Shown: one piece after another, positions 1 through 61,337 of the stretch
How positions within the stretch are numbered: position 1 is the first letter of the stretch
How the letters are laid out: each line of letters starts with the position of its first letter
Origin: Octopus sinensis
Taxonomy: Eukaryota
Direction: 5' to 3'
Length of the DNA stretch: 61,337 bases
Assembly: GCF_006345805.1 (NCBI RefSeq)
Contig: NW_021832144.1
Span: 1 to 61,337 of the forward strand
Translations under genes and position numbers: made by a program
The notes under the pieces: generated by a model
Seen by the model: only the letters and a program-made list of their open reading frames with translations
What the model was told of the DNA's origin: nothing
Databases searched by the model: none

Positions 1-970
1 TGTTTGTCAGTGTGTTATTACGTAATAGAATAGTACCTTTCAGATGACTCGGAAGATTTTAATTGAATGTTCTTCTAATAATGATGCTCCGATATTTTCT
101 TTGGCCTGGCACTGCACTGGGAACTATATACTGACCTCCATCGCTCCACCTGGAAACTACGTCATACTTGTGGATACCCGGGTTGATATTTTTGCTCTAT
201 TTCAGGACTCTACGTTTAGACGGATAACGTTAAATTCTTCGGTACAGTACATTTCGTGGGATACTATTAATCCGGAACAGTTTTTTGTTGGAGGGAATGG
301 AGGATGTCTACATCTGGCTGTAAGATTATATTAGAATGATTATTTTGTAGAAAATAAGTGGAGAAATTGTGTTTACACATCAGGGATATAGAGCTGTGGG
401 ATTGCACTGTACGAAGACGGGGATGGCTCTTATTGCCGACTCTCATCGACGAGTCGTATCGTGTAATCTGATCAACATGAGTTTTGACACTCTCTTCCAG
501 GAGGAGAGAAGCATTGTGGCCATGGAACTTGATTCGAAAGAAGAGTACATTGCCCTCACGCTTCATAATTCAGTTCAAAATGAAATATATTGAATAACTA
601 GACTATTAATCTCTGGGATTATAGAGCACGTTCTAAAATACACACTTTCATTGGGACGACTAATTCTGAATATATTGTTAGGTCGTGTGTTGGGGGTTTT
701 GGACAGTCTTTTTATGCTTCCGGAGCTGAGGGTAATATCTGATTTTTTAGGTTAAGATGGAAATGTATATATTTGGAATTTTGGGAAAAGTAAAAAGATT
801 TTTTCTTTGATTGGTCACACTAAAATGGTGAATTCTGTTCATTGGAATCCTGTAAATCCGAGAATGTTGGTTAGTTGTTCGGATGACGAGAAAGTGATAA
901 TTTGGGGACCTGAAAATCTTCCAAAACCAGACCGTTTTATTTTATATTAATCTTGGTAGTTTCTCGTTGA
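1..970 (+). CDS. WDR26: WD40-repeat protein, WDR26-like (3' part, multi-exon, begins before window)
   Basis: The spliced C-terminus reads IVRSCVGGFGQSFYASGAE-DGNVYIWNFGKSKKIFSLIGHTKMVNSVHWNPVNPRMLVSCSDDEKVIIWGP, matching the recalled WDR26 C-terminus (HSCFGG..FIASGSED..VYIW..GHTRTVNCVSWNP...SASDDGTVRIWGP). Short GT-AG introns; probable stop TGA at 968-970. Confidence 0.8.
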
Positions 971-1639
971 GCTTTCTCTATTCCTACGAATAATTCTATA
1001 TATTACTATTAACGGCTTTTTCTATAAAACTCAAATTTTCATTTATTTAATATAAAATAATGTTTTATGTTGCCCATTGAATAGAGTTCAGGAAATTGAG
1101 TTAACTATAGAAGATTCATTAAAAATAGCATTCTTAAATCTCTAAGTATATATTGGGCATCACGAATTTTTAAATCTTCTTGAAATCCCAGTCGTCATTT
1201 TTATAATTTAGGTACTAGTATATAACAAAACTTGGTTATATCGAATACTAAGTTCGCTAAGGAAAATAATGTAAAATATCTTTTAAAACAAATATTCAAG
1301 AATATTTATTTGTAATCAAAATTGTTTCATGAGTGACAGATCTACAGCAGACATAGTTTGACCCCATCGATGGGCATGCGCAAATAATCCAAACTACAAA
1401 AAGGAAATTCACATTATTGGAATCGATCTTTTGATGAATTTTAATTTTTATCAGGAAAAACGTAATAAAAAATTTGAATAAAGAAGATCAGCAGTGTAAA
1501 GGTCAGGATAAATTATATTGTTTAACTTTAATAGAATAAAAGCTTACTTCTAAAAAATAAATGCTGCATTTAACAATCATAGTATAATGTTACATGTTCA
1601 AAAAGTGAATAAAATAATTTTGATTTATTAAGCTATTTA

Positions 1640-3170
1640 TCCATAGAAAGGTGTAAATGTGTCATTTTAGTAGTCTCAGTCTTTTTTCTTATTATGCATA
1701 TTCGCGATGTTATTTCATGCCCCTCTATTTTGGACGACGTATCGTAAAGCGTCAAGATCGTCCCCGTACTTTTAGATTTTTTCCACCTTCTAGAGGTCTC
1801 TGTCCAGTATATCCAGGAGAGTAGTTTTTTGGACATCTACGGAAGAGTGGGCCGTGCGCTTGAAATGTCCTCCATAGCGGTGTTTGTAGGTTTATCCAAC
1901 TCCATCTATAGGATGTTCTAAATAACCTCCATTCGCATTCTGTAATTTCGAGAGAGATTGGTTTGCTTGACGTCCTGACATAACACACTTACTGCTGAGC
2001 CTTGAATGCCATTTGGGGTTAGAGTACGGCCGAAGTTGGTCTCTATGGAACGAGTCTATATTGAGATTTTCCCTATCTGAAAGTTCCATGTTCCGGGATT
2101 AGAGAGAAGATAGTTTTCCGAATAAGAGTCCACATTATTTTTGTATGTTGTCGATTGGTCTTTTTTAAAACTATGGTTTTAATTCTCTCAATACAGCTTC
2201 TAGAATCTAGATATTATGACAAACAGCGAGGAAAGAACGGATGAAGGAATGCGCCCCGATGTTTTTCAATGGCTTAGAGCATATGTTTCGTAGCCTGACC
2301 GATAGGTAGATTTTCGATAAGAGTGCCCATCATTTTTCAGAACATCCATCAATTGCTGATAATTGATCAATTTAAAAGCTTTTGACATATTGATTCCGTA
2401 AATGTTTTTTTGCATTTTTGAACGCTTGAATAATGGAACATCGTTATCTATGGCTCAAAACAATGTCAAAAGTTAAGCTTCCTTCACGAACTCGCTATGA
2501 AAAGCGGATATAAATGGTTTTGTATGATGCTTTATTCTTTGTAGAGTAATAATTGCTAGCACTTTCCGCATGCTATTCATAATAATTACTGCCCTGAAAT
2601 TGGACAAGGGACCAGTATCCCTCCTTTTAGGCATATGGTTGTTTGTTTTTAAACTGGTTCGCAATGAGTACTTGTATGTTTTCACTTCCATACTTAAGTA
2701 GTTCTGGTTCTAGCCAATCTGGTCCTGGACTTGTATTATTTTTAAGTTTCCCAACTCCAATTTTTTGAGATGGCCAGTAAATGCTGTAATTCCTTGCTTC
2801 TGATTTACAAAGTTTCTAAAAGTGGTCGGCAACTAATTCGGCTGCTTCTGCAGAATCTGCTATTCGTGTCCATTTTCGTATTTTACGACTGGATATTGTC
2901 TGTGTTAACGTCCTTGTACTATTCAGATCATCTTCTCGATATTTGTTCTTTTGCAGCTAAGATTCCTTTGTTCAGTTTGTTATCCGTATTTAATTAAGAC
3001 ATTTATTGACAAAAAAACCAGGATAAACGAGTTAATTATAATCCGCGTATCTCCGATTCACTTTGTAAGCGACAGAGATCCTTTTAAAAAAATTCGATCC
3101 TGCCCACGGTGATCGGCCTGGAAGAAAATTTCACCGGGTCAGAGTTTTAGAAGTGCTTTTTGGTGAGAAG
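1640..3170 (-). mobile_element. Decayed non-LTR retrotransposon RT region (RTE-group-like), many stops and frameshifts
   Basis: Minus-strand fragments PGPDWLEPELLKYG, NFRAVIIMNSMRKVLAIITLQRI, GINMSKAFKLIN, DSFHRDQLR, KPISLEITECEWRLF and PKTTLLDILDRDL follow the motif order of LINE RT and C-terminal domains. Ends approximate. Confidence 0.65.
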
Positions 3171-3318
3171 TAGATGCCTCCTTTAATCTAATTATATTGA
3201 AATTCTGCTTCTTAACAATATCAAATGAATGTGATGAACTATCAAATCAGATTTATTAAAAGAAAATCTTTAAAAGATTTTAAGTCTATTCTATATTGGT
3301 AGATTATAGAGATAAAAA

Positions 3319-3390
3319 GCCCAAGTAGCTCAGTGGGAGAGCGTTAGACTGAAGATCTAAAGGTCGTTGGTTCAATTCCGACCTTGGGCA
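3319..3390 (+). tRNA. tRNA-Phe(GAA)
   Basis: GCCCAAG/CTTGGGC acceptor stem, D-arm AGCTCAGTGGGAGAGC, anticodon arm TTAGA-CTGAAGA-TCTAA, T-loop GTTCAATTC; 72 nt. Confidence 0.95.
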
Positions 3391-3459
3391 TAATATTCGT
3401 TTTCTTGATTTTTATTTGTTTTTTAATTTTTTTAGACTAAAAATCATTTAAAAGTAAAA

Positions 3460-3680
3460 AGATAGCTAAGCTAATTAAAGGCCTCACGAGACACCCGGCC
3501 AGCCTCGCGAATGGCGAAGCCGTTCCCTCGGATCACAGCGATCGACAGACGTTCCAGGAGCCAAGAATACTCTCTTGGATCGTGGCTAGTCTTTGAAATC
3601 CGTCGACCGAGCGAGCGAAGGAAGCGGAGTGTCTTGGGGCCGAACTCCACGGCAATTGGAGTAAAGAACAGCGAGTTGGA
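3460..3680 (-). mobile_element. CRE-like REL non-LTR retrotransposon, 3' fragment
   Basis: Encodes FTPIAVE..GPKTLRFLRSLGRRISKTSHDPREYSWLLERLSIAVIRGN; near-identical in nucleotide sequence to the 3' end of the poly(A)-tailed copy at 25023-26098. Confidence 0.8.
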
Positions 3681-4182
3681 GTTTAGTTTTTTATAGCAGT
3701 GACAATAAATAAACATTTAGAAATTTTATTATCTATTTTATCTAACAAACGAGATCAATTTTATTTGGACTAATGAGAACATTCTTAGGATCTATTTTGA
3801 ATGGCGCTGCAAACATTTTCATTAATTGCAAAATTTCATCAAAATTCTTAAAATGAATAATTTTGAACGTTTTTTAAGTTTAACAATAAGGGACTGGTAA
3901 TCTTAGTATATTTTTAAAATGAATCGTTGACTTTATTTTTGCTCAGATAATTAAAATGAATCGTATCTTTGAACATTATTTGATCTCTCCAAGTTTTAAT
4001 TTTGCTACAAAAGAAGCATAGATCCACAAATTTAATGGGGAAATTATATTTCCCCTGTATTCACAATTTAACAAGGATAAATGAAATTTAGATCTACATT
4101 TAATAAGGTTTCATATTGATAGCAAAAAAGTGTCTATTTTATAAGGAGTTAATAACTTATGCCTATTTTTCACTAGTTTAAA

Positions 4183-7100
4183 CAGACCAATGTTTAATAA
4201 AAATTAATTATGTAAATTCTATCTTAAATTATTTAAGAATCCAGATCGTCAGTGATTTCTCTTCTTCGCTTGGAAGAAGAGTTTGCAACAAAATTCTCAT
4301 CATTTTCCATTTCTGCGTCAAAGTAATTGTTCAACTGAGTGTCCTCACGACATGCCAGCTCCGCAAGTTGATTGGCGGCAGAGGCGTACTCCTCGTTGTC
4401 TACCTTCATCCCATGTCTGTGTTCAATAAGCATACTCTCTAGAGTCCTCTTCAGCACAACCGACTGGATGTATGTCCTCGTTCCTTCTTCAATGGATAAT
4501 TTGTCCATATGACTTTTAAAGAACTTTGAGACAACTCCATCCCATGTCAAGACAATTGGAATAATCTTCACTTTTGCTTCATAGAGAACCGACAGTTCGT
4601 TTGCAAGCAGGTCATATTTGTGAAATTTCTCCACTTCAACTTGCTTTAAACGGTCTTGCGAGGTAACTCCCACTTCGATTAAATGAATTTCTCTTTTCCT
4701 CTTGTCATAAACGAAGATATCAGGTTTATTGAATTGAACCTTTGTTTCAGTCAGTGAATTGAAGTGTCAACTCTGATTTCGACATTTTGGGTCGACATTG
4801 TTGACACGACTGAATGTCCTTTCAATTTCCTGCTTCGTTTTATTCCATACATTCGACACAAGTGGAGATGAATACACTTTACCACTTCGTTGTGTCTTCG
4901 GAGATAATCACTGTTTAGCATCCTACCACACCGCGTGGCTAGATGGTCAACAGTCTGCCTGCTTTTTTTGCAGTGGACGCATAGTGATCCCGTGTATGCA
5001 AAGAACAAATTCCTATCTTGCAAAAGACAGTACAATGCTTCGCTTCGTGGACCATTGTTCCCTTTCGATAGCCATTGCGAAGAAGTAGATATGTCGACAT
5101 CTGATTCCTCCATACATTTGAACATCACCGAGTGTAGTGATTTACTGTTAATTCGGTTAAGCAAGAGTCTCCTTTGTGCGTCCTTCAGTAACTCAATGGT
5201 CAGATTTTCCCTGCCGACAGCTGCATATTTGGAGACAAGAAATTCTGCGATTGTGGCTAAGTGCCATTTTTTTCCTTTTATTACTCGCAGAATACCCGAC
5301 CTCCGCAGACAGGTAGTCGACTGTTTTTCCAAACTTTTAAGAAACTGGAAGCATTAATTCGCTTTTGAAAGAAATTGAGGCAAGTCCTCTTCAAGGGTCT
5401 TGCGGTCCAAATACAACCTCTCCTTATTTGCAGGCTGGAGGTGTAACTTGAGAGTCGTAAGTAATCGCGGCGTATGTTGGTCAATCTCATCAAATTCGTA
5501 AGGTTCAATATTGATTAGCCCAATATAATAATTATATAGGGATAATGCATATTCATTGATTCCACGAAACAAATTTACAGCATTCAGGTTTGTTTTTGAC
5601 AACATAGTTATCCTCTTCTTGACATTCTCCAATATGGAGTCCATAACTTTATTCTTGAGAACATTACTTCCGCCATCTTCAAGTACACCCAAGTAGCGAT
5701 ATCCGTTGATTCCATCGACAGTCTCACAGCATGATAAAGATTCCACATTAGATGCTGATTTTTCGGAATTCATCTCTAGGCCGACACTTTCAAAAAATCC
5801 ATTAACAGCCTCCATCATTTTGACTAACACATCTTCTTTGAGGGCAACTATTTTCAGATCGTCAATAAAGAAGAAATGATTGGTGGAGTATGTCAACATA
5901 TTGGAATCTTCCCGACTAATTTCGAGTTTGGGAAACATGGAGTTAAGCATCCTGCTTAGGGGATCCATCGCCATAACGAATAGCAGCGGGGACAATGAAT
6001 CTCCTTGGAGTATTCCCCGGCTTAACTTTACTTTCCCAATTCTTTTCCCATCGATATGTAAGTTTACTGTCCACTTCTTGACTATGTTCTTTACAAAGCT
6101 GACAATCCAATGTGGTATTCCAGAGCAATCCAATACGTGGAACAAGAACTCGTGATCAACTGAGTCAAATGCCTTCTTCACATCGACCCAAGCAGAATAG
6201 AGGCCATTTCCATACTCCTTATTTAAGCATTGGTTAATGAGGGCTTGCTCTTTGGCGCCTTGACATTGCTTCCTCGTCCCAAGCTGATTATCTGAGATTA
6301 AGCCAAATGCCTCGATGAAATCGGCCAGTTTGGCATTAACACATTTGGTGACAAGTTTATACAAAGTTGGCATACACGTTATAGGGCGTAAGTCCTTCGG
6401 GGTCTCACACTCACTTTTTTTAGGAATCAAGTAAGTATCGTAACATTAAGTGTAAACCCAGCTATCAGCGTGTACTCTCCATTAATTATTCGGACTATCT
6501 CTTTACACAGAAACCCATGCAAAGAATCCATCTTCTTTAAGAAAAAGTTATACGTTCCGTCGCATCCGCATGCCTTCCAGTCAGGTGCATATTTGAGCAT
6601 ATCCATAATAAAATCACTTGTGAATTGAGGTCGCATGGTTTCACCGCCAGTACACCTCACACCCACAAAATCATAAACTACGGGCCCCATATTTTTCTTG
6701 CTCCAGACATCTTCCCAAAATGATAAGCACTCACCATCACCAAACCCATACAGGGTGGCTTCGTTGCTCGAAGATAAGTTTCGATAAAATCTTCTGCGGT
6801 TTAATTCAAAACACGCATTGTCTTTCCGGAAATTTTTCCTCGAGGAATGGATAGATATCTGTTTCTTTTTGATTCTAATTAGATCATTCAATAGAGTCTC
6901 AATTCTGGTTAGCTCCCCCTTCTTAGACTTCTTATATCCGTAGCGACAGAGAACATCCATTGCCTTTTGCTTTTCTGCCTGAGGCAAGGTTTGTTTGGAG
7001 AAGGAACGAACTGTGTCAATTTCATCTGCTAATTTAGAGATTTTTCTTTCCGTGTTTTCCAACCATGTGCTCTGTGGTCTGGCTCTCGTAGTTAAGGCCA

Positions 7101-7759
7101 AATAAGCACACTGTGCAGCATATAGAATATCGGTAATTTGATTAATATCTTGGGGCGGATCATCTTTTGTAATATGATAAATTGCAGAATTTAATCCAGC
7201 CAGGATATCAGTTTTTACCATCCTTCGTTGCACCTTTGAAGTTGGCTTTCGAGAGTCTCTCTGAATAGACTGAACTTTCCCAATTTGGAATTTGAGTTCC
7301 TCTAGGCAATTTCTGAAACTGGAAATTTCTACGTCCACATCATCTTGCACTCTGGAAGAGTCGCATCTCCCTTGCACATTGTTATTCCGTCTAGCCATGC
7401 TCTTTAGTTGGCATAAACTAGAGCACTTTGCCGAGTACTTCTCATTGAACTTCTCCAGGACAAGGTTCCAACCACCTCTTGGCATCCTTCCAAGTCTTTG
7501 CTTCGCGGCAAGGGCAATCTGAGACACCCATTCGCCTTCAGAGACACCATTGACATTTCCGATGATCGCAGAAAGAGAATGCAAGTTAGTTTTGGCAGCA
7601 TCACCAACAAGATCTTCTTTAACACCATTAGCTCTTGTGGCATTGTGAGGTCCCATAGGCGACGGTCCTGTCTTTTTTAAGTTCTTTTTATTTGCAGGAA
7701 GGCCCGTAGGTTTCGTTTTCCTTAACTGCTTGGAAACGTACATGCACACACCACAACAA
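4183..7759 (-). mobile_element. Near-full-length REL-type non-LTR retrotransposon (R4/NeSL-like): N-terminal domain, RT, CCHC finger, restriction-like endonuclease; frameshifted
   Basis: ORFs 6427-7749, 5354-6430 (LRPITCMPTLYK, WVDVKKAFDSV, GILQGDSLSPLLF, FFIDD, YRYLG), 4751-5332 (CVHCKKSRQTVDHLATRC) and 4233-4673, with KPDIFVYD...IEVG upstream. Perfect 12-bp TSD CACTAGTTTAAA at 4171-4182 and 7760-7771; empty site at 20772-20783. Confidence 0.92.
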
Positions 7760-8451
7760 CACTAGTTTAAATATTAAGGACTGATTTTTAAGTGACGTCT
7801 TTAATATATTGAGTTTTTTTTTCTCGACTTTCAAAGATATAAATTATATAAATCTGAGTGCTTCTTATAATGACATTCAATAGTAAAATTTTTCAATAAA
7901 TTAATGATAAAGCTGCTCCTTTACCATACTTTCAACGAAATGAAAAAAACTTTTCTTCCCATTCTATTTGATATTTTCTATTTTCTTGAGACAATGTTCG
8001 ATATTTCTTTGTTGGCCTAAAATATATCTACAAACACGTGTAGTTAAAATATATTAATTTGATATTCAAAATTTATTTAAAAGTTTGGAAATCGTCCGCA
8101 AAAAAGACTCTCGGGGCCGCACTATCCAATGAAATATATTAATCCAGAAATTTTATAATTTCTTCTCTTCTTTTAGAAGGTAAGTCTTTTGCCAAGTCCA
8201 TTTCATTCATTATCTCTATTAAGGCTTTATTCGCTATATATTATTTAAATTACCGTCTTTAGCGTTTTTAACGAAACAATTTTTATCGACCACGAATTTT
8301 ATAACAAATTCGTACCCATTTTCGACCTTTTTTTATCTTCTCCGATTCTACCTTCCTCGCGATTTTGTGACTTCGGATTTAACTACAGTCAACCCACTCT
8401 ATAGTGAACAAAATGTCCACGTTAAAACATCATGTTCACTATTGTCTATAG

Positions 8452-8502
8452 CAGGGGTCACCAAACTTTTTGCACTCGCAGAACGTAGTTTGGTGATGTC
8501 TG
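8452..8502. mobile_element. 51-bp minimal hAT element
   Basis: Imperfect 15-bp TIRs CAGGGGTCACCAAAC / GTTTGGTGATGTCTG, flanked by a perfect 8-bp TSD GTCTATAG (8444-8451, 8503-8510). Confidence 0.8.
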
Positions 8503-8544
8503 GTCTATAGTGAACACACATTTAACACATTTTATTGACCAAAG

Positions 8545-8784
8545 GACCAGGGTAAGCCAGTTAATTATAATCCCCCGTGATCCCCCGAATCAAGCGAGGG
8601 AGATCCTTCTGAAAGGTTCAATCCTGCTCACAATGATTGGACAGAGACGACGATGTCCCAGGGCCAGAGATCTAGAAGTCCTTTTTCGGTAGGCATTAAG
8701 TGCCTCCTGAGCGTTGCCATATCCAAATGGAATTTTCCAACTGACATGGTGGACCCCATAACGCCACGCTAAATCCGGAAGCAC
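8545..8784 (-). mobile_element. LINE 3' fragment, same family as 61131-61337
   Basis: Shares long blocks with the window end (GAGGGAGATCCTTCTGAAAGGTTCAATCCT; GGCATTAAGTGCCTCCTGAGCGTTGCCATATCC); minus ORF FGYGNAQEALNAYRKRT...RIEPFRRISL. Confidence 0.7.
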
Positions 8785-8855
8785 TCAGATTTATATAATT
8801 TATATCTTTGAAAGTCGAGAAAAAAAACTCAATATATTAAAGACTTCACTTAAAA
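8778..8855 (-). repeat. ~78-bp inverted copy of 7786-7864
   Basis: GAAGCACTCAGATTTATATAATTTATATCTTTGAAAGTCGAG...AGACTTCACTTAAAA is the reverse complement of 7786-7864 with one substitution and one homopolymer indel. Confidence 0.85.
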
Positions 8856-8903
8856 CAAAAAAAAGAAAAAGGAATCAATATAACAATAAAGAATATTAAA
8901 GTA

Positions 8904-10694
8904 TGTCACAGTCCGAATAAAATACACGCCGAATAATTACATTCTTTAATTTTACTGAAATTAAAATTTACACAACAAAATGTTTAATTATTATTAAAAA
9001 TATGATTTTTAATGTAAAATTCATTAACCTTTTTTACTAATTTATATAAACAAAACCAACCACACTCAATTTACGCAGTTAACTTATACGTTTGAATATT
9101 GTTATTCCATTTTAGGTTATCCTAATAAAATTTTCATATAAAATTTATCGTTAATTTAAATAAAAAATTATTTTTATTATGGATTTATGAAAATTAATCA
9201 ATTTTAGCTAATCGAGAAATATGAATTCCGTGTAACCGCTCACCGTCCTCCTTTTCGATAACATAGAGATCATTTCTTCGCTCGACAACAATATACTTAT
9301 TAACATCAAGTCCATCGTACAGCGGATACTGCCGAACATTGGCATCGTTGTCCTGTCTAAAAATTAATTTGACGCTTGAGACCTTAAAAGCACAGTCGTT
9401 CCGACATTGATATTTTCTTCGTCGTATCTCCATTTTCTTTTTCAATCATTTTTTCGCCAGCAATAATTAAGTTTTCTAATGCACTTTCTCGTGCCTCTGA
9501 TAATCCAGTTGAATCATAGGCTAAAAGTTGCTCCATTCCCCCTTCATCAATCCTTCCAGGATTTTCAACACCCATGAATATATAAAAAGGGATTTTTTTG
9601 TCGAAGAATGAATGCTGTTATTGTAATCATACACGATGTCCTTTATGCATTCGCGATATCGTCCAAAACAATTTTGAGAAGAACTTGCCGACGATATCCA
9701 GCGTTTTATGCTTTGATTAAATCTACAAATCGATTTTAAATCATTAACCTTTCGACTTGCCCTTGTACCCAAGGAGCACGAGGCCTCCCACGTACATGTT
9801 TTACCATATTTCGTACATAGAGCATCCATTTGCGAATTGCAAAATTCCCTTCCATTATCAGTGTGTAGAATAAGCGGAGGCCCGACATAATAAAAAATTC
9901 TTTGGAATAAATCTGCGATTTCTTCAGAAGATTTGGTCACCGACAGTTCAAGCATTACATATTTGGAAAAGAATCCACAAATACCAAAATCTATTTATTA
10001 ACATTAAATTCATACCCAGCTAAAGCCATCATTCAACGCCGAATATCTTCTGAGGTCAATTAAATCCGCAATGTATCTGTCCCTACATCTCCTTGCAATG
10101 ATTGGCGTAATCGGAGGCTTCGTAGACAATAATTTTTTCGACTAGAATATTTACTAAAAGGAGTTATTACCTGACAGAAAGCACAATTCGAAATCACCTT
10201 AGAGATTTCTTCTCTATTCAATCCATAATAGAGATTTCTTAATTTCGAAAAAAGCCGGTCTCTCCCAAAGTGGTTATAGTTATGTTCCGCCTAAATTTTA
10301 TTTATTAAGTTGGACCTCAACGCACTTAAGCTTTAATTCGATTTCATCTTCACAGAAAAAACGCAATTTAAGCCCATTTTTTCGAAAATATGTTTTTCCA
10401 TTTTCAAAATGGAAATTCTTTCCCAATTTTGTGAGCCTGTATCGCTCATGCCGCTCGATTGACGATGTATCAAAGTTGGAGTCTTTCATTTCTTTGATTT
10501 TGTCCAGTGTTTCCTTAAATAATCTCACTACACGCATGTTTCACGCTTTTTTAAATAAAAAATAATAATGTGATTCTACTAAAATAAATAATCAATTATT
10601 GATTTTTTTCATACTAATTTTTAGATTTCTAATTTTTTCAGCCATTTGTGACAAGTGTAGATTATTCGGCGTGTATTTTATTCGGACTGTCACA
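8904..10694 (-). mobile_element. Ginger-like (integrase-type DDE) DNA transposon with intron-containing, frameshifted transposase
   Basis: 34-bp TIRs TGTCACAGTCCGAATAAAATACACGCCGAATAAT (one mismatch) with TGT...ACA ends; H2C2-like NHFGRDRLF...CAFCQ; catalytic-like ADLID, LHTDNGREF, QGQVER; introns at 10142-10170, 9991-10015 and 9723-9748. Confidence 0.85.
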
Positions 10695-10737
10695 TATTAT
10701 TCAAATTTATTAATAAGTTTTCGCGTCGAATGACTAT

Positions 10738-11290
10738 ATGGATTTCATTTTATGTTTCACTTGTCTAATTCTGACAACGAGTGTAATTGACTATCAGAAA
10801 ACTTTCCAACTGGATTGTGCCAACTTTAACTTCAAACTGAACTATAATCAGGGCTGTTTAATCCTGCAATCTGCCAGTTCTCGTTATGAAGATATTGTCT
10901 TGAACACCCGACTCAGTCCCCTACAAGAGCACAGTGCACCCAAACATGAGCAAAGTATATATTTGGTGGATTAATTCATAAGGGAGCCTATAGCAAGGAA
11001 TTGGTTTATACGCCAGACGATATCAAGGAGATTGTTCAATATGCGGCCTTAAGGGGGATTAGGGTCATCCCTCAGTTTAATTTGTTTGGTAAAAGTCTCA
11101 CTAATATAACAGATGATCTATTTCCGTTGCGCAAAAATACCTGACATAGTATTATCCAACGGAATTATGAACTATCGAATAATAAAAATCCACCACTTTC
11201 TTATTGAAATTAATAGACGAGTTAGAACAACTATTTCCAGACGAATATTTTACGTGAAAATGCCAAAATTCCCGTACCTAATTTTTTTCA
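10738..11290 (+). pseudogene. Beta-hexosaminidase (GH20, HEXA/HEXB-like) fragment
   Basis: GCLILQSASSRYEDIV (N-terminal domain-like), KGAYSKELVYTPDDIKEIVQYAALRGIRVIPQFN (cf. HEXB GSYS..[26 protein letters not shown]) and LIDELEQLFPDEYF; large internal deletions, no catalytic HxGGDE. Confidence 0.75.
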
Positions 11291-11569
11291 TTTCATTGAC
11301 AGAATGTTTGTTTTAAAAAGTCACTTTTAAAGCAAATAAATAAACCGCAAAATTATATATGATCCAACCCCTACTTCGGTGATGACCCTCACGAGCCTTT
11401 GAGATATTATTATGACGGGGACCGTAATCAGGACATTTTTCTTATTGTTTCAGTCTGACACGATGATCTAAAAGGAGAAAAATCAGAATCAACCGGTAAA
11501 TTTAACGGGGAATCAGGACGTTTTGTACAGAGTTCAAATAAAATAATTTTGAAAAATCTAAAAAGACTA

Positions 11570-13483
11570 CAGTTTACCCTCTATTGCTCGCCAATTCTAT
11601 TGCTCGCCATTTCTATAACTCGCCACTTTTTTGGAAAAAATGCCATTTTTACTAAGGAAATTCCATTGCTCGCCAAATTCTCTCACTCGCCACGTTCTAG
11701 TATTAAAAAATTAAAATTTATTATTAAAAAATAATTTTTTCAAATATTTATACCGCGTGTTTTTTTTGTAACATGAGGAAGTGCTCAAGATTATCTTATG
11801 ATCAAAAAAGAGAAATTATAAATTATCTTATTGATAATTCTTCTCTAAGTCTAAGGCACGCCTTAGAGAAATTTTTTCGTCGCGTTTCAAAAAATCAATT
11901 TCGAGACATGCAATTAACGATCTTAAATTGAACAAACAGAAGATTCTTGGAATTAATCCAATTTATGGGAGAAGTTCTCGTTTTTCGAAACTTAGATATT
12001 CAGCAATTGATTCTGAAATCATTGCCTGGATAGATTACATGGAATCTATTGGAGTTTGCCTCAATGATGAGATAATTTTGTCGAAAGCAACTGAAATTGC
12101 TGCGTTAAACGGTCTCTTCGAATTTAAAGCCAGTATAGGATGGCTTGAAAAGTTCAAAAAAAGGCACAATGTAAAACTAAGAATTTTTCATGGTGAATTG
12201 GGATATACTGTGGATGAGTTCAAAGACCAAATCGAAGACTTTAAAAAAATTATCTCTTCTAAAATAAATGAATATGGTTCAGAAAATGTTTATAATGCCG
12301 ACGAAACCGGCGTATTTTACAAGACCATTCCATCAAAAAGTGTCTGCAGGAAACGCCGATCAGGACAAAAATTACTTAAAGATAGGTTTAACATTTTAGC
12401 CAATTTTCAGATTTTCATTAATGCTTTGCGCAAATATGACTGGATCCGATAAAAGAACCCCTTTGATGATCGGGCAGTTTAAGAAACCAAGGTGTTTTAA
12501 AAACTTGAACGTTGATGAATATTTACAATACCGGAATTCTTCAAAGGCTTGGATGAACATGGAAATATTTAACGAATGGTTGTATAATTGGAACAAGACT
12601 CTCAAACAAAAACAAAAAAAGATACTTTTGGTTGTAGACCATTGTCCTTCGCATAGAACAACAATCGAATTAAGTATGATAGAGTTTTATATTTACCAAA
12701 AAACACGACTACTGTGGATCAAGGAATCATTTGATCATTCAAATCTCATTTCAACAAATTTAAATTTAAACATATAATTGAACAAATAAACTACGGTGAC
12801 GCAACTATTGAATGCTATAAAAAATTAACCCTGAAAGATGCAGTCTTATTTCTTATCTAGCCTGGAAAGATGTGTCAGTGGATACAATATCAAAATGTTT
12901 TCAGCACGCCAAATGGGAAAACAGAATTGAAGAACCTATTATGGGAGACCATAAAATAAAAAATTTCGAACAAATTATAGAAAAATTAATGATCACAGAT
13001 CCCATAAAAGAGGAGGAGTTTATAGATTTTACGTACTCTGAAAATGACGAACTTCATGAATTTGTTCAAAACAATAACTATGAAAATAACGATGAAAATG
13101 CAATTTTAGACAGTTCAATTACTGAAGATTGTGAAAGAAACAACTGTATTACACATCGAGATGCGATAAAATGTATTTCGGACCTCAAAAATATTTTTCA
13201 CATGACGATAATTTTGATGTGAATATGCTAGAAAGTTTATTAAAAATGCAAAAAAATATAGAGAAAAGATCATACAAAAAAACTATAAATGATTACTTTA
13301 CTTAAAATTTTGGTTTTTAAATAAATGTTTCGGCTATTTATTTAAATGTTTAGATAGTTAAAAATTATAGAAATTTTTTGTTAATAGAAAATAGGATATT
13401 GATTATTTCTCTTACTCGCCAAATTCTCTTAGTCGCCAATTTTGGCTTGGTCCCAAAAATGGCGAGCAATAGAGGGAAGACTG
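11570..13483 (+). mobile_element. Tigger/pogo DNA transposon, defective transposase (11773-13305)
   Basis: 24-bp TIRs CAGT(TTA/CTT)CCCTCTATTGCTCGCCA, TA on both sides, subterminal CTCGCCA repeats; CENP-B-type HTH (FKASIGWLEKFKKRH), YNADETG, VVDHCPSH, DQGII; frameshifts. Confidence 0.92.
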
Positions 13484-13795
13484 TATTTGTACGGCTTCAG
13501 AGACATCATCCCAAAGCATTTTTTGTACAACTATTGCAAATTATCATAAATGCGTTAATCTGCGTTTCACACTCCAGAGTCTCGAGAGACAGTCGGTATG
13601 TAAAATTGATTCTTTGATAAAAACACATGCGAAAACACTTTAATTATGGTTTCTGGTGAATGATTATGAACAAAGAGGAAAATTATACGAAATGCAAAAA
13701 ATTTTAAAAAATTAACAAACTAATCATTCCCAAAAATCACCGATTACATGATTAAAATCTCTATATAATTTTTGTAATTATACTTTGTGATTAAA

Positions 13796-13806
13796 GGACT
13801 GTGACA
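13796..13806 (-). mobile_element. Isolated Ginger-type terminus (reverse complement TGTCACAGTCC)
   Basis: 11/11 match to the first 11 nt of the left TIR at 8904; followed by TAATA (13807-13811). Also present in the inverted copy at 21907-21917. Confidence 0.6.
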
Positions 13807-14333
13807 TAATATTATTGGAAATTGTCACAAATTGAAAATTTGACAATTAAATAGGTAAGTGTCAAGAAAAGAAAAACGTACAATGCAAACCAGGCAGTAG
13901 GAAAAAATGGCTCAAACTTGTCACTCCGTCAGTTTAAAGCAATCTTTATTCAGTTGTACAAAAAACGAAATAGGAGACTTGTGTGTTCAATTAGAAAGAG
14001 ACTAATAGCGTTGAGACTATAAAAGCCCATTGTGGAAAATCAAATCAGAAAGAACTTAGCCATTGAGGAGGCTTCCAATTTTCCCGGAAAAGGCGTTCTG
14101 CGTCCCTCAATGTTGCATAAGGATCTCTTGATTTGTGAGAAATAACATCGTTATTAGGAGGAGTATTCTCAGATGTCACTTTGAGAAATTGTGAAACGGG
14201 CTGCTTAATATTGCACAGTCTACACAGTGATCGACCCCTCTTCCCCACATGGAGGGTTGTTGTGTGAGTTCGTTAGACGTATTGTGTGGATAAATCAATA
14301 GTCATTTAAATGACATGACTTGTACACACACAA

Positions 14334-15540
14334 ATGACCTCTAATGACAAATACCAACAATTCAAGTCTCGGAATCTCTGGTCCGAGAATGTAAAGAAGA
14401 ATTCATTTTTGGACAGAGAATTGGACTGTACAAGTTCATTAAGAATATTGGAAAGGGAAACTTTTCGAAAGTGAAACTGGCACAGCACGCGCTCACCAAC
14501 AGTAAGTCCCCCGACAACACGTAGGCCCCGTGGCCGTGAAAATAATATTAAAACGAAAACAAAAAGAGGAAGAATTGGAGTTTTTGAGGAAGGAAATCCA
14601 GATTTTGGAGGACCTGAGTCACCCGAACATTTTGAGTCTATTTGAAGTAACGTGAGTGCTCTCCGTAGGTAATCGAGACGACGGATAAACTGCACATGAT
14701 AATGGAATATGCCCCGAACGGAGACCTGGACGGACTAATCAGGAGGTCGGGGGGTTTGGGGGAGGGTGGATGTTTGGCCTACTTCCGACAAGTAGTGGGC
14801 GCAGTGGAGTATGTGGTGAGGACTGTGAAGTAAAATGGCAGCACTCTCGGGAGTATGCTCACAGAGACATCAAAGCAGAAAATATACTTTTCGGAGACAA
14901 TGTCCTCAAACTGGCCGACTTTGGGTTTGCCACTAAATACAGCTCGGACTGTCTCCTCACTGTCCCCTGCGGCACTCTCGCTTATTCCGCCCCCGAGTTG
15001 GTCATGAAACTACCATATGACGGATTCAAAGTTGATGTGTGGGCGTTGGGAGTGCTCCTCTACTATATGATTAGTGGGACCTTCATCTTCCCCGAGGACA
15101 CTGCAATTGTCAGAGCGGCCTCCCTACACATTCACTCCAAAATCTCTGACACGTGCAAACAAGTCCTCTCCGCACTCCTTCAACCCGACCCACACACCAG
15201 ACCGGAGGTCGATCGAATATGCCAGTTTGAGTGGATAGAATGGCAGACTCCTCGCCATTCCCATCAGAAAAAGTTACTTTATCCTGCCTTCGACCGTCCT
15301 TCAGTCACAGAGACAGAACTCCGGGCCAAAGACATGCTCAACGACCTGGGAATTGACAATGAGGTCATTTTTAGGAATAAAATGAACACTCGCGGATCGG
15401 TCGCAGGCACTTTCCGCATTTTGCTTCACAATTTAAAGAATAGGCCCAACAGGAAACCGTCCATCAAATTTATTTCCTCTAAAAAATTTAATTTCCGAAA
15501 ACCTTCTAAAAACCGATCTCGTTTTTGCAGCATTATATAA
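14334..15540 (+). CDS. NIM1K: NIM1K-like Ser/Thr kinase (AMPK-related family), copy 1; compensating 1-nt indels in exon 1 relative to copy 2
   Basis: [15 protein letters not shown] and APE motifs; the N-terminus (copy-2 frame) [27 protein letters not shown] resembles NIM1K EITLGKRIGFYR..IGSGNFSQVKL; three introns of 23, 22 and 26 nt. Confidence 0.75.
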
Positions 15541-15588
15541 TATAATTTTATTTGCAATACATTCTTGATTTTAATAGAGGAAAATGTC

Positions 15589-15830
15589 TTAATGTCCTTG
15601 TGTTGATCGCGATCTCTGTCGGTCATTGGAGTCGACGACATAGATGAGTCCCTTAAGTGACGCACGTAGACTACCTGGGACCCCTCGTAGAAATGACTCC
15701 ACAGACTGCAGATGTTGACCTGTCCACCAATGTCGAGGACAGTGAAGGTGATGTTCTTGTAATCCACAGTCTCCACGTTGAAGCTTGCCTACCGGAATCA
15801 CTGTGCAAATAGAGGATGTACCGACCAAGA
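15589..15830 (-). pseudogene. ARF-family GTPase fragment
   Basis: [36 protein letters not shown]|[13 protein letters not shown] resembles the ARF1 switch region; no P-loop or NKxD found. Confidence 0.7.
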
Positions 15831-16148
15831 AGAAAATTAATTAATTAATACTTACTTTAAGTTCTTATTCAAAGTTCGTTGATAACAGTCGAATTGTGAA
15901 GTCCATCAGCACTTTTTGGTTATCTCTATCTAAGTAATTTTTTAGCTTTATCATAAAATTCAGTTGAATTAGAAATTGAAATTCGATCACTATTTTTAGT
16001 ATACTAAGTTGTTATCTATTGGATGAAAAACTCTTTTAAATCGTTAAAAGGAATAAATATATGTAAGTTTATTTCATGTAAGCCAAAATACAAAATTTTA
16101 GAACACTAACTTATTTCAAAAAGTCAAATAATTAATGACAGTCTATAG

Positions 16149-18841
16149 CAGAGGTTTCCAAGCTTTTTTTTACGCGCCTCCCTTAGAGAAAAAGTACAAT
16201 CTTGCGCCTCCCTTTATATTCCATAATATAATACAATTATTATTTTATCAAAAACAATTTTTTAAAACAAAAAGTGGTACTTTTGTCGAAGTGGTCGCAG
16301 TTTTTTTAGAAGATAATTAAAATTAATTAATTTTTTTAGTGAAAAATAGATTATTTAATTTATAACCCTCTATCAATAATTTAAATGGTTATTAAAATTA
16401 TTTAAAAATTTATTTAACCAATTTAGTCATTTTTAGTACGCGGCATCCAAATTCCAGGACTGTAGAAGGAATTTATGTCTTTTACAATCTGTGCAAAAGA
16501 TTCCTTATAGTTCTGTATTTGTTTTCGCCACATAAATTCTGAAAAAATAACTAACTAAAAAAACCTGCGAAATAAGATCCCAGATGATGTCTTACAGCTC
16601 CTCTTTGAGCTTTATTCTTGCATTTTGCACTTCCCCACATTCGTTCTACTGTCTGGGTGTGCACTCCCGTCGTTGGATCCAAAAAAAAAAAAATGCACTG
16701 CATCCTCCTTACTTATTGGGAGCTGTCGGAATTTGATGTTGCATAAGTCCACAACAGAATTTTCCATGTGACCTATAGTGCCAGTTTATATCAATATTAG
16801 GTACATGCTCGCCATAATATTAAAAAAATTAGAAAATAAATTAGTAAAAAATTTAATAATATTTTAAATTATTGATAGAGCGACTTAAATAAAATATAAT
16901 ATATTCCACCTCAAAAATTATTAGATTTTTTAAAAGGCCTAAAAAAACTGCGACCACTTCGACAAAAGTACCCAAAAAGTTAATGAGATAATTTTTCAAC
17001 CAAAAAGAAATTAGCGGTTCTCTCTCAAATTTTTGTTTCAATAATGTATCGCATGACAATTCTATCAATTTTTCTTTTTCAAAAGTTGTCAATGCAAATT
17101 GATTATCTTCTTCATCAATAAATGGATTCTGTATCCATTCGAACATTTTACAGTCGAGATCTTTAAAATAGTGAGCAAAATGCTTCAACAAACAATCCAA
17201 ATGTTCAGCAAATATGTCTTTGTTTGCTTCAATGTTCACTATGGCGCAAAAGGTGTTTAAAAGTGGAAACATGTCATAGATATTTTTTTGTATATTTGAT
17301 TTCCATAATACCAATTTTTCATAAATGCTTTTATTTTGTCCTTTTGAGAGAATAAATGTAGTTGTGGTCCCTGCATTGATTTATTCAATATACTCAATTT
17401 CCCAAAAATGTCAACTAAATAGGCAAATTTGACAATAAAGTCATCATCCTGAACAACTTTGCATCTTCAATATCATTTTCATCAAGAAAATCTGCAACTT
17501 TGATTTTGAGTTCAAACACCCTTCTAATCACTTTTGCACGAGATAGCCAGCGTACCTCACAATAGTATAAAAGCGATGTATATTTTGAATCCATATCTTC
17601 ACACAGCTTTGCAAAAAGCTTAGCTCTTAAAGGACTGTGTTTTATGTAGTTTATAACTTTTGTAATTTGCGCAAAAATATCGTTCAGTTCTGGACTCATA
17701 TTCTTTGAGACAAGTGCTGATCTGTGCAGCATGCAGTGCGTCCAGATAATTTCTGGTGCTCTGTTTTTTACAAGAGCTTGAAGACCAGATTTATTTCCTG
17801 ACATTGACTGTGCTCCGTCTGTACAAAGTCCAACACAATTGATCCATTCTATGTTATTTTTCTTCAAAAAAAGTATCAATTATATTAAAAATTTCATTGG
17901 CCGTGCTCCTTCCAGGAAATGGTTTGCAGAATAATAGATCTTCTATTATTGTACTTTCTTCAGCATATCTGACATATGCAATTAAATGTGCATTTTTATT
18001 TATGTCAGCTCCCTCATCAACTTGTATAGCAAATTTACAGTTACGTAGTCGAGAAACCAACTGATCACAAAGATCTTCAGATATGTCATCAATTCTTCTA
18101 GCGACTGTGTTATCAGCAAGCGGTATTTGCTGTAATTGTTTTGCATAGGATTCGCCAAACATTGCTTCAACCATATCGATAGCTGCTGGCAAAACTAGAG
18201 TTTCTCCGATATTGTGCGGTTTCTTGCATTTTGCAATCCTGTAAGAAACTTTGTACGATGCTAGTAAAGCATTTGAAGAGACAGAAACAAGTTTTTTTTA
18301 ACGATTTCGTTTGGTTATCAAACTCTTCTAATTTTCTTTTAAAAAATTCTTCAGACTTATGGACATGTTCAGAATGCATCGTTTCAAAATGTCTTCTTAA
18401 TTTGCATGGCCTCATACTATCTGCTGCAAGTGTTTTGAGGCAAAGCAAACAGAGGGGTTTTTCCATAGAATCAACAAAGATACGTGTGAATCCTAACAAT
18501 AAGTAAGATGGAAAGTATTTTCTTGTCTTTGGAGTGGTATTGATTATATTCCAATCATTTTGATTTTTTGAACCATCGTCAAAATCTTTATTATTCGTGA
18601 ATTTTCTTTTGCAACCACTCAAGAATTTATTCATGTGTTAAAATATTTAATTGTCTAATAAATTAAATAAATTTTTGAAAAAATATAATTTTAAATTAAT
18701 AACTCTTATTATCGGAATATAGTCACGTTTTTTACATAGATATAATTTTCTAAAAAATGTTTCTGAAATACTTTTCGCGCCTCCCTTGACACGAGTCAAC
18801 GCCTCCCTAGGGAGGCGCGCCTCCCCATTTGGAAACCTCTG
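16149..18841 (-). mobile_element. hAT transposon, Buster/ZBED5-like, frameshifted and 3'-deleted transposase; lies at the duplication junction
   Basis: 13-bp TIRs CAGAGGTTTCCAA / TTGGAAACCTCTG, subterminal GCGCCTCCC repeats; ORFs KPLCLLC..MRPCKLRRHFETMH, FAIQVDE, CTDGAQSM, HCMLHR, CEVRWLSR; flanks GTCTATAG and GCTTAGAG do not match. Confidence 0.9.
16276..16972 (-). mobile_element. Merlin (IS1016/ISXO2-like) deletion derivative nested in the hAT
   Basis: Perfect 34-bp TIRs GGTACTTTTGTCGAAGTGGTCGCAGTTTTTTTAG; 8-bp TSD CAAAAAGT (16268-16275, 16973-16980); residual DPTTGVHTQTVERMWGSAK transposase motif. Confidence 0.88.
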
Positions 18842-19750
18842 GCTTAGAGCATATGTTTCGTAGCCTGACCGATAGGTAGATTTTCGATAAGAGTGCCCAT
18901 CATTTTTCAGAACATCCATCAATTGCTGATAATTGATCAATTTAAAAGCTTTTGACATATTGATTCCGTAAATGTTTTTTTGCATTTTTGAACGCTTGAA
19001 TAATGGAACATCGTTATCTATGGCTCAAAACAATGTCAAAAGTTAAGCTTCCTTCACGAAACTCGCTATGAAAAGCGGATATAAATGGTTTTGTATGATG
19101 CTTTATTCTTTGTAGAGTAATAATTGCTAGCACTTTCCGCATGCTATTCATAAAAATTACTGCCCTGAAATTGGACAAGGGACCAGTATCCCTCCTTTTA
19201 GGAGCATATGGTTGTTTGTTTTAAACTGTGGTTCGCAATGAGTACTTGTATGTTTTCACTTCCATACTTAAGTAGTTCTGGTTCTAGCCAATCTGGTCCT
19301 GGACTTTTATTATTTTTAAGTTTCCCAACTCCAATTTTTTGAGATGGCCAGTAAATGCTGTAATTCCGTTGCTTTCTGATTTACAAAGTTTCTAAAAGTG
19401 GTCGGCAACTAATTCGGCTGCTTCTGCAGAATCTGCTATTCGTGTCCATTTTCGTATTTTACGACTGGATATTGTCTGTGTTAACGTCCTTGTACTATTC
19501 AGATCATCTTCTCGATATTTGTTCTTTTGCAGCTAAGATTCCCTTTGTTCAGTTTGTTATCCGTATTTAATTAAGACATTTATTGACAAAAAAACCAGGA
19601 TAAACGAGTTAATTATAATCCGCGTATCTCCGATTCACTTTGTAAGCGACAGAGATCCTTTTAAAAAAATTCGATCCTGCCCACGGTGATCGGCCTGGGA
19701 AGAAAATTTCACCGGGTCAGAGTTTTAGAAGTGCTTTTTGGTGAGAAGTA
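18842..19750 (-). mobile_element. Duplicated part of the decayed RTE-like relic
   Basis: Near-identical to about 2272-3170. Confidence 0.65.
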
Positions 19751-19898
19751 GATGCCTCCTTTAATCTAATTATATTGAAATTCTGCTTCTTAACAATATC
19801 AAATGAATGTGATGAACTATCAAATCAGATTTATTAAAAGAAAACATCTTTAAAAGATTTTAAGTCTATTCTATATTGGTAGATTATAGAGATAAAAA

Positions 19899-19970
19899 GC
19901 CCAAGTAGCTCAGTGGGAGAGCGTTAGACTGAAGATCTAAAGGTCGTTGGTTCAATTCCGACCTTGGGCA
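19899..19970 (+). tRNA. tRNA-Phe(GAA), duplicate
   Basis: Identical to 3319-3390. Confidence 0.95.
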
Positions 19971-20039
19971 TAATATTCGTTTTCTTGATTTTTATTTGTT
20001 TTTTAATTTTTTTAGACTAAAAATCATTTAAAAGTAAAA

Positions 20040-20272
20040 AGATAGCTAAGCTAATTAAAGGCCTCACGAGACACCCGGCCAGCCTCGCGAATGGCGAAGC
20101 CGTTCCCTCGGATCACAGCGATCGACAGACGTTCCAGGAGCCAAGAATACTCTCTTGGATCGTGGCTAGTCTTTGAAATCCGTCGACCGAGCGAGCGAAG
20201 GAAGCGGAGTGTCTTGGGGCCGAAGATCCCGGAGGACTCCACGGCAATTGGAGTAAAGAACAGCGAGTTGGA
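20040..20272 (-). mobile_element. CRE-like 3' fragment, duplicate
   Basis: Copy of 3460-3680 that retains 12 nt (GATCCCGGAGGA) missing from copy 1. Confidence 0.8.
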
Positions 20273-21168
20273 GTTTAGTTTTTTATAGCAGTGACAATAA
20301 ATAAACATTTAGAAATTTTATTATCTATTTTATCTAACAAACGAGATCAATTCTATTTGGACTAATGAGGGAACATTCTTAGGATCTATTTTGAATGGCG
20401 CTGCAAACATTTTCATTAATTGCAAAATTTCATCAAAATTCTTAAAATGAATAAATTTTGAACGTTTTTTAAGTTTAACAATAAGGGACTGATAATCTTA
20501 GTATATTTTTAAAATGAATCGTTGACTTTATTTTTGCTCAGATAATTAAAATGAATCGTATCTTTGAACATTATTTGATCTCTCCAAAGTTTTAATTTTG
20601 CTACAAAAGAAGCAATAGATCCACAAATTTAATGGGGAAATTTATATTTCCCCTGTAATTCACAATTTAACAAGGATAAATGAGAATTTAGATCTACATT
20701 TAATAAGGTTTCATATTGATAGCAAAAAAGTGTCTAATTTTATAAGGAGTTAATAACTTATGCCTATTTTTCACTAGTTTAAATATTAAGGACTGATTTT
20801 TAAGTGACGTCTTTAATATATTGAGTTTTTTTTTCTCGACTTTCAAAGATATAAATATATAAATCTGAGTGCTTCTTATAATGACATTCAATAGTAAAAT
20901 TTTTCAATAAATTAATGATAAAGCTGCTCCTTTACCATACTTTCAACGAAACGAAAAAAACTTTTCTTCCCATTCTATTTGATATTCTCTATTTTCTTGA
21001 GACAATGTTCGATATTTCTTTGTTGGCCTAAAATTATCTACAAACACGTGTAGTTAAAATATTTAATTTGATATTCAAAATTTATTTAAAAGTTTGGAAA
21101 TCGTCCGCAAAAAAGACTCTCGGGGCCGCACTATCCAATGAAATATATTAATCCAGAAATCTTATAAT

Positions 21169-21234
21169 CACCCAATGAAAGAAATCCAATGAAACCCAAG
21201 AAATCCAATGAAATATATTAATCCAGAAATCAAG
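21169..21234. other. Templated filler DNA at a rearrangement junction
   Basis: Mosaic of repeated local CCAATGAAA / ATCCAATGAAATATATTAATCCAGAAAT pieces between the forward block and the inverted block. Confidence 0.8.
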
Positions 21235-21380
21235 CAGTTTCACTTTCGAAAAGTTCCCTTTCCAATATTCTTAATGAACTTGTACAGTCCAATTCTCTGT
21301 CCAAAAATGAATTCTTTCTTTACATTCTCGGACCAGAGATTCCGAGACTTGAATTGTTGGTATTTGTCATTAGAGGTCAT
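21235..21380 (-). pseudogene. Inverted, truncated NIM1K exon-1 stub
   Basis: Reverse complement of 14334-14479; breaks just after the G-loop. Confidence 0.85.
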
Positions 21381-22232
21381 TTGTGTGTGTACAAGTCATG
21401 TCATTTAAATGACTATTGATTTATCCACACAATACGTCTAACGAACTCACAAACAACCCTCCATGTGGGGAAGAGGGGTCGATCACTGTGTAGACTGTGC
21501 AATATTAAGCAGCCCGTTTCACAATTTCTCAAAGTGACATCTGAGAATACTACCTCCTCCTAATAACGATGTTATTTCTCACAATCAAGAGATCCTTATG
21601 CAACATTGAGGGACGCAGAACGCCTTTTCCGGGAAAATTGGAAGCCTCCTCAATGGCTAAGTTCTTTCTGATTTGATTTTCCACAATGGGCTTTTATAGT
21701 CTCAACGCTATTAGTCTCTTTCTAATTGAACACACAAGTCTCCTATTTCGTTTTTGTACAACTGAATAAAGATTGCTTTAAACTGACGGAGTGACAATTT
21801 GAGCCATTTTTTCCTACTGCCTGGTTTGCATTGTACGTTTTTCTTTTCTTGACACTTACCTATTTAATTGTCAAATTTCAATTTGTGACAATTTCCAATA
21901 ATATTATGTCACAGTCCTTTAATCACAAAGTATAATTACAAAAATTATATAGAGATTTTAATCATGTAATCGGTGATTTTTGGGAATGATTAGTTTGTTA
22001 ATTTTTTAAAATTTTTTGCATTTCGTATAATTTTCCTCTTTGTTCATAATCTTCATTCACCAGAAACCATAATTAAAGTGTTTTCGCATGTGTTTTTATC
22101 AAAGAATCAATTTTACATACCGACTGTCTCTCGAGACTCTGGAGTGTGAAACGCAGATTAACGCATTTATGATAATTTGCAATAGTTGTACAAAAAATGC
22201 TTTGGGATGATGTCTCTGAAGCCGTACAAATA

Positions 22233-24147
22233 CAGTCTTCCCTCTATTGCTCGCCATTTTTGGGACCAAGCCAAAATTGCGCTACTAAGAAATTTGGCGA
22301 GTAAGAGAAATAATCAATATCCTATTTTCTATTAAAAAAATTTCTATAATTTTTAACTATCTAAACATTTAAATAAATAGCCGAAACATTTATTTAAAAA
22401 ACCAAAATTTTAAGTAAAGTAATCATTTATAGTTTTTTTGTATGATCTTTTCTCTATATTTTTTTGCATTTTTAATAAACTTTCTAGCATATTCACATCA
22501 AAATTATCGTCATGTGAAAAATATTTTTTGAGGTCCGAAATACATTTTATCGCATCTCGATGTGTAATACAGTTTTTTCTTTCACAATCTTCAGTAATTG
22601 AACTGTCTAAAATTGCATTTTCATCGTTATTTTCATAGTTATTGTTTTGAACAAATTCATGAAGTTCGTCATTTTCAGAGTACGTAAAGTCTATAAACTC
22701 CTCCTCTTTTATGGGATCTGTGATCATTAATTTTTCTATAATTTGTTCGAAATTTTTTATTTTATGGTCTCCCATAATAGGTTCTTCAATTCTGTTTTCC
22801 CATTTGGCGTGCTGAAAACATTTTGATATTGTATCCACTGACACATCTTTCCAGGCTAGATAAGAAAATAAGACTGCATCTTTCAGGGTTAATTTTTTAT
22901 AGCATTCAATAGTTGCGTCACCGTAGTTTATTTGTTCAATTATATGTTAAATTTAAATTTGTTGAAATGAGATTTGAATGATCAAATGATTCCTTGATCC
23001 ACAGTAGTCGTGTTTTTTGGTAAATATAAAACTTCTATCATACTTAATTCGATTGTTGTTCTATGCGAAGGACAATGGTCTACAACCAAAAGTATCTTTT
23101 TTTGTTTTTGTTTGAGAGTCTTGTTCCAATTATACAACCATTCGTTAAATATTTCCATGTTCATCCAAGCCTTTGAAGAATTCCGGTATTGTAAATATTC
23201 ATCAACGTTCAAGTTTTTAAAACACCTTGGTTTCTTAAACTGCCCGATCATCAAAGGGGTTCTTTTATCGGATCCAGTCATATTTGCGCAAAGCATTAAT
23301 GAAAATCTGAAAATTGGCTAAAAATGTTAAACCTATCTTTAAGTAATTTTTGTCCTGATCGGCGTTTCCTGCAGACACTTTTTGATGGAATGGTCTTGTA
23401 AAATACGCCGGTTTCGTCGGCATTATAAACATTTTCTGAACCATATTCATTTATTTTAGAAGAGATAATTTTTTTAAAGTCTTCGATTTGGTCTTTGAAC
23501 TCATCCACAGTATATCCCAATTCACCATGAAAAATTCTTAGTTTTACATTGTGCCTTTTTTGAACTTTTCAAGCCATCCTATACTGGCTTTAAATTCGAA
23601 GAGACCGTTTAACGCAGCAATTTCAGTTGCTTTCGACAAAATTATCTCATCATTGAGGCAAACTCCAATAGATTCCATGTAATCTATCCAGGCAATGATT
23701 TCAGAATCAATTGCTGAATATCTAAGTTTCGAAAAACGAGAACTTCTCCCATAAATTGGATTAATTCCAAGAATCTTCTGTTTGTTCAATTTAAGATCGT
23801 TAATTGCATGTCTCGAAATTGATTTTTTGAAACGCGACGAAAAAATTTCTCTAAGGCGTGCCTTAGACTTAGAGAAGAATTATCAATAAGATAATTTATA
23901 ATTTCTCTTTTTTGATCATAAGATAATCTTGAGCACTTCCTCATGTTACAAAAAAACACGCGGTATAAATATTTGAAAAAATTATTTTTTTAATAATAAA
24001 TTTTAATTTTTTAATACTAGAACGTGGCGAGTGAGAGAATTTGGCGAGCAATGGAATTTCCTTAGTAAAAATGGCATTTTTTCCAAAAAAGTGGCGAGTT
24101 ATAGAAATGGCGAGCAATAGAATTGGCGAGCAATAGAGGGTAAACTG
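22233..24147 (-). mobile_element. Tigger/pogo transposon, inverted duplicate
   Basis: Reverse complement of 11570-13483 with the same TIRs and TA flanks; a few substitutions and indels. Confidence 0.92.
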
Positions 24148-24429
24148 TAGTCTTTTTAGATTTTTCAAAATTATTTTTATTTGAACTCTGTACAAAACGT
24201 CCTGATTCCCCGTTAAATTTACCGGTTGATTCTGATTTTTCTCCTTTTAGATCATCGTGTCAGACTGAAACAATAAGAAAAATGTCCTGATTACGGTCCC
24301 CGTCATAATAATATCTCAAAGGCTCGTGAGGGTCATCACCGAAGTAGGGGTTGGATCATATATAATTTTGCGGTTTATTCTATTTGCTTTAAAAGTGACT
24401 TTTTAAAACAAACATTCTGTCAATGAAAT

Positions 24430-24981
24430 GAAAAAAATTAGGTACGGGAATTTTGGCATTTTCACGTAAAAATATTCGTCTGGAAATAGTTGTTCTAACT
24501 CGTCTATTAATTTCAATAAGAAAGTGGTGGATTTATTTATTCGATAGTTCATAATTCCGTTGGATAATACTATGTCAGGTATTTTTTGCGCAACGGAAAT
24601 AGATCATCTGTTATATTAGTGAGACTTTTACCAAACAAATTAAACTGAGGGATGACCTAATCCCCCTTAAGGCCGCATATTGAACAATCTCCTTGATATC
24701 GTCTGGCGTATAAACCAATTCCTTGCTATAGGCTCCCTTATGAATTAATCCACCAAATATATACTTTGCTCATGTTTGGGTGCACTGTGCTCTTGTAGGG
24801 GACTGAGTCGGGTGTTCAAGACAATATCTTCATAACGAGAACTGGCAGATTGCAGGATTAAACAGCCCTGATTATAGTTCAGTTTGAAGTTAAAGTTGGC
24901 ACAATCCAGTTGGAAAGTTTTCTGATAGTCAATTACACTCGTTGTCAGAATTAGACAAGTGAAACATAAAATGAAATCCAT
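24430..24981 (-). pseudogene. Beta-hexosaminidase fragment, inverted duplicate
   Basis: Reverse complement of 10738-11290. Confidence 0.75.
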
Positions 24982-25022
24982 ATAGTCATTCGACGCGAAA
25001 ACTTATTAATAAATTTGAATAA

Positions 25023-26072
25023 AACATCCCTGCCTGTGCGCTGGGGTGGCCTTGGCTTGAGATCCTATTCCGATCTTGCCCTCCCGGCATTCCTATCCGC
25101 TCATCACGCTTCTCGTACTCTCTCAGACATCGTTCTTAGAAACCTCCCCGAACGGAAATTGTCTGAAGTTTACTCTGCAGCCCGTGGTCGGTGGGAGGCT
25201 CGGTTGGTTCGAAGCTGCCCAACTCTCAATCTGTACAGCGCCAATGGGACGAAATCTCTTGTCAGGCAATCTTCGAAGGCCTGCTTCCTGTCTCCAATCA
25301 ACACCGTGTCGCTTGCCTCCGTGCAGGTCGCTGTGAAAGCAGCGGTGTCTGGTTAAAGGCTCTCCCTCTCCCTTCCATCGGGAACCTGTTGGACAAGGAA
25401 TGCCTAAGAATTGCAATCTCCCTCCGTGTCGGGCTGAAAATCTGCCAGTCGCACAAATGCCGTTGTGGGGAACTGTTGACGAGTACGGTTTGCATCCCCT
25501 CGCTTGCCGGCGGAGTGCCGGTCGTGCCCCCCGTCACAGTGAACTCAACTCAGTCGTACAGAGAGCCCTCGCCTCAGCAGGCATCCCGTCTATCCTTGAA
25601 CCTGTTGGATTGGATAGAGGGGATGGCAAACGCCCTGACGGCATGTCCACCTTCCCCTACGAGCAGGGGAAATCCCTTATTTGGGATTCTACCTGCTCGG
25701 ACACGTTCTCGCTGGGAAATCTCGCGCTGTCCGCCGCCAATCCTGGGCACGCTTCCAGGCAGGCCGAGGAGCGAAAGATTCTCAAGTACGGCCACCTGTC
25801 CAACTCGCTGCTCTTTACTCCAATTGCCTTGGAGTCCTCCGGGATCTTCGGTCCCAAGACACTCCGCTTCCTTCGCTCGCTCGGTCGACGGATTTCAAGG
25901 ACTAGTCACGATCCAAGAGAGTTTTCTTGGCTCCTGGAACGTCTGTCGATTGCTGTGATCCGAGGGGAACGTCTTCGCCATTCGCGCGGCTGGTCGGGTG
26001 TCTCGTGAGGCCTTTAACTAACTTAGCTATCTGTAATTTTTGTCTTGTTTGTATAAATTAAATTTATGTGAC

Positions 26073-26098
<26 letters not shown>
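25023..26098 (+). mobile_element. 5'-truncated CRE-like REL non-LTR retrotransposon with poly(A) tail
   Basis: LPVRWGGLGLR, WLKALP...LRIAISLRVG, CxC..H.L.C finger, RHSELN, KRPDG, WDSTC, FTPIALES, RLSIAVIRG; 26-A tail at 26073-26098; about 12-bp TSD AAATTTGAATAA (25011-25022, 26096-26107); GC-rich. Confidence 0.9.
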
Positions 26099-26103
<5 letters not shown>

Positions 26104-26631
26104 ATAATATTATTGGAAATTGTCACAATTGAAAATTTGACAATTAAATAGGTAAGTGTCAAGAAAAGAAAAACGTACAATGCAAACCAGGCAGTAGGAA
26201 AAAATGGCTCAAACTTGTCACTCCGTCAGTTTAAAGCAATCTTTATTCAGTTGTACAAAAAACGAAATAGGAGACTTGTGTGTTCAATTAGAAAGAGACT
26301 AATAGCGTTGAGACTATAAAAGCCCATTGTGGAAAATCAAATCAGAGAAGAACTTAGCCATTGAGGAGGCTTCCAATTTTCCCGGAAAAGGCGTTCTGCG
26401 TCCATCAATGTTGCATAAGGATCTCTTGATTTGTGAGAAATAACATCGTTATTAGGAGGAGTATTCTCAGATGTCACTTTGAGAAATTGTGAAACGGGCT
26501 GCTTAATATTGCACAGTCTACACAGTGATCGACCCCTCTTCCCCACATGGAGGGTTGTTGTGTGAGTTCGTTAGACGTATTGTGTGGATAAATCAATAGT
26601 CATTTAAATGACATGACTTGTACACACACAA

Positions 26632-27839
26632 ATGACCTCTAATGACAAATACCAACAATTCAAGTCTCGGAATCTCTGGTCCGAGAATGTAAAGAAAGAA
26701 TTCATTTTTGGACAGAGAATTGGACTGTACAAGTTCATTAAGAATATTGGAAAGGGAAACTTTTCGAAAGTGAAACTGGCACAGCACGCGCTCACCAACA
26801 GTAAGTCCCCCGACAACACGTAGGCCCCGTGGCCGTGAAAATAATATTAAAACGAAAACAAAAAGAGGAAGAATTGGAGTTTTTGAGGAAGGAAATCCAG
26901 ATTTTGGAGGACCTGAGTCACCCGAACATTTTGAGTCTATTTGAAGTAACGTGAGTGCTCTCCGTAGGTAATCGAGACGACGGATAAACTGCACATGATA
27001 ATGGAATATGCCCCGAACGGAGACCTGGACGGACTAATCAGGAGGTCGGGGGGTTTGGGGGAGGGTGGATGTTTGGCCTACTTCCGACAAGTAGTGGGCG
27101 CAGTGGAGTATGTGGTGAGGACTGTGAAGTAAAATGGCAGCACTCTCGGGAGTATGCTCACAGAGACATCAAAGCAGAAAATATACTTTTCGGAGACAAT
27201 GTCCTCAAACTGGCCGACTTTGGGTTTGCCACTAAATACAGCTCGGACTGTCTCCTCACTGTCCCCTGCGGCACTCTCGCTTATTCCGCCCCCGAGTTGG
27301 TCATGAAACTACCATATGACGGATTCAAAGTTGATGTGTGGGCGTTGGGAGTGCTCCTCTACTATATGATTAGTGGGACCTTCATCTTCCCCGAGGACAC
27401 TGCAATTGTCAGAGCGGCCTCCCTACACATTCATTCCAAAATCTCTGACACGTGCAAACAAGTCCTCTCCGCACTCCTTCAACCCGACCCACACACCAGA
27501 CCGGAGGTCGATCGAATATGCCAGTTTGAGTGGATAGAATGGCAGACTCCTCGCCATTCCCATCAGAAAAAGTTACTTTATCCTGCCTTCGACCGTCCTT
27601 CAGTCACAGAGACAGAACTCCGGGCCAAAGACATGCTCAACGACCTGGGAATTGACAATGAGGTCATTTTTAGGAATAAAATGAACACTCGCGGATCGGT
27701 CGCAGGCACTTTCCGCATTTTGCTTCACAATTTAAAGAATAGGCCCAACAGGAAACCGTCCATCAAATTTATTTCCTCTAAAAAATTTAATTTCCGAAAA
27801 CCTTCTAAAAACCGATCTCGTTTTTGCAGCATTATATAA
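26632..27839 (+). CDS. NIM1K: NIM1K-like kinase, copy 2, intact 378 aa after splicing
   Basis: Exons 26632-26800, 26824-26945, 26968-27114 and 27141-27839 join in frame (1137 nt); kinase motifs G-loop, VAVK, HRD, DFG and APE present. Confidence 0.82.
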
Positions 27840-27887
27840 TATAATTTTATTTGCAATACATTCTTGATTTTAATAGAGGAAAATGTC

Positions 27888-28129
27888 TTAATGTCCTTGT
27901 GTTGATCGCGATCTCTGTCGGTCATTGGAGTCGACGACATAGATGAGTCCCTTAAGTGACGCACGTAGACTACCTGGGACCCCTCGTAGAAATGACTCCA
28001 CAGACTGCAGATGTTGACCTGTCCACCAATGTCGAGGACAGTGAAGGTGATGTTCTTGTAATCCACAGTCTCCACGTTGAAGCTTGCCTACCGGAATCAC
28101 TGTGCAAATAGAGGATGTACCGACCAAGA
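27888..28129 (-). pseudogene. ARF-family fragment, duplicate
   Basis: Copy of 15589-15830. Confidence 0.7.
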
Positions 28130-28841
28130 AGAAAATTAATTAATTAATACTTACTTTAAGTTCTTATTCAAAGTTCGTTGATAACAGTCGAATTGTGAAG
28201 TCCATCAGCACTTTTTGGTTATCTCTATCTAAGTAATTTTTTAGCTTTATCATAAAATTCAGTTGAATTAGAAATTGAAATTCGATCACTATTTTTAGTA
28301 TACTAAGTTGTTATCTATTGGATGAAAAACTCTTTTAAATCGTTAAAAGGAATAAATATATGTAAGTTTATTTCATGTAAGCCAAAATACAAAATTTTAG
28401 AACACTAACTTATTTCAAAAAGTCAAATAATTAATGACAGTCTATAGCCAAAGAATTTAGCGATCGAGAGTCTCTAAATGAGAAGCCGTAGGTATTTAAA
28501 TAATGATGTTAGTTCTAATGTAATTCTAGAATGATATGACATTTAACAATTTATCCTATAAAAACAATAAGATATTACGTTAGATGTTTAAGTGAAGATG
28601 GGGTAGCTCACAAAAATCACTGGAATGTAAGTATTACTTTAAAATAGCGTTCTTGTCCGATTTCATTCAATCACTTCAATAAATCATTTTGTATAACCAA
28701 TATTTATAGCTCTTACATAAAAATAAAAACAATGGTGTAAAAAATTAAATACTACAATGTAAATTTTACAATGTAAATTGAGAACCTAAACGTTAACACT
28801 ATAGAAAAAACACTTTAAATTTTTTAATAATAATCTTGTAT

Positions 28842-30151
28842 CTAAATACTCGTTTTATTAAAATGTTCGATATAATTTCTAAGCAGAGAAATGGGAGAAT
28901 TTAGATTAAGCACATTCACTAATTCAGCCAATTTATCGGAACGAGTGAAAAACGTTGTAGCCAAAAATCGAATGAGATATTCGGTGGTCGGTAATCCTGT
29001 TTTGTGGCTGGTTGTAAGTACGAATTTTTTGAGAACGTTCCCGATTAGCCAAATGAGCACTTCTCTGCCCCTCCATCACTTCATTCATCTTCCTTTCCTC
29101 AATATTTTCAATTCTGTCATTCATCATCATTCAAATACCGTTTTCGTAAATTAGACATTGCCCTCTTCAAATTTGCAGGCAAGGACCTCTCTTCTTGGTT
29201 ATCTACTCCAATCCCAGTCTGCTTATGGACTATGCGGACTGCTGTGTTAGATTTGTTAACATGTTGGCCTCCGCGTCCCGAGGCACGGAAGGTCTGGATT
29301 TCGACATCTTTCTCAGTCAAAGTCACATCCACCTTTAGTAATGATCACTTGCAGAACCTGAGAAAACATTGGACGTACACAAACTGCTACTGTGCTTGTA
29401 TGGACACGACCACTTCGTTCAGTCAGTGGTACACGCTGAACTCTGAACTCCTCCTTCATGGCCAAAGAGACCATATACACCACCTCCACTTATTTGGGCT
29501 TCATTTTGACTAACACAATTGTATGACAGGTTGTTATCCTCCGCCAATCGACGGTACAAGGATAGCAGTTCTCTACTGAATATGTTTGACTCGGACCCTC
29601 CTACTCCATCCACCACTTCGATAATTACCGAGGTATCATCGTGCATTATTTTCTGACATGAAACTTGAATTAACTAATTGAAAATAGATCGGAAATTAAT
29701 TTTTATTACTAATAAAATAATTTATATTTTATATATAAAAGATTAAATTGAAGCATAAAAATAATAGACTATATTTTTAGAGTTACTTTATTTTTTCCTT
29801 CTTCTATCCGCTCAAAGTTGGAGGACATTTCATTTTCTGCTAACTCGCTAATATCGTCGCCTGTTTCTAAGACTGAAAAATAGTATACTATACTTATGAC
29901 TTTTGTTAACTCTTCTCTGTATTCCAATAGTTTCACTAAATTACATATTTCATTGTATATTTCATCAAATTGGAGAATTTCATTCTCATATTGAGTTTGG
30001 CGTCTTCCGAATTTGATATATTTGTTATACACGTCGGTGAAATAATTATTCATTAGAGTATCTTCAGGAATAGAATGGGGAGAGCATTAGGAGATACTCC
30101 CACACTTCTATAAGTAAATGTGCGGGATAATATCAGCCTAACATTCCTCAT
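28842..30151 (-). CDS. MTRF1L: Mitochondrial peptide chain release factor 1-like (RF1 type), multi-exon, one apparent frameshift
   Basis: FRASGRGGQHVNKSNTAVRI (GGQ), RVQRVPLTE (PxT), RVHTST, RSQKIRTYN.PQNRITDHRI; Arg-rich N-terminus MRNVRLILSRTFTYR resembles a targeting peptide. Confidence 0.82.
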
Positions 30152-30639
30152 ATTGATATGACACACTAAAACAAATTTATTATAAATTAATGGTTCAATA
30201 AAATAGTATGTTTTATTTATTTTTAACTAATTCAAGATGATTAATTAATCAACTTGCTATTCTTTGAGTTTAATTTTTCTTTAGAGAAAGAAATGACCAC
30301 CGCCTCTCTTTTATCTTTACTTTACATATCAATGACGCCTCTTGTTCTTCACTTATCATACTGTCTTCATAAAAATAATTTTCTTAAATTATGAGGATAC
30401 TGCCTGAATTTCTCTTCTCTTTAGTTATTTTGATTCCATGTTCGTGTTCGGTAATCATTTTTTCCACTCGACTGATAGTCAATAGGTCCGAGCTTTTTTG
30501 TAGAAATGGAGGGATTATTCAGTTATAAAGCAAGTGCAGATTTTTGTATTTTTTGGTTTAATTTGAAGGCTGGCTGGAAAAATTTTAATGACATGATCAA
30601 AAATTAAGAAAATTGCAAACCGAAGGAAAAATTTATTAA

Positions 30640-31100
30640 TGATTTTTTTTGATCAAAGATAAAATCTTAAAATATGAAATTAAAAATGTACACAACGCTG
30701 ATGAAACATAAAAAATTCCTTCACAAAGTGTTGCACAAAGCCAAAAAATGGTTTCAAAATTTTAAAAGACAGGTTTTTAATTATGCTATGCACTAATGCA
30801 AACGGATCTGACAAACAATCCTATTAATGATATGGAAATACAAGAAACCCAGATGTTTCAAAGGAAATAATATTGAAATCTATCTCACATATACAAATTC
30901 AAACAGAGCATGGATGAATACAAAAATTTTTTAATCAATTAAATGAGAACTCAAATTAAATAAGAAAAATATCCATTTTGTTGGTTATTGTTCGTTTCCC
31001 GTTACATAAAATAGCATTAACTCTGAAGAGAATTGAAGTTTTATTTTTTTACCCGCAAGATCAACTTCACTTTTGCGGCCACTAGACAGGGGAGTCATTA
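30640..31100 (+). mobile_element. Old Tigger/pogo transposase relic
   Basis: NVHNADET, DRFLIMLCTNANGSDK, KYKKPRCFKG and PARSTSLLRPLDRGVI match the Tigger DDE core; no TIRs found. Confidence 0.75.
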
Positions 31101-31304
31101 TACTTGTTAAAGGAAATTTTAACAAATTCAATTACATTATTAACAAAATTGAAATTGGCCTAGACTCTTTTAATGCATAAAGTCTGTTACATTAATGAAT
31201 TCAATATTTTTCACTCATTTTTCATAAAAATGTAGAACCAAAACAATTTAAAATTGTTTCAAGTAAGCATGCAAAAAATGAGGAAAAATCGTAAAACACA
31301 AATA

Positions 31305-31490
31305 GGCGTTCTTTAGACATGTCGCCCATGCTGAGCAAAATTACTGGGAAGAGAAGTCTCGGCCGACAGATAACTCGATAGCTAGTCACGGGATTGCCTT
31401 TATCAATACTTCTCGAAATCGCGAATGACCGAGATAAGTGGAGAAAATTAGCTTATGGGATCTCCAACGGTCGGACACGACATAATTAGA
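31305..31490 (+). mobile_element. RTE-clade LINE extreme 3' fragment
   Basis: FFRHVAH...LSILLEIANDRDKWRKLAYGISNGRTRHN-stop resembles the RTE/BovB C-terminus (..DR..WR..V.GV..SRTRL). Confidence 0.6.
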
Positions 31491-34099
31491 TAACCAAACC
31501 TAGTCTAAACAAAAATTACAAATTAACGACCCATTGACTGAGCGGGATTTTATTGAATACGGCTAAAGTGAAAATACGAATTAATTGAAATGTTTCAAGA
31601 TGATACAATTTCGAAAGTTTCTCGCGATGATAGGATTGATGACAAATGTAATTGAGACCGACAAAAATGAAAATATGGATATTGTAAATTATTTTCGCGC
31701 ATTGGACTATTTTAAACTGAATTTGATAAACATGGAAACTTTAAACATGTTAGAATAAATTTGTAAAAACTAAGAAAATTTAGATTAAAAAGTAAAATTA
31801 CTGATTTTTTCAAATAAACAATTTTTCATGCGTTCATAAGGAAATAATTAAAAAATCGATAAGCCCCTCCGAATTCGCCACATTTCAGGCAGTAATCAAA
31901 AATGGCGGATTCAAGAGGGTTTATTGTATTAACAGAAATTGAAGTAAAGAAGAGAATCGAGAAATGTCCAGTTTTAAGTCGAACCAGATGCCAAAAGTAG
32001 TCAGGAATCTGACAATTCCAGGTTTTCGGAGAAGAACAGAGTTGGGAAAATCGCGAAATAGCAATCCCCATCTGAAAGACGGAAAAGTCTAGTCTTTACA
32101 AGACCGGATACTCTTTGAATCTGCAAGGTGTAAGAAATTACTTCATTGATTCTAGGCAGGGATTCGGAGGAAACAAAACAAAGTAAGTTTCAAAATAAAA
32201 GACAATTTTTTTAATAAAAAGAGGCCCAAACGAGTACCCAGAAACAAGATCTTATTGAGCATGCAATCAAGCAATTCGACTGAAAACCAAATACTGTTAG
32301 ATCTTAAATATTTGTATCTGAAAAATCTTTGATGGTCCTGTAAATAGCAGAAAATGATCTATTGAAATTTGGAATGCCTTCAGCAATCCTGATTACCTCA
32401 AACTAATTCCTGTTGAGGAATAGACCCATCATCAAATAACAGGAAATGACCTAGACGACGTCACTCAAAACCTTATGGCCCCTCAAGGATGGCGTGTCAA
32501 GTACCAAAAATTGATTTCCAATTTAGACCAAATAATACTATCTCCAAATAAAAAATAACTCGGGCAGAGTGGGCAACGTGGGAATTGGGATATAAAGAGA
32601 AGAAATTAGTGTAAACATCTTCAAGAAGATGATCATGGCGGACTGATTTAAACGTATTTGAGACATCAAGTTTTAAGAGAAAAAGAATTTTGTTTCGAAG
32701 AAAAATGTGACGGATGCCACGAGCGGCAGGTTCAAAAGCTTAATTAATAAAGCCCGCAGCTGAGAGGGTAGCAAAAATTTGGTGGCAGAAAAGACAATTT
32801 TTTAACCTCTGGTGTTGACAGAAAGTCTTCTCAAACGTTGCTATATGGCGAATATCACCGTCCGACTTGTTCAGAGCAATAAAATTAGCCTAAAACAGTA
32901 ATAACCTAGCTGTCTCAGAAATATTCCCGAAACAATTGTTTGGCAAAGGTTGGCTATGAGCACCAAAAGTCTATTACCGGCCTCAACCAAAAAAAGTGAA
33001 ATAAGAGTAAGAATTACAGACATTAGAAAATTTTACAGAAAACAATGAACCAAAAAAGACAAACCATCTTGCAGATATAATTGACTGAACTGAATATTTT
33101 TTACAATTTTTTTACTATGCCGATTCCATATTTCATAAAAAGATTAAGGAAATGCACCTCATCAGTGAGTTAGATCTTCTGAAATACTCGCTTTTATGCA
33201 TTGCTTCATTATAATAAAATGAATAAATTAATTCGTTAAATCCCAACCTAAATATATTTTATGAATTTTTCATACAAATCTTTAAAATTAATTAAGTTGA
33301 AATAATTAAATATATTTTAAATAAAAATATACAAACTAATATAGATGAACAGACCCGCTATACTTCATGGTGAACATCATCTCGAAATAAAAAAAGAGCG
33401 TATATATACTTTGGTTATTTTAAAAGGTGTCAGTTACATCTCTTCACTCAATGGACGCTTACCTAAGCCCGATGTATGCTCATATGTAATATAAATAGGC
33501 TTGTCTTACTACCTTACTTGGCTCTGTCCCAAACAGCAGCCTTCCACAAACATTTCTCTCTGACGATTGGGGACATAAATTTGTAAATTCTCGTTGTGCT
33601 GAGACGTTTGATGTAAATTCAGCCAAACACGACTTCAAACTTGTCAAAGATGTACATTCTACACATCCACTTTAGAAATATACATATATGAGCCACGGAA
33701 TGCAGATTAGTACTCCTTTGAGTAATATATGCTGTAATATGTAGACCAAATGAACTATTTGAAGGAAGTCCCACAAGTCCCCAAATATATACATTTTAGA
33801 TATTTTTCGAAAATGACTTTGAACTATGCCGAGAGTCAATTTTCCGTGAAATATTCCCATCGAATCTATTTCACTCAGAGGGAGAACTGACCTCCGAATT
33901 CCTAAAAATGCACGAGCTAGTATCGTGTCTATGACCAGTCCAGATGACCACACATGCCGACGCTATCGAACAACAAATTTCCCTCAACGTAGGACAACGT
34001 TCTGGAAAGTTTTTCCACGCGGTTCTCACCCACGACGAGATACACGACAATATTTCTCAAATTCAGTCCTCAATTAGCAAACTTAGGTCGGGTACTAAT

Positions 34100-36350
34100 A
34101 AATAATGATTTAGACACAAGTTAAGACTATTTGAGGAAGATCTCCTCCACGTCCTTCCCACAAAGTTATCCAAATTGTGTCATATCAAGAACAACTCCAA
34201 AAAACTATTAAAAATTGTATGACCTGTGCTTGACTTTTAGATCGAGACAATTTTCTCTGTAAAATCAGCAAATTCTACAATCAGAGAATTACTGGATAAT
34301 CAGGACTTTTATGGAGTGTTTATTAAGATTGACTGCATTAAAGAACTATTTACTAATGATCTGATTGGGATACATGCACTGGGGTAGTATGTTTATATAT
34401 TCTAAGCAATGTGAGTGAATTGATGGCTTCTACGTCGTGGAATCTTGAGAATGTTTTGACAGACCATTTCACGGATTTGTGCAGTTCATATTTCAGAGGT
34501 GTCTCGACTTTGGAGGAGTATAAACAGGTTGGGATTGTTTAGTATATCTTAGAGAGTCCTAAATTATATTTTTGCTTATTTGTATAAGCGTAGATTTGTC
34601 TTTGTGAGGATTATTCTTACTGAAGCCATCTCAGCGATCAATTCTTTTGTCAAAGTTTGTTTAGTCTTCTATATTTAAGGACAAACTCAGTGGAGAAGCA
34701 GTCGAGTTTAGGTTATTGGGGTTATATTGACTCCGCAGTGAACATTCGGTCACATTTTGGACTGGCTGTCTTGATAGTATAATGACTATTATAGTCTCTA
34801 TGTCCACTCGTTTTAAAGTATATAATCACATTAGCAATACTTAGGTATTCACTGACTATGTGAATGAGATTATTACTTCACAGGATTTTTTAAAGTAATT
34901 TTTTAAAATGTTTTAATGAGATAATTATTATTTAATATTGGATAGAGAGAGGAATGGTGGGATACATGGAATCAGAGAGAAGGTTATTGACGACTTGATG
35001 CTTGTCTACCACGAATATTGCAATCACTGTATTAAATTGGCTGGAGAGTTCATAAACGGCGCAATTCAGGTGATTTGGTGATGATTACAGTCAGTGTTCT
35101 GAGCTAGGGAACATTCGCAGGGGTGATTTATTTGCAATCTACAACAGTGTGATCACTCATGTCTCCGAATTAGATCATTCGTATATGAAGATCAGTTCTT
35201 CCTTACGTTTTAAACTATCGGACTTTGTATATTTATTTAATTATGTGTATAGATTACCAAGTATACAAATTTATTTCATGAAAAATGTTTACGGTCTATT
35301 TGGTTTGTATTATTCTATTTATTTTAACACAGCTCAACTGTTTTGAATGAAAAGTGGAAAATTGTGGATTCTTCTCAATTGTTTATTCGCACTTTTAGTT
35401 TGCTGGATAGTTCAGGTGCTACTGAAATTGATTTTTCTTCATCGTTTGTTTTTGCTTTATACAACGTTATTTTTAAAGAGATGACGACAGCAGTGGAAGT
35501 TCTGAATGTTCAAAAGTTATTCTGTTTGGAAACAAAACTCATGTTTTTACACTGTAGTGAGCTATTTGTTTGATAGTAGGTCATCGAGGATGCTTTTTGA
35601 GACTATATTTGTGTATTTGAGTTTGGCCAAGTCGTTACCATGTACAGCCACGTTGATTGCAATAAACTCTTCTGAATTAGTCAAAGTTAGTTGTAGTTGG
35701 ATTACTGCTAATAGACATTTAATCTGCAGTGTTATCAAAATTTGTCTCAGTTATCTTTCAGTAAGTATATCCGTGGGTCTTCCCAGAATGTGCAGATTAT
35801 GGCCACTTGTTTGTCAACTGTCGAACTCATTGGCAAAGTCATTCCACTAATCCAACAATTATTTATAAAGTTTGCGGCTTTGCAGAATTCCGAGCCACAA
35901 ATAAATAGTCACTTTGAAAAACTTAGAAATGTAATATTTTAAATGTATTGTGTTTAAAGGATATTGGTAAACACCAGATTGAACTTGATAAAAGAGTATA
36001 TAATTTGATTAGCAATCCGTTGTTGAATGAAGTAAGAAAAGTATGTTTTGTAGTATTTTTGTTAGTGGAATAAAAAAGAGGGAAATAATATTAATTCAGT
36101 CATACGGTCTGTCTCGCAGCATTTAAAGAAATGTCATTTATCTATATCAGGAATTCTTTCGAAAATGACTTTTCGGTTGATGATAGTTGTGTAATACTAC
36201 TAGAATTATTTAATCCGGATATTTGAGGTGGTTAATAATGAAGTGAGAGATTGTGATTTGGGAGTGGATTCAAATGATGATGGTTCTGTGGCACTTATAC
36301 AGTTTGTTTATAGTCTATAGGCGTAGGGGATTTCGCATAGAAATTAGTTA
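34100..36350 (+). CDS. Uncharacterised multi-exon gene, boundaries uncertain
   Basis: Chain of open frames separated by short GT-AG AT-rich gaps (e.g. MASTSWNLENVLTDHFTDLCSSYF; MESEKVIDDLMLVYHEYCNHCIKLAGEFINGAIQ); family not recognised. Confidence 0.4.
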
Positions 36351-36565
36351 CTACTTGAATATTGGTAATTCGTGTGATTCTAATACTGGCAATGCTGAGA
36401 CTGGCTGATTTTTTTGTTTTTTATTAAAGAATAATGAAAAGGCAATTGCAAGAATTAATCGTAATTACGAATATTTGATAATGAAAACTGAATTTTGAGT
36501 TTAGCCGATACTTTATGGGGCTGCTTTATTTAAGTTTGCTTGATAGATTACACTGATGTTCTTTA

Positions 36566-36943
36566 TTATTATTAGAACCAAGATCACCGTCCAAAACATA
36601 AAACTAATTAATCAGGTGATCCCGGCTTCTCTGAGGAGGGTCCTCATCTTTGCCCGGTGCTCCTCCCTAGTCCCGACACAATTTCTGTGAAGGCGCGGTG
36701 GTGGAGTTTTAGACCCGAGGTTTCTTCCTAAGATTTCTTTAAATGGGGCGATGAATAGATGTTCATTCGCTCGTTGTAGTGCTTTCCGAAAGATTTCTTG
36801 AGTTTTTTCGATTTTTACGCGGTTCGTTTCACTGATAAACCCTCCACACGCTCCACAAGCATAACTAAGGGAGGGTTCGATGAATTGCCGGTATATTGAT
36901 TGGCGTGCGGGGAAGCTGATCCATTGTTTGCATTTTCGGAGAA
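36566..36943 (-). mobile_element. 5'-truncated LINE (L2/CR1/I-like C-terminus) with (TAA)n tail
   Basis: Perfect 16-bp TSD ACACTGATGTTCTTTA (36550-36565, 36944-36959); ORF IYRQFIEPSLSYAC...KIEKTQ; short TAA-repeat tail. Confidence 0.85.
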
Positions 36944-37448
36944 ACACTGATGTTCTTTAAAATAATTAAATCCTTGTGTATAACGTTCAATGTAGATAGG
37001 CTACGTAGGACATACTTATGGTGAAAACTGACTAAAATATCTTGTTAATCTCTAGTTGGTGTAAACTACAAGGGCCAAATTGTTTGGTTAGAAAAATAAT
37101 TATTATTTTTAAATGATTAGTTTACTTAATTTTAAAAATTGAATTTATTTGTATCAAGTGATGGTTGATAATTTTTCAGTAGATAAATTTATTATACCAA
37201 AAACAGGAGAGGTATTAAAGTCATAATTATCTTGAAATGATAGATAATCTCTTGTCTGCCTTCTCATTATCTTCTCTGTAAACCAAAAATAATGCAACTA
37301 AAATCAACTGCCCTAACAAAAATTGAAAAAAACCAGGAACGGGCTTTTAAAAAGAACAAAAACTGATTCTAAATTAAGTTTAATAAAGTTATTATTTATT
37401 CTCATTTTTTGCCATTTCAATTAAAAATTGTTACTAGGTGACACTAGT

Positions 37449-40400
37449 ATGCGTTCGTTTCTATTTAAAAAAGTATTATTTTGTTTTAAAATATTAATAA
37501 AGATGGCTTCTCTTAATAAAGAAGCATTTCTATGCACTTCATGGAATCACTCTTCTGGAGTATTAGCTTGTGGTGGAAAACAGGGATTATTGAATATAGT
37601 TCGATTTGATTTACATGGTAAATAAAAATATTGAGATTTATTCTTGTTTTAGGGTTTAACGAATCCAATGACACATGGCAATTATTTTTTCTAAATGTAA
37701 ATCAAATTCATAGAGGTTTTAATATTTTTAATTTTTAATATAGATGATGTTATATGCCTTGAATGGTCTAGCAAGACACATAAATTGATATCCGCCGATA
37801 ATAAAGGACTAGTAATCATTTGGAAATATTTCGGAGGTTTAGTTTTGAATAACATTTATAGATTATTTAAAAGAAGAATTTATAAACAATAATAATTTTC
37901 AAAACGTTCTAGATATAAAATGGAATATGAATGGACAACAAATTTGTATCATTTCAGAAAGTTTATAAAAATAGTTTTTTAATTTAGATCAAATTACTGT
38001 GATTACAAGCGAAGGGGTTCCCATTTGGAGTAACTCTCATTATAAAAATATTGTGTCAATTCAGGTTCTTCTCAATAATATAATATTAAAGTGGTTTCCA
38101 GATAAAAATTCAATTTTTGTTTTTCTCAAAAACTCTCAAATTGTCATATTCGATCGTCTTGGAAAAAAATTGGTTTATTTTTGTAAAAACATAGAATGTA
38201 GGAAGACATTGAACTTTTACTTGATAATCCAAATGCATTAGATTCCGAAATATCAACGGTTGATTGGTATACCGGAGATAATGGACTGAGATATGAAAAT
38301 TGTCCGACATTAGCAATTTGTACGAATAACGGAATATGCAGATTATTGAAGAACGAATGGGATAAAGGTTTGGAAAACATAAATAATAAAATCACAGAGG
38401 GAATTATTATTAAGACAGAGATGGCAATATTATGTACAAAGTGGAACACGTGTGGAACTGTGATAGCAATTGGGGGAACGTTTTTAGATACAAACGCTAA
38501 TAAAATAGTAAATATAATCAATTTTTATTCTCTTGACGGAAAAGTAAAATAAACTAAATTAAAGATTAGCATAAAAATTCAATTAAATTAAAAGATGGAA
38601 ATTTAAATTCTCTTTGTTGGAATGAGGATAATTCAATTCTTGCTGCCGCAATTGACAAAGAAATATATTTTATAGCTGTTAAAAATGAATACAATGTATA
38701 TTTTATTGACATTAAAGTGGTGCCAATGCGATGACTCGGTTGTATATGCACACCCTTTGCCATATTCGTTTTCGTATATTGTCAGATTTTGGAATTTAAC
38801 CTCAAAAATTGTTTGATTTATTAGTCTGTTTATTTTACAGATTATAAAAAAGCTTGTCAAGAATCTTGAATTTATTGCATCTTATAAGCAAAACTGTTGT
38901 ATCGTTTCAAAAAATGAAAATACACTTGAGGTAGACGAAATTCTTACATTATAGCATATTGTTACAATTTATAATTCCATTGGCAATCCAGTTGATTCCA
39001 GAACAGTAAATTTCCACCCTTTGTTTTGTGAAATGAATAATACGTATCTTCTGATTGCATCGGAAAATGTTCTATATATTTGGGAGTATCGAAAATCAAA
39101 TGAAAGACTTGATGCAATACAAGAACTAAATCTCAGAGAAAAACAAATTGAAAAGTTGTAATTCCATCTTATATTATAAGATTATATGTTGTTGGCGACT
39201 CTATTGTTGAGGTAAGAGATGTCTTACATAGCCTACACAAAATTCCAAAAAATGGAATATCCGCGGTCTGTTTGTCAGAAAATCTTTTTCTTGTAATATT
39301 TTTATTCTGATTGCATAAGGGAAGAAGAAATGGCGAAATTATTTCGTACGAAGTAAAAAATTTGACAATATTGAGAAAGTTAAAAATATCTGGAGTACCT
39401 TCTTTATTAAAACTAAATATGAATTTACAGTTATATTCTGATTAAATATTAAATTTAGGAAGCTTGCTATTATTGACTCGGTCGGAACATTGTCAATCAT
39501 TGATACTAATGATAAAAATACATTACTGCCAACTAATGTATCTACACGAACTGATGTTTGGGATGTTAGATGGGCAAAAGTAATGCTTGGTTTTAACCAA
39601 CAGGACAACTCGGAACTAATAGCAGTTATGGATCGATCTAAGTTATACATTCTTAGAAACGGAGAAACCGAGGTTACACATTTGTTAAATTCATCTATAG
39701 GAAGTATTCGATTCGACTGGATTTATAAGCGAATTTGTTGACTTGCGAGTCAAAACAATTAATTTTGAACGTCTTTACATTCTTCCAGATTACCCAAATG
39801 ATAATATTATTAATTTTTATGAACTAAAAGTACTTGTATGTAAATTTGAGCACAGAGTATAAAAATCGTAAAATCTTTAATTGAATCGAATAACTATGAA
39901 ACTGCAAAAACGTATATTATGGATAATTATCATGACTCATTGTGGTATAAATTATAAGCTAATATTATTTGAAGGAACTTACTAGGCGAGGCATCGTTAA
40001 AAGGCTTAAATTTGGAAATTGCTGAACTAGCATATACAGTCTGCAAAAATTATCCGAAAATCCAATTTATAAAAGAACTAAAAAATATTAAAGTAAATAT
40101 ATATTTGGTATACAGGACGAACAAATAGTATTAGCAAAAGTAATGACTTTGTTCAAAAATTATAAAGAGGCGGAAAATATTTATCTTTCTATAAATCGGA
40201 AGGATTTGGCAATTAACCAATGGAAACTGATCGGAGATTATCTTAAATTACAAAATATCTCGGACGAAACATTTAATAAGAATATGCCTGAAATTAATCA
40301 CATTGTTGGTAATCATTATGCGGATCATCGTAAATGGAAGGAGGCCATTTATTATTTAGAAATGGCAAAAGATAACTCTCGGATAATCGATTGTTATTAT

Positions 40401-41514
40401 TCAATTCAAGACTTTGAAGGTCTAAAAAAATATTCAAATGAACTATCCAATGATAAAAATTCTCTTTTGAAGATTGCAGATATATTTCAAAAAAGTGGAA
40501 TGTATTTGCAGTCGGTCGAAATATACCAAAAGCTCCAAGATTTTGATAAAGCCATTTCTGTTTGCATCAGTGGAAATTTGTGGAAATATGCATATAATTT
40601 AGCAAAACAATCAAATTTAGTGGATATTAAATCGTTATTATCCAAGAACGTCAACTTTCTTGTAAATTCTGGACAGTTGTTTGAAGCTATAAGTTTATGT
40701 AAAGAAGGGGGAATTTATCAAGAGGCTGTCAAATTTGTCCTAGATTTTACAGAAAAATATCGACAAAACTGTCGTTCATTAACCACTATTAAAAAACTTT
40801 ATGTTCTTGCTGGGTTCTTATTCAATGAACAAAAATCGGTAATTAATTTTGATAAAAAAATTTCAAGGCTCGAATTATTGAAAGTTTGGATGAAGAAAAT
40901 AGTAGGATGGCAGGCAATGAAGTAGATTATAATCCATGGACTGGTGCAGAGGCATATCATTTTTTGATGTTGGCGAATAATTTTTTCCGACAAGGTTATT
41001 CCCAAATATATATTTTGTAGGGAAATATGAAAATGCTTTTTGGTGTTCCTATCGACTTTTAAGTTATGAGAATTTTCTTGGATATGAAAATATTCATTCC
41101 ATTATTGGTTAAAAAACTAATAAATTATTTTAGCTTTATGTGCTTGTTTCACAAATCGCTTCAAAATATGTTCCCGAGAATTTACTTTTCTTGAAAAATC
41201 TGGACCAAACCAAGCAAATTATAAAAATTTAGCAATTAAAATATTTTCTAGGTATTAAATTATTTATCGAGTTATTAGCGAAAAGGGAAAGATAATTCTC
41301 AATTCTGATACAACTGATATGTAGTAAAAATACTTGTGTTATAATTAGAACCGAAGATATGATGAAACCCGTGTGCTATATTACAGGAAGACCGATAAGC
41401 ATTGAGTCATATTGGCAATGTACCATGTGTAAACATTGCGCCGATAGGAGAGAAATTAAAAAGAGGCAATCCTGTCCTCTCTGTCATTCCAACAGAGAGG
41501 AATTTGTTTATTAA
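37449..41514 (+). CDS. WDR35: WDR35 / IFT121 (IFT-A subunit), many micro-introns
   Basis: MRSFLFKK|MASLNKEAFLCTSWNHSSGVLACGGKQGLL (cf. MFFYLSKK..CVSWN..G.IACGGEDGLL); GAEAYHFLMLA; C-terminal CYITGRPI..WQCTMCKH...SCPLCH; stop at 41512-41514. Confidence 0.92.
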
Positions 41515-41781
41515 TTTTTCCTTTATTTAAAGATTATGAATTTAATTAAAAAACTAGTCTTTTGTGGTTTTATTTCATAATGCTAAGAATAAAGTTTTTT
41601 TAGTAGATAAACTTCAGGAAACACATTTTTAGGTTCTTCCGTACTGTATTCAGTAAAACAATCAAACTGAAATTGTTGAAACCATGGAATAACTACGTGC
41701 ATTGAGATGAGTTTGATATTTTAAAGATAAAAATAATTAAAAGATTAAACCAAAGACAAATCAATGAACTCAAAAAGTATT

Positions 41782-42513
41782 TTAAGCATGCCCCTTCTTG
41801 GCCTTTAATTTCTTGACATAAAAATCAAGTTCTGCCCCCTCAAGAATATAGCCATCACACCTTCCATGTTGTCCTGGTCTTGATGTCACAATAGCTAAAC
41901 ATATCAATCCAAGTATTCAACCAAGCAACTTCCCGCTCATAAATTGCTCAAGCAACGAAGGGGCCAAAGCAGCATGAACTTGCCTCTTGGCCATTAATTC
42001 AACATTTCGAGCATTGTCTTCTGTTTTCGGAACATCAGATTGCTTAATAAGGCTGACCAATTAAGAAAAACCTCGACTGTTTCTCCTTTCTTGCGAGGAA
42101 GTACTCTCCCATAGTAATTCTCGTAGAGAGTCCTGAAAGGGGCAGCATCCACACTGAGAATACAGCCTTTTACAATCGTTTTAGTCCTTAGGAGCTCGTT
42201 TGACGTACAATTGTAGACAACGTCGTTTATTCGAGCACGTTTTGTGAATCCTTCAGAGGGCCATGAGAAACTTCCAGTCGCCAGTCGTAGAGCTCTGTAT
42301 TTTTTATTCCCCCCTCGACAGCGGACTGAACGGACCACTTCTTTAGTAGATAGCTTGAATGTGTTGATAAATTTTACTTTAGTATTTGCAGCCTGACGAC
42401 CCATGTCAAACTTTCTCTTTTTACGGAAGAGTGGCATTCTTCCTCCTGTCTTTCGTCGTTTATGACATGAATCTCGTGATATTCCTTAGAACTATAAATA
42501 ACACACAACCCAT
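41782..42513 (-). CDS. RPS8: 40S ribosomal protein S8
   Basis: MG|[69 protein letters not shown]; 25-nt first intron. Confidence 0.95.
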
Positions 42514-42651
42514 TGTATGTTGGCACGCTTATTCTTTTTGTTTTTAATTAAAAAAATAATTTAAAAATAGTTATAAAAAATTCATACTCTGAAGAAATTA
42601 AAAACTTAATTCATTACTGTCAGTGTTAGTAAATAAGTCTGTCAAAATAAG

Positions 42652-42888
42652 ACTCGTCTGAACGGGGTGAGAAGAGAAAAAGTAAAATACGCTGGAATTA
42701 GGAATGGCAGATTGTTTGTCCCCCTGGGTGTTGAGACGTCAGGAATACAGGGGCCTTCTACTTGCAGCGTACTCCAGATTGGCTCACTAATGGAAAGGGT
42801 TACCGGCGACCCGTGTAAGCATCGGTATTTAACCGAACGAATATCTATAACCATAGTCAGAAGCAATACTCTGGCTATTTTCCAATGA
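42652..42888 (+). mobile_element. CRE-like REL 3' fragment, divergent subfamily
   Basis: KVKYAG...FVPLGVETSG...IGSLMERVTGDP...LTERISITIVRSN-stop. Confidence 0.75.
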
Positions 42889-43082
42889 CCTTTTTTTCTC
42901 TAGTCCTTTTATTAATAAAATAACTAGATTTTAAAAAAATAAGACTAGAAATTTATCAAGACAGATATAATTTTAGCAGGTAACAAACTATACCATTTCC
43001 CGTACTAAATGGGATTAACACCAAACTAAGTGGGATTAGCAGAAAACTAAATTTTAAAATTGCGTCATTAATAAAATTAACA

Positions 43083-43164
43083 GCCAGTATGGCCGAGTGG
43101 TTAAGGCGTTTGACTCAAGATCAAATGGACATTGTCCTCGTGGGTTCGAATCCCACTGCTGGTA
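43083..43164 (+). tRNA. tRNA-Leu(CAA)
   Basis: GCCAGTA/TGCTGGT acceptor stem, GGCCGAGTGGTTAAGGC D-arm, TTTGA-CTCAAGA-TCAAA anticodon arm, long variable arm, GTTCGAATC T-loop; followed by a T5 terminator. Confidence 0.93.
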
Positions 43165-43261
43165 TTTTTCGATAATAATTTTCATTATTAAACTAAAAAT
43201 TTTTTTATAAAATATAGTGGCCGTCTTCCCAAACATTTTTATAAATTTTTAGAATAGAGTA

Positions 43262-43870
43262 GAGATTTAGAATAGAGACCGAGACGCGCTGGAAGAGCAG
43301 CTCGTCTCCCTCCGGTCATGCGTCTTCAAGGCAATTTTATCGCCGACATACGCAACAACCTCTCGGTTTCCTTCCGATCACGCCAGTGGTTTCAAAAGCA
43401 AGGGGGACGAACTTGTAAGCCTAAGAAAGTGGTACGTATTTCTATTTCTTCCTTTCCTCCGCAAGCGCGCAAGCGTATCCTGAGGAACATGCTGTCCAGG
43501 GCAACAGCTTCTCGGAAAAAGAATCCACATAGGTCACGTCGCAGACGAGTCATCCCGATATGAAGTTTCCTGTTGTTCCGAAGGAGTCCAACAGATTCCA
43601 GTGTAGACGGGAATCCGCCGAAATCCAAAACCCTCTTCATGACATCATTGAGAAGTGTATTTTTTGAGACCACCGAAACACATTGACAACAGTGTGGTTG
43701 ACATATGTCCAATCCCAGTCGCAGACACACGCTGATACGGACGGTTTCATCTTCCAGGAGCAGACCATTAGACGCCAGTGGAGAGCATTTAATTAATCTC
43801 TAGAATGAGGCTGGCATTCGCAGTTCAACGACACCAACTGCATCTGGTCGGCTTGCGAGCGAATTTCAAT
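43262..43870 (-). mobile_element. CRE-like REL 3' portion, decayed
   Basis: LNALPLASNGLLLEDETVRISVCLRLG..CQPHCCQC, YVDSFS, FVPLAFETTG, LFQRVSVSIL. Confidence 0.75.
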
Positions 43871-44444
43871 CTGCGCAACTTTTATATCTAACTGAAGATT
43901 TCGTGGATGACAAGAGGAAAAATAAATAAATTTAATCTAAGTAAACATTACCTCAAAAAAATGTTTAAAGCATATTGAAATGGAGAAATTTTACAAATGC
44001 GACCTCCTTCAAGCGAACTGTCGATCCTCTATGAAGCAAAATTAAAGATTATTCTAATTGTCTTTACACAGGTTAGAGTTGTCTCACATTTGAAAATAAT
44101 CCTGTTATTTTCATTGCGCTTTCGGTCTTGGCGATGATACTAAGTAATGGGTTGTTTTGTCAATAAGAGCCGTTTTGATTAGCAATAAACACACCTCCGC
44201 AAAATCGCAGCGACCTCAGACTTTGTCGCCACATACAAAGTAGTCTTTAATTTAGAAAAAATGAGATCTTTACCAAAGTGATTCAAATTATGCTCAGAAT
44301 ATAATAAATAATCTAAACTACTTCAATAATTTTGAGGTTTAGCTCAAAATCATCCTAAGAAAAAAATCTTAATTTAGAGATTTATACTCAATAATGAGTA
44401 GGTTTTTTTTAACAAAGTAAATAACTACAAGTTAATTAATAAAA

Positions 44445-44805
44445 GCTTCATGGGCGGAAAGCCGACGCGATCGAGAAAGAGTTAGAGCGTACTATCGCAA
44501 GGGATATCCGCTCGAAAAACCATCTCGATTCGCGGGCGTCGCCTGTGATAGCGGACATGCGGGACCCGATCTCCTGAACGAAGCTGATTGCCTTACTGCC
44601 CAAGGAACCGGAAGTCTCAACCGCGAATGGAAGGAATTGGAACTTCTCCGTAAGTGAGGAGTACTTCCGCATCTTTTTGCATCCCGCGGTTGTGACAATG
44701 GATCCAGGAGCGGATGCGGACATCAGCAGGTTCTGAGGCGAGAAAGAGTCCACACACGTGGCATCCCAGGTGAGAGGCTTCCCCCTGTTGAAGGGAAACA
44801 CAGTG
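44445..44805 (-). mobile_element. CRE-like REL 3' fragment
   Basis: VFPFNRGKPLTWDATCVDSFS...KMRKYSSL..FQFLPFAVETSG...WFFERISLAIVRSNS. Confidence 0.85.
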
Positions 44806-44839
44806 ATTTCTGCTTTTCAGTTTTACTAAAACAATGAGT

Positions 44840-45120
44840 AGGTTGATCTTCGAAAACATAAGAAGTATCAACTCACAAAGAAAGCAGAAACTTTCCTAAT
44901 TAAAGAGAGGAAACTATATATCTTAAAAATGTAAACGACCTACACAGGCTCGTAATTGCTTCCACGAGCTTAGAAGAGATGAAAATAATTGCACGTGAGA
45001 TGTATGAAGCCAATCATTGTCAACATAATTCTCTGAAAGCCTTATATAGGCGAAAATTTTTTAAATTGAGAAGACAGATCATTCGGCAAGTTGTTAAAGA
45101 ATGCAATTTCTGCTTTTCAG
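44840..45120 (+). mobile_element. Integrase zinc-binding (H2C2)-like relic, Ginger-related
   Basis: MYEANHCQHNSLKALYRRKFFKLRRQIIRQVVKECNFC parallels NHFGRDRLFSKLRNLYYGLNREISKVISNCAFC of the 8904-10694 element. Confidence 0.5.
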
Positions 45121-45479
45121 TTTTACTAAAACAATATGATAATTCAAATATTCCTTCATGGATTTATTTACCAGGGCGACTGAAAGAAGTTAAAATTGAA
45201 AGTTCGACCTGTAATCTGCTAACTCAGTATTGGTACACGATTCAAATTTATTAGTACACAGCTTTTCTTATTGCGCTACATACTGTAAAAATAAATCAAA
45301 TGATGTTAATTTAAACTATTTATAATTTAAAACCTGAAACTTTACCGTTCTCGATTAGCACCAGCAAATTATTATATTTTTGTTTCAATTGCTACTTAAA
45401 CCTGATATTTTTTTCTTAAATAAATAATTTTATTTTATCAAGTGACATTACAAGCCATTAGTCGGTTTTTGATATGGTT

Positions 45480-47560
45480 TGGGCATTATAAATCTCAAAA
45501 GCGAATCTCTATTGAGGGATTTTTCGCGTTGATATTCTTCTTGTTTACAAGAATTCGTGGATATTGGGTCATCGTCAGATTTCTCTGTACTGCTTAACAA
45601 ACATGGATTTGCAGCTTCAGATAAAATTGGTTCTGTAGAATCATTTATAATTGATTTTTTTTCTTCAACTGAATCTATAATTTCTTCATTATTTCTATAA
45701 TAAATATATATAAATACATATCAGATTCAAATTTTGTTGTATCGATCTCACTTTTGAGTGTGCTGCAATAATTTACTCCATCGTCAAACAGCTGTGCTAC
45801 ATCCTTCACAGATTTACGTTCAAGAGTGGGAAGAATAAATGAATCTGCCAACTCCGTACTGGTACGAGATTCAAAGCTATTTTCAACATGTCTTTTCCGA
45901 TATTCTTTTATTTCATCCGATGAGGGATGTTTGATAAGCATATCAATCACCCCAATAACTGAATCTTTTTTAGTATTATCAGAATCGTCATTATCCCGTG
46001 TTGATTCGAAGGAATAACAAGGAATTTCAGATTCTTCTATTTCATATTTTTCTATAACATATGGTCGAATAAAGGTTACCGATAACCGGTGATTCTGAAA
46101 TAGCTGATTCATCCTCAACTAATTGGACAGAATTGGTTGTCTAATTAGACTAATTTAATTAATTATGAAACATTAGGGGTGCAAGAATATTTTTCATAAA
46201 CCACAGGCAACGGCACAGTAGGGACAGATTCTTTAATCTAAAAAATCTAAAATATTTTGAGAACCAGTTCAAAATCGTTAATCATCGTTTCAAGCCTCTC
46301 TTTGTCAGTATTATCCTATCAATAGATAATAAATATTGATACTGAGACATTTCTAAGTTGGGAAATAACGTTCTGATAGTTTCCATTTAATGATGACTGC
46401 TTTAAAGTGACACTGACTGGAGGAGGTGATGGTGCCCTTTTTTGTTTTTTCGACTAGAAATGTTTTATTAGTAAAAACAAGTAGAAATGTGGAAAATTTT
46501 TCTTTATTTGCGGTTTCCCCGACCAAATCCTTCATCTGAGAATTCTGGACAGTTTCTGACATTTCTCTACACTCCATTTCGTTCGGTTGTTTTGACTGAC
46601 CAGTAAATTCGATGTTTTTTTTGTTTTTCGGTCGACGTTTAATGATTCGCTGTTTAAGGGTTGAGCATTTTTTCTTAATCTTCCTCACTAAGAAATAAAT
46701 TTAAAATATCAAATAATAAATATGAAATATATATTAGTGGATTTATGAGGCCTACACATGCGCAAACTCATCAAATGCGGTAAATTATCGTTAAGAACAT
46801 AACAGCATTGATCGTAGCCACTAATTGTTGATATTAAATCGACTCTTGGGTTAACAATATAAACTATGACGCCATTCATGCGTTCTTTGTTTCGATAAAG
46901 TACAAAAAATTTAGTGATGAGAAAAATTTAGTGATGAGGACCTTACCTATGAGGATTCCATATTTAAGACCATACACCATAAAGGGGTAGTGTAATGATA
47001 AGATAATCTCCTCTGGACGGGTAGGGTGTATCAGTTTGTAGTCTTCGACAGGATTCAATTTGAATACTTTACAGGCCTTGAGAGCCAACTGTTCCACTGT
47101 TGTGTCAATGTTTGTAAAAATATTGATAGCTTCACCTGTCGTTTTATTTATGACCGAAATGTTAATTTTCTCCGTCTAAGTGGTAATCATTATTCCTGCA
47201 GTACTAACATGTTTTGAAAATAGTGAACTAATTGAATGGTTAGTCTCCTGTATGAATATTCTGGGTATCAGCCTTATGTAACAAATGTTCAGATCATTTA
47301 TTTTATCATAACCATTACAAGCAATGGCTTCACATTCTGGAAATTGACTATCATAGACTTGATAGGCATAGTTTGAAGGAATGAAGTACATCTTCTCACA
47401 TACGTCCATAAATAGCTGTGCGACGTTCATACTACAAATTAACAGAATAAAGATACCTGAAAGTAACTGGAATGGTCATGAGACTCCCATCAGGATAAGA
47501 AGCTAGGACTTCATTTCCTTTTAAATCAACAATTCCGTCATTTTTCATGTGTCAATACCA
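45480..47560 (-). CDS. Multi-exon gene with possible tandem RBD/ubiquitin-like folds and a low-complexity tail; boundaries uncertain
   Basis: EVLASYPDGSLMTIPVTF|SMNVAQLFMDVCEKMYFIPSNY and MEQLALKACKVFKLNP resemble RBD/Cobl-type UBL repeats; ORFs at 46353-46688 and 45675-46118 are collinear. Confidence 0.4.
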
Positions 47561-47760
47561 AGAAATGACAAGAATTACGAGTGATAGCCAAATTATAATA
47601 TAAATAGAATGAATATAAAGTCTACGCTGCGCTCGTTTATTTCCGATGTGAAGTATGCAGTCAATAAATCGATGATAATTAGTCTGTTATTAAGTCGTTT
47701 GGCAACCCGTTGTTGTTTTCTGTTTTAATAAGAATTAACGTCTATGATAGCAATTTTTAA

Positions 47761-48091
47761 ATGCCAAATGCAAGTTCAAATTTATACACAAGTACTAGCT
47801 GAAATTCATTTCTAGAGAATATTAATATCCTTAACGTAGAAAGTGATTTTGAAGATGACGAGTTTGACTACGGAAATGAGTCAGTATGGCCTGATACATA
47901 CAAGCCAACTAAAGTATGTCTTGATTTTCAGTGATTTTTAGAAAAATGTTTTCCAAGATTTCGAATTCACACCAGTTAAAGTTGATATGGAAAAAGTAGT
48001 GGAACGCCTTAAGGTCTCACTCAAAGATAGAAATATTCCTGAGAAAATTTTAATCAAGTATGGAATTAATGGAAAATATAATTGCCATTAA
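47761..48091 (+). CDS. Small 92-aa orphan protein, three exons
   Basis: Introns 47792-47815 (24 nt) and 47914-47941 (28 nt) join in frame: MPNASSNLYTKNINILNVESDFEDDEFDYGNESVWPDTYKPTKKNVFQDFEFTPVKVDMEKVVERLKVSLKDRNIPEKILIKYGINGKYNCH. Confidence 0.6.
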
Positions 48092-49049
48092 ATTAAAAAA
48101 ACTTATTATTATTTAATTTTTAATCAATAAGATTAGGTAAAAAAATTAATAAATTCAATTTATAAAAAAATATTTCATATATAAAGAAGTAATTTCCTTT
48201 CTTTCAATCCTACTTATGAAAAATATCTTGCACGTGACTCGGTGTCAACATTTCAATATGTTCTCCAAAAAGTAGACAAATGGATACTCTAACAAACTCG
48301 TTAATCATCGTTTCAAGCCTCATTCTGTCAGTATTGAATGAATGATTTTATTAAAAAGAAAAGCCGAAAAAAAGAGAAAGTTAATGAGACAACGTATGCC
48401 TCTTCTGCGTTGTTTCTCTGTCAGTATTATGAAGCACTTTGTCAACAACCTGTGGTTTCTACGCTCTTTAATTTGCAATTTGTCAAAAAATATAAAATCG
48501 ATACCGCGATTTAAACTTTCTTAGGCAAAATTACCTTGCTACAAATAAGTAGGGAAAGCAAACCACACTAGGTGGCAACAGTTATTAGCATATACGCATA
48601 GCATTCTAACATCAGAAATTTTACTTAATCCTTATAAGAGTTTATAATACGCTAAATCCAATGATTTCTACTTTATAGATGGGGGCTGGAACATTAAAGA
48701 AGTTATTGATCGGCCCTGATTAAATACTTTACTATTATTGATCTATTTCCAAATTTATAAAGATTCCTGTCAAAGAAAGGATGTTTTTGCATCAGGAGTT
48801 TCTCAAAGATTTTGTAATGTGAAAGAAAAAGTCTTATTTTAGCACATCATTCTTGTGATGTCCAAAATTCAAAAATAATCTTAACATTGAAAATAATGAT
48901 ACTGATACTCCCCGTGAAACTATATCCCTCAATCTGATAATAAACAGCCAAATACTTTGCGAAATACAGAAATACAACATACTATGCTCAATTTAAACTG
49001 AATGGCTCATTTATACTCGAGTTCAGATCTCATGCGGATTTTAATAACT

Positions 49050-50600
49050 TCCAAATGGAGGTGATGAGCTAAAACTTTTTGGCTCTGAGTGCCATCAAAT
49101 ACGCCAGTTTGAGTTACGTCCATCGGAGATCTTCCTAAGGAATTTTTTATACTGGGTAGGTAATGAAGAACTGGAGAAGTACCTCCCACGATACTCTCAC
49201 CCGGGTTTAAAGTGGAACGTTTTATGAAGTCTGGAAAAAGCTTACCAGTAGGAAAGTTAACTATCCCCTTGAGACGTGAGGCAATCCGACTAGGACTAAA
49301 CGTTGGCTTCAGAAAAATTGACTGCGCATGATTCTGTAAGCATGAGACTCGTTGTTGAAAATGTCAAGCCTACGGGCATATAGCACGTTTTTCCAAGCAG
49401 AAGTAAGATGCTTTACTTGTGACGATCTTCATGATAGGAAAGAATCTCCAAATCCGAGAGAATCTCTGCATCAATTGTGGATCATTAGAACACTGGGCTA
49501 CATATGGGGGCTGCCCCTCAATGAAGAATAATAAAACTACAGATTCCAATCCACCTCCTAGATTCCGGATTGTACACGGTCTCTAATAAAGCCCCAAATG
49601 TGACCTAAGCCTGAAAGAAACAGCAAACTGCGACTCCAGTTTGGAAGAATTGTCTGCCAACGGAAGCCTTTAAAAGCAGAGTATTTATTGGATCTCAAAC
49701 AAATGAGCCTGCGGACTCAAAATATAATGACAACTATACTGAGACGATAGATCTGGAAGCATTATAAGTCTCAAATTCAACTCCGGAGAAAAAACTAACA
49801 AAGGCAAACGTCTCAAAAAAGAAATCCCCTTTAAAAAGGAACTTAATATGTCGATAGACAGGTCACTTAAATCAATTGGAATTGAGAGATGCGATCTCCA
49901 ACAAAAAAGAACGATATTTACGGGATGTGGTGGTACTCCCACGCGAGGACTGCTATTAACCCATGTAAAAGGCTCTTTTGTGGTCACTCTCGTGAACGCA
50001 TTCCGAGCTAATCCGGCTCATGGCTTTCCACCGGCCGGATATTTTAGTAGTAAACAAGTCAAAATTGAAACATGAAATGATATTTACCTTGGATGACTAT
50101 ATTTCATATGGTGTCACGTAGAGGGATGGTGCGGATGCTGGCACGGACACGTCCATCTTTTTATGAATAGGTTGAAGATAAAAAAAACTCGAAAATAGAA
50201 AACGAAATTACTTGCGAATTATCTCTCGAGTTATTATGTGGACAAAAGTGGATTCTATTGGAGGAATGTACTCTAAGAAATTAGCTGAAAACAAAAACTC
50301 AAGTGCTGATTTCTTCAAACGTAATTGCACTGATTGCAGGAGACCTAAATTCTGAATGCCTATCTTTTGGCTGCTGTCGAAAAGAAAACCGAGATGGAAA
50401 AATACTGCGGGCTATATCCGATCAAGCTGGTTTTGATTTCTGGACATCTAAGAACTAAATCATTTTTCATGCCATGGAGATGATTTCTTAAGGCTGTTTT
50501 TAACTTTACTCTCATTGAAGCTTTTATGTGAATCCCAGAGGAAATCGAAGACATTGGCAGTGATCATGCCTCCCAAATGAAATATGTTCAAACTGGATTA
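49050..50600 (+). mobile_element. Decayed I/Jockey-group LINE: ORF1 zinc knuckles plus APE remnant
   Basis: Three knuckle-like motifs (RC*KCQAYGHIA; CFTCDDLHD; CINCGSLEH...GCP) followed by a DIGSDH APE C-terminal motif near 50550-50570. Confidence 0.65.
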
Positions 50601-51537
50601 AACTGGTCCCAGGAGAAGGATGGTGTATTATGTTGAAAGGTTTCAAGTCAAATTTAACTGGACCACCATGTTTAATCCGTACTTACCTTAAAAAATTTTC
50701 ATCTAATGACAAATTGGTCTTTTTAAAATAATCCATAAAGCAAATTGATCTGTTTTCTAATTGAAATTTTGAATATTTCTCAACAAATTTTTTTCTCTTG
50801 ATTTTGTTAATTCCTTTCGATTTTCAGGTGCAAATTTTAATTTCTTTAATGTATACAAACTTAGATCGAGATGTCAAGCGATACTTACTTTTGATTTTGA
50901 TAATTGTGAAAAATGTAAGTCAAATTTTTGTTGTATTCCATGAAATGTAATTGTATTATCGTCTTTGATGCATGATGTAAAAAGTCTACATTCTATAGTT
51001 CTTTATTAAACTTTTTCTATAATTTCTAACTCTCGTGTCAAGTTTGACTCCGTCCCATATCCACGAAATGCTATTTTTCTCGAGATATTGAATTCAATTT
51101 TCGTTTTTTCAATCCCCACCTGATTCTGCAGCTGAAATTAAATGTATTTTGTTTCGATGCATTTGATTTTTCTTTTCCAATGATTTACGTGTTATCTCCG
51201 CCACAAAATTGAACATAAACCAAAACCCGAGTTTGCAGGCCAATATCAATTAAAAGAATCTAAATTCTGTTCTTTAAAAAACTCGAAGGAATTCTATCAT
51301 GATGTACTAAATTCCTCTCATTGTCTTAATTTAAGACACTTAAGACTCTTAAGTGTATAAATAACTTCCACTTGTTAAAACCACTTACTAGGACAAAAAT
51401 TTGTTCTTCTCAGAGAGTAATAAACGAAATTGGTTTTTGTTTCTATATTTTTGAAATAATTATAATTATTATTTTTAATAATAAACTGGCAGACAAAGCA
51501 ACATCTGGGAAAAATGTGTTTTTAAGACGTAGTCAGG

Positions 51538-52796
51538 ATGCCAGAAAAAGCATCAGTGTGCCTACTGTCAATGAGAATGCATTATCTAAAAAAGAAACAA
51601 ATCCTTACAAATGTAGCATTACTAACAGCACTAACAGGCCTCGGAGTCGGAATAATGGACCAAGAATTGAGATTTAAAAATTACTATAAACCGAATTCTT
51701 CATTTCCAATGATGCTTTCAGTTTTCTTATCTCTATCAACTTCAATTTTGGTGTTATTAATCTTATTTTATCATTATTATAAAATAAAATCAAGGCTCCT
51801 CTGGGATGAATCAATTTCCTTTATTGCCTACATCAATTTAAAGGATATATTTTTAATATTTCTTGAAGTATTTGTATGTCTAATACACCCCGTACAAATT
51901 TTTGACAAAAAATTCCCGATAAATGCGATGCTATCATTCCCCGACATGACCGTTGCTTACTTCCATCTCAATTCTCTGTTGACTATCCTCATGTTTAACA
52001 GACTATATCTTGTCCTCAGAGTATTTAAGCTCAATTCTCGATATTATACAAATTTCTCTCCACACGTTGTTGGTATGTTAGGGCACATTGACCTTAACTC
52101 CACGTTTATCGTTAAATCACTTCTTTATCAATATCCAATCAGAATGTTGATAGTAATGATAGCTACAGGATTTCTGATCTCTTCTTGGTCCCTTAGAGCC
52201 TGTGAAATATCAGTTGATGAGATTCACGGATCTTTTGCTAACTCAATGTGGCTTGTGGCTATAACTTATATGTCTGTGGGGTACGGAGATATTGTCCCCA
52301 TATCTTTTTGCGGACGAACCACTGCTGTACTCACTGGAATATTTGGAGCTTTTTGTACTGCTCTTTTGATTGCCGTCGTGATTCCAAATTTGAGGTTTAC
52401 CAAAGCCGAAAGAAATGTTTATGAAGACTTTTTAAAATTAGAAAACTCCAAAAAAATCGAAGAAGAGTGCGTCAATGTATCGAAAGCCAGTCATCAAATA
52501 TATGAGGTAGCATACCTGGTCATTCTCTTTAGTGTAGTAAGAGAATTTTAAATAAAAGTTCTTATAGAGATCGAGCTCAGCTTATCCGACAACAGAGAAT
52601 GTTAATTAAGGCTAAAAAGAGAATGAGGGGAATCAAGCATTGTCAAAGAATATTATTTGAAGAAAGTTATTCGCTATCGGACATTGGAAAAATTAATGAA
52701 ATGATTGTTTCTCTCCAAGCGGAGACAGATAGAAATCATAAAATTCATGAAATATATTATAAAGAAATTCTGAATAAACTTGATAGTATAAATTAA
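51538..52796 (+). CDS. Small-conductance Ca2+-activated K+ channel (SK/KCNN family)
   Basis: LEVFVCLIHP, LMFNRLYLVLRV, SWSLRACE, MWLVAITYMSVGYGDIVP (filter), CGRTTAVLTGIFGAFCTALLIAVV, LRFTKAER; the 3' exon 52599-52796 aligns with the distal CaM-binding/coiled-coil region. Paralogue not assignable. Confidence 0.88.
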
Positions 52797-53242
52797 AATA
52801 TTTTAATAATAACTTCAAATAATAAAATAAATTTACTTGGTTAGAAAATTGTTTGTAATGTTAGTATACAATTATCACCTCTCAAATAGATATATTGATT
52901 CAGAGATATCTTCAATAGTATCACTAATTTTAAATATTCCGGACTTCACATCGAATAAAATTATGTCAAATAAGTCCCAGGTATTCCATGATTATAAATC
53001 TACCCATGACATCAGAAGGCTTGGCGCAAACAACATTTTTGATAAATAACTTTGTGAGGTTCACCATTTAGAATGCTTCATTTCGAGGATATTACTTAAA
53101 TATAAAAATCAACAATTCATCGACACGAGAATTTGAGAAAGACTAGCTAAAAAAGTCATTAAAAAGCAAAAGAACTATCATGGAAGCAGTTAAAAGATAA
53201 GAAATTGAATAAAAAATAAGCATTGTAAAATTCTTGTTAAGT

Positions 53243-53392
53243 CAGTGGTTTTCAACCGTAGTTCCTAGAAAATTTAATGTTGTCGTCAGGAATTTCAAAT
53301 AATTATAAAAAAATTAAAGCTAATTAAAAAAAGGTGATGAAATTTTATTGTGTAAAAGTGGTTTTTAGTGTTAAAAAGTTTGAGAACCGCTG
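53243..53392. mobile_element. 150-bp internally deleted hAT derivative related to 57203-59548
   Basis: Ends CAGTGGTTTTCAACCGT / TTTGAGAACCGCTG resemble CAGCGGTTCTCAAC; interior is a decayed copy of that element's termini; TSD not preserved. Confidence 0.7.
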
Positions 53393-54635
53393 TACTATAT
53401 AAACAAATACATTAACAAATAAAAAAATAATTGATACAAAAGCCCTATTAGTAAAGGCGGTCATAGTTAGTTAATTAGTTACCCCGGCTCTTCTAGCATG
53501 TAGGAAGCCGGCTGCAATCAGGTAGCAAGAAGCAGAGATTGATCCTGAATCCCAATAGGTGGTGAAACTTCCTTATCCTTTTATCAACATCCTTTTACTT
53601 TAAAAAGAATTCCTTTTTGAGCCTAAAATCCAGATTTTATTCTTCATTTCAAAAAAACATTACTCCCATACTTTCAGCTTTATACATTCACTTGCAACGG
53701 TATGAACATTCATGTCAGGAAACTAATACTTGACTTGTTGAGCATGCGGCAGTTTTATCAAATTCAAGGGAAAACTTATTCACTTTCTAGTGACTACTAA
53801 AACAGATATTTCCGAATACTGGATTTTGTATTGTTTTATACAATCTTTGCAATCAAAATGAACTCAGCGGATGGTAGATTCCAGGTTTAAAAAACTGGGC
53901 ACAATAAGTTTTTTGCCATCGAATCGAGAGCTTATCTTTAATAATTAATGTCATCGTACAATGAGGTTACCACGCAAAGTTAGACGAACCAATAATTGAT
54001 CCGAAAACAATAAGCAAAAGATTCTTCTGCATCAAAGAAAATGAATTGAAAAATTTTTTTTATTCGAAATGTACAATAAATCATATGTGGAAATTGATAG
54101 TTTTTTGAGCAAAGAGGAAAGCTCTTTTATAATATTACGACTACAGGGGGTGATGAAATTGTCAAAAATGTGTCAATTACCAATCAAATAGGCTTTTGAA
54201 CACAAATGAAATTTACATAGAACCATATAAATATAATACATTGTGTTGATTTTCGTCGATACAGTTGATGCAATTTCTCAGAGCTGTACAATATCGTCGA
54301 TTAGTGGAAAGCCTTTGTCTTACCGTATCACGGTGGGCAGTACATTTAAGTTTTCCGTGTATTCTGTTAAATATAAGTCGTGCAAACAACAAGTTTGTAA
54401 TTGCTGCTAGCAGATGAAAAAGAATCAATTTATTAACTTTTTATGTTTCATCAAAAAAAAAATTTCATTAAAATAAAATATCCAATCTTGTTATCTTAAT
54501 TTATATTGTGAATGAAAACAACAATTAAATTATTATATTTTAATTTTTTAATAATTATGTAAAATTTTTTAAAATAATATAACCTTAAATTCTAAAAAGA
54601 AATAAAATATAGATCAATCGTGAATAATTTATACA

Positions 54636-55623
54636 ATGATTTTCTTGGTGTTTCACTTTTTCTAACACCTAGATTTTTTCAATTTTGTTTTTTCTTGCAC
54701 GTACAAGGGACGTCGACATCGATCTTAAAAACGGGGGAAAAACTTTGACATATACCCTAGAACTATCTTCAGCTTTGGATTTCTTGAAAACACTGAAAAC
54801 CCAAATCATTCCAAAAGTTTAATAAATAATTGATAAAATATTAGTATTATGATTCAGACATAAGTGAATTTGAACTAACCATTGATCAAGCAATAGCTGA
54901 AATTGCAAAATTAGATCAAATCGGTATTGGCCTCATTAGTTGACCTATTTAAAAGAAAAAACAAAATTTAAATCCACAAAAGATAATAAAGTGCATGAAG
55001 AACAGTTTAATGAAATATCTTACGATTTCGAAACTCCACATATACCGGAGCTCTGTGAATTTTCTGACTCCAATGAGCTAAATATAGATGAATATTATGA
55101 CTCCAATGAGCTGAATATGGATGAATGTTATAACTCCGATGACCTGAATATGGATGAATGTTATAACTCAGATGAGCTGAATATAGATGAATATTATGAC
55201 TCCAATGAGCTGAATATGGATGAATGTTATAACTCCGATGACCTGAATATGTTTGAATGTTATAACTCCGATGACCTGAATATGGATGAATATTCTAACT
55301 TAGATGAGCTAAATATAGATGAATATTATGACTCCAATGAGCTGAATATGGATGAATGTTATGACTCCAATAAGTTGAATATGGATGAATTTTATAACTC
55401 TAATGACCTGAATATGAATGAATATTATAACTCCAATGAGTTGAATATGGATGAATATTTTAACTCTAATGACCTGAACATGAATGAATATTATACTTCT
55501 CGTCATCCGGATATACAAAAAAATTATGCCTCTGATTATCCATATTTTCACAAATCTACGAAGAAAATAAAATCTATAGGTGAAAACTTATCTTTCAGCG
55601 ACAAATTCGGCCTCTGGGTTTGA
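54636..55623 (+). CDS. Predicted secreted ~300-aa orphan protein with 13 acidic 11-aa repeats
   Basis: GT-AG introns at 54648-54672, 54817-54844 and 54924-54955 join in frame to give the hydrophobic N-terminus MIFLIFSILFFLARTRD, continuing into ORF 54940-55623. Confidence 0.72.
55066..55494 (+). repeat. Coding tandem repeat, 13 x 33 nt
   Basis: Consensus peptide (D/N)S(N/D)(E/D)LN(M/I)DE(Y/C)Y; all units stay in frame. Confidence 0.95.
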
Positions 55624-56639
55624 TTTTATATGTTTAGAGTTTATTTTAGTTTTTTGAACATCGTCATATAATCTATACTTCATTATTTTTTACCGGAAGC
55701 ACATTAATAACACTATCCATTATTTGTTCAGCAGTAAAAGTCGCCAGAAGATATAAGGTATTAGTTAATTAATATGTAATTTAGAAGAAAAAGAGGGAGC
55801 TTCTAACTGATGTCGATTCAATTGACAAAAAATTACTGGTAGATTGGGATGATTATTAAGTTTTAGAATGCTTAAATAAATTTACTAACAATAATCAGTC
55901 TTGTTTGGCTTTAATAATAAATTATTAATAAATTCAAAATAGGACAAATTAAATAAATTGTTAGAAACAATAATCTAATTTAACAGGAATTTCAATATAC
56001 TGCCTACAAAGATTCCAAAGTTGAAAAACAAAACTTTACAAAGAGAAAAAAACAACCCTACAAAGATTTCTTCTACAAAGACTGTAGAAGACTGGTAGAA
56101 CTCAAGTTATTACCAATTTTAAACAACTCAATTTCATATTCAATGTCTAATAAAACTTTAAAAAAGTTGCAGTTAAAATTATGATATTTCAAATAAATTA
56201 TTTATAATTAAGAGATTAACTAAAGTCATTCCGAATATTTACCAGTATATTCTTCTTTCTTGAATCCATAGAAAGTATATTTTCTGTATGAAAGCATCTT
56301 GTTATTTCTGTCAATGTCAACATTAAATTAGAGTTAAAAAATGTCATTACTGAAAAATGAATTAAATCACTATTAATAATCATGAATCTTTTTAACTTAA
56401 AATGCTCAGATATATTTCCCTTGCCGAGAAGAAAGTAACAACTAATAAATAGCTACTTTGATTTAGTAAAAATGTTTTGATTTCCTAAAAAACGCTAATT
56501 TTTGAAGCTTTAACCTAATGCTTGAAGCGTCAACACTAATGTTTGGAGGGTCAACATCAATGCTTGAACCTTCTATATTAAAGCCCGAATAACTAATTTT
56601 CTAAAGTATTCTTTATTTTATGAAAAATATTTTTAAATC

Positions 56640-57000
56640 TGATTAAGTGTACCTGCACTCCAAGTCGTTAGTATCCACTCTCTTTTTTTAGAAGAAGAGC
56701 TTATCTCACATTGCCTTTTACTCAAAATCATCACATCTTATTTTATCAATGTGTCTTCTTCAGAAATCATTGGGTCGTCTCTACCACTACATGATATCTC
56801 AACAAACCGATCAGAAATAGAATCATACTCTTTATCAGATACCTTCATCCCATTTTTGCTCAATTAGCATACTCTTAAGAGTCATTTTCAGCGTAACTGA
56901 TTGGATGTGCGTCCTCTTTGCTTCTCCAATAGATAAGTTATCAATATAATTTTCGGAGAACTTCATGACGACTCCATCCCAAATCATAATCAAATGAATA
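56640..57000 (-). mobile_element. 3' relic of a relative of the 4183-7759 REL retrotransposon
   Basis: IWDGVVMKFSENYIDNLSIGEAKRTHIQSVTLKMTLKSMLIE aligns with TWDGVVSKFFKSHMDKLSIEEGTRTYIQSVVLKRTLESMLIE. Confidence 0.8.
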
Positions 57001-57202
57001 TTTGTCCCTGAGAGTCAAAAAAGAAATTAATTAAATTTTATTATTTCCTTGAAAAATTTATTTAATGCCCTAAAGCAAAAATTTCTCTATAATTAGATTT
57101 GCTTTAGATCAGGGGTGTCAAATATGTGGCCCTCGAAAGACATAGGTGCGGCCCTCAGCGTACTTTGCCAAACATAAGTGCGGTCTGATTTAATGGCTAT
57201 AC

Positions 57203-59548
57203 CAGCGGTTCTCAACCGTGGTCCCCAGAAAATTTTTAGTGGTCCCCAGGAATTTTCGAAAAATAAAAATATATTAAAGTTAAAACTAATTGTACAATTA
57301 AGTATAAATCAAAAACATTGAAATTAATCAAGCGGTTCTCAATCGTGGTCCCCAGAAAATTTTTAGTGGTCCCCTGGAATTTTCGAAAAATAACAATATA
57401 TTAAATTTCAAACTAATTGTACAATTAAGTATAAATCAAAAACATTGAAATTAATCTGATTTGATTAGCGTGGTTTATCATTCTAGTTATGGTTAACAAG
57501 AATCGTCGTCTTTGGTCGGATTCTTACGTACAATTTGGATTTACTAAATTCATTGTCCCAAATAATGAAATAAAGGCAAAATGCATGATTTGCCATAAAA
57601 TTTTGGGAAACAATTCACTGAAATCTTTTCAACTTAGGCGCCACAAAGAGTCTGTACACCTAGAAAATTCTTCCTCACATGAATATTTTAAAGTCAAAAG
57701 AACGAAGTTTGATTCACAGCCAAAGCTTGAGTGGTTTAATAAATCTCAAGATAAACCGAGATTAGAAGCATCATATGCTGTAATTTTAATTTATATCCAA
57801 AACAAATAGGTCTCAATGATTATCGCAAAAAACAAAGCTGCACATAATTCTGGTGAAAAGTTAATCAAACCAGCGGCTCTTGAAATGGCTCGAATTTTGT
57901 TTGGTCCGGATGCAGTTACCAAACTTAAGGACATACCATTATCCAATGATTCAGTTTCCCGTAGAATTTCAGAATTGTCATCTGATATCCTGAAGCAATT
58001 AATTGAAAGAATCAATAAAAGTAAATGCAGAATAAGTATTCAATTGGACGAGTCAACTGACATTTCTAACGTCTGTCAGCTTGTGTCCTATGTTCGCTTT
58101 GTTGATGATGAGAATATTATTGATGAGTTTTTATTTTGTTTGGAGATGGATGGACACACTCGTGGAGAGGACATCTTTAATATTTTTGACAATTTTATGA
58201 AGACGAATAAAATCCAATGGGATAAAGTTGGATCTATATGTACTGATGGTGCACCTGTGATGATTGGTCATCAATCTGGACTTGTTACTCGTATTAAGGA
58301 TTTGGTTCCTGATATTGTTACAAGACATTGTGCATTGCACAAATATGCACTTTGTTCAAAAACTATGTGTTCGTCGTTAAGAGAAACACTAAACACCATT
58401 GTAAAAGTGATAAACTATATTCGATCTCGACCACTTAATCATCGAATTTTCCAAACTCTTTGTGAAGAGTTAGGAAGTGATCATTCTATACTACTTTATC
58501 ATTCTGAAATTAGGTGGCTTTCAAGAGGGAAAATCCTTTCGAGAATTTGTGAACTTTCCCCTGCGATCTCTTTGTTTTTGCGTGATAATATGCAGCATGA
58601 TTGGGCCGATCAATTTGATGATTTTACTTTTAAATCGAAAATGTATTATCTTGCCGATTTTTTAAACATTTTAAATGAGTTTAATTTGTCAATGCAGGGT
58701 AAAATTTTTATTAATTTATTTAAAGGTCTTTATATATCAATTGTCGAGGTCAATCAAATAATAATGGCTTTTAAAAAAAGTTATTATTGTGGATAATGAA
58801 AATAAAAAAAGGAATAACATCAATGTTCCCAATGCTTGAATATCATCTCGGACACAACCCACCGGATAATGTTCTTCTAAGTCTGATAATCAAACATCTG
58901 GAAAATCTCAAGACAAAATTTGATGATTATTTTCCTGTTGAAGACCCAATTCCAAACTGGATCGTTAACCTTTCTTGACCTCATTTAAAGAATATCAGGA
59001 ACTCAATTTTCAGCAGAGCTTGATTGAACTTCAATGTAATCAGTCTGCTCAGATTATTTTCAAATGTACTTCATTATTAGATTTTTGGTATTCTCATTAA
59101 TAATTACTTTTTATTGTTAGGTGTCAGATGGCGAAAGAATTCCCCATTTTGAGTAAAACTGCATTGGAATCAATACTTGCATTCCCCACTACTTATCACT
59201 GTGAAATGGCGATGTCGTGTCTGACTTTTCTAAAAACAAAATATAGAAATAGACTACGGGTACAAGATGATATGCGAGTAGCTTTGTCGAACATAGAGCC
59301 TGATATAAGTAAAATTATTCTGAGCAAACAAGATCAGAAATCTCACTAAATTACTATTAAATTTTCTGTTATTTTGATAATGTTCATGTTATTTTTATAA
59401 TAAATATTCGAACATGTCTAAACCTGGCCCTGACGAGGCCAAAAATTGTGCGCTAATACCAAAAAATGTTTATTTTATTTAAGGTGGTCCCCACAAAATT
59501 TTATAGTGCAAAAGTGGTCCCCAGTCTAAAAAAGGTTGAGAACCGCTG
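57203..59548 (+). mobile_element. hAT transposon (Buster/ZBED8/SCAND3-like) nested in 57110-61122; transposase 57489-59349 with micro-introns
   Basis: TIRs CAGCGGTTCTCAACC / GGTTGAGAACCGCTG; TSD GGCTATAC (57195-57202, 59549-59556); CMICH, SIQLDEST, CTDGAP, HCALH, SEIRWLSRG, FPTTYHCE; introns 57780-57809, 58699-58725, 59088-59120. Confidence 0.92.
57204..57457 (+). repeat. Tandem duplication (2 x 127 bp) of the left end of the nested hAT
   Basis: 57204-57330 and 57331-57457 are near-identical; the second copy begins AGCGGTTCTCAATCG. Confidence 0.9.
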
Positions 59549-61130
59549 GGCTATACAATGCAAAAAATTATTTTTTATTTTTTTACATTTAATTAAAATT
59601 TTTAATTGTATTTTTAAATCGTGTTTGTTAATGTCACGTGGTTCTTCTGGAATAAAAAAGAAACGCTCCTTGAAAGATGAACGGAGAGTGTTTCAAGATA
59701 AATCGGAACTTCTCTATTTTTGCACAATGGTTGATGGAAAAATACATTGTTTGATATGTAACAAGTTTATCGCTATACCGAAAGAATACAACCTAAAGAG
59801 GCATTATCAATCTAATCATCTATCATACAATTATTTCGAAGGTATTAAGTTGCTTATTAACCAAGAAGGTCCAATGCGTGTTTCAAAGCTAAATGAATTG
59901 CAAAAAATTTATCTGCGTTACAAACTCATTTCACAAAAATCATAATCGAAGTACTGCATTAGTCACTGCAAGCTATGAAATCAGCAGAATGCTTGCAGTA
60001 AATGGAAAATCATATTGTGATGGTGATTTGCCGAACACATTAATGAAATGGCATTGAATTTGAAACACCAATTAAAGTCTGATTTGTTAAAATTCGAATA
60101 TTTTTCAATTGCAATCGATGAAACAGTCGACGTCGTTGGAATTGCACAATTAGCAATCTTTTTTAGAGCCTGTGATTCAGATTTTAATATTTATGAAGAA
60201 TTTCTCGAACTGGTACCAATGCACGATACTACTACAAGTAAAGATATCTTTATAAAACTACTACAAATTTTCTTTGAATATGGGTTTGATTTGAAGAAGC
60301 TTGTATGTTTATGCACTGATGGTGCTCCGAATATGGTTGGACAACATGCTGGGGTTGCCGCTAAATTGCGAGCTGTGCAAAATTTTATTTGTTGATATTG
60401 GAAATAATTTTATTTATGGAGATGAAAGGGCAAAACACAGACGAAATGAAAAGTCAATCTTGGATCAAAGATTTGGCAGTGGATATTACCACACATATGA
60501 ACGACCTTAATTTATAATTGCAGGGCAAAGACAAGCTCATAACTCAGTTGTCAGATCATATCAAGTGTTTTATTTCGAAAATCAAATTATGGAAGTTTCA
60601 GCTATTAAATGAAGATTTATCTCATTTTCCTACGTGCAAAGAGCTCAGGAGTACTGTTGATGCACATAATGTAATGAATTTTTCTCAGTATGAAAGACAA
60701 CTAGAATCGTTGTTAAAGGAATTTCAAGAAAGATTTAACGATTTTTCGTTTTTTGAACAACAATTTTCATTATTCGCATCACCATTTTCTTTTAATGTTT
60801 CCAATGCAGATGAAAGTTTACAAATGGAACTATTGGAAATCCAATCAGATTCTATACTTAAAGCTAAATATTTGGAGGTTGGAATACCTGCTTTCTTTTC
60901 ATATCTTCCTGGAAAGTTTAAAACTTTAAAAAGTTTGCAACAAAAATCATTGCTATGTTTGGTTTGTAATATGTGTGTGAACAGCTTTTTCATCTATGAA
61001 AATGACAAAAACTTCTTAAAGAACAGGACTAACTGATAATGAGAAATTATTATAAATGCGGCCCTCGAAGCGAAATTGTTACAAAATGCGGCCCTCAAAG
61101 CGAAACGAGTTTGACACCCCTGCTTTAGAT

Positions 61131-61337
61131 TATTATTATTATTATTTAAAGACCAATACGGGCAAGCCAGTTAATCCCGTGATCGCCGATCCAAACGAGG
61201 GAGATCCTTCTGAAAGGTTCAATCCTTCCCGCAAGATCGGCCTGAGACGACGATGTCCCAGGGTCTGAGAAGCTAAGAGTCCTTTTTCGGAAGGCATTAA
61301 GTGCCTCCTGAGCGTTGCCATATCCGAAGGAATTTCC
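61131..61337 (-). mobile_element. LINE 3' end with (TAA)n tail, continues beyond the window
   Basis: (TTA)n run directly after the hAT TSD; minus ORF ends ...RIEPFRRISLVWIGDHGINWLARIGL-stop next to the tail; homologous to 8545-8784. Confidence 0.75.

Follow-up and report, generated by a model that had tools for sequence, protein, structure and literature searches.

A Putative Heterozygous Tandem Duplication in Octopus sinensis with a Non-Autonomous Buster-Type hAT Element at Its Exact Junction

Results and Discussion

A Buster-type hAT element of Octopus sinensis was found exactly at the junction between the two copies of a directly repeated segment, flanked by 8-mers that originate from two different sites. 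We tentatively propose, with a confidence that stays somewhat below even, that one O. sinensis haplotype carries a genuine tandem duplication in the heterozygous state, and that both breakpoints of this duplication were produced by one non-autonomous Buster-type hAT by way of a hybrid element. The window analysed (61,337 bp) is the entire contig VCDQ01013302.1 (W) of the O. sinensis assembly GCA_006345805.1, and was compared with 34.5 kb of contig VCDQ01000240.1 (L) of the same assembly. Contig W is small (61 kb), carries a high index number, is apparently unplaced and has a noisy consensus. The features of the locus are compiled in Table 1.

Table 1: Features of the duplicated segment and its junction (positions in the window).
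Feature	Position	Strand	Basis or remark
Duplicated segment, copy A (13,877 bp)	2272..16148	+	A-B alignment
Duplicated segment, copy B (9,606 bp), with internal rearrangements	18842..28447	+	A-B alignment
Unoccupied site 1, GCTTAGAG, outer left edge of copy A	2272..2279	+	preceded by ...TTCAATG
Left flank 8-mer GTCTATAG, end of copy A (site 2)	16141..16148	+	sequence comparison
Right flank 8-mer GCTTAGAG, start of copy B (site 1)	18842..18849	+	sequence comparison
Unoccupied site 2, GTCTATAG, outer right edge of copy B	28440..28447	+	followed by CCAAAGAA
Buster-type hAT, 2,693 bp, predicted non-autonomous deletion derivative	16149..18841	-	inverted ends and transposase homology
Left terminal inverted repeat of the hAT, CAGAGGTTTCCAA	16149..16161	+	13 bp, perfect
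Right terminal inverted repeat of the hAT	18829..18841	-	13 bp, perfect
Transposase remnants within the hAT	18634 to ~16976	-	conceptual translation
697-bp element with inverted ends, nested in the hAT	16276..16972	.	8-bp target duplication CAAAAAGT at 16268-16275 and 16973-16980
51-bp element with ends similar to the hAT	8452-8502		perfect 8-bp duplication GTCTATAG
tRNA-Phe(GAA), copy A	3319..3390	+	
tRNA-Phe(GAA), copy B	19899..19970	+	identical to the copy in A
NIM1-like kinase in A, intronless, frame-broken	14333..15540	+	
NIM1-like kinase in B	26632..27839	+	matches Gnomon model P0001
Non-LTR retrotransposon (LINE), copy A only	4183..7759	-	RVT_1 Pfam match; 12-bp target duplication CACTAGTTTAAA (4171-4182, 7760-7771); empty site in B
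1.79-kb element with 33-bp inverted ends (GTCACAGTCCGAATAAAATACACGCCGAATAAT) and integrase-like fragment, copy A only	8905..10693	.	at one breakpoint of the local inversion
Segment T, pogo/Tigger-like transposase frames	10694..13786	+	HTH_Tnp_Tc5 and DDE_1 Pfam matches; inverted in A relative to contig L and copy B
66-bp filler, then reverse complement of A 13787-14479 (extra inverted kinase 5' region), copy B only	21169..21926	-	
5'-truncated non-LTR retrotransposon with poly-A tail, copy B only	25023..26100	+	target duplication TGAATAA

Geometry of the Junction and Its Target Sites

Homology between copies A and B stops within 1-2 bp of the ends of the hAT. The two flanking 8-mers, GTCTATAG and GCTTAGAG, differ from each other, and an 8-bp target-site duplication is thus missing on this copy. 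Each of them recurs at one clean, hAT-free site, the left flank at site 2 and the right flank at site 1, exactly where the original prediction had located them; its description of a hAT situated precisely at a duplication junction, with flanks from two loci, was borne out by the sequence. At site 2 we looked for a hAT, an excision footprint and a second GTCTATAG starting at 28448, all of which were absent, and the sequence of this site is identical to that of contig L. At site 1, variants not present in L occur within 60 bp on both sides. Both flank 8-mers carry TA at positions 4-5, as had also been claimed beforehand; a central TA is reported for Buster integrations, the 8-bp target of which has the consensus nnnTAnnn (PMC3499496). 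Given a TA dinucleotide frequency of 0.08 in the window, two TA-centred flanks would be expected by chance with a probability of approximately 0.006.

Simple insertion of the hAT at this position is ruled out, as it would have produced identical 8-mers on both sides. The flanks represent two separate genomic target sites, which lie 10,080 bp apart in the single-copy allele, so that the duplication has both of its breakpoints at the ends of the hAT; both junctions presumably belong to one physical element. Insertion of a hAT into a pre-existing duplication was ruled out as well, because the flanks are unmatched and homology between the copies breaks off precisely at the terminal base of either inverted repeat.

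The Junction Element

The conceptual translation of the hAT is 68% identical to full-length ZBED5/FAM200-like proteins of 620-625 amino acids over their residues 1-550, and likewise 68% identical to P0121 over residues 1-550 of that protein. With the nested element set aside, the alignment ends at residue 550 of 624 and is followed by a stop, so that the last 74 amino acids, comprising the C-terminal hAT dimerisation region, are missing. Furthermore, the transposase frame changes four times, in some cases at homopolymer runs (e.g., 18283-18290 and 17866). Searching for homologues of the transposase yielded 968 matches at E ≤ 1e-30, the named ones being ZBED5-like, SCAN domain-containing 3-like and FAM200A-like, and the domains PF14291, PF27073 (FAM200-ZBED5 RNase-like) and PF27046 are present on these homologues. 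A Pfam scan of the conceptual transposase itself gave zero matches; domain assignment and classification consequently rest on the homologue search. Based on this transposase affinity, the junction element groups with the Buster-derived ZBED5, SCAND3 and FAM200 and is assigned to the Buster family. Judged from the loss of 74 C-terminal residues, the nested insertion and the broken frames, it is predicted to be unable to move by itself. The loss of the C-terminal region bears on autonomy and not on family origin.

Subterminal GCGCCTCCC motifs are located near both ends of the element. Relatives on other contigs have ends of the form CAG[TC]GGTTTCCAAAC, and TA occupies positions 4-5 in three out of four of their flanks. 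The nearest relatives of this lineage are only 68% identical and lie on short soil-metagenome contigs. A full copy with a matched target duplication was sought among these relatives and was not found. The sole relative with both ends on one contig (L006) shows TA-centred, non-matching flanks and possibly represents a short-read assembly chimera. Using a pattern search, no copy of the hAT inverted repeat was detected in the window beyond those at 16149 and 18841, and further copies of the junction element were present neither in the window nor in the 34.5 kb of contig L.

Structure of the Two Copies

The original prediction described a duplication of ~14 kb in which everything between the two empty sites was doubled. 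The repeated arrangement as such is present in the sequence, but its extent differs from that description: copy A comprises 13.9 kb and copy B 9.6 kb, and only ~8.5 kb can be aligned between them, 3.8 kb of which is inverted in B. Sequence restricted to copy A is found at 4183-7759 and 8160-10696, and sequence restricted to copy B at 25023-26100. Positions 21235-25022 of B are the reverse complement of A 10697-14479, and 678 bp of A (13802-14479) occur twice in B in opposite orientations. A missed-adapter palindrome behind the inverted patch in B was ruled out, as the sequences bordering the 66-bp filler are not mutual reverse complements. The local inversion in copy A has swapped 7-bp target duplications. 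Substitutions between A and B amount to at most 0.22%, yet at least four structural changes separate the two copies; 42 out of 50 indels between them are 1 bp in length. This ratio of many structural changes to few substitutions is odd and could point to assembly trouble.

A Single-Copy, hAT-Free Version of the Segment

Contig L contains the segment once, in the arrangement X-A-Y, without the hAT and with one occurrence of each target 8-mer. Within the first 1.9 kb, L differs from both A and B by 26 substitutions and 5 indels, and A and B share these states. The structural states of the three versions are mutually exclusive: A contains a LINE, the target of this LINE is empty in B, and L carries a different insert of 1.6 kb. 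Identity between L and W is a mosaic in which multi-kb blocks of 100% lie beside blocks of 94%. When the whole collection was searched for the WDR35-like protein encoded in the window at 40143-40925, it was found on contigs W and L only, which fits two haplotigs of one locus in an assembly that is known to retain duplicates. An exact-protein look-up in public assemblies with the right-junction ORF and the hAT-internal ORF gave no match, but even the conserved gene of the locus is recorded there on W and L only, which makes this negative result uninformative.

Two other readings of contig L were considered. A shortcut taken by the assembler through reads that also gave rise to W is ruled out by the 26 substitutions in 1.9 kb relative to both copies and by flanks that are up to 6% different. 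An old paralogue is unlikely in view of the mosaic identity and of the neighbouring WDR35-like gene on exactly two contigs. As A, B and L are three versions in one diploid assembly, two copies must be located on one haplotype. Provided that one diploid animal was sequenced, the segment exists in more versions than a diploid single-copy locus can hold, which argues for a real, heterozygous duplication.

Possible Origin of the Duplication

Hybrid elements have been described for P elements of Drosophila and for sister-chromatid events of Ac; we know of no demonstration of hybrid-element insertion by a Buster element. In the route proposed here the hAT may have resided first at either site (e.g., at site 2 with target GTCTATAG), with a homologue lacking it. 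After replication, transposase supplied in trans would pair a left end and a right end from different sister copies, and the paired ends, i.e., the hybrid element, would integrate into the homologue at the second site, GCTTAGAG, at a distance of ~8.5-10 kb. This would yield X-A-[hAT]-B-Y with intact outer sites and, as the reciprocal product, the deletion X-[hAT]-Y. Later or pre-existing changes would then set A and B apart, namely, a LINE in each copy, the transposon-bounded inversion in A and the repair-like inverted patch in B. A single junction element, swapped flanks each of which is a valid target, and pristine outer borders, the marks of a hybrid element, are all present at the locus. 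The clean outer edges and the lack of a second GTCTATAG are as predicted for insertion into the homologue, whereas a sister chromatid as target was ruled out by the absence of a footprint or second 8-mer at 28448. We tentatively infer that such an event, rather than homologous exchange, made the junctions.

The strongest alternative, which we regard as somewhat unlikely, is an unequal (non-allelic) homologous crossover: one homologue would carry the hAT at site 2 and the other an independent copy at site 1, with the exchange falling inside the 2.7-kb element. Hybrid-element insertion and this crossover in trans give an identical final sequence, with one junction copy, swapped 8-mers and clean outer sites, and it is in keeping with a crossover that both flanks resemble genuine integration targets. 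hAT elements tend towards nearby reinsertion, as established for Ac, and two neighbouring insertions of one family are plausible for this reason. Moreover, the inversion in copy A is a second rearrangement with swapped target duplications in the same window, and such swapping classically indicates that two copies of an element have recombined (PMC2775673). However, a crossover presupposes two independent insertions of the same truncated element, 10 kb apart and combined in trans in a single animal, as well as an exchange event that is itself rare. An allele with a matched duplication was found at neither site, and the only other allele to hand has neither insertion. In the presence of active transposase, aberrant transposition is reported at 0.5-1% compared to 1e-4 to 1e-6 for non-allelic exchange (PMC3744419). 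The original prediction had offered unequal crossover or reversed-end transposition as the source of the geometry; the former is viable, and for the latter the expected signature is lacking, as there is one hAT copy and both outer sites are pristine.

An assembly artefact, in which two real junctions from different hAT copies (of two haplotypes or loci) were collapsed into a false tandem, appears unlikely. The assembly is fragmented, with 13,516 scaffolds and 14% of bases unplaced, and retains duplicates (5.2% duplicated BUSCO genes; PMC10700109). The window represents one entire high-index contig with a noisy consensus, a 2.7-kb repeat is a typical place for a mis-join, and copy B contains odd structures (the inverted patch and the 66-bp filler). 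Nevertheless, A, B and L differ by SNPs and exclusive insertions, so that in a diploid animal one haplotype has to contain two copies of the segment. In addition, the ends of the hAT are in the right order and orientation for a single element, and chimeric reads would not be expected to break at the exact terminal bases beside TA-centred 8-mers. A mis-join of two haplotypes, which the original prediction had itself named as the scenario contradicting a duplication, is weakened by the third haplotig of this assembly, which is structurally distinct and lacks the hAT.

Two routes to hAT-bounded tandem duplications documented in maize are reversed-ends transposition and an exchange between hATs within one chromosome (PMC3744419). 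At the octopus locus either would have to be combined with a later disappearance of the outer element or elements, and this reading is highly improbable: in the reversed-ends products of Ac and dhAT a transposon opens each repeat and the outer one is bordered by a matched 8-bp duplication, and an exchange within one chromosome results in three elements (PMC3744419), whereas the window contains one hAT and no other matching inverted repeat, and its outer sites equal the never-occupied allele and lack an excision footprint. Same-chromosome exchange as such was ruled out, as no outer hAT is present.

Comparison with Known Systems

The junction would be a natural example of an already known route by which transposons duplicate DNA. 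Flanking duplications arising from hybrid element insertion of the P element in Drosophila were reportedly described by Gray, Tanaka and Sved in 1996 and by Preston, Sved and Engels in 1996 (see also PMC2775673 and PMC3744419). As in these cases, a single element is retained precisely where the two direct copies of the neighbouring DNA meet, and under the proposed route one flank would correspond to the old site and the other to a new target nearby; the homologue as target, intact outer borders and an expected reciprocal deletion are further parallels. Unlike the Drosophila P cases, the octopus locus involves a Buster-type hAT in a cephalopod, the allele is a natural one inferred from sequence and not a recovered recombinant, and the reciprocal product was not observed.

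The reversed-ends duplications of maize Ac/dhAT likewise belong to the hAT superfamily, are of kilobase size, have endpoints exactly at the transposon termini and contain a junction element without a matched 8-bp duplication. In contrast to the octopus locus with its one element and empty outer edges, the maize events start from two elements with their ends reversed and have a transposon opening each repeat. Similarities also exist to the Galileo inversions of Drosophila buzzatii, in which target duplications are swapped between breakpoints and the unrearranged allele contains each target once (PMC2775673). Galileo, however, keeps an element at both breakpoints and chimeric copies are demonstrable (PMC2775673), whereas the octopus locus has one copy, for which the parental copies would be needed to recognise chimerism. 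With the Buster family (TcBuster and the domesticated ZBED5, SCAND3 and FAM200) the element shares transposase homology and short inverted ends that begin with CAG, its 8-bp flanks are centred on TA as in Buster target sites, and it differs by the missing 74 C-terminal residues, the nested insertion and the broken frames.

Most demonstrations of tandem duplications made by transposons come from maize and fly stocks that were engineered or screened, and to our knowledge there are few natural cases for which the duplicated allele and its untouched counterpart are both to hand. Here both alleles are present in one public assembly, and the case is therefore directly checkable with existing reads. 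If the duplication holds, the ends of a Buster-type hAT have recently reshaped an octopus genome, and the junction would provide a concrete locus for weighing aberrant transposition against homologous exchange. A broader claim would be that a Buster-type hAT was recently mobilised in O. sinensis and that its hybrid-element insertion into the homologue gave rise to a tandem duplication that is segregating; this would be the first natural case of the mechanism beyond the P element of Drosophila and Ac of maize, and the first in the Buster family. We consider this claim rather unlikely. If true, the 10-kb segment, with its inversion flanked by swapped 7-bp duplications and its templated inverted patch, would constitute a small hotspot of structural change driven repeatedly by transposon ends in a cephalopod genome.

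Genes in the Duplicated Segment

According to the original prediction, the transposon had duplicated tRNA-Phe and NIM1K. The tRNA-Phe gene is indeed present twice in identical form; for NIM1K the claim was overstated, as the kinase is intronless and frame-broken, and the NIM1-like copy is, on sequence grounds, probably a pseudogene. Gnomon model P0001 bypasses kinase subdomains by means of an artificial intron. Neither the NIM1-like protein model nor the copy number of the locus in the O. sinensis annotation should be taken at face value. At the gene level the effect of the duplication would be slight, consisting of one extra tRNA-Phe and a second, probably dead, kinase copy.

Junction of the hAT Element and Its Target Sites

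The 2,693-bp hAT element at 16149-18841 carries perfect 13-bp inverted ends (CAGAGGTTTCCAA). Its flanks differ, with GTCTATAG on the left and GCTTAGAG on the right, so the element lacks a target-site duplication, and a plain hAT insertion is ruled out. A second GTCTATAG is located at 28440-28447 (site 2), immediately followed by CCAAAGAA, and GCTTAGAG occurs only twice in the whole window, as the right flank of the hAT and at 2272-2279 (site 1). Self-alignment of the window paired 13802-16149 with 26101-28448 (99.7%) and 2270-4182 with 18840-20783 (98.1%); from these block limits, homology between the left copy (A) and the right copy (B) stops 1-2 bases or less from the hAT termini. The original prediction that the flanks derive from two loci, each with an empty site, is thus exactly borne out by the flank matches and block ends. 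It had also proposed a Buster-type target. Target duplications reported for TcBuster are 8 bp long with the consensus nnnTAnnn (PMC3499496), and both flank 8-mers indeed have TA at positions 4-5. With a TA dinucleotide frequency of 0.08 in the window, the probability of this centring in both by chance is ~0.006.

A Single-Copy Allele in the Same Assembly

A WDR35-like ORF (window 40143-40925) is recorded on exactly two contigs of the whole collection, both from GCA_006345805.1: VCDQ01013302.1 (61,337 bp), where it has the same coordinates as in the window and which is the window in full, and VCDQ01000240.1 (109,897 bp), which will be referred to as the L contig. The comparison covered 34.5 kb of the latter (pieces L001 and L002). 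Window 552-50939 is collinear with the L contig, where the segment is single and the hAT absent. GCTTAGAG and GTCTATAG are each found there once, at homologous positions 10,080 bp apart, and the directly adjoining sequence matches that of the two empty sites in the window. Since the L contig is single-copy and contains both 8-mers, the ancestral state is most simply single copy, and both hAT flanks are ordinary genomic sites.

Identity between window and L contig is a mosaic, in which zero-mismatch kilobase blocks alternate with blocks of 5-8% divergence. On sequence grounds this is a two-allele pattern, and an old paralogue is unlikely. The O. sinensis assembly comprises 13,516 scaffolds; 14% of its bases are unplaced, and 5.2% of BUSCO genes are duplicated (PMC10700109). 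The mosaic identity, the WDR35-like protein on two contigs and these statistics fit retained haplotigs.

Two more hAT-type transposase remnants are located on the plus strand near the right end of the window (57489-58796 and 59466-61036). By extrapolation the L contig ends ~100 bp or less from the same point as the window, so that a shared repeat may be where the two contigs break off. In an ORF (54940-55623) encoding DELNMDEYYNS-type repeats, 33-bp units that are ~85% alike are arrayed in tandem (55056-55498).

Structure of the Duplicated Segment

A duplication of ~14 kb comprising everything between the empty sites had been predicted. Copies A and B do share ~8.5 kb in four blocks, but they do not form a clean repeat, as private sequence and an inverted block are present (see table). 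Over the aligned 8.5 kb, no more than 19 substitutions separate A and B. There are also 50 small indels, 42 of them 1 bp long and about half in homopolymer runs, which look like long-read consensus noise. Within the duplicated segment (2272-28447), at least four structural differences were observed between A and B and three or four relative to the L contig; the neighbouring 22 kb (28448-50939) show one 200-bp indel as the sole difference from the L contig.

Features of the two copies flanking the hAT element (window positions unless stated otherwise)
Feature	Copy A	Copy B	Remarks
Whole copy	2272-16148	18842-28447	13,877 bp (A); 9,606 bp (B)
Shared block	2272-4182	18842-20783	direct
Shared block	7760-8159	20772-21168	direct
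Shared block	14479-10697	21235-25022	reverse complement
Shared block	13802-16148	26101-28447	direct
LINE encoding reverse transcriptase	4183-7759		A only; 12-bp target duplication; matching site empty in B
1.79-kb element, 33-bp inverted ends	8905-10693		A only
5′-truncated LINE, poly-A tail		25023-26100	B only; target duplication TGAATAA
Additional inverted copy of A 13787-14479		21169-21926	B only; range includes the 66-bp filler by which it is attached
NIM1-like kinase	14333-15540	26632-27839	L001 10001-11208
ORF with Arf GTPase family match	15426-15776	27725-28075	minus strand

Segment T (10694-13786), which contains pogo/Tigger-like transposase frames, has in copy A the orientation opposite to that in the L contig (window 8898-13812 versus L001 6340-9500). 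To its left lies the 1.79-kb element, to its right a 19-bp remnant (13787-13805) containing the tip of this element. The 7-mers AAAGTAT/ATACTTT and ATATTAT/ATAATAT, each present once in the L contig, are inverted at the two breakpoints; such swapped target sites are a classical sign of inversion, either via two inverted element copies or via aberrant transposition. Copy B retains the ancestral junction between T and the kinase, broken only by the truncated LINE. Across T from this junction, it also carries the derived A-type junction in reverse complement. The filler at this inverted patch was copied from nearby, 745 bp were lost, and a 678-bp inverted repeat around T resulted. The patch looks like break repair with an A-type copy as template.

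Origin of the Duplication

Hybrid elements are formed by two ends that derive from sister chromatids or homologues (PMC2775673). Insertion of such a hybrid element into a homologue without the hAT would yield the product X-A-[hAT]-B-Y with pristine outer sites, X and Y being the outer flanking sequences. The observed arrangement matches this prediction, and both outer sites equal the never-occupied allele represented by the L contig. We tentatively suggest that the duplication was made by this transposition route, although the sequence would be the same under crossover.

The original prediction had named unequal crossover or reversed-ends transposition as the origin, and of these only the former gives the observed sequence. 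If one homologue were occupied at site 2 and its partner at site 1, unequal crossover between the two insertions would lead to a sequence identical to that of the homologue insertion. However, two insertions in trans are needed instead of one, and non-allelic exchange has a frequency of 1e-4 to 1e-6 compared to 0.5-1% for aberrant transposition under active transposase (PMC3744419). Because a single insertion suffices and its reported frequency is higher, the transposition route is slightly preferred, crossover being somewhat less likely.

Two haplotypes mis-joined through the repeat, the artefact against which the prediction had been set, are a still less likely source. Over the initial 1.9 kb of the segment, 26 substitutions and 5 indels relative to L are common to A and B; at no site does A agree with L against B, and the 10 sites at which B agrees with L against A are clustered with A-private indels. 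Non-L variants are present on both sides of the window's empty site 1, at most 60 bp away, which implies one non-L molecule with an empty site 1 and another non-L stretch carrying the right end of the hAT there. Moreover, mutually exclusive states were found: A has the LINE, B its empty site and L a different 1.6-kb insert, and T is arranged in three distinct ways in A, B and L. As far as can be judged from sequence, these three versions require the segment twice on one haplotype if a single diploid animal was sequenced, as we assume; adjacency through one hAT is not thereby proven. The hAT ends are nevertheless in the order and orientation proper to one element, and chimeric reads are not expected to break precisely at terminal bases beside TA-centred 8-mers.

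Reversed-ends transposition in maize produces repeats that each begin with the transposon, a matched duplication accompanying the outer copy, and exchange between element copies on one chromosome leads to three copies (PMC3744419). Reversed-ends transposition is very unlikely because only one element is present, without a second at the outer edge, and the outer sites are those of the never-occupied allele (a pattern search for the hAT inverted repeat across the window found no site beyond 16149 and 18841); same-chromosome exchange was rejected because the three-copy pattern is absent, and hybrid insertion into the rejoined sister chromatid because the predicted right-hand copy ending in doubled GTCTATAG with a footprint was not seen. 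By geometry, the closest known case is P-element hybrid element insertion with flanking duplications. Within the hAT superfamily it is the Ac/dhAT reversed-ends duplication; the two-copy pattern that defines this type is, however, missing here.

Duplicated Genes

The transposable element had been proposed to have duplicated tRNA-Phe and NIM1K. Both are present in two copies, the tRNA-Phe(GAA) genes in A and B being identical, but the supposed NIM1K is probably a pseudogene. With 100% identity, the kinase ORF (14770-15540) matches a portion of P0001, an annotated Octopus sinensis "serine/threonine-protein kinase NIM1-like". The match to NIM1 kinases is collinear and intronless, and its N-lobe is broken by in-frame stops and at least three frame changes. 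Copy B has this damage and shows 0 substitutions and 0 indels against the L contig over the kinase stretch, and the copy in A has an additional break in the 5′ region. The P0001 model (334 aa) spans the damage by a ~200-bp intron, leaving out the VAIK-to-hinge region. Since the kinase is most likely pseudogenic, the duplication would have little functional effect.

An ORF with a 38-residue Arf GTPase family match runs antisense to the kinase copy, overlaps it at the 3′ end and was duplicated together with it; no called gene was found at its position on the L-contig locus.

The hAT Element and Its Relatives

Four reading-frame pieces on the minus strand of the hAT jointly match residues 1-550 of 620-625-aa proteins, and the conceptual transposase is 68% identical to its best matches. 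The named relatives (ZBED5-like, SCAN-domain-containing-3-like and FAM200A-like) are of the Buster branch of hAT. Their hosts are fleas, spiders and caddisflies, with no mollusc proteins among the named top matches. Its transposase homology, its inverted ends and its TA-centred target sites place the element with the Buster type. It lacks the last 74 residues, and with a nested 697-bp element taken out the frame runs into a stop; this copy is therefore non-autonomous. Some frame shifts fall within homopolymer runs and could reflect errors in the consensus. The nested element (16276-16972) has its own inverted ends of ~35 bp and is flanked by an 8-bp target duplication, CAAAAAGT. By eye, the middle part resembles an IS1595/Merlin-type transposase fragment, and Pfam gave no match for a 41-aa stretch of it.

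The nearest full-length transposase relatives were found on short soil-metagenome contigs (loci L004-L007, JGI 3300031718 and ENA ERZ27256860), with 63-68% identity, unbroken 620-aa frames and almost identical terminal sequence. CAG[TC]GGTTTCCAAAC is common to the ends of the metagenome relatives, whose flanks are TA-centred in 3/4; no matched target duplication was found in copies of this lineage. A 51-bp miniature element (window 8444-8510), found in the L contig too, has ends (CAGGGGTCACCAAACT) resembling those of the large hAT and a perfect 8-bp target duplication, GTCTATAG, identical to the left flank 8-mer of the latter, which could be coincidence or a preferred target motif.
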